IMG/VR virus record: IMGVR_UViG_2551306709_000010
Location: 47,775-67,774 of that record
From: an uncultured virus (IMG/VR IMGVR_UViG_2551306709_000010)
Lineage: Duplodnaviria; Heunggongvirae; Uroviricota; Caudoviricetes
Reading direction: 5' to 3' (one strand)
DNA length: 20,000 nucleotides
In this document: positions 1 to 20,000 of the stretch, piece by piece
Numbering within the stretch: position 1 is the stretch's first letter
How the letters are laid out: every line of letters begins with the position of its first letter
Program-made: the position numbers and the translations under genes
Notes under the pieces: model-generated
What the model was told of the DNA's origin: nothing
What the model saw: only the letters and a program-made list of their open reading frames with translations
Database searches by the model: none

Positions 1-1
1 T

Positions 2-580
2 AATCTAAAATTTGATGAAGGCACTTTTGAGGATGTAACAATATTAGTTGAATGCATAGTAAAATCAAAAGATAATTTAGCGGACAAAATAGATGAAATA
101 AAAGCCTGGCTTATAAATACAGGAGAAAGTGATCTAATATTTAGTTTTCAACCTGATAAAAAATATATTGCACAGGTAGTAAATACGATTGATTTTAAGC
201 AAGTTTTAAAATACACATCAAGGGTTCCTATAATATTTAATTGCAAGCCCTTTAAATATGGAGTTAAAGAAAAGATACTTACAATAACTAAAAATAATTC
301 TACTATATGTAATGAAGGAACTTTTCAAAGTGAACCTGTAATTAAGGTTTATGGTAGTGGAGATATAAAATTAAAAATTAATGAAGATGAAGTTACTGTA
401 AAAAATGTTGATGGATATGTAACTGTAGATTCTGTTTTAAAAGATTGCTATAAGGATGATGTTTTGAAAAATGGGGATATGATTGGAGAGTTTCCTATTC
501 TTAAAGTTGGAGAAAATGTTGTGAGTTTTAGTGGAAATGTTAGTGAGGTGGAAGTTAGGATTAATGAAATGTGGGCATAG
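2..580 (+). CDS. Phage distal tail protein (Dit), 5'-truncated by window edge
   Basis: Not in the ORF track (no start in window). Frame 2 is open from base 2 to TAG 578-580: ...IDEIKAWL...PDKKYIAQV...FNCKPFKYG...NEGTFQSEPVIKVYGSGDI...GEFPILKVGENVVSFSGNVSEVEVRINEMWA*, a typical siphophage Dit pattern, upstream of Tal. Confidence 0.85.
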   Translation, partial: NLKFDEGTFEDVTILVECIVKSKDNLADKIDEIKAWLINTGESDLIFSFQPDKKYIAQVVNTIDFKQVLKYTSRVPIIFNCKPFKYGVKEKILTITKNNSTICNEGTFQSEPVIKVYGSGDIKLKINEDEVTVKNVDGYVTVDSVLKDCYKDDVLKNGDMIGEFPILKVGENVVSFSGNVSEVEVRINEMWA

Positions 581-598
581 AATTGGTATATATTTGTA

Positions 599-607
599 TG
601 TTATAAT
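599..607 (+). promoter_or_regulatory. Putative extended -10 sigmaA promoter for the exonuclease gene
   Basis: TGTTATAAT (TGnTATAAT) at 599-607, about 85 nt upstream of the ATG at 692; G-rich RBS-like GGGGGA at 676-681. Confidence 0.45.
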
Positions 608-691
608 ATTTTTGTAATTTATTGAATGAATCTAATATGATTTTACGAAATGGAGGTTTTTGTAAAATTTTGATAGGGGGAACAAATAATT

Positions 692-1606
692 ATGGATTTT
701 GTTGTTATTGATTTTGAAACTGCTAATGCAAGTAGAGACAGTGCATGTGCATTAGGAATTGTAGTAGTAAAAGATAATAAAATCACAGAAGAAAAAGATT
801 GGTTGATTAGACCCAATAATTTAGATTTTGATCCTTGGAATTCTATGATACATGGAATAACAGAAGATGATGTAAAAAATAAACCTAAATTTAATGAGTT
901 ATGGAGAGATATTAAACCTTATTTAGAAGACCAATTAGTTATTGCTCATAATGCAAGTTTTGATATAAGTGTGTTAAGACATACATTAGATTGTTATGAT
1001 ATAAAATATCCAAATTTTACGTATTCATGTACAAGAATCATAGCTAAACAACATTATAAAGGATTAATTAATTACAAACTTAATACAATTGCAGAATACT
1101 TAGATATTGAATTTAAACACCATATAGCTTGTGAAGATGCTAATGCAACAGCTAAAATATTAATTCATATATGTGAAGAATTGAATATAAGTACTATAGA
1201 AGAATTAAATGAACATTTAGGTATAAAACTAGGAAGTTTATTCAAGGATGGATATAAACCTGCTTGTAAACAAAGTAAAAGTGGTAATGGTTTTGACATA
1301 CATGAGATTAAGTGCCAAACAGATATTTTTGATGAAGCCCATCCTTATTTCAAGAAAACAATTGCTTTTACAGGAACATTAACAAGTATGAAAAGGCAAG
1401 ATGCTATGCAAGAAGTAGTTAATATTGGTGGAATAGTTGGTAATGGAGTTACTAAAAAAACTAACTATCTTGTTATGGGAATACAAGATTATTCAAAATT
1501 TACAGATGGTGAGAAAAGCAGTAAGTTAAAAAAGGCAGAAGGACTAATAGAAAAAGGTCAAGACTTAGAAATTATATCAGAAGAAGAGTTTTTACAAATG
1601 CTATAA
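692..1606 (+). CDS. DEDDh (DnaQ/Pol III epsilon-like) 3'-5' exonuclease with C-terminal BRCT domain
   Basis: ExoI VIDFET, ExoII AHNASFD and ExoIII HHIACEDA are intact. The C-terminus IAFTGTL..MKRQDA..V..IGG...GVTKKTNYLVMG...SSKLKKA...IISEEEF is a ligase-type BRCT. Confidence 0.9.
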   Translation: MDFVVIDFETANASRDSACALGIVVVKDNKITEEKDWLIRPNNLDFDPWNSMIHGITEDDVKNKPKFNELWRDIKPYLEDQLVIAHNASFDISVLRHTLDCYDIKYPNFTYSCTRIIAKQHYKGLINYKLNTIAEYLDIEFKHHIACEDANATAKILIHICEELNISTIEELNEHLGIKLGSLFKDGYKPACKQSKSGNGFDIHEIKCQTDIFDEAHPYFKKTIAFTGTLTSMKRQDAMQEVVNIGGIVGNGVTKKTNYLVMGIQDYSKFTDGEKSSKLKKAEGLIEKGQDLEIISEEEFLQML

Positions 1607-1648
1607 ACATAGTATTTTGTAATATAAATGAAAGATAAATTATAAATG

Positions 1649-1686
1649 GTAGTTTAGCCTTTTTTATTGTAGAAAACTAAACTGAC
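1649..1686 (+). other. Hairpin directly upstream of the tail-tip gene RBS
   Basis: AGTTTAG (1651-1657) pairs with CTAAACT (1677-1683), with an inner TTTTTTA/TAGAAAA stem. No U-tract follows; the RBS GGGAGGTGA is at 1687-1695. Confidence 0.35.
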
Positions 1687-1699
1687 GGGAGGTGATAGA

Positions 1700-3343
1700 T
1701 TGATATGCATCTACGACAAAAAAACCACAAAAGGAAACTTTGAAACTAATGGTCTTGGAGTTCTAGATGAAGTTATAAGCTGCTTTATTACAGAAGAACT
1801 TAATGGAGATTATGAACTAGAACTTGAATATTCAGCTAAGAGAAGAAAAGCAAAACACCTAGAAGAGTGGAACATACTTAAAGTAGATGGACAGCTTTTT
1901 AGAATTTATAGAGTTGAAAAGATAAGTAAAGAAATTAAGATAATAAAGGTGTGGGCAAAGCATATCTTCTATGACCTTCTGTATTACTTTATTGAAGATA
2001 GTAGAGCTGTAAATTGTAGTATAAAAACTGCTATGGAAAAAGCACTACCGGGAGATGTTAGTACTATATATAAAGTTGATAGTGATATTATTTTAGCTAA
2101 TACTATCTACTTTGTTCAAACCAATCCTGTAGAAGCTATGTTTGGAATAATTAAAAGGTGGAAATGTGGAGAAATTAAAAGAGATAATTTTGATATAAAA
2201 ATTCTAAAGAAAATAGGAAAAGATTCAGGAGTTTTAATAGCTCAAGGTAAAAATATTTTAGGGATTAAATTTAATTCTGATACAAAAGATGTTGTTACAA
2301 AGCTTTATCCAGTAGGTTACAATGGAATAAAACTTACTGAAAAGTATATAAATGTGCCTAACTGGAATAGTGATAAGTATCCACCTTTTCCTATAGTTAA
2401 AAAGATTCAATTCAAAGAAGCTGAGGATGAAGTAACCTTAAGAACTATGGCAAAAGAAAGTATAAAAACCATAGGACTTAGTAAGGTAAATATTGAAGTG
2501 GATTTTATAGAACTTAGTAGGACTAAAGAATATGAAAAATATAAACATCTACAAAAGGTTAATGTAGGAGATAGAGTTATTGTAAGATACAAAGATTTTG
2601 ATATGGATATTAAAGTTCCAGTTATAAAAATTAGGAAAGATGTATTAAGAGGGTTAAATGTAAAAGTAGAACTAGGGCAACCTAAAGATAATATTTTAAA
2701 TCAAATGGATACTTCTGAAATTAAAACAACTGTAGATGAACTTGGAAACAAGGTAGCAGAAACACTAACATCTATGCTTTATTATGCAAATCCAGTAGAG
2801 TTTATAGTTGGTACAAGCAAAATACAACCTGTATATTTGGGGATATCTGCAGTAGCATCAACAAATCTTTCAATGAATCTTTCATTATATTGTATAGCAA
2901 ATGAAGAATGTACACTTACCATTCAAATTCAACTAGATAGAGAAGACATCACTTTTACCCCAAAGCAAAAACTTTTAAAAGGAGATAATGTTGTAGGAAT
3001 ACCTATAGGAATACCACAAGTTAAATGTGGTGCTCACTATTTAGGTATTTTTTTATGCGTTGATACAGGAAGTATGAAAATACCAAAGTTTAATTTGCAA
3101 TGTATGGTGGATGGAAGAAATCTTCAGGGTGGACTAAGTTCAGAGCCACCTCATGCAGAAGTTAAGGAATATCAACCACTTGTTAATATTAATGGTTTGT
3201 ATTTTCAAAAATTACAAGTAGGAAATCAGATCATAACATTTAAAGAACCTATACCAGTTATATTTGGTGAACATATGACTTTAAATAATAATTTATTTAG
3301 GGATAAAGAAATTACAGTAAATTATAATATAAGCTTTAAATAA
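1700..3343 (+). CDS. Phage tail tip/spike protein (Tal, prophage endopeptidase-tail family) with C-terminal extension
   Basis: TTG start after a strong RBS. N-terminal IYD...FETNGLGVL...ITEELNGDYELELEY, QLFRIY, AKHIFYDL, VVTKLYPVG and VNVGDRVIV...VELG motifs; position after Dit. Confidence 0.85.
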   Translation: MICIYDKKTTKGNFETNGLGVLDEVISCFITEELNGDYELELEYSAKRRKAKHLEEWNILKVDGQLFRIYRVEKISKEIKIIKVWAKHIFYDLLYYFIEDSRAVNCSIKTAMEKALPGDVSTIYKVDSDIILANTIYFVQTNPVEAMFGIIKRWKCGEIKRDNFDIKILKKIGKDSGVLIAQGKNILGIKFNSDTKDVVTKLYPVGYNGIKLTEKYINVPNWNSDKYPPFPIVKKIQFKEAEDEVTLRTMAKESIKTIGLSKVNIEVDFIELSRTKEYEKYKHLQKVNVGDRVIVRYKDFDMDIKVPVIKIRKDVLRGLNVKVELGQPKDNILNQMDTSEIKTTVDELGNKVAETLTSMLYYANPVEFIVGTSKIQPVYLGISAVASTNLSMNLSLYCIANEECTLTIQIQLDREDITFTPKQKLLKGDNVVGIPIGIPQVKCGAHYLGIFLCVDTGSMKIPKFNLQCMVDGRNLQGGLSSEPPHAEVKEYQPLVNINGLYFQKLQVGNQIITFKEPIPVIFGEHMTLNNNLFRDKEITVNYNISFK

Positions 3344-3398
3344 AAAATTTCTACCTAATTATGTATATCTAAAATTTAATATGAAAGGGGATGATAAT

Positions 3399-4757
3399 TT
3401 GAGTTTTAGAGAAAGCATATCATATAGTAAAGATTTTTTAACAGGTAGAAAGATTGAAAAAGTAAAGCAGAAATTAATAATGCCTGTTCAAGGAATAGCT
3501 ACAGTAAAACTTTATGATGATTTAACTGGAAAGCAAGTTTATGAGGCAAAAAGTGAAAACAGAATAACAGCAGTTTTAGCAAATTCAGCTTTTTTAGATG
3601 GGTTTTATTATCCAATGCTTGAAAATAATCAAGAATATTTATTGAAAAAGATTTTTACAACCTATCCTTTTAGAGTGTTATCTTTGACTACAGGGGATAT
3701 ACCAGAAGATCCTTATGATTACTTTACATGGGGCAATATAGTAGGTTATGCTGATGCATGGTACACATATAGTGGAGATTCAGAAGTTATAGGTACTGTA
3801 AATAAAGGAGAATGGTCTAGAACTAATAAAGATGGAAAAGGGACAAAGCATTTTGTTTTTGATTTCCCAACTCATGCTGCTAATGGAACATTTAAAAGTA
3901 TTTATTGGTCTGGAGGACAAAGAGATGATTCAAGTGCTCAAAAGCCTAATATAAATGATATGTATAAAAAGAGAATTATAAAAGAAGAAAGGTATTCAAT
4001 ACCCTATTATAATTTATGCACTGATAAAAATAATCTTTATGCTCTAGAACCAAATAAAACTATGGTTAATGTATATGATAAATTTAGTATTGAGAAAAAA
4101 AGTAATGCTTCATTATCCATTGCATCTAAAGCTATAGACTATGATGGAGCAAATTTTTGGGTACTTATAAATGATGGCTCATTTAAAAAACTTGATAAGA
4201 GTTTTAATATAATAGAAAGCTACCCCAAAAGTGCTAAAGTTCCAGATAATTTAGTTTATGGTGTTGAATATTTTGATATTGCTGTTACAGAAAGTAATGT
4301 ATATATAACTTATAAAGGATGTATTAATAGAAATGGAAACAGTATAGATTATAGAAGCTGCATAGTTATGTATGATAAGGATGGTACATTTGTTAAAAAA
4401 GCAGAAGTTTATACGGGAACTAGTAGTAGATTATTTATTACTAGAATTCCTAATAATAAGTTATATGTAATAGTTAATGGTAGAAGTGCTATTCAACTAG
4501 ATATGGATTTAAGCATTTATGGAAGTATAGATTTTGGGTACTATAGTTATTATAGTATAACTTGGGATAAGGATACCCAAACTTTATTTGCTTTTAATGA
4601 TCGTAGTTATGGAAGTTTAAATGAGTATTATATAGTTCCAGCTTCAGCACATACACTTCTTCCAGAACCAGTAACAAAAACACCAGTAAATACAATGAAA
4701 ATTCAATATGATTTCACCTGTGATTATGTTAATCCATTAGACATGCCTACTCATTAG
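3399..4757 (+). CDS. Phage tail-associated protein with central beta-propeller, possible receptor-binding protein
   Basis: ORF track 3381-4757; TTG at 3399 has the better RBS (AAGGGGATG). Lies between Tal and holin. Five blade-like repeats: LCTDKNNLYAL, AIDYDGANFWVL, DIAVTESNVYIT, FITRIPNNKLYVI, SITWDKDTQTLFAF. Confidence 0.6.
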   Translation: MSFRESISYSKDFLTGRKIEKVKQKLIMPVQGIATVKLYDDLTGKQVYEAKSENRITAVLANSAFLDGFYYPMLENNQEYLLKKIFTTYPFRVLSLTTGDIPEDPYDYFTWGNIVGYADAWYTYSGDSEVIGTVNKGEWSRTNKDGKGTKHFVFDFPTHAANGTFKSIYWSGGQRDDSSAQKPNINDMYKKRIIKEERYSIPYYNLCTDKNNLYALEPNKTMVNVYDKFSIEKKSNASLSIASKAIDYDGANFWVLINDGSFKKLDKSFNIIESYPKSAKVPDNLVYGVEYFDIAVTESNVYITYKGCINRNGNSIDYRSCIVMYDKDGTFVKKAEVYTGTSSRLFITRIPNNKLYVIVNGRSAIQLDMDLSIYGSIDFGYYSYYSITWDKDTQTLFAFNDRSYGSLNEYYIVPASAHTLLPEPVTKTPVNTMKIQYDFTCDYVNPLDMPTH

Positions 4758-4771
4758 TTTGAGTAGGTTTT
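4745..4771 (+). terminator. Putative intrinsic terminator between tail and lysis genes
   Basis: GCCTACTCA-ttagtt-TGAGTAGGT stem-loop spanning the stop codon, followed by a short T run. Confidence 0.5.
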
Positions 4772-4797
4772 AATTATGTAAGAAGGAGGCGTTGACA

Positions 4798-5205
4798 ATG
4801 AAAAATATTATTGAAATGGTACAAATGATATTTGCATCCATAGGTGGATGGATTGGATGGATGCTTGGAGGAATTGATGGATTCTTATATGCACTTATAG
4901 CTTTTGTTGTTATTGATTATTTAACTGGAATTATGGCTTCAATTCTTGAACAAAAGCTATCTAGCGAAGTAGGGTTTAGAGGAATATTTAAAAAGGTACT
5001 TACTTTTGTTTTGGTAGGAGTAGCTCATATAATTGATTATTACCTTATAGGCAGTGGTAGTGCAATTCGTACCGCTGTTATATTTTTTTATATATCAAAT
5101 GAAGGAATCAGTATCTTAGAAAATACAGCAAAGATAGGACTGCCAATACCAGATAAGTTAAGGAATGTTTTAGAGCAGTTAAAGGAGGAAAAGAAAAATG
5201 GCTAG
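4798..5205 (+). CDS. Phage holin (toxin-secretion/phage lysis holin, TcdE/UtxA-like family)
   Basis: Hydrophobic segments and motifs IDYLTG, LSSEVGFRGIFKK, FFYISNEGISILEN, IGLPIP. AGGAGG at 4784-4789 favours ATG 4798. Overlaps the endolysin start by 8 nt. Confidence 0.92.
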   Translation: MKNIIEMVQMIFASIGGWIGWMLGGIDGFLYALIAFVVIDYLTGIMASILEQKLSSEVGFRGIFKKVLTFVLVGVAHIIDYYLIGSGSAIRTAVIFFYISNEGISILENTAKIGLPIPDKLRNVLEQLKEEKKNG

Positions 5206-5902
5206 ATTATGTTTTGATTATGGGCATGGAGGAGAAGATAGTGGTGCATGTTATAAAGGAAGAAAAGAAAGTAATGATGTATTAAGCTTAGGTAAAGCTG
5301 TAGCTGAAAAGGTCAGAAGGCATGGAGTTACTGTTGATGAAACAAGAACTAATGATATTACAGTTAGTTTAAGGGAAAGAAGCAATTTTGAAAACAGAAA
5401 TAATTATAATTATTTCATATCTTTTCATAGAAATGCTTATAAACCGCAGAAAGCAAATGGTGCTGAAGCTTACACTTATTTAAGTGCAAGTACAAAAGCT
5501 AAAGCACTGGCAGAAAAAATACAAGCTGGACTTGTAGAGATTGGTTTTACTAACAGAGGAGTAAAGACAGCTAATTATCATGTGCTAAGAGAAACTAGAT
5601 GTCCAGCAGTTTTAATTGAAATTGGGTTTATTGATAATAGTGTGGATAATAATATTTTTGATTCTAAAAGAAATGAAATTATTAGAGAAATAGCCAAAGC
5701 TATATTATCTCAGTTAGGCATAGGATATAAAGAAAATAAATCTAATGAAGCAATAGCTCAGCAAAAGCAGCAAGCCACAAGTGGACAAACTCTTTATAGA
5801 GTTATGGCAGGTTCTTATGCTGTTAGAGATAACGCAGAAAAGCAAGTTGAAAAATTAAAGAAGGCTGGATTTGACGCTACAATTATGGTTTTTAATAAGT
5901 AA
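5198..5902 (+). CDS. Endolysin: N-acetylmuramoyl-L-alanine amidase (Amidase_3) with C-terminal SPOR-like cell-wall-binding domain
   Basis: Zn/catalytic motifs DYGHGG, KESND, ISFHRNA, VLIEIGF; C-terminal YRVMAGSY...NAEKQVEKLKKAGFDA. Confidence 0.93.
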   Translation: MARLCFDYGHGGEDSGACYKGRKESNDVLSLGKAVAEKVRRHGVTVDETRTNDITVSLRERSNFENRNNYNYFISFHRNAYKPQKANGAEAYTYLSASTKAKALAEKIQAGLVEIGFTNRGVKTANYHVLRETRCPAVLIEIGFIDNSVDNNIFDSKRNEIIREIAKAILSQLGIGYKENKSNEAIAQQKQQATSGQTLYRVMAGSYAVRDNAEKQVEKLKKAGFDATIMVFNK

Positions 5903-5922
5903 AAGAGTTCACCTTTAAATAG

Positions 5923-5980
5923 CTTGACTTCTATCAAGTTCAGAGTGATATATAGTAGTACAAATTTGATAGAAAGGAGG
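5923..5980 (+). promoter_or_regulatory. Promoter/operator region of the recombinase pair
   Basis: TTGACT -35-like hexamer at 5924-5929 and an AT-rich TGATATATAGT -10-like zone with non-canonical spacing. Inverted repeat TTCTATCAAGTT (5929-5940) / AATTTGATAGAA (5963-5974). RBS AGGAGG at 5975-5980. Confidence 0.5.
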
Positions 5981-5987
5981 ATTTACA

Positions 5988-7277
5988 GTGCGTGTAAGGA
6001 TTATAGAGCCTACTTTAAAAACTGAAAAAGTAAAGAAAAAAGTATGTGCTTATGCAAGAGTTTCAACAGATAGTCAAAAGCAAGATGAATCATTAGAAAA
6101 TCAAATACAATATTATGAAAATCTTATATTAAATAATCCAGACTATGAGTTTATAGGAGTGTTTGCAGATAGAGGAATAACAGGAACTACTGAAGATAGA
6201 CCGGAATTTCAAAGTATGATGAACTTTTGTAGACAAGGAAAGATAGACTTAATTATTACTAAATCAATATCTAGATTTGCAAGGAATACCGCTATAGTTT
6301 TGGAAACTGTAAGAGAACTGAAATTACTAAACATAGAAGTGAGATTTGAAAAAGAAAATATAAATACTTTGTCAGGGGATGGTGAGTTAATGCTTACTGT
6401 CCTTTCTTCTTTTGTCCAAGAAGAAAGTAAAAATGTAAGTGATAACATCAAATGGAGAATGAGAAAGAAGTTTCAGCAAGGAGAAATGATTATAAATACT
6501 AAAAGATTTTTGGGGTATGACAAGGATGAGTATGGAGATTTAGTGATAAATCCTAAAGAGGCTGAGGTGGTAAAAAGAATTTTTAATGAATACTTAAGTG
6601 GAAAAGGCTGTTTTACAATTGCAAAAGGTCTTAGAGAAGAAGGAGTTCCTACAGTGGCTGGTGGAACATGGAGAGATAGTACTATTTTAAGAATACTAAA
6701 GAATGAGAAGTATAAAGGGGATGCATTACTTCAAAAATATTATACATCAGATCATTTAAGAAAAAAGAAAGTTAGGAATAATGGAGAAGTTGATAGCTAT
6801 TACATTGAAGATAATCATGTGCCAATAGTTTCAAGAGAAACGTGGGAAGCTGTTCAAGAAGAAATTAAAAATAGAGCTAAGGATAAAGGAATTGTTTCAG
6901 GAGATACAAAAAAATATAAGAGAAGATATCCACTAACAGGAATGCTTTACTGCAGTAAATGTAGTTCTACCTTAAGAAGAAGAACATGGAACAGCAAATT
7001 AAATTGTAAAAAGATAGTATGGCAATGTAGTAACTATATTAAAAACGGAAAGAATGCTTGCAGGGGAACTTCAATAGATGATGAGACTATAAGCAAGCTT
7101 AATATAAAAGAAGAAACTGTAGTAAAGGAGGAGATTAGAAATGGCAAGAAGTATTACAGTTATACCAGCAAGAGAACACAGAACCAACATAGCGCAAACA
7201 ATAGAGTCGCACAAAAAGAGAATGGCAGCGTATTGCAGGGTATCAACAGACCAAGCAGAACAGTTATCAAGCTATGA
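5988..7277 (+). CDS. Large serine recombinase 1 (resolvase + recombinase + Zn-ribbon domains)
   Basis: GTG start with AGGAGG. Catalytic YARVST, DRGITGT..DRPEF, TKSISRFARN, LGYD, NEKYKGD, and CSKC...WQC...C zinc ligands. Confidence 0.93.
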   Translation: MRVRIIEPTLKTEKVKKKVCAYARVSTDSQKQDESLENQIQYYENLILNNPDYEFIGVFADRGITGTTEDRPEFQSMMNFCRQGKIDLIITKSISRFARNTAIVLETVRELKLLNIEVRFEKENINTLSGDGELMLTVLSSFVQEESKNVSDNIKWRMRKKFQQGEMIINTKRFLGYDKDEYGDLVINPKEAEVVKRIFNEYLSGKGCFTIAKGLREEGVPTVAGGTWRDSTILRILKNEKYKGDALLQKYYTSDHLRKKKVRNNGEVDSYYIEDNHVPIVSRETWEAVQEEIKNRAKDKGIVSGDTKKYKRRYPLTGMLYCSKCSSTLRRRTWNSKLNCKKIVWQCSNYIKNGKNACRGTSIDDETISKLNIKEETVVKEEIRNGKKYYSYTSKRTQNQHSANNRVAQKENGSVLQGINRPSRTVIKL

Positions 7278-8553
7278 AGCACAGGTAAATTACTATACTA
7301 ATTTTATAAATAATAGTCCTGAATATGAAATGGTAAAAGTCTATGCTGATGAAGGAATTTCAGGAACTAATACTAAAAAGAGAGAACAATTTAATGAAAT
7401 GATTAAGGATTGTAAGTTAGGAAAAATAGATATAATTATAACAAAATCTATATCAAGGTTTGCTCGTAATACTTTAGATTGCTTAAATTATGTAAGAATG
7501 CTTAAAGAACTTGGCATTGGAGTTATTTTTGAAAAGGAAAATATAAACACATTAGATGGTAAAGGAGAGGTTTTAATTTCCATTCTCGCAAGCTTGGCTC
7601 AAGACGAAAGCAGAAGCATCAGTGAAAATTCAACATGGGGAATAAGAAGAAGATTTGAACAAGGAAAGCTTCATATAAACCACAAAAAATTTTTAGGATA
7701 TGATAAAGATGAAGAAGGTAATCTTATAATCAATGAGAAACAAGCCAAAATTGTAAGAAGAATTTATAAAGACTACTTAGATGGAAAAGGTACAAATAGG
7801 ATAGCAAAGGAACTTGAAGAAAAAGGAATTAAAGGCTGGAATGGAAAGGCTAAATGGTATGAAAGCACTATAAGAGGGATATTAACAAATGAAAAATATA
7901 AAGGAGATGCGCTACTGCAAAAGACTTATACAGTAGATTTTCTTACTAAGAAAAGGGCAGAAAACAATGGAGAAGTTCCACAGTATTATGTGGAAGAAAG
8001 CCATCCAGCAATTATAGATAAAGAGATGCATGCCGCAGTTCAGCTTGAGATGGAGAGAAGAAAAACCTTTGCTAAAGAACATGGCATTGTAAAAGTAGAT
8101 TATGCTACAGTAACCAATCCTTTTGCAGGAAAAGCTATTTGTGGGCACTGCGGCAGTGTTTTTGGGAGAAAGGTTTGGAATTCTACAAATGAAATACGTA
8201 GGAGAATTGTTTGGAGATGTAATAAAAGATATATAGAAAAAGGTAAGAAAGGCTGCAATAATAAGCATATAGATGATAAGGTTTTATACCAAGCTTTTAT
8301 AGATACTTTTAATGCTATGATTGAAAATAAAGATTACTTCATGGAGAAGTGGAAGGAACATTTAAAAAGTGAGAATGTTTTAGTTAGATATAAGGCAAAG
8401 CAGTTCGTGGGAATTTTAAAAAATGCAAAACCAATAAAACAATTTGATGAGGATTTGTTTTTTAGGATAGTAGAGAAGATGACGGTGTTTGATGGAGAGA
8501 AGATTATTGTAAGTTTGCTTGATGGGACGGAGATAGAAGTTATAATTGAATAA
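7141..8553 (+). CDS. Large serine recombinase 2
   Basis: Own RBS AAGGAGGAG just upstream of the ATG. Catalytic YCRVST, DEGISGT, TKSISRFARN, LGYD, NEKYKGD, CGHC...WRC...C. Overlaps recombinase 1 by 137 nt in another frame. Confidence 0.95.
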   Translation: MARSITVIPAREHRTNIAQTIESHKKRMAAYCRVSTDQAEQLSSYEAQVNYYTNFINNSPEYEMVKVYADEGISGTNTKKREQFNEMIKDCKLGKIDIIITKSISRFARNTLDCLNYVRMLKELGIGVIFEKENINTLDGKGEVLISILASLAQDESRSISENSTWGIRRRFEQGKLHINHKKFLGYDKDEEGNLIINEKQAKIVRRIYKDYLDGKGTNRIAKELEEKGIKGWNGKAKWYESTIRGILTNEKYKGDALLQKTYTVDFLTKKRAENNGEVPQYYVEESHPAIIDKEMHAAVQLEMERRKTFAKEHGIVKVDYATVTNPFAGKAICGHCGSVFGRKVWNSTNEIRRRIVWRCNKRYIEKGKKGCNNKHIDDKVLYQAFIDTFNAMIENKDYFMEKWKEHLKSENVLVRYKAKQFVGILKNAKPIKQFDEDLFFRIVEKMTVFDGEKIIVSLLDGTEIEVIIE

Positions 8554-8563
8554 TAAAATAAGA

Positions 8564-8604
8564 GGCTGATTGTGATAATTTTTATCATAATCAGTCATTT
8601 TTTT
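8564..8604 (+). terminator. Intrinsic terminator after the recombinases
   Basis: GGCTGATTGTGATAA-ttt-TTATCATAATCAGTC 15-bp stem (two G-U pairs), followed by A and a T7 run. Confidence 0.8.
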
Positions 8605-8696
8605 CTTTATTAAATAGAAAAAGGAATAAAATAATGAGTATAATTGAAATAGAAAGATGTTTCATAATAATTTTAAGAAGAAATGGAGGGGAGAAA

Positions 8697-10355
8697 ATGC
8701 TGAAATTGGAGGAGTATATTTCAAAGAGAAAAAAGGAGGATAGAATTGATGAATTTGACTTTAAGAAACATTCAGAGAATATGGCGAGTGTTATAAAATA
8801 TGTAACAGATTATTTTAATAATTATTTAAATTTAGAGGATTACGATTATAAGCAAACAAAAATACAACAAACAGGAGAGAAGTTTAAGAAGGATATACAA
8901 AAAATATATCCAGAAACATATGACTATATAATCTCATACTATTTAGATAATAAAAAACGATTGGATAAATATATTGCTAAAGCTTATGAAGAAATTAAAG
9001 ACAGTGAGTTGTTTTATAAAGAAGAGGATTATGATAGGGTTGCTGAGTATGTTATTGAAAAAAAATTAAATGTTCCTATGAATGAAACATTATGTCATAA
9101 ATTATCTGTGATGGCACGAGAATATAAAAAACATGAAAATGAATGTCCATCTATTTCTGAAATGAAGGAACTTGATAATGCACTAGTGGATTGGGTAAAG
9201 TGTGTATTTAGAAAATATAATGTGAATTTATTGAATTATGCAAGTGAGATAGCATATCATTACTACGAAACTTATGTGGTTACAGAATATGATAGAGATA
9301 CAGATACTTTTTATCATATAAATAAGTACGACTATAGATATCAAGAAAATCCATTTGATATTAATACTATTTATGCTAGAAATGAGCATAGGGAGTTTAT
9401 TAAGGATAATAAAGGTGAACTTGAAATGCTAATAATGTATTGTTGGTTAAATGATGAAATAAGAGATTTAGATTATTGGCCAGAATATGTTCAACTTTGC
9501 ATTGATTCAAATAGGGTAAAGTTATCAAAAAGAAAGCGTGTATTTATACCAGTTCAGATTTCTAATATTAATTACCCACCTGAAATAGTAACTTCAGGTA
9601 AATATATTGAAACAGTTAATGGTTTAATTGAGAAAGATCCAGGAAAAGATTATATATTAAGGATAGCTTATCGAAAGAACAATGATGAAATATGGAAAGA
9701 TAAAATGTTATTAGAATCTATAATTAAGAATATACAAAGTAGCTTTAAAAGATACGGAACTCCTAGTCTTGTAGAATTTCAATCCCCATATAAAACAGTA
9801 GGATATAATAAGGAAAAGTTTTTTGATAGTTATCAGGTATTCGAGAAAGGTTTACGTAGATTTACCAATACTAAAATAGCTATAATAAATGGAAATATGA
9901 AAGGAAGTAAAGGAAAAGAATTTTTATTTTCAAATATAGATGACATTATTAAATTACATAATACCTGCAAACAATTAAATCTAAGATTAAAACTATCAGT
10001 GGATTTTACTGATAGTAATAGAAAAAATATTTTAAAGGAAAAAATTGAAGAAACAATTAATGCTTTATCTTCAATGAGAAGTTTTATAGTGGGAATTCAT
10101 TTTAATAGTATTGATTCTTGGAGTAATTATAGGGGAATATATGATGAAGACAGTAAACATGCATATATGAGTGTCCATGAATATCCAACAGTATCAACTT
10201 TTATGCAGGGGCTGGCTACTATTGTACAGGATAGTAAAGTACGATATTTAATTCCAGAGAAAGTTAAAAATGAAGATGTACTTGAAGGTTTAATAGATAT
10301 ACTGTATCGTGCTGGGTTTAGTTTTAAAAAAGGTGGTAATGTTAATGAAAAGTAG
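8697..10355 (+). CDS. Hypothetical protein: helical N-terminal domain plus putative degenerate TIM-barrel (AP endonuclease 2/xylose isomerase-like) C-terminal domain
   Basis: ORF track 8634-10355; ATG 8697 follows RBS GGAGGGGAG. The C-terminal half alternates short beta strands (VEFQSP, IAIING, LSVDF, VGIHF, YLIPE) with helices. Confidence 0.6.
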   Translation: MLKLEEYISKRKKEDRIDEFDFKKHSENMASVIKYVTDYFNNYLNLEDYDYKQTKIQQTGEKFKKDIQKIYPETYDYIISYYLDNKKRLDKYIAKAYEEIKDSELFYKEEDYDRVAEYVIEKKLNVPMNETLCHKLSVMAREYKKHENECPSISEMKELDNALVDWVKCVFRKYNVNLLNYASEIAYHYYETYVVTEYDRDTDTFYHINKYDYRYQENPFDINTIYARNEHREFIKDNKGELEMLIMYCWLNDEIRDLDYWPEYVQLCIDSNRVKLSKRKRVFIPVQISNINYPPEIVTSGKYIETVNGLIEKDPGKDYILRIAYRKNNDEIWKDKMLLESIIKNIQSSFKRYGTPSLVEFQSPYKTVGYNKEKFFDSYQVFEKGLRRFTNTKIAIINGNMKGSKGKEFLFSNIDDIIKLHNTCKQLNLRLKLSVDFTDSNRKNILKEKIEETINALSSMRSFIVGIHFNSIDSWSNYRGIYDEDSKHAYMSVHEYPTVSTFMQGLATIVQDSKVRYLIPEKVKNEDVLEGLIDILYRAGFSFKKGGNVNEK

Positions 10356-11319
10356 TGGAGCAATAGATATATATGATGAAACTGAATTTTACTCATGGGT
10401 TAAAATGATTAATGTTACATTAGCAGAAAAGAATTATTGCAATATGATTGAAGAGCATAGTAGTGAGATGAATAATAGGAAGAATATAAATAAAGACAAG
10501 TATTTAGAAAACCTACCTTTTAGTATAAGATGGAAGCTGAAAGGGGAAATTTACACTTACTCAAATGTAAGAAAAACAGTTGTATTAGATATAAGTACTT
10601 CAGAAAAAACAAGAGATAAAGCATATAGATTTATGAGTACTTTTATAAGTTGCATTTCTAAAATTGGTGGCGGAGTATATGTTGAGAATATGCAGAACGA
10701 TGACAATACAATGTTTACATTATTAGAAAGTAGGTACAAATGTAGCTTATATGAAAAGCAAGTTAAGTTAAGGGATAAGATAAAAATAGGGGAAAGAAAA
10801 ATGAGACCTTTATATGACTTGGAATATACTGGTGATTTGTGTTTTGAAGTCTTTGGTGAAGAAATAAATAAAAAGGATACTTGGGAATTATTACAGACTA
10901 TAGAGTTTTATAAATCAGATACTATAGAAAGTAAATTGATAGATTTGTTTTATAAACTAAGAGAAGACGCAATATCTAAAAAGATTATTATAGATCAAGA
11001 GATGGCAAAGCAACAACAAGAGAGGGAAAAAGAAATTAAACAATGGGAAGAAGAGAAGATACGTGAAGATCAAGCCCATAAAGAAAAAGAAAAATTACTA
11101 AAGAAACAAAAAATGCAAGAAAAAATAAAAAACCATATTGATAAATGGGAGAATATTAATAAAGTCTTAGAGTATGTTAATGATTTACGTCATATGTCAG
11201 GTATCAGTGATAATGAAAGAAAACTAATTTTAAAGTATTGTGATTATGTTGAAAAGACCTATAGTAAATCAGAATTTTATAAAGAAGTTTTAGAATTTTC
11301 GCAAAAATCAGAATTCTAA
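10345..11319 (+). CDS. Hypothetical protein with C-terminal charged coiled coil
   Basis: ATG 10345 follows RBS AGGTGG (10331-10336) and overlaps the upstream stop by 11 nt. E/K/Q-rich helix QQQEREKEIKQWEEEKIRE...; function unknown. Confidence 0.7.
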   Translation: MKSSGAIDIYDETEFYSWVKMINVTLAEKNYCNMIEEHSSEMNNRKNINKDKYLENLPFSIRWKLKGEIYTYSNVRKTVVLDISTSEKTRDKAYRFMSTFISCISKIGGGVYVENMQNDDNTMFTLLESRYKCSLYEKQVKLRDKIKIGERKMRPLYDLEYTGDLCFEVFGEEINKKDTWELLQTIEFYKSDTIESKLIDLFYKLREDAISKKIIIDQEMAKQQQEREKEIKQWEEEKIREDQAHKEKEKLLKKQKMQEKIKNHIDKWENINKVLEYVNDLRHMSGISDNERKLILKYCDYVEKTYSKSEFYKEVLEFSQKSEF

Positions 11320-11332
11320 AGGAGAGATACAA

Positions 11333-12424
11333 ATGAAAATAACTATAAAAGATACTAATTTAGTTGATAAAGAGTTAGACAAAAAGATTCGTAAACAATT
11401 AAAAGATAAAGTTCAAGAATTTGATGAAAACAGAAGATATACCATGGATTTACAATTTCCCGAAGATTTTATTATATATGAGTCTGAAATAAATTCATAT
11501 GAGATACCAGAAGAGTCTTTGCCACTATATCAAAGGGGAAAAGAATTAAAAGGCAAAGAGAAAATGTATGAATTATTAAGTTATCGAATTGATACTGTTA
11601 TAAATATAGTTAAGGAATATAGAATAAGATTAGGGAATTGTGGTATTAAAGGAATGCCATTTATGGAATTTAATAAAATAGAACTATGTTTTTCAGAGGA
11701 AGATGTGCAGTTAGATAATAAATGCAAACGAAAAAAGGATAAGGAAATCACGGTTATTACAGTAATGCCAAGTTTTTCAGGGTTTATTAAAAATCTTGAA
11801 TCTGCTCTCAAGGATATTGAAAATAGAATAGAAACAGAATTAGAGAATGTATTTGATGATAAAAAAGAATACGATAAATATAAATCACTTGTTGATAAAT
11901 TTGAGTTATATAATATATTAAGTGATTTGAAAAAAGAATATGGGGAAATGTGGATATATTCAAGGGAACATAAATCAGAATTGAAAAAGAAGTTTATAGA
12001 GACAATAGAAATTAAAGCTGGAATTGTTTCAGATGATATATTAAAAGAGCAGATATTACAACCACTTGAGTTTAAAACAGTTGTAATATGTGAAATTCCT
12101 GTTTGTAAAATAATTAAGAAAAATACTGGAGTAAATAAGTGTATTGGGCATATTAGATTATTAACAAATGGAAGAATAATTAATGTTAAGTATCAACCAC
12201 ATAGTAAGCCATATGTAATACCAGATGAAGTTTTTGAAGAATGCATTGTTAGTGTCACATCTGAAAACAACAATAAAAAATTACTTAAGATAATAGAAGA
12301 ACTTGTTAATAAGGTTGATGAAATCTGCCAAGAGTTTGGATATGTACTTGAAAAGGATATAATTCACAATGTAATAGGATATATGGATATAAAGAGTGTT
12401 ATAAAAAAAGTTAGAGAAGCATAA
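11333..12424 (+). CDS. Hypothetical protein (363 aa)
   Basis: Long ORF with RBS AAGGAG at 11319-11324, starting 13 nt after the previous stop; no motif recognised. Confidence 0.7.
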   Translation: MKITIKDTNLVDKELDKKIRKQLKDKVQEFDENRRYTMDLQFPEDFIIYESEINSYEIPEESLPLYQRGKELKGKEKMYELLSYRIDTVINIVKEYRIRLGNCGIKGMPFMEFNKIELCFSEEDVQLDNKCKRKKDKEITVITVMPSFSGFIKNLESALKDIENRIETELENVFDDKKEYDKYKSLVDKFELYNILSDLKKEYGEMWIYSREHKSELKKKFIETIEIKAGIVSDDILKEQILQPLEFKTVVICEIPVCKIIKKNTGVNKCIGHIRLLTNGRIINVKYQPHSKPYVIPDEVFEECIVSVTSENNNKKLLKIIEELVNKVDEICQEFGYVLEKDIIHNVIGYMDIKSVIKKVREA

Positions 12425-12461
12425 AGAAGAATATGCTAAGTGTACATGAGGTAAGTTAAAA

Positions 12462-12752
12462 ATGAGCAAAGATAAAGCATTGTTTTGCAAAAAAAATTTA
12501 CTTAAATATATGGAAGAATTTTTAGATAATAAAATTACTCAATAGGAATACTATGAACTGATGAAAAGATGTTATTCAGAGCATGAAGATTTATTAAAAA
12601 AGTATTATGCTAATTTTAATGAAAAATTCATGGAAGCAGTTCCAGATGCTTGCTTGTATTATATAGATGAACCAGGATTAGAGGATAGTATTAAGAGAGA
12701 ATTATCTAGAAATGAAATTATTAGTTTATATAAAGTTTTAATTGAACTATAA
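12462..12752 (+). pseudogene. Small helical protein (colicin-D/Cdi immunity-like) interrupted by an in-frame TAG
   Basis: ATG 12462 with RBS GAGGT is in frame with the 63-aa ORF at 12561: MSKDKALFCKKNLLKYMEEFLDNKITQ*EYYELMKRCY...; the only internal stop is TAG at 12543-12545. Confidence 0.6.
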
Positions 12753-12817
12753 TTAAATTATTTTTTGACTTCTTATTCAATTTGAGTGATGAATACTCAA
12801 AAAGGAGTGATAAGGTA

Positions 12818-13327
12818 ATGACAGATGAACAAAAAGAAAGAATTAAGCAGATGCGTCAACAAGGTATAGGATATAAAAAGATAGCAAATCAAATCGGCTT
12901 ATCAAGAGATTCTGTAAGGGGATATTGTAGGAGACATGGTTTAGATGGCTTAGGTGAAGAGATAGCAATGCAGCATAAGATATTAATGCAAGAAGAATTC
13001 ATATATGTACTTTGTCTTCAATGTGGCAAAGAAATCAAGCAGAATGCTACTGGGCGAAAGAGAAAATACTGCAGTATGGAATGTAAGAGAGTGTGGGACA
13101 AAACACATCGTAAAGCATTTGATCTAGAATGTGCATACTGTGGAAAAAAGTTTAAGTCTTTAGGTATTAAGCATCTTAAGTATTGTAGTAGAGATTGCTA
13201 CATTAAAGATAGATTTTGGAGAAAAGAAGATGCTCAAGAAATTGCTGATAAAATTCTAGAGTTTAAAAAGGTTAACAAATTACCTAAGTGGCTTAAAAAA
13301 TTATTGCTTGGAGATGAAGAAGAATAG
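12818..13327 (+). CDS. HTH plus tandem Cys-rich zinc-finger protein (family often auto-annotated 'RNA polymerase subunit sigma-70/24'), probable DNA-binding regulator
   Basis: RBS AAGGAGTGA before ATG 12818. HTH GIGYKKIANQIGLSRDSVRGYCRR, then CLQC...YCSMEC and CAYC...YCSRDC. Confidence 0.75.
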   Translation: MTDEQKERIKQMRQQGIGYKKIANQIGLSRDSVRGYCRRHGLDGLGEEIAMQHKILMQEEFIYVLCLQCGKEIKQNATGRKRKYCSMECKRVWDKTHRKAFDLECAYCGKKFKSLGIKHLKYCSRDCYIKDRFWRKEDAQEIADKILEFKKVNKLPKWLKKLLLGDEEE

Positions 13328-13333
13328 GTTTTT

Positions 13334-13460
13334 AGGGGGGCGAAGCTAGAGTATTTTTCAATATGCTAAATTAGAAAAGATAGCAACAGGGGTATTGCAA
13401 ATCGAGTATTTGCCCCAATTTTAGCCTTACCCCCCTTACTATAAAAAGACCTAGAGGGTC
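13334..13460 (+). other. GC-rich fold-back region next to the att junction
   Basis: 13334-13352 pairs with 13418-13436 (G6:C6 core, 3 G-U pairs, 2 mismatches). Inner GCAAAT-cgagt-ATTTGC hairpin; GACC-tagag-GGTC at 13448-13460. Confidence 0.45.
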
Positions 13461-13501
13461 ACTAAGAAATATTTGCCAAATTGTATTTAGAGCTTGTCTA
13501 C

Positions 13502-13546
13502 ACACACATTGAGTGCGTAGTAAAGCTTAAAAGGAAACACAAGTAG
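13502..13546 (+). other. rlmD: Displaced 3' end of rlmD/rumA (23S rRNA m5U methyltransferase): probable attachment junction
   Basis: ACA CAC ATT GAG TGC GTA GTA AAG CTT AAA AGG AAA CAC AAG TAG = THIECVVKLKRKHK*. This matches the RlmD/TrmA C-terminal (DMFPxT)xH(V/I)E(C/T)V motif, but the upstream DMFP is missing. Confidence 0.75.
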
Positions 13547-13665
13547 AAGCATTGGTATAACTGGGGTTAGAGAATAGTAAAAAGGGGATATGTTTCTTGA
13601 TATGGGGTTAGGAAACAGTTCTTTTGTCAAAAATTATAGAAAATATAAAAAAATAGGGTTATAAT

Positions 13666-13703
13666 ATAATTGCATTGGTGTAGGCTGATGCAATTATTTT
13701 TTT
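13666..13703 (+). terminator. Terminator-like hairpin upstream of hsdR
   Basis: ATAATTGCATTGGT (13666-13679) pairs with GCTGATGCAATTAT (13684-13697), followed by a T run to 13703. Confidence 0.6.
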
Positions 13704-13749
13704 AGTTATTTGTTTTGTTATACAATTATGTGGATTGGGGATGAGAAAA

Positions 13750-16700
13750 TTGAAATCTAATTTTTGTTTTTTAGAAGAAAGATGGCCTTTGCTTACTTCC
13801 ATTGGAAGTACAGCTGAAAAGTATATTTATACAGATTCAAATTCTTGCTTGATAAAATTGGGTCAATTTGCTGAAGCGATTGTACATCTTATGTTTAAGT
13901 TAGATGGCATTAATGAGCCAGATAAAGAAAATACAAATGATAATAGGATAAAAATTCTAAAAAAAGAAGGATTAATTACTAAAGATATAGATGACATTCT
14001 TTTTGCTCTAAGAAAAACTCGTAATGTAGCTGTACATGATCTATACGAATCTATAGAAAAATCAAAGATACTTGTAGAATTTGCGTATAAGCTTGGGGTA
14101 TGGTTTATGCAAACTTATGGTGATTGGAATTATGAACCTAAAAAGTTTGTTATACCTGAGGATACAAGTAAAGAAATAGATTTTGAAACAATTATTAAAG
14201 TACAGGAAGAAAAGATAAAGGAACTTAATGAAAAACTTCAAAGTAAATCAGCAAATTTTAGTGAAGATAATATATTAAATGGAAAAGTAATTTCAATAGC
14301 TGATAGAAGAAAAAGAAGTTATTCATCTGCTGACAAAATAAATCTTTCAGAAAAGGAAACACGTTATTTAATAGATGAACAACTAAGAAAAGTTGGTTGG
14401 GAAGTTGATACTTTAAATATTAGGTATTCAAAAGGAACACGACCACAAAAAGGAAGGAATTTAGCTATAGCAGAATGGCCAACTGATTCAACTGTTGGAA
14501 AAAGAGGAGCTGCTGACTATGTTTTATTTGTTGGTACACAATTGGTAGGGGTTATTGAAGCAAAACGTCATTTTACTGATATACCTTCAGTTATTGATTA
14601 TCAATGTAAAGATTACGCAAGGAATATAAAAAAGGAAGATTCTAAATATCTTATTGGAAAATGGGAAGAATATTCTGTACCATTTTTGTTTGGAACTAAT
14701 GGAAGGAAGTATTTAAAACAGCTTGAAACTAAATCAGGTATATGGTTTTTAGATGCTCGTAATTCTGCCAATATTCCAAAAGCACAACAAGGATGGCCAA
14801 GCCCAGATGGACTAATGGAATTGCTTGAAAAAGATATTAATAAAGCAGATGAAGAATTAAAAACTACAGGCTATGAACTTTTAACTGATAAAGATGGTCT
14901 TAATCTTAGAGAGTATCAAGTTAATGCCATTAAAGCAGTTGAAAAGGCAATTATTGATGGTGAAAGAAATGATAAAGGAGAAGTTGTTGATGGAAAGCAA
15001 AAGGTGCTTATATCCATGGCAACAGGAACTGGAAAAACAAGGACCATTTTAGGAATGATTTATCGTTTTATAATCACCAAAAGATTTAAAAGGATATTGT
15101 TCTTAGTAGATCGTACTTCACTTGGTGAGCAAGCACAAGATGTATTCAAAGAAGTAAAACTTGAAGATTTACAAACTCTTGATGAAATTTATAATATAAA
15201 GAAACTTGAAGATAAAGAAATAGATAAAGAGACAGTAATACATGTTGCTACAGTACAAAGTATGGTTAAAAGGATTATGTATAATGAAGGCGAAACAATG
15301 CCAGCAGTTACTGATTATGATTTGGTAATTATTGATGAAGCTCATAGAGGCTATATTCTAGATAAGGAAATGAGTGAAGATGAGCTTTTATATAGAAACC
15401 AAGATGATTATGTAAGTAAATACAAGACTGTAATCGAATATTTTGATGCAGTAAAAATAGCACTTACTGCAACACCTGCTCTTCATACTACTCAGATATT
15501 TGGTAAACCTGTTTTTAACTATTCTTATAGGGAAGCAGTAATAGATGGCTATTTAGTTGATCATGATGTACCACATAAGCTCGGCACAAAACTTAGCACA
15601 GAAGGAATTCACTATAATAAAGGAGAAACAGTTGCAATATATGATCCTGTTACGGGAGAAATTACCAATAGTAATGAATTAGAAGATGAATTAAACTTTG
15701 ATATTGAAACATTTAATAGACGGGTTATAACAGAACCATTTAATAGAACTGTCTTAGAAGAAATATCACGATATATCAATCCAGAAGGTGATGGAAAAAC
15801 ATTAATATATGCAGTTGATGATTCCCATGCTGATCTTATAGTAAAAATATTAAAAGAAATATATGAGGAATATGGTGTTGATAACAATGCTATAATGAAA
15901 ATTACAGGTTCAGTTGGCGGGGGAAATAAGAAAAAGGTTTTAGAGGCTATAAAGAAATTTAAAAATGAAAAATATCCAAGTGTGGTAGTTACAGTAGATC
16001 TTCTAACAACTGGTATTGATATTCCAGAAATAAATACATTGGTATTTATGCGTAGAGTAAAATCAAGAATTCTTTATGAACAAATGAAAGGACGTGCTAC
16101 ACGTCTTTGTCCTAAAATAGGAAAAACACATTTTGAAATATTTGATCCTGTTGGTGTTTGGGAATCCATAGAGCCATTAAGTACAATGAAACCAGTAGTA
16201 GCTAATAAAGCTGCTACCTTTGATGATTTAATTAATGGACTTGAAGTATTAGAAACAGTGGAGCAAAAGAAGAATGCTATAGATATAATAATAGGTAAGA
16301 TTCAAAGAAAGAAGAGAAATCTAAATGAAAAAGATTTAGAACACTTTGAAAGTCTTTCGGGTGGTAAAAATCCTAATGAGTTTATAAAAGAGATACAGTC
16401 TATTGGAATAGAAAAGGCTGAAGAACTTATTTTAAAAAACAAAAAGTTATTTGAAATGTTAAATGAAGAGAATTATGGTACAGTAAAACCTGTTGTAATT
16501 TCATTTAAAAAAGATGAACTTGTATATCACACAAGAGGTTATGGTAAAGCAGAAAAACCAGAAGATTATATAGATGAATTTAAAAGGTTTATAGAAGAAA
16601 ATAAAGATAAAATAGATGCTTTAAATATTGTGTGTACAAGACCAAAGGAACTTACACGTAGCACATTGAAAAATTTAAAATTAGAACTTGACAGATATGA

Positions 16701-17064
16701 ATTTACTGAAGTAAATTTAAATACAGCATGGAAAGAACTTAGTAATGAGGATATTACAGCAGATATTATTACTTTTATCCGTAAACTTGCTGTAGGATTA
16801 CCACTTGTTAGTCATGAAGAAAGAATAAAAAATGCTGTTAGTAAGCTAAAGAAAAATCATGATTTTAGTAAAATAGAATTAGATTGGCTAAATAGAATTG
16901 AAAAACAACTATTAAATGATAGTATATTAAATGAGGAAACTTTTAATACAGGTGCTTTTCAAACAAAAGGCGGTTATAAATTTATAAATAAAATATTTAG
17001 GAACAAACTAGATGAAATCATATTAGAGATTAATGAATATCTATATGAGGATTGGAGCGCATAA
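13750..17064 (+). CDS. hsdR: Type I restriction enzyme R subunit (EcoKI-like)
   Basis: Nuclease ADYVLF...IEAK and QxxxY (QCKDY), Walker A MATGTGKT, DEAH box IIDEAHRG, LTATP, LLTTGID, QMKGRATR. Start is TTG 13750 or ATG 13741. Confidence 0.96.
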   Translation: MKSNFCFLEERWPLLTSIGSTAEKYIYTDSNSCLIKLGQFAEAIVHLMFKLDGINEPDKENTNDNRIKILKKEGLITKDIDDILFALRKTRNVAVHDLYESIEKSKILVEFAYKLGVWFMQTYGDWNYEPKKFVIPEDTSKEIDFETIIKVQEEKIKELNEKLQSKSANFSEDNILNGKVISIADRRKRSYSSADKINLSEKETRYLIDEQLRKVGWEVDTLNIRYSKGTRPQKGRNLAIAEWPTDSTVGKRGAADYVLFVGTQLVGVIEAKRHFTDIPSVIDYQCKDYARNIKKEDSKYLIGKWEEYSVPFLFGTNGRKYLKQLETKSGIWFLDARNSANIPKAQQGWPSPDGLMELLEKDINKADEELKTTGYELLTDKDGLNLREYQVNAIKAVEKAIIDGERNDKGEVVDGKQKVLISMATGTGKTRTILGMIYRFIITKRFKRILFLVDRTSLGEQAQDVFKEVKLEDLQTLDEIYNIKKLEDKEIDKETVIHVATVQSMVKRIMYNEGETMPAVTDYDLVIIDEAHRGYILDKEMSEDELLYRNQDDYVSKYKTVIEYFDAVKIALTATPALHTTQIFGKPVFNYSYREAVIDGYLVDHDVPHKLGTKLSTEGIHYNKGETVAIYDPVTGEITNSNELEDELNFDIETFNRRVITEPFNRTVLEEISRYINPEGDGKTLIYAVDDSHADLIVKILKEIYEEYGVDNNAIMKITGSVGGGNKKKVLEAIKKFKNEKYPSVVVTVDLLTTGIDIPEINTLVFMRRVKSRILYEQMKGRATRLCPKIGKTHFEIFDPVGVWESIEPLSTMKPVVANKAATFDDLINGLEVLETVEQKKNAIDIIIGKIQRKKRNLNEKDLEHFESLSGGKNPNEFIKEIQSIGIEKAEELILKNKKLFEMLNEENYGTVKPVVISFKKDELVYHTRGYGKAEKPEDYIDEFKRFIEENKDKIDALNIVCTRPKELTRSTLKNLKLELDRYEFTEVNLNTAWKELSNEDITADIITFIRKLAVGLPLVSHEERIKNAVSKLKKNHDFSKIELDWLNRIEKQLLNDSILNEETFNTGAFQTKGGYKFINKIFRNKLDEIILEINEYLYEDWSA

Positions 17065-17067
17065 TTT

Positions 17068-18528
17068 ATGAATAATCAAGAAATAGTGTCAAAACTTTGG
17101 AATTTATGTAATGTACTTCGTGATGATGGAATTACTTATCACCAGTATGTAACTGAGCTTACATATATATTATTCCTTAAGATGATGAAGGAAACAGGAA
17201 ATGAAAAAAACATTACAGATAGCATAGTTAAAAGAAAAAAGGATAAGTCATTAGAGATAGATACTTACAGTTGGGATACGCTTGTTAAAAAGCAAGGACT
17301 TGAACTTAAACGATATTATAATAATATCTTAGGTGAATTTGGTGAAAACTGTAAAGGAAGAATAAGAGAAATATATTTAGGTGCAAGATCTAATATTGAA
17401 GAACCTAAAAACCTTGAAAAAATAATAAAATCTATAGATGATCTTGATTGGTATTCAGCAAAAGAAGAAGGGCTTGGAAATCTTTATGAAGGACTTTTGG
17501 AGAAAAATGCTAATGAGAAGAAATCAGGTGCAGGTCAGTATTTTACTCCACGTGTATTAATAGATGTAATGGTAAAGCTAGTTAATCCACAGGCAGGAGA
17601 ACTTTGCAATGATCCAGCTTGTGGAACTTTTGGATTTATGATAGCTGCTGATAAGCACATAAAAGAAAATACTGATGATCTTTTTGCATTAGAATTTGAG
17701 GAGCAAGAATTTCAGAAAAGAAAAGCTTTTACAGGATGTGAATTAGTTCATGATACCCATAGACTTGCGCTAATGAATGCAATGCTACATGATATTGAGG
17801 GAGAAATAATTTTAGGGGATACTCTTTCAAATGTTGGCAAGAGTATGAAAGGTTTTGATGTAGTGCTTACAAATCCACCATTTGGAACTAAAAAAGGTGG
17901 AGAACGTGCTACAAGAGATGATTTAACTTATCTTAGCTCAAATAAACAATTAAACTTTTTACAGCATATATATAGATCACTTAAATCAGACAATAGGGCA
18001 AGGGCAGCAGTTGTATTGCCAGACAATGTGCTTTTTGCAGATGGTGATGGAACAAATATTCGTGCTGATTTAATGGATAAATGTAATCTGCATACAATAT
18101 TACGTTTACCTACAGGGATTTTTTATGCCCAAGGAGTAAAAACAAATGTACTATTCTTTACTCGTGGAAAAACTGAAAGAAATAATACTAAAGAAGTCTG
18201 GATATACGACATGCGTACTAATATGCCGAGTTTCGGAAAAACAAATTCATTAAAAGAAGAACATTTTTATGGCTTTATAAAAGCTTACACAGTTGAAGAT
18301 AGAACAAAGATACAAGATGAACGTTTCTCAGTGTTTACTAGAGAGCAGATAAAAGAAAAAAATGATAACCTTGATTTAGGCTTAATTCGTGACGATAGTG
18401 TACTTGATTATGAAGATTTACAAGATCCAATAGAAAGTGGAGAAGAAATAGCAGCTCAGCTTGAAGAAGCTATGGATTTAATTATGAGTGTGGTTAAAGA
18501 ACTTAAGAATTTAGGTGGTGACAAGTAA
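17068..18528 (+). CDS. hsdM: Type I restriction-modification methyltransferase subunit (m6A)
   Basis: LWNLCNVLRDDG, GQYFTPR, SAM-binding DPACGTFGF, catalytic NPPF. Confidence 0.97.
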   Translation: MNNQEIVSKLWNLCNVLRDDGITYHQYVTELTYILFLKMMKETGNEKNITDSIVKRKKDKSLEIDTYSWDTLVKKQGLELKRYYNNILGEFGENCKGRIREIYLGARSNIEEPKNLEKIIKSIDDLDWYSAKEEGLGNLYEGLLEKNANEKKSGAGQYFTPRVLIDVMVKLVNPQAGELCNDPACGTFGFMIAADKHIKENTDDLFALEFEEQEFQKRKAFTGCELVHDTHRLALMNAMLHDIEGEIILGDTLSNVGKSMKGFDVVLTNPPFGTKKGGERATRDDLTYLSSNKQLNFLQHIYRSLKSDNRARAAVVLPDNVLFADGDGTNIRADLMDKCNLHTILRLPTGIFYAQGVKTNVLFFTRGKTERNNTKEVWIYDMRTNMPSFGKTNSLKEEHFYGFIKAYTVEDRTKIQDERFSVFTREQIKEKNDNLDLGLIRDDSVLDYEDLQDPIESGEEIAAQLEEAMDLIMSVVKELKNLGGDK

Positions 18529-20000
18529 TGGCTAAGAAGAAAGAAAAGTTGTCACTGGAGGAATTGTTGGAGCAGGCGTTAGTTAATGAGGAAGATATGC
18601 CTTATGAAGTGCCGAGAAATTGGGTGTGGACTAGGCTAGATTATATTAATAATTTTACAAGAAAATCAGTTGATCCAAGTAAAGATGAAGATAAAATATT
18701 TGAGTTATATAGTGTACCGAGTTGTGATAATAATTACCCTGAAATTGTATGTGGAAAGGAAATTGGTTCAACAAAGCAAAAAGTGTCAAAAGGAGATGTA
18801 TTGCTTTGTAAAATTAATCCACGAATTAATAGAGTATGGATAGTGTCTGAGCATACTGAACATAAGCTAATAGCATCATCAGAATGGATTGTAATAAGTA
18901 ACAATATATTAAATTCTAAATATTTAATGTTGTGTTTAAAATCTAAATATTTTAGAGAATATTTATTATCTAATGTATCAGGAGTTGGAGGCTCATTGAT
19001 GAGAGCACAACCTAAATTTGTAAAAGAATATCCAATTCCTATTCCGCCTCTTACAGAACAGCAACGAATTGTAGAATTTATTGACCAATTATTTAAAAAA
19101 CTAGATACAGCAAAGAAACTTGTACAAAATGTTTTAGATTCCTTTGAAAATAGGAAAGCTGCTATTCTTTACAAAGCATTTACAGGTGAGTTGACTGCTA
19201 AATGGAGAGAAGAAAACAAAACTAGCAAAAATAGTGTTTTAACTGAAGTCTTAGCATATTATATGGAGAGCGGAGTTAAGAAAAATATAAATAATATACT
19301 TAAATATCAAGATTCAATTGTTGAGATTAATAATATTGAAAATAGTTTATGGTATAAATGTTCAATTGGTGCAATAGGAGTAGTTTCAAATGGAAGTACT
19401 CCATCTAGACAAAATCTTAATTTTTGGAATGGCAATATTTCTTGGGTAAGTTCAGGTGAAGTAAAAAACAATATAATAGAAACAACAAAGGAAAGAATTT
19501 CACAGTTTGGATATGATAACTCATCAGTAAAGATGTTACCAGTAGGAACAGTATTGATTGCTATGATTGGGGAGGGCAAAACAAGAGGACAAAGTGCGAT
19601 ATTAAACATTGAGGCTACAATAAATCAAAATATTGCAGCTATTGATTTGAGTCATAAGATGGTAGAAGCAAAATTTATTTGGTATTGGTTGCAAAAGCAA
19701 TATGTAAATAATAGAGAAAAAGGTAATGGAACAGGTCCTCAGGCTCTCAACTGTCAGAGGGTTCGCGAACTAGATTTTATTCTACCACCATTAGCAGAAC
19801 AAAAAGAAATAGTCAGAATACTAGATAATCTATTAGATAATCAACAACGTGCAAAAGAACTTTGTGATGTTATAGAAAAAATAGAATTAATGAAAAAGTC
19901 TATTTTGTCTCGTGCATTTCGTGGAGATCTTGGGACCAATGATCCTGATGAAGAAAGCGGTGTTGAGTTATTGAAAGAAGTATTAAAAGAAAAGCTTTAA
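18528..20000 (+). CDS. hsdS: Type I restriction-modification specificity subunit
   Basis: Two TRDs, each followed by a conserved repeat (IPIPPLTEQQRIV; ILPPLAEQKEIV), and C-terminal SILSRAFRG. TAATG stop/start overlap with hsdM; stop TAA at 19998-20000. Confidence 0.96.
   Translation: MAKKKEKLSLEELLEQALVNEEDMPYEVPRNWVWTRLDYINNFTRKSVDPSKDEDKIFELYSVPSCDNNYPEIVCGKEIGSTKQKVSKGDVLLCKINPRINRVWIVSEHTEHKLIASSEWIVISNNILNSKYLMLCLKSKYFREYLLSNVSGVGGSLMRAQPKFVKEYPIPIPPLTEQQRIVEFIDQLFKKLDTAKKLVQNVLDSFENRKAAILYKAFTGELTAKWREENKTSKNSVLTEVLAYYMESGVKKNINNILKYQDSIVEINNIENSLWYKCSIGAIGVVSNGSTPSRQNLNFWNGNISWVSSGEVKNNIIETTKERISQFGYDNSSVKMLPVGTVLIAMIGEGKTRGQSAILNIEATINQNIAAIDLSHKMVEAKFIWYWLQKQYVNNREKGNGTGPQALNCQRVRELDFILPPLAEQKEIVRILDNLLDNQQRAKELCDVIEKIELMKKSILSRAFRGDLGTNDPDEESGVELLKEVLKEKL

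Follow-up and report, generated by a model that had tools for sequence, protein, structure and literature searches.

The three-gene operon analysed here is part of a Clostridium prophage, at the end where the recombinases are encoded, and on balance we consider it to be a lysogen-expressed accessory module. Most likely, this module is a defence system against phages (or against mobile elements) which has not been described before. Its functional core is a translationally coupled pair of genes, A and B, with gene C as an optional third subunit. The assignment to defence is favoured because this two-gene core recurs across the Firmicutes and is almost always accompanied by known anti-phage systems. 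Throughout the text, the window is the whole stretch of 20,000 nucleotides that was analysed.

Organization of the operon

The operon and its surroundings in the window comprise the following features:

5988-7277 and 7141-8553, plus strand: two overlapping large serine recombinase genes, both with Resolvase, Recombinase and Zn_ribbon_recom domains
8564-8606, plus strand: terminator-like hairpin (stem 8564-8596) and T run, closing the recombinase genes
8615-8644, plus strand: promoter-like site TAGAAA-18-TATAAT, 5' of gene A, with 10/12 matches
8697-10355, plus strand: gene A, 552 aa, start ATG 8697 (longest ORF 8634-10355)
10345-11319, plus strand: gene B, 324 aa, start ATG 10345 (longest ORF 10309-11319)
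11333-12424, plus strand: gene C, 363 aa
12818-13327, plus strand: small gene for an HTH and Cys-rich protein, phrog_2308 (E 6.5e-37), likely start ATG 12818
13735-20000, plus strand: Type I restriction-modification (R-M) operon, hsdR, hsdM and hsdS, the last cut by the window end

An earlier, sequence-only reading of this DNA had described three large ORFs, each with a ribosome binding site (RBS), closely coupled to one another and separated from the recombinase genes by a terminator. All of these elements were confirmed. A shares its last 11 nt (10345-10355) with B, and B and C are separated by 13 nt (11320-11332); a purine-rich RBS is located 6-9 nt 5' of each start, namely GGAGG for A (8697), AAGGTGG for B (10345) and AAGGAGAG for C (11333). 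Homologue lengths agree with the chosen starts, being mostly 543-557 aa for A and mostly 321-325 aa for B. The terminator-like stem at 8564-8596 consists of 15 pairs, four of them G-C, with a loop of 3 and a T-rich tail after it, and four terminator-like sites were found between 8300 and 13800, compared to 0.7 ± 1.0 in shuffled sequences. With its coupled ORFs and this hairpin, the view of a module set off from the recombinases is upheld. The TATAAT hexamer reported upstream of A is indeed present (8639-8644) within the promoter-like site, but such sites are no commoner in this A+T-rich DNA than chance would have it (42 found, against 37 ± 6.1), and for this reason the hexamer alone was given little weight.

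The hairpin scan revealed no terminator-like site from the end of C (12424) as far as position 13666, and read-through into the small gene at 12818-13327 is therefore possible. The phrog_2308 match of that gene begins at residue 13, an RBS is present at ATG 12818, and its relatives adjoin the operon in loci L003, L168 and L170. The presence of an adjoining Type I R-M operon, also claimed previously, was verified downstream: a family scan identified ResIII, EcoEI_R_C and HSDR_N domains in hsdR (13735-17064), while hsdM (17068-18528) and hsdS (18528 to the window end) were called from their translations (NPPF motif, sizes). The viral record ends inside hsdS. In locus L004, A-B-C is likewise followed by a Type I R-M system, in the same order as in the window. 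The idea that the element is a sigK-intervening one was found to be unsupported, the 67.8-kb record being without a sigma-factor fragment.

Genomic context of the homologues

To judge the company kept by the operon, PADLOC matches at E<=1e-15 were counted among up to nine flanking ORFs. At least one such match was observed in 26 of 36 loci, as opposed to 2 of 12 control regions taken from the same contigs at a distance of ~80-100 kb (Fisher p=0.0015), a comparison to be read with the control comprising 12 regions only, some of them in genomes that contributed no test locus, and with loci from related genomes not being independent. In 23 of the 26 defence-flanked loci the match was to a specific system protein; the flanking systems included Type I and II R-M, Gabija, Lamassu, Wadjet, DarTG, GmrSD-like, AbiD, dGTPase, ThsB-like and PDC candidates. 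Loci of a solitary gene related to A, described below, had first been meant as a neutral PADLOC control, but proved to be defence-rich, and the distant regions were used instead. The homologues are thus enriched beside defence genes. The earlier suggestion that the operon is possibly anti-phage gains support from this enrichment and from the co-occurrence of its genes; the association is correlative, and the function is inferred from it.

The sequence-only reading had also assigned the operon to the slot between a recombinase and an att end, and had considered a role in element control. As a maintenance or control module of serine-recombinase elements, the operon would encode a regulator of excision and integration or an addiction (post-segregational killing) pair, which we regard as unlikely. 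The tight coupling of the genes is indeed as in toxin-antitoxin pairs, and in the window A-B directly follows the only two large serine recombinase genes of the 67.8-kb record (5988-8553). A gene of this type is also located 1-3 ORFs upstream of A in six of nine viral loci, is found farther upstream in a seventh (L172), and lies 1-3 ORFs upstream in six of 39 genome loci (L003, L005, L006, L007, L033 and L034); a GenBank phage record has a serine recombinase gene 1-3 ORFs upstream of A as well. However, the remaining 33 genome loci are without a recombinase next to A, and other copies adjoin a Tn7-like TnsD (L030) or tyrosine recombinases (on a plasmid) or reside in chromosomal islands. With neighbours as varied as these, the module is not tied to one recombinase type, and the obligate co-occurrence with a cognate recombinase expected of a directionality factor was not observed in the genome or viral loci. 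Known directionality factors and classical type II antitoxins are, moreover, far smaller than 552 or 324 aa. The element-control reading is thereby weakened. The slot itself is only partly borne out: the upstream recombinase holds for most of the viral loci, but no att site was found.

The plasmid copy adjoins RES, AAA ATPase and helicase genes. Contigs from the RNA libraries of one study contained only a 905-nt deleted relative of the locus; in two other runs, the type of which is unrecorded, the intact locus was present at about 98% identity.

A module for counter-defence or for competition between elements, by which host immunity would be neutralised or rival elements excluded, appears to us decidedly unlikely. 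The operon is carried by prophages and adjoins host-type defence systems, beside which anti-defence genes can also gather, and the partly degenerate enzyme fold described below could serve as a decoy or a binder. Nevertheless, many copies reside in chromosomal islands whose 10-kb flanks are free of phage genes, and both their large size and their conservation in different classes set the proteins apart from most anti-defence proteins, which are small and fast-evolving. Against the defence reading, prophage ends and islands also house counter-defence genes and other morons.

Family status and domain architecture

The sequence-only reading could name no family for any of the three genes, and scans of four libraries led to the same result: A, B and C had no family match in Pfam, PADLOC, PHROGs or NCBIfam, and for A there was no Pfam match even at E<=1. 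The PADLOC comparison proposed earlier as a check (v2.0.0, 5027 models) did not link any of the components to a system model; no match at E<=0.1 was obtained for A, B, C or the neighbouring small protein, and the sole match had an E of 0.31. Similarly, 26 relatives yielded no PADLOC match at E<=1e-3, and for 35 B relatives the family matches were at chance level, as they were for A, B and C. When profiles of A, B, C and the stand-alone barrel (TIM-only) family were run against PDB sequences, nothing meaningful was returned. No domain of clearly catalytic or toxic nature emerged.

Two modules that evolved independently of each other are fused in protein A:

residues 1-~281: N-terminal helical domain, a new family of ~270 residues
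residues 282-542: C-terminal domain, a xylose-isomerase/Endo IV-like TIM barrel

The N-domain, whose motifs include a YRY..NPF loop, GELEML and DYWPEY, is predicted to be almost all helical and had no usable match in the ESM Atlas; the fold-match lists for A were filled throughout by the TIM barrel, with which the N-domain was searched jointly. The predicted structure of the barrel is a (beta/alpha)8 barrel which can be superposed on members of the xylose isomerase-like/AP endonuclease 2 superfamily and matches sugar epimerases and AP endonucleases. At the sequence level, no AP_endonuc_2 or related Pfam profile was detected in A at E<=1 or in 26 relatives at E<=1e-3, and a sequence/profile search found no PDB chain of the xylose isomerase-like/AP endonuclease 2 superfamily at E<=10. 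Homology to stand-alone families is supported by hhalign (99.7% and 100%), and the barrel in A descends from a stand-alone family with the full conserved set of His, Glu and Asp residues. The motifs of that family are reminiscent of Endo IV-type metal sites, and about half of the conserved positions have been replaced in A. Retained are E360 (40/40 sequences), D436 (36/40), H468 (35/40) and D512 (40/40); missing are the His of SLHTE, the His of EIHPP, the Glu of ENR and the Glu of PEV, whose positions are occupied in A by R322, Q362, I/V397 and a variable residue 521. By analogy with Endo IV chemistry, the motif residues would be metal ligands.

An ordinary metabolic operon in which A would be a sugar isomerase or epimerase is very improbable, as A has no Pfam match at the threshold given above, the position of the ENR Glu is I or V in 38/40 sequences, conserved transporter or kinase partners are absent, and the context is mobile and rich in defence genes.

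The N-domain exists in addition as a solitary gene of ~275 aa in defence islands, where CBASS, Type I R-M, TIR and PDC genes are adjacent in 6-7 of 10 loci. The idea of a split system, in which such N-only genes and TIM-only genes would be neighbours of each other or of a B-like partner, was rejected; in 80 TIM-only loci and 10 N-only loci, no ORF matched the other profiles.

The model of B (pLDDT 85.2) displays an alpha/beta domain, a charged single helix of 89 residues, of which 57% are E/K/R/Q/D, and a C-terminal helical hairpin. Searched as a whole, with the alpha/beta domain in place, the predicted structure gave no fold match. Many B relatives carry an extra N-terminal HTH-like module. 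For C, there was no usable match in the ESM Atlas, and profile-profile comparison detected no homology to A or B.

Conservation of the A-B pair

Gene neighbourhoods were compared across Clostridia, Bacilli and Negativicutes; homologous operons include those of Paenibacillus and Tissierella. In 35 of 39 genome loci, the gene directly 3' of A is B; of the other four loci, three are contig ends and one has a truncated A. The junction is an overlap or a gap of <=11 nt in 32 of the 33 loci in which the ORF call found B, the single deviation being L039, where A is broken. Co-occurrence of the homologues, previously proposed as a check, is therefore evident for A and B. The family numbers ~400 representatives. 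Its distribution is patchy: of 401 Bacillota genomes sampled, 3 contain fused A.

The three-gene operon of the earlier description was accordingly reduced to a conserved pair with an optional addition. C, for which 21 homologue clusters were obtained, is present in 8 of the 32 genome loci that offer space for it, and 5 of 9 viral loci have it as well. Its order relative to A-B varies, one phage having C upstream of A. The C profile found three viral loci, all three on contigs that also hold A.

That three unrelated genes accreted by chance at a prophage end, an alternative which the sequence-only reading had left standing, is hardly tenable and is rejected for A and B: C is missing from most loci and the genes 3' of B vary widely, but the co-occurrence counts contradict chance for A-B, whose adjacency persists at 33-83% identity of A in several bacterial classes, and C was found only beside A-B in the loci examined.

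Proposed function

The mechanism of A-B(-C) can only be inferred. The barrel of A would more probably be a binder of nucleic acid or of a small ligand, or hold a reduced one-metal site (E360, D436, H468 and D512), than act as a classical AP endonuclease. The N-domain may be the family-defining sensor or effector, and the long charged helix of B could provide a scaffold for dimerisation or spacing, with the HTH-like module of many B relatives helping to tether the complex to DNA. Infection would then switch the complex on, upon which phage DNA would be blocked or the infected cell aborted.

A bolder and distinctly tentative proposal is that A-B(-C) represents a new class of anti-phage immunity, in which an Endo IV-like barrel, its ancestral catalytic motifs partly lost, would have been co-opted for sensing phage nucleic acid and fused to a new helical effector that also works alone, as the ~275-aa N-only family, in single-gene defence. 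Both would be held on the ruler-like charged helix of B, and exchangeable accessories such as C would tune specificity.

Should the operon prove protective, it would be a defence system built of protein families present in no current catalogue, and two further uncharted families would come with it, the solitary N-domain gene and the stand-alone TIM barrel, whose set of nuclease-like motifs is complete. Clostridial prophages with large serine recombinases would also be shown to carry cargo of benefit to the lysogen beside R-M. Such cargo is of relevance to phage therapy and to the ease with which these bacteria can be manipulated genetically.

Comparison with known systems

Literature word searches (xylose isomerase-like, TIM barrel, endonuclease IV or sugar phosphate isomerase, with phage defence) found no described system of this kind, a result which cannot prove absence. 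By fold, the closest to the barrel of A are the xylose isomerase-like TIM barrels, among them Endo IV, the ASFV AP endonuclease and the ketose 3-epimerases. A TIM-barrel subunit in defence is reportedly known from QatABCD, described in Gao 2020 as a defence operon with a TatD-type TIM-barrel nuclease. Like A-B, this is a defence-island operon with a hydrolase-like barrel subunit; unlike A-B, its barrel belongs to another TIM-barrel superfamily, and it includes two proteins for which A-B-C has no counterpart, an ATPase and a QueC-like protein.

AbiG, the two-gene abortive infection system AbiGi/AbiGii of lactococci, shares with A-B the two-gene operon, medium-sized proteins, occurrence in Firmicutes and a mechanism that is not known. 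One relative of A (P0069) bears a precomputed PF10899 label, as the only one of 87 clusters so labelled, while A and B of the window had no PF10899 or PADLOC Abi match, A not even at E<=1. In a preprint, PF10899 is named AbiGi and is grouped with ADP-ribosyltransferase-like folds (10.1101/2024.07.30.605764), in contrast to the predicted helical N-domain of A.

The location of the operon has its counterpart in the P2/P4 hotspots. Defence cargo is said to lie there at prophage and satellite ends, next to the integrase (Rousset 2022). As with A-B-C, these hotspots are placed between an integration gene and the element end and contain an R-M system; the A-B-C elements differ in their large serine recombinases and their Firmicutes hosts, and the att end was not located here. 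Candidate defence systems have reportedly been recognised through their association with defence islands (Doron 2018, Gao 2020, Millman 2022). The PDC candidate systems of PADLOC-DB resemble A-B in the same respects, each being a small conserved operon of patchy distribution, carried on mobile elements and situated beside known systems.

Gene order and signals in the window

IMG/VR lists the 67.8-kb source record as a provirus; the window forms its final 20 kb, and in the ORF map every large ORF of the window lies on the + strand.

Genes of the window, in order
2-4757, +, tail/baseplate-like genes (ORF map)
4792-5205, +, holin-like gene (ORF map)
5198-5902, +, amidase-like gene (ORF map)
5988-7277, +, large serine recombinase gene 1 (Resolvase, Recombinase, Zn_ribbon_recom domains)
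7141-8553, +, large serine recombinase gene 2 (Resolvase, Recombinase, Zn_ribbon_recom domains)
8697-10355, +, gene A (552 aa)
10345-11319, +, gene B (324 aa)
11333-12424, +, gene C (363 aa)
after C, +, small HTH and Cys-rich gene (phrog_2308 match)
last in order, +, Type I restriction-modification (R-M) operon (hsdR with ResIII, EcoEI_R_C and HSDR_N domains)

The ORF coordinates confirmed the three coupled ORFs of 552, 324 and 363 aa described in the sequence-only reading, and the 11-nt A/B overlap and 13-nt B-C gap follow from them. At their longest, the A and B reading frames open further upstream, at 8634 and 10309; the starts chosen in that reading (8697 and 10345) are backed by homologue lengths and RBS sequences. 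The terminator placed ahead of A was recovered as a hairpin with a T tail at 8564-8596, and a scan of 8300-13800 gave four terminator-like sites versus 0.7 ± 1.0 in shuffles, none of them between C and 13666. The proposed promoter fared less well: TATAAT at 8639-8644 does lie within a 10-of-12 promoter-like site, but the scan counted about as many of these as chance would give (42 versus 37 ± 6.1 expected in the shuffle comparison).

In the interval between C and the next gene (12425-12817) the ORFs are all short, and there is a promoter-like sequence at 12725-12753; the homologous locus L003 has a 96-aa ORF in the equivalent position. The gene after C probably starts at ATG 12818 and not at TTG 12782. 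The tandem recombinase genes (5988-8553) overlap by 137 nt, a layout also seen in a GenBank phage record and several viral loci. In one study, RNA-library contigs (X1, X2) carry a 905-nt relative of the operon within 8944-12219, joining 8944-9001, 9996-10118, 10356-11035 and 12159-12219 with three internal deletions; a sequencing run of unrecorded type carries the intact locus on a single 4374-nt contig, with 75 differences.

The nearest named relatives, from Clostridium tetani, are entered as 'hypothetical protein', with near-identical copies under C. sporogenes and C. botulinum. In some C. tetani records B (260-313 aa) or C (286-314 aa) is shorter, which suggests decay or differing start calls. 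A published C. tetani genome comparison (PMC5553647) places serine-recombinase-flanked prophages at five sites, one within sigK; the present 67.8-kb record holds no sigma-factor fragment, and no att site was located.

A conserved pair with an optional third gene

As the sequence-only reading had it, the proteins belong to no nameable family: scans of A, B and C against Pfam, PADLOC-DB 2.0.0, PHROGs v4 and NCBIfam 20 gave chance-level matches only. Near-length homologue clusters numbered 87 for A (98-34% identity), 32 for B and 21 for C, and the sources name relatives only 'hypothetical' or 'uncharacterized', with a single exception, an automatic 'PH domain-containing' label on a B relative. 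One A relative carries a precomputed AbiGi label, which Pfam and PADLOC scans did not reproduce for the window's protein; the name of the labelled family comes from a preprint (10.1101/2024.07.30.605764).

Scanning one genome per species yielded 39 loci, by record title from Clostridium, Tissierella, Anaerovorax, Lachnospiraceae, Acetobacterium, Syntrophomonas, Pelotomaculum, Desulfosporosinus, Paenibacillus, Oceanobacillus, Virgibacillus, Enterococcus and Pectinatus, and from one MAG labelled archaeon. By tblastn and profile searches, B lies directly 3' of A in 35 of the 39; of the four loci lacking it, three (L021, L026, L037) run into a contig end and the fourth (L018) has a truncated A. 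In the ORF maps, the junction between the A stop and the B start is an overlap or a gap of at most 11 nt in 32 of the 33 loci with B in the ORF call, the exception being L039, where A is broken. A C-family gene follows B in 8 of the 32 loci with at least 1.1 kb of sequence 3' of B (five full length, two short forms of ~235 aa and one 52-aa remnant), and in L029 the start of C falls at the contig end. C is present on five of the nine viral contigs holding A, and a C-profile search of viral contigs found three loci, all on contigs that also carry A. These counts and the A-B adjacency indicate a conserved A+B core to which C is a facultative accessory. The observation and the module are real, and the proposed three-gene operon is narrowed: its core is two genes, and C was never seen alone.

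Other arrangements were C-A-B in a Syntrophomonadaceae phage (L173:7192-7941) and A-B-(388-aa gene)-C on another viral contig (L171:11967-13061). A Paenibacillus genome holds two A copies 21 kb apart on one contig (L015 11651-14324; L123/L126), and in the first copy an IS1595-type transposase gene splits B.

Protein A as a fusion of two modules

A profile search of 1.84 billion representatives found 402 relatives of A at E≤1e-3, 236 at E≤1e-10 and 50 at E≤1e-30. Many relatives of ~270-300 aa align only to A-profile positions 1-266 (N-only family), and many of ~285-310 aa only to positions ~325-545 (TIM-only family). In profile-profile comparison the N-domain matched the N-only family with 100% probability (E 1.9e-50, 269 columns) and the barrel matched the TIM-only family at 99.7% (E 1e-26, 264 columns). 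By these alignments, A is a fusion protein. The structural model, built with a 40-sequence alignment (mean pLDDT 87.7, pTM 0.80), predicts helices and one beta hairpin for residues 1-281 and a (beta/alpha)8 barrel for 282-542, a fold from which the superfamily, though not the activity, can be read.

The strongly conserved TIM-only motifs (SLHTE, EIHPP, ENR, LDxPQ, HxWGK, HxGDL, RYFVPEVNS) are probably akin to the metal-binding His/Glu/Asp residues of Endo IV. A has kept E360 (40/40), N398 (39/40), D436 (36/40), H468 (35/40), D512 (40/40) and R516 (39/40). The first His is replaced by R322 (H in 1/40), the second by Q362 and others (H in 1/40), the Glu of ENR by I or V at 397 (E in 0/40), and the last Glu by a variable residue at 521 (E in 12/40, D in 6/40); the HxGD loop falls inside a low-confidence stretch of the model. 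These losses at aligned columns indicate that the barrel of A has diverged, with part of the ancestral motifs gone, and it is possibly non-catalytic or single-metal.

The possibility that the stand-alone families form a split system was rejected: 80 TIM-only loci contained zero ORFs matching N-only or B profiles, and 10 N-only loci zero matching B or TIM profiles. In a PADLOC scan, six to seven of the 10 N-only loci adjoin defence genes (CBASS with cyclase and 2TM effector, Type I R-M, ThsB-like TIR, the PADLOC candidate entries PDC-S31 and PDC-S28, Type II methylase), which marks the N-domain as a defence-island module in its own right. The N-only family (L141-L150, ~275 aa) has no conserved partner and is a possible single-gene defence candidate.

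The TIM-only family (L043-L122, ~290 aa), which has no Pfam or PADLOC match, occurs in a fixed cluster of a DUF2797 protein, ~220-aa and ~261-aa proteins, TIM, a HIT-family protein and a ~109-aa protein (e.g. L086:3553-7647, L078:3635-7631). In the relatives P0281 and P0286, TIM is fused to DUF2797, and other copies stand beside HerA/NurA, Type ISP R-M, helicases or Wadjet.

Proteins B and C

The B model (pLDDT 85.2) begins with a short helical stretch, followed by an alpha/beta domain (helix 87-106, strands to 188), an unbroken 89-residue helix (194-282; 57% E/K/R/Q/D) and a helical hairpin. About one third of aligned B relatives have an extra N-terminal module of ~60 residues ending in GYWAK. 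This module, carried by long forms of ~430-455 aa (A2 alignment columns 1-90; e.g. L024:11631-11900), has no Pfam match; being basic and rich in helix, it may bind DNA. C had no informative match in family, Atlas or PDB searches; the short forms share its N-terminal ~230 residues, and the alignment shows no conservation of its cysteines.

Defence genes and mobile elements around the module

Up to four ORFs upstream and five downstream of A, each at least 100 aa long, were scanned against PADLOC (135 of 146 ORFs, in 36 loci; none qualified in L010, L013 or L026). At least one match at E≤1e-15 was found in 26 of the 36 loci, and in 23 of these it was to a specific system protein; in L008, L030 and L035 only generic methyltransferase, TniQ or reverse-transcriptase models matched. 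The matched neighbours included Type I R-M (three loci, plus the window), Type II R-M, Lamassu (L006, L028), Wadjet (L016, L021, L022), GmrSD-like proteins (L025, L034), Gabija directly downstream in L012, MkoC-like helicase, PDC-M22, helicase-DUF2290, RmrA/PDC-S70, ThsB-like TIR, PDC-S11, PD-Lambda-5, dGTPase, PDC-S50/S02, DarTG, AbiD and PDC-S47. Twelve regions at a distance of 80-100 kb along the same contigs, five in genomes with fused A and seven in genomes with the N-only relative, served as a control, with ORFs chosen by the same rule. Only two of these regions gave matches, both generic-looking (ShosA/DprA-like and RtcR-like). Homologues are therefore enriched near defence genes (26/36 loci versus 2/12 regions; Fisher p=0.0015, with a small control partly from other genomes and loci that are not phylogenetically independent), and per ORF the table reads 48/135 versus 2/108. 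The association is strong.

The module is also carried by mobile elements. In six of nine viral loci A is preceded, at a distance of 1-3 ORFs, by a large serine recombinase gene, and in a seventh (L172) such a gene lies farther upstream. Several viral loci share the window's order of tail, holin, amidase, recombinase and A-B, the GenBank phage record reads endolysin, holin, two recombinases, A, B, and in most viral loci the contig ends within a few kb 3' of B. A plasmid copy adjoins RES-domain, AAA ATPase and helicase genes and three tyrosine recombinase genes. Among the genome loci, a recombinase stands beside A in only six of 39.

Proposed function

We lean towards the module being expressed in the lysogen and protecting it against phage or other invading DNA; the main weakness of this reading is that the searches turned up no effector activity. 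Tentatively, A and B would form a complex whose functional core may be the N-domain, because only this domain occurs as a solitary defence-island gene; the barrel would bind nucleic acid or a ligand rather than perform classical cleavage, and B would scaffold or tether the complex. Taken as a whole, this mechanism is a doubtful proposal.

One alternative explanation is that the module serves element control or addiction, which its adjacency to recombinases favours; with 33 of the 39 genome loci having no recombinase nearby, and with varied kinds of elements carrying it, we consider this unlikely. A role in counter-defence or inter-element competition is quite unlikely, and a sugar-metabolism enzyme highly improbable in view of the lost Glu in the A barrel and the genomic context. 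Chance accretion of unrelated genes, which the sequence-only reading had allowed for, is contradicted by the A-B co-occurrence counts and is negligible.

With function and mechanism as predictions, the module bears the genomic signature by which defence systems are discovered, and it is made of uncharted protein families. Literature word searches, which leave absence unproven, found no such system described, and no component matched any catalogued defence system in PADLOC scans. Its sole family relationship is at the level of fold, half of A being kin to the xylose-isomerase/AP-endonuclease-2 barrels.
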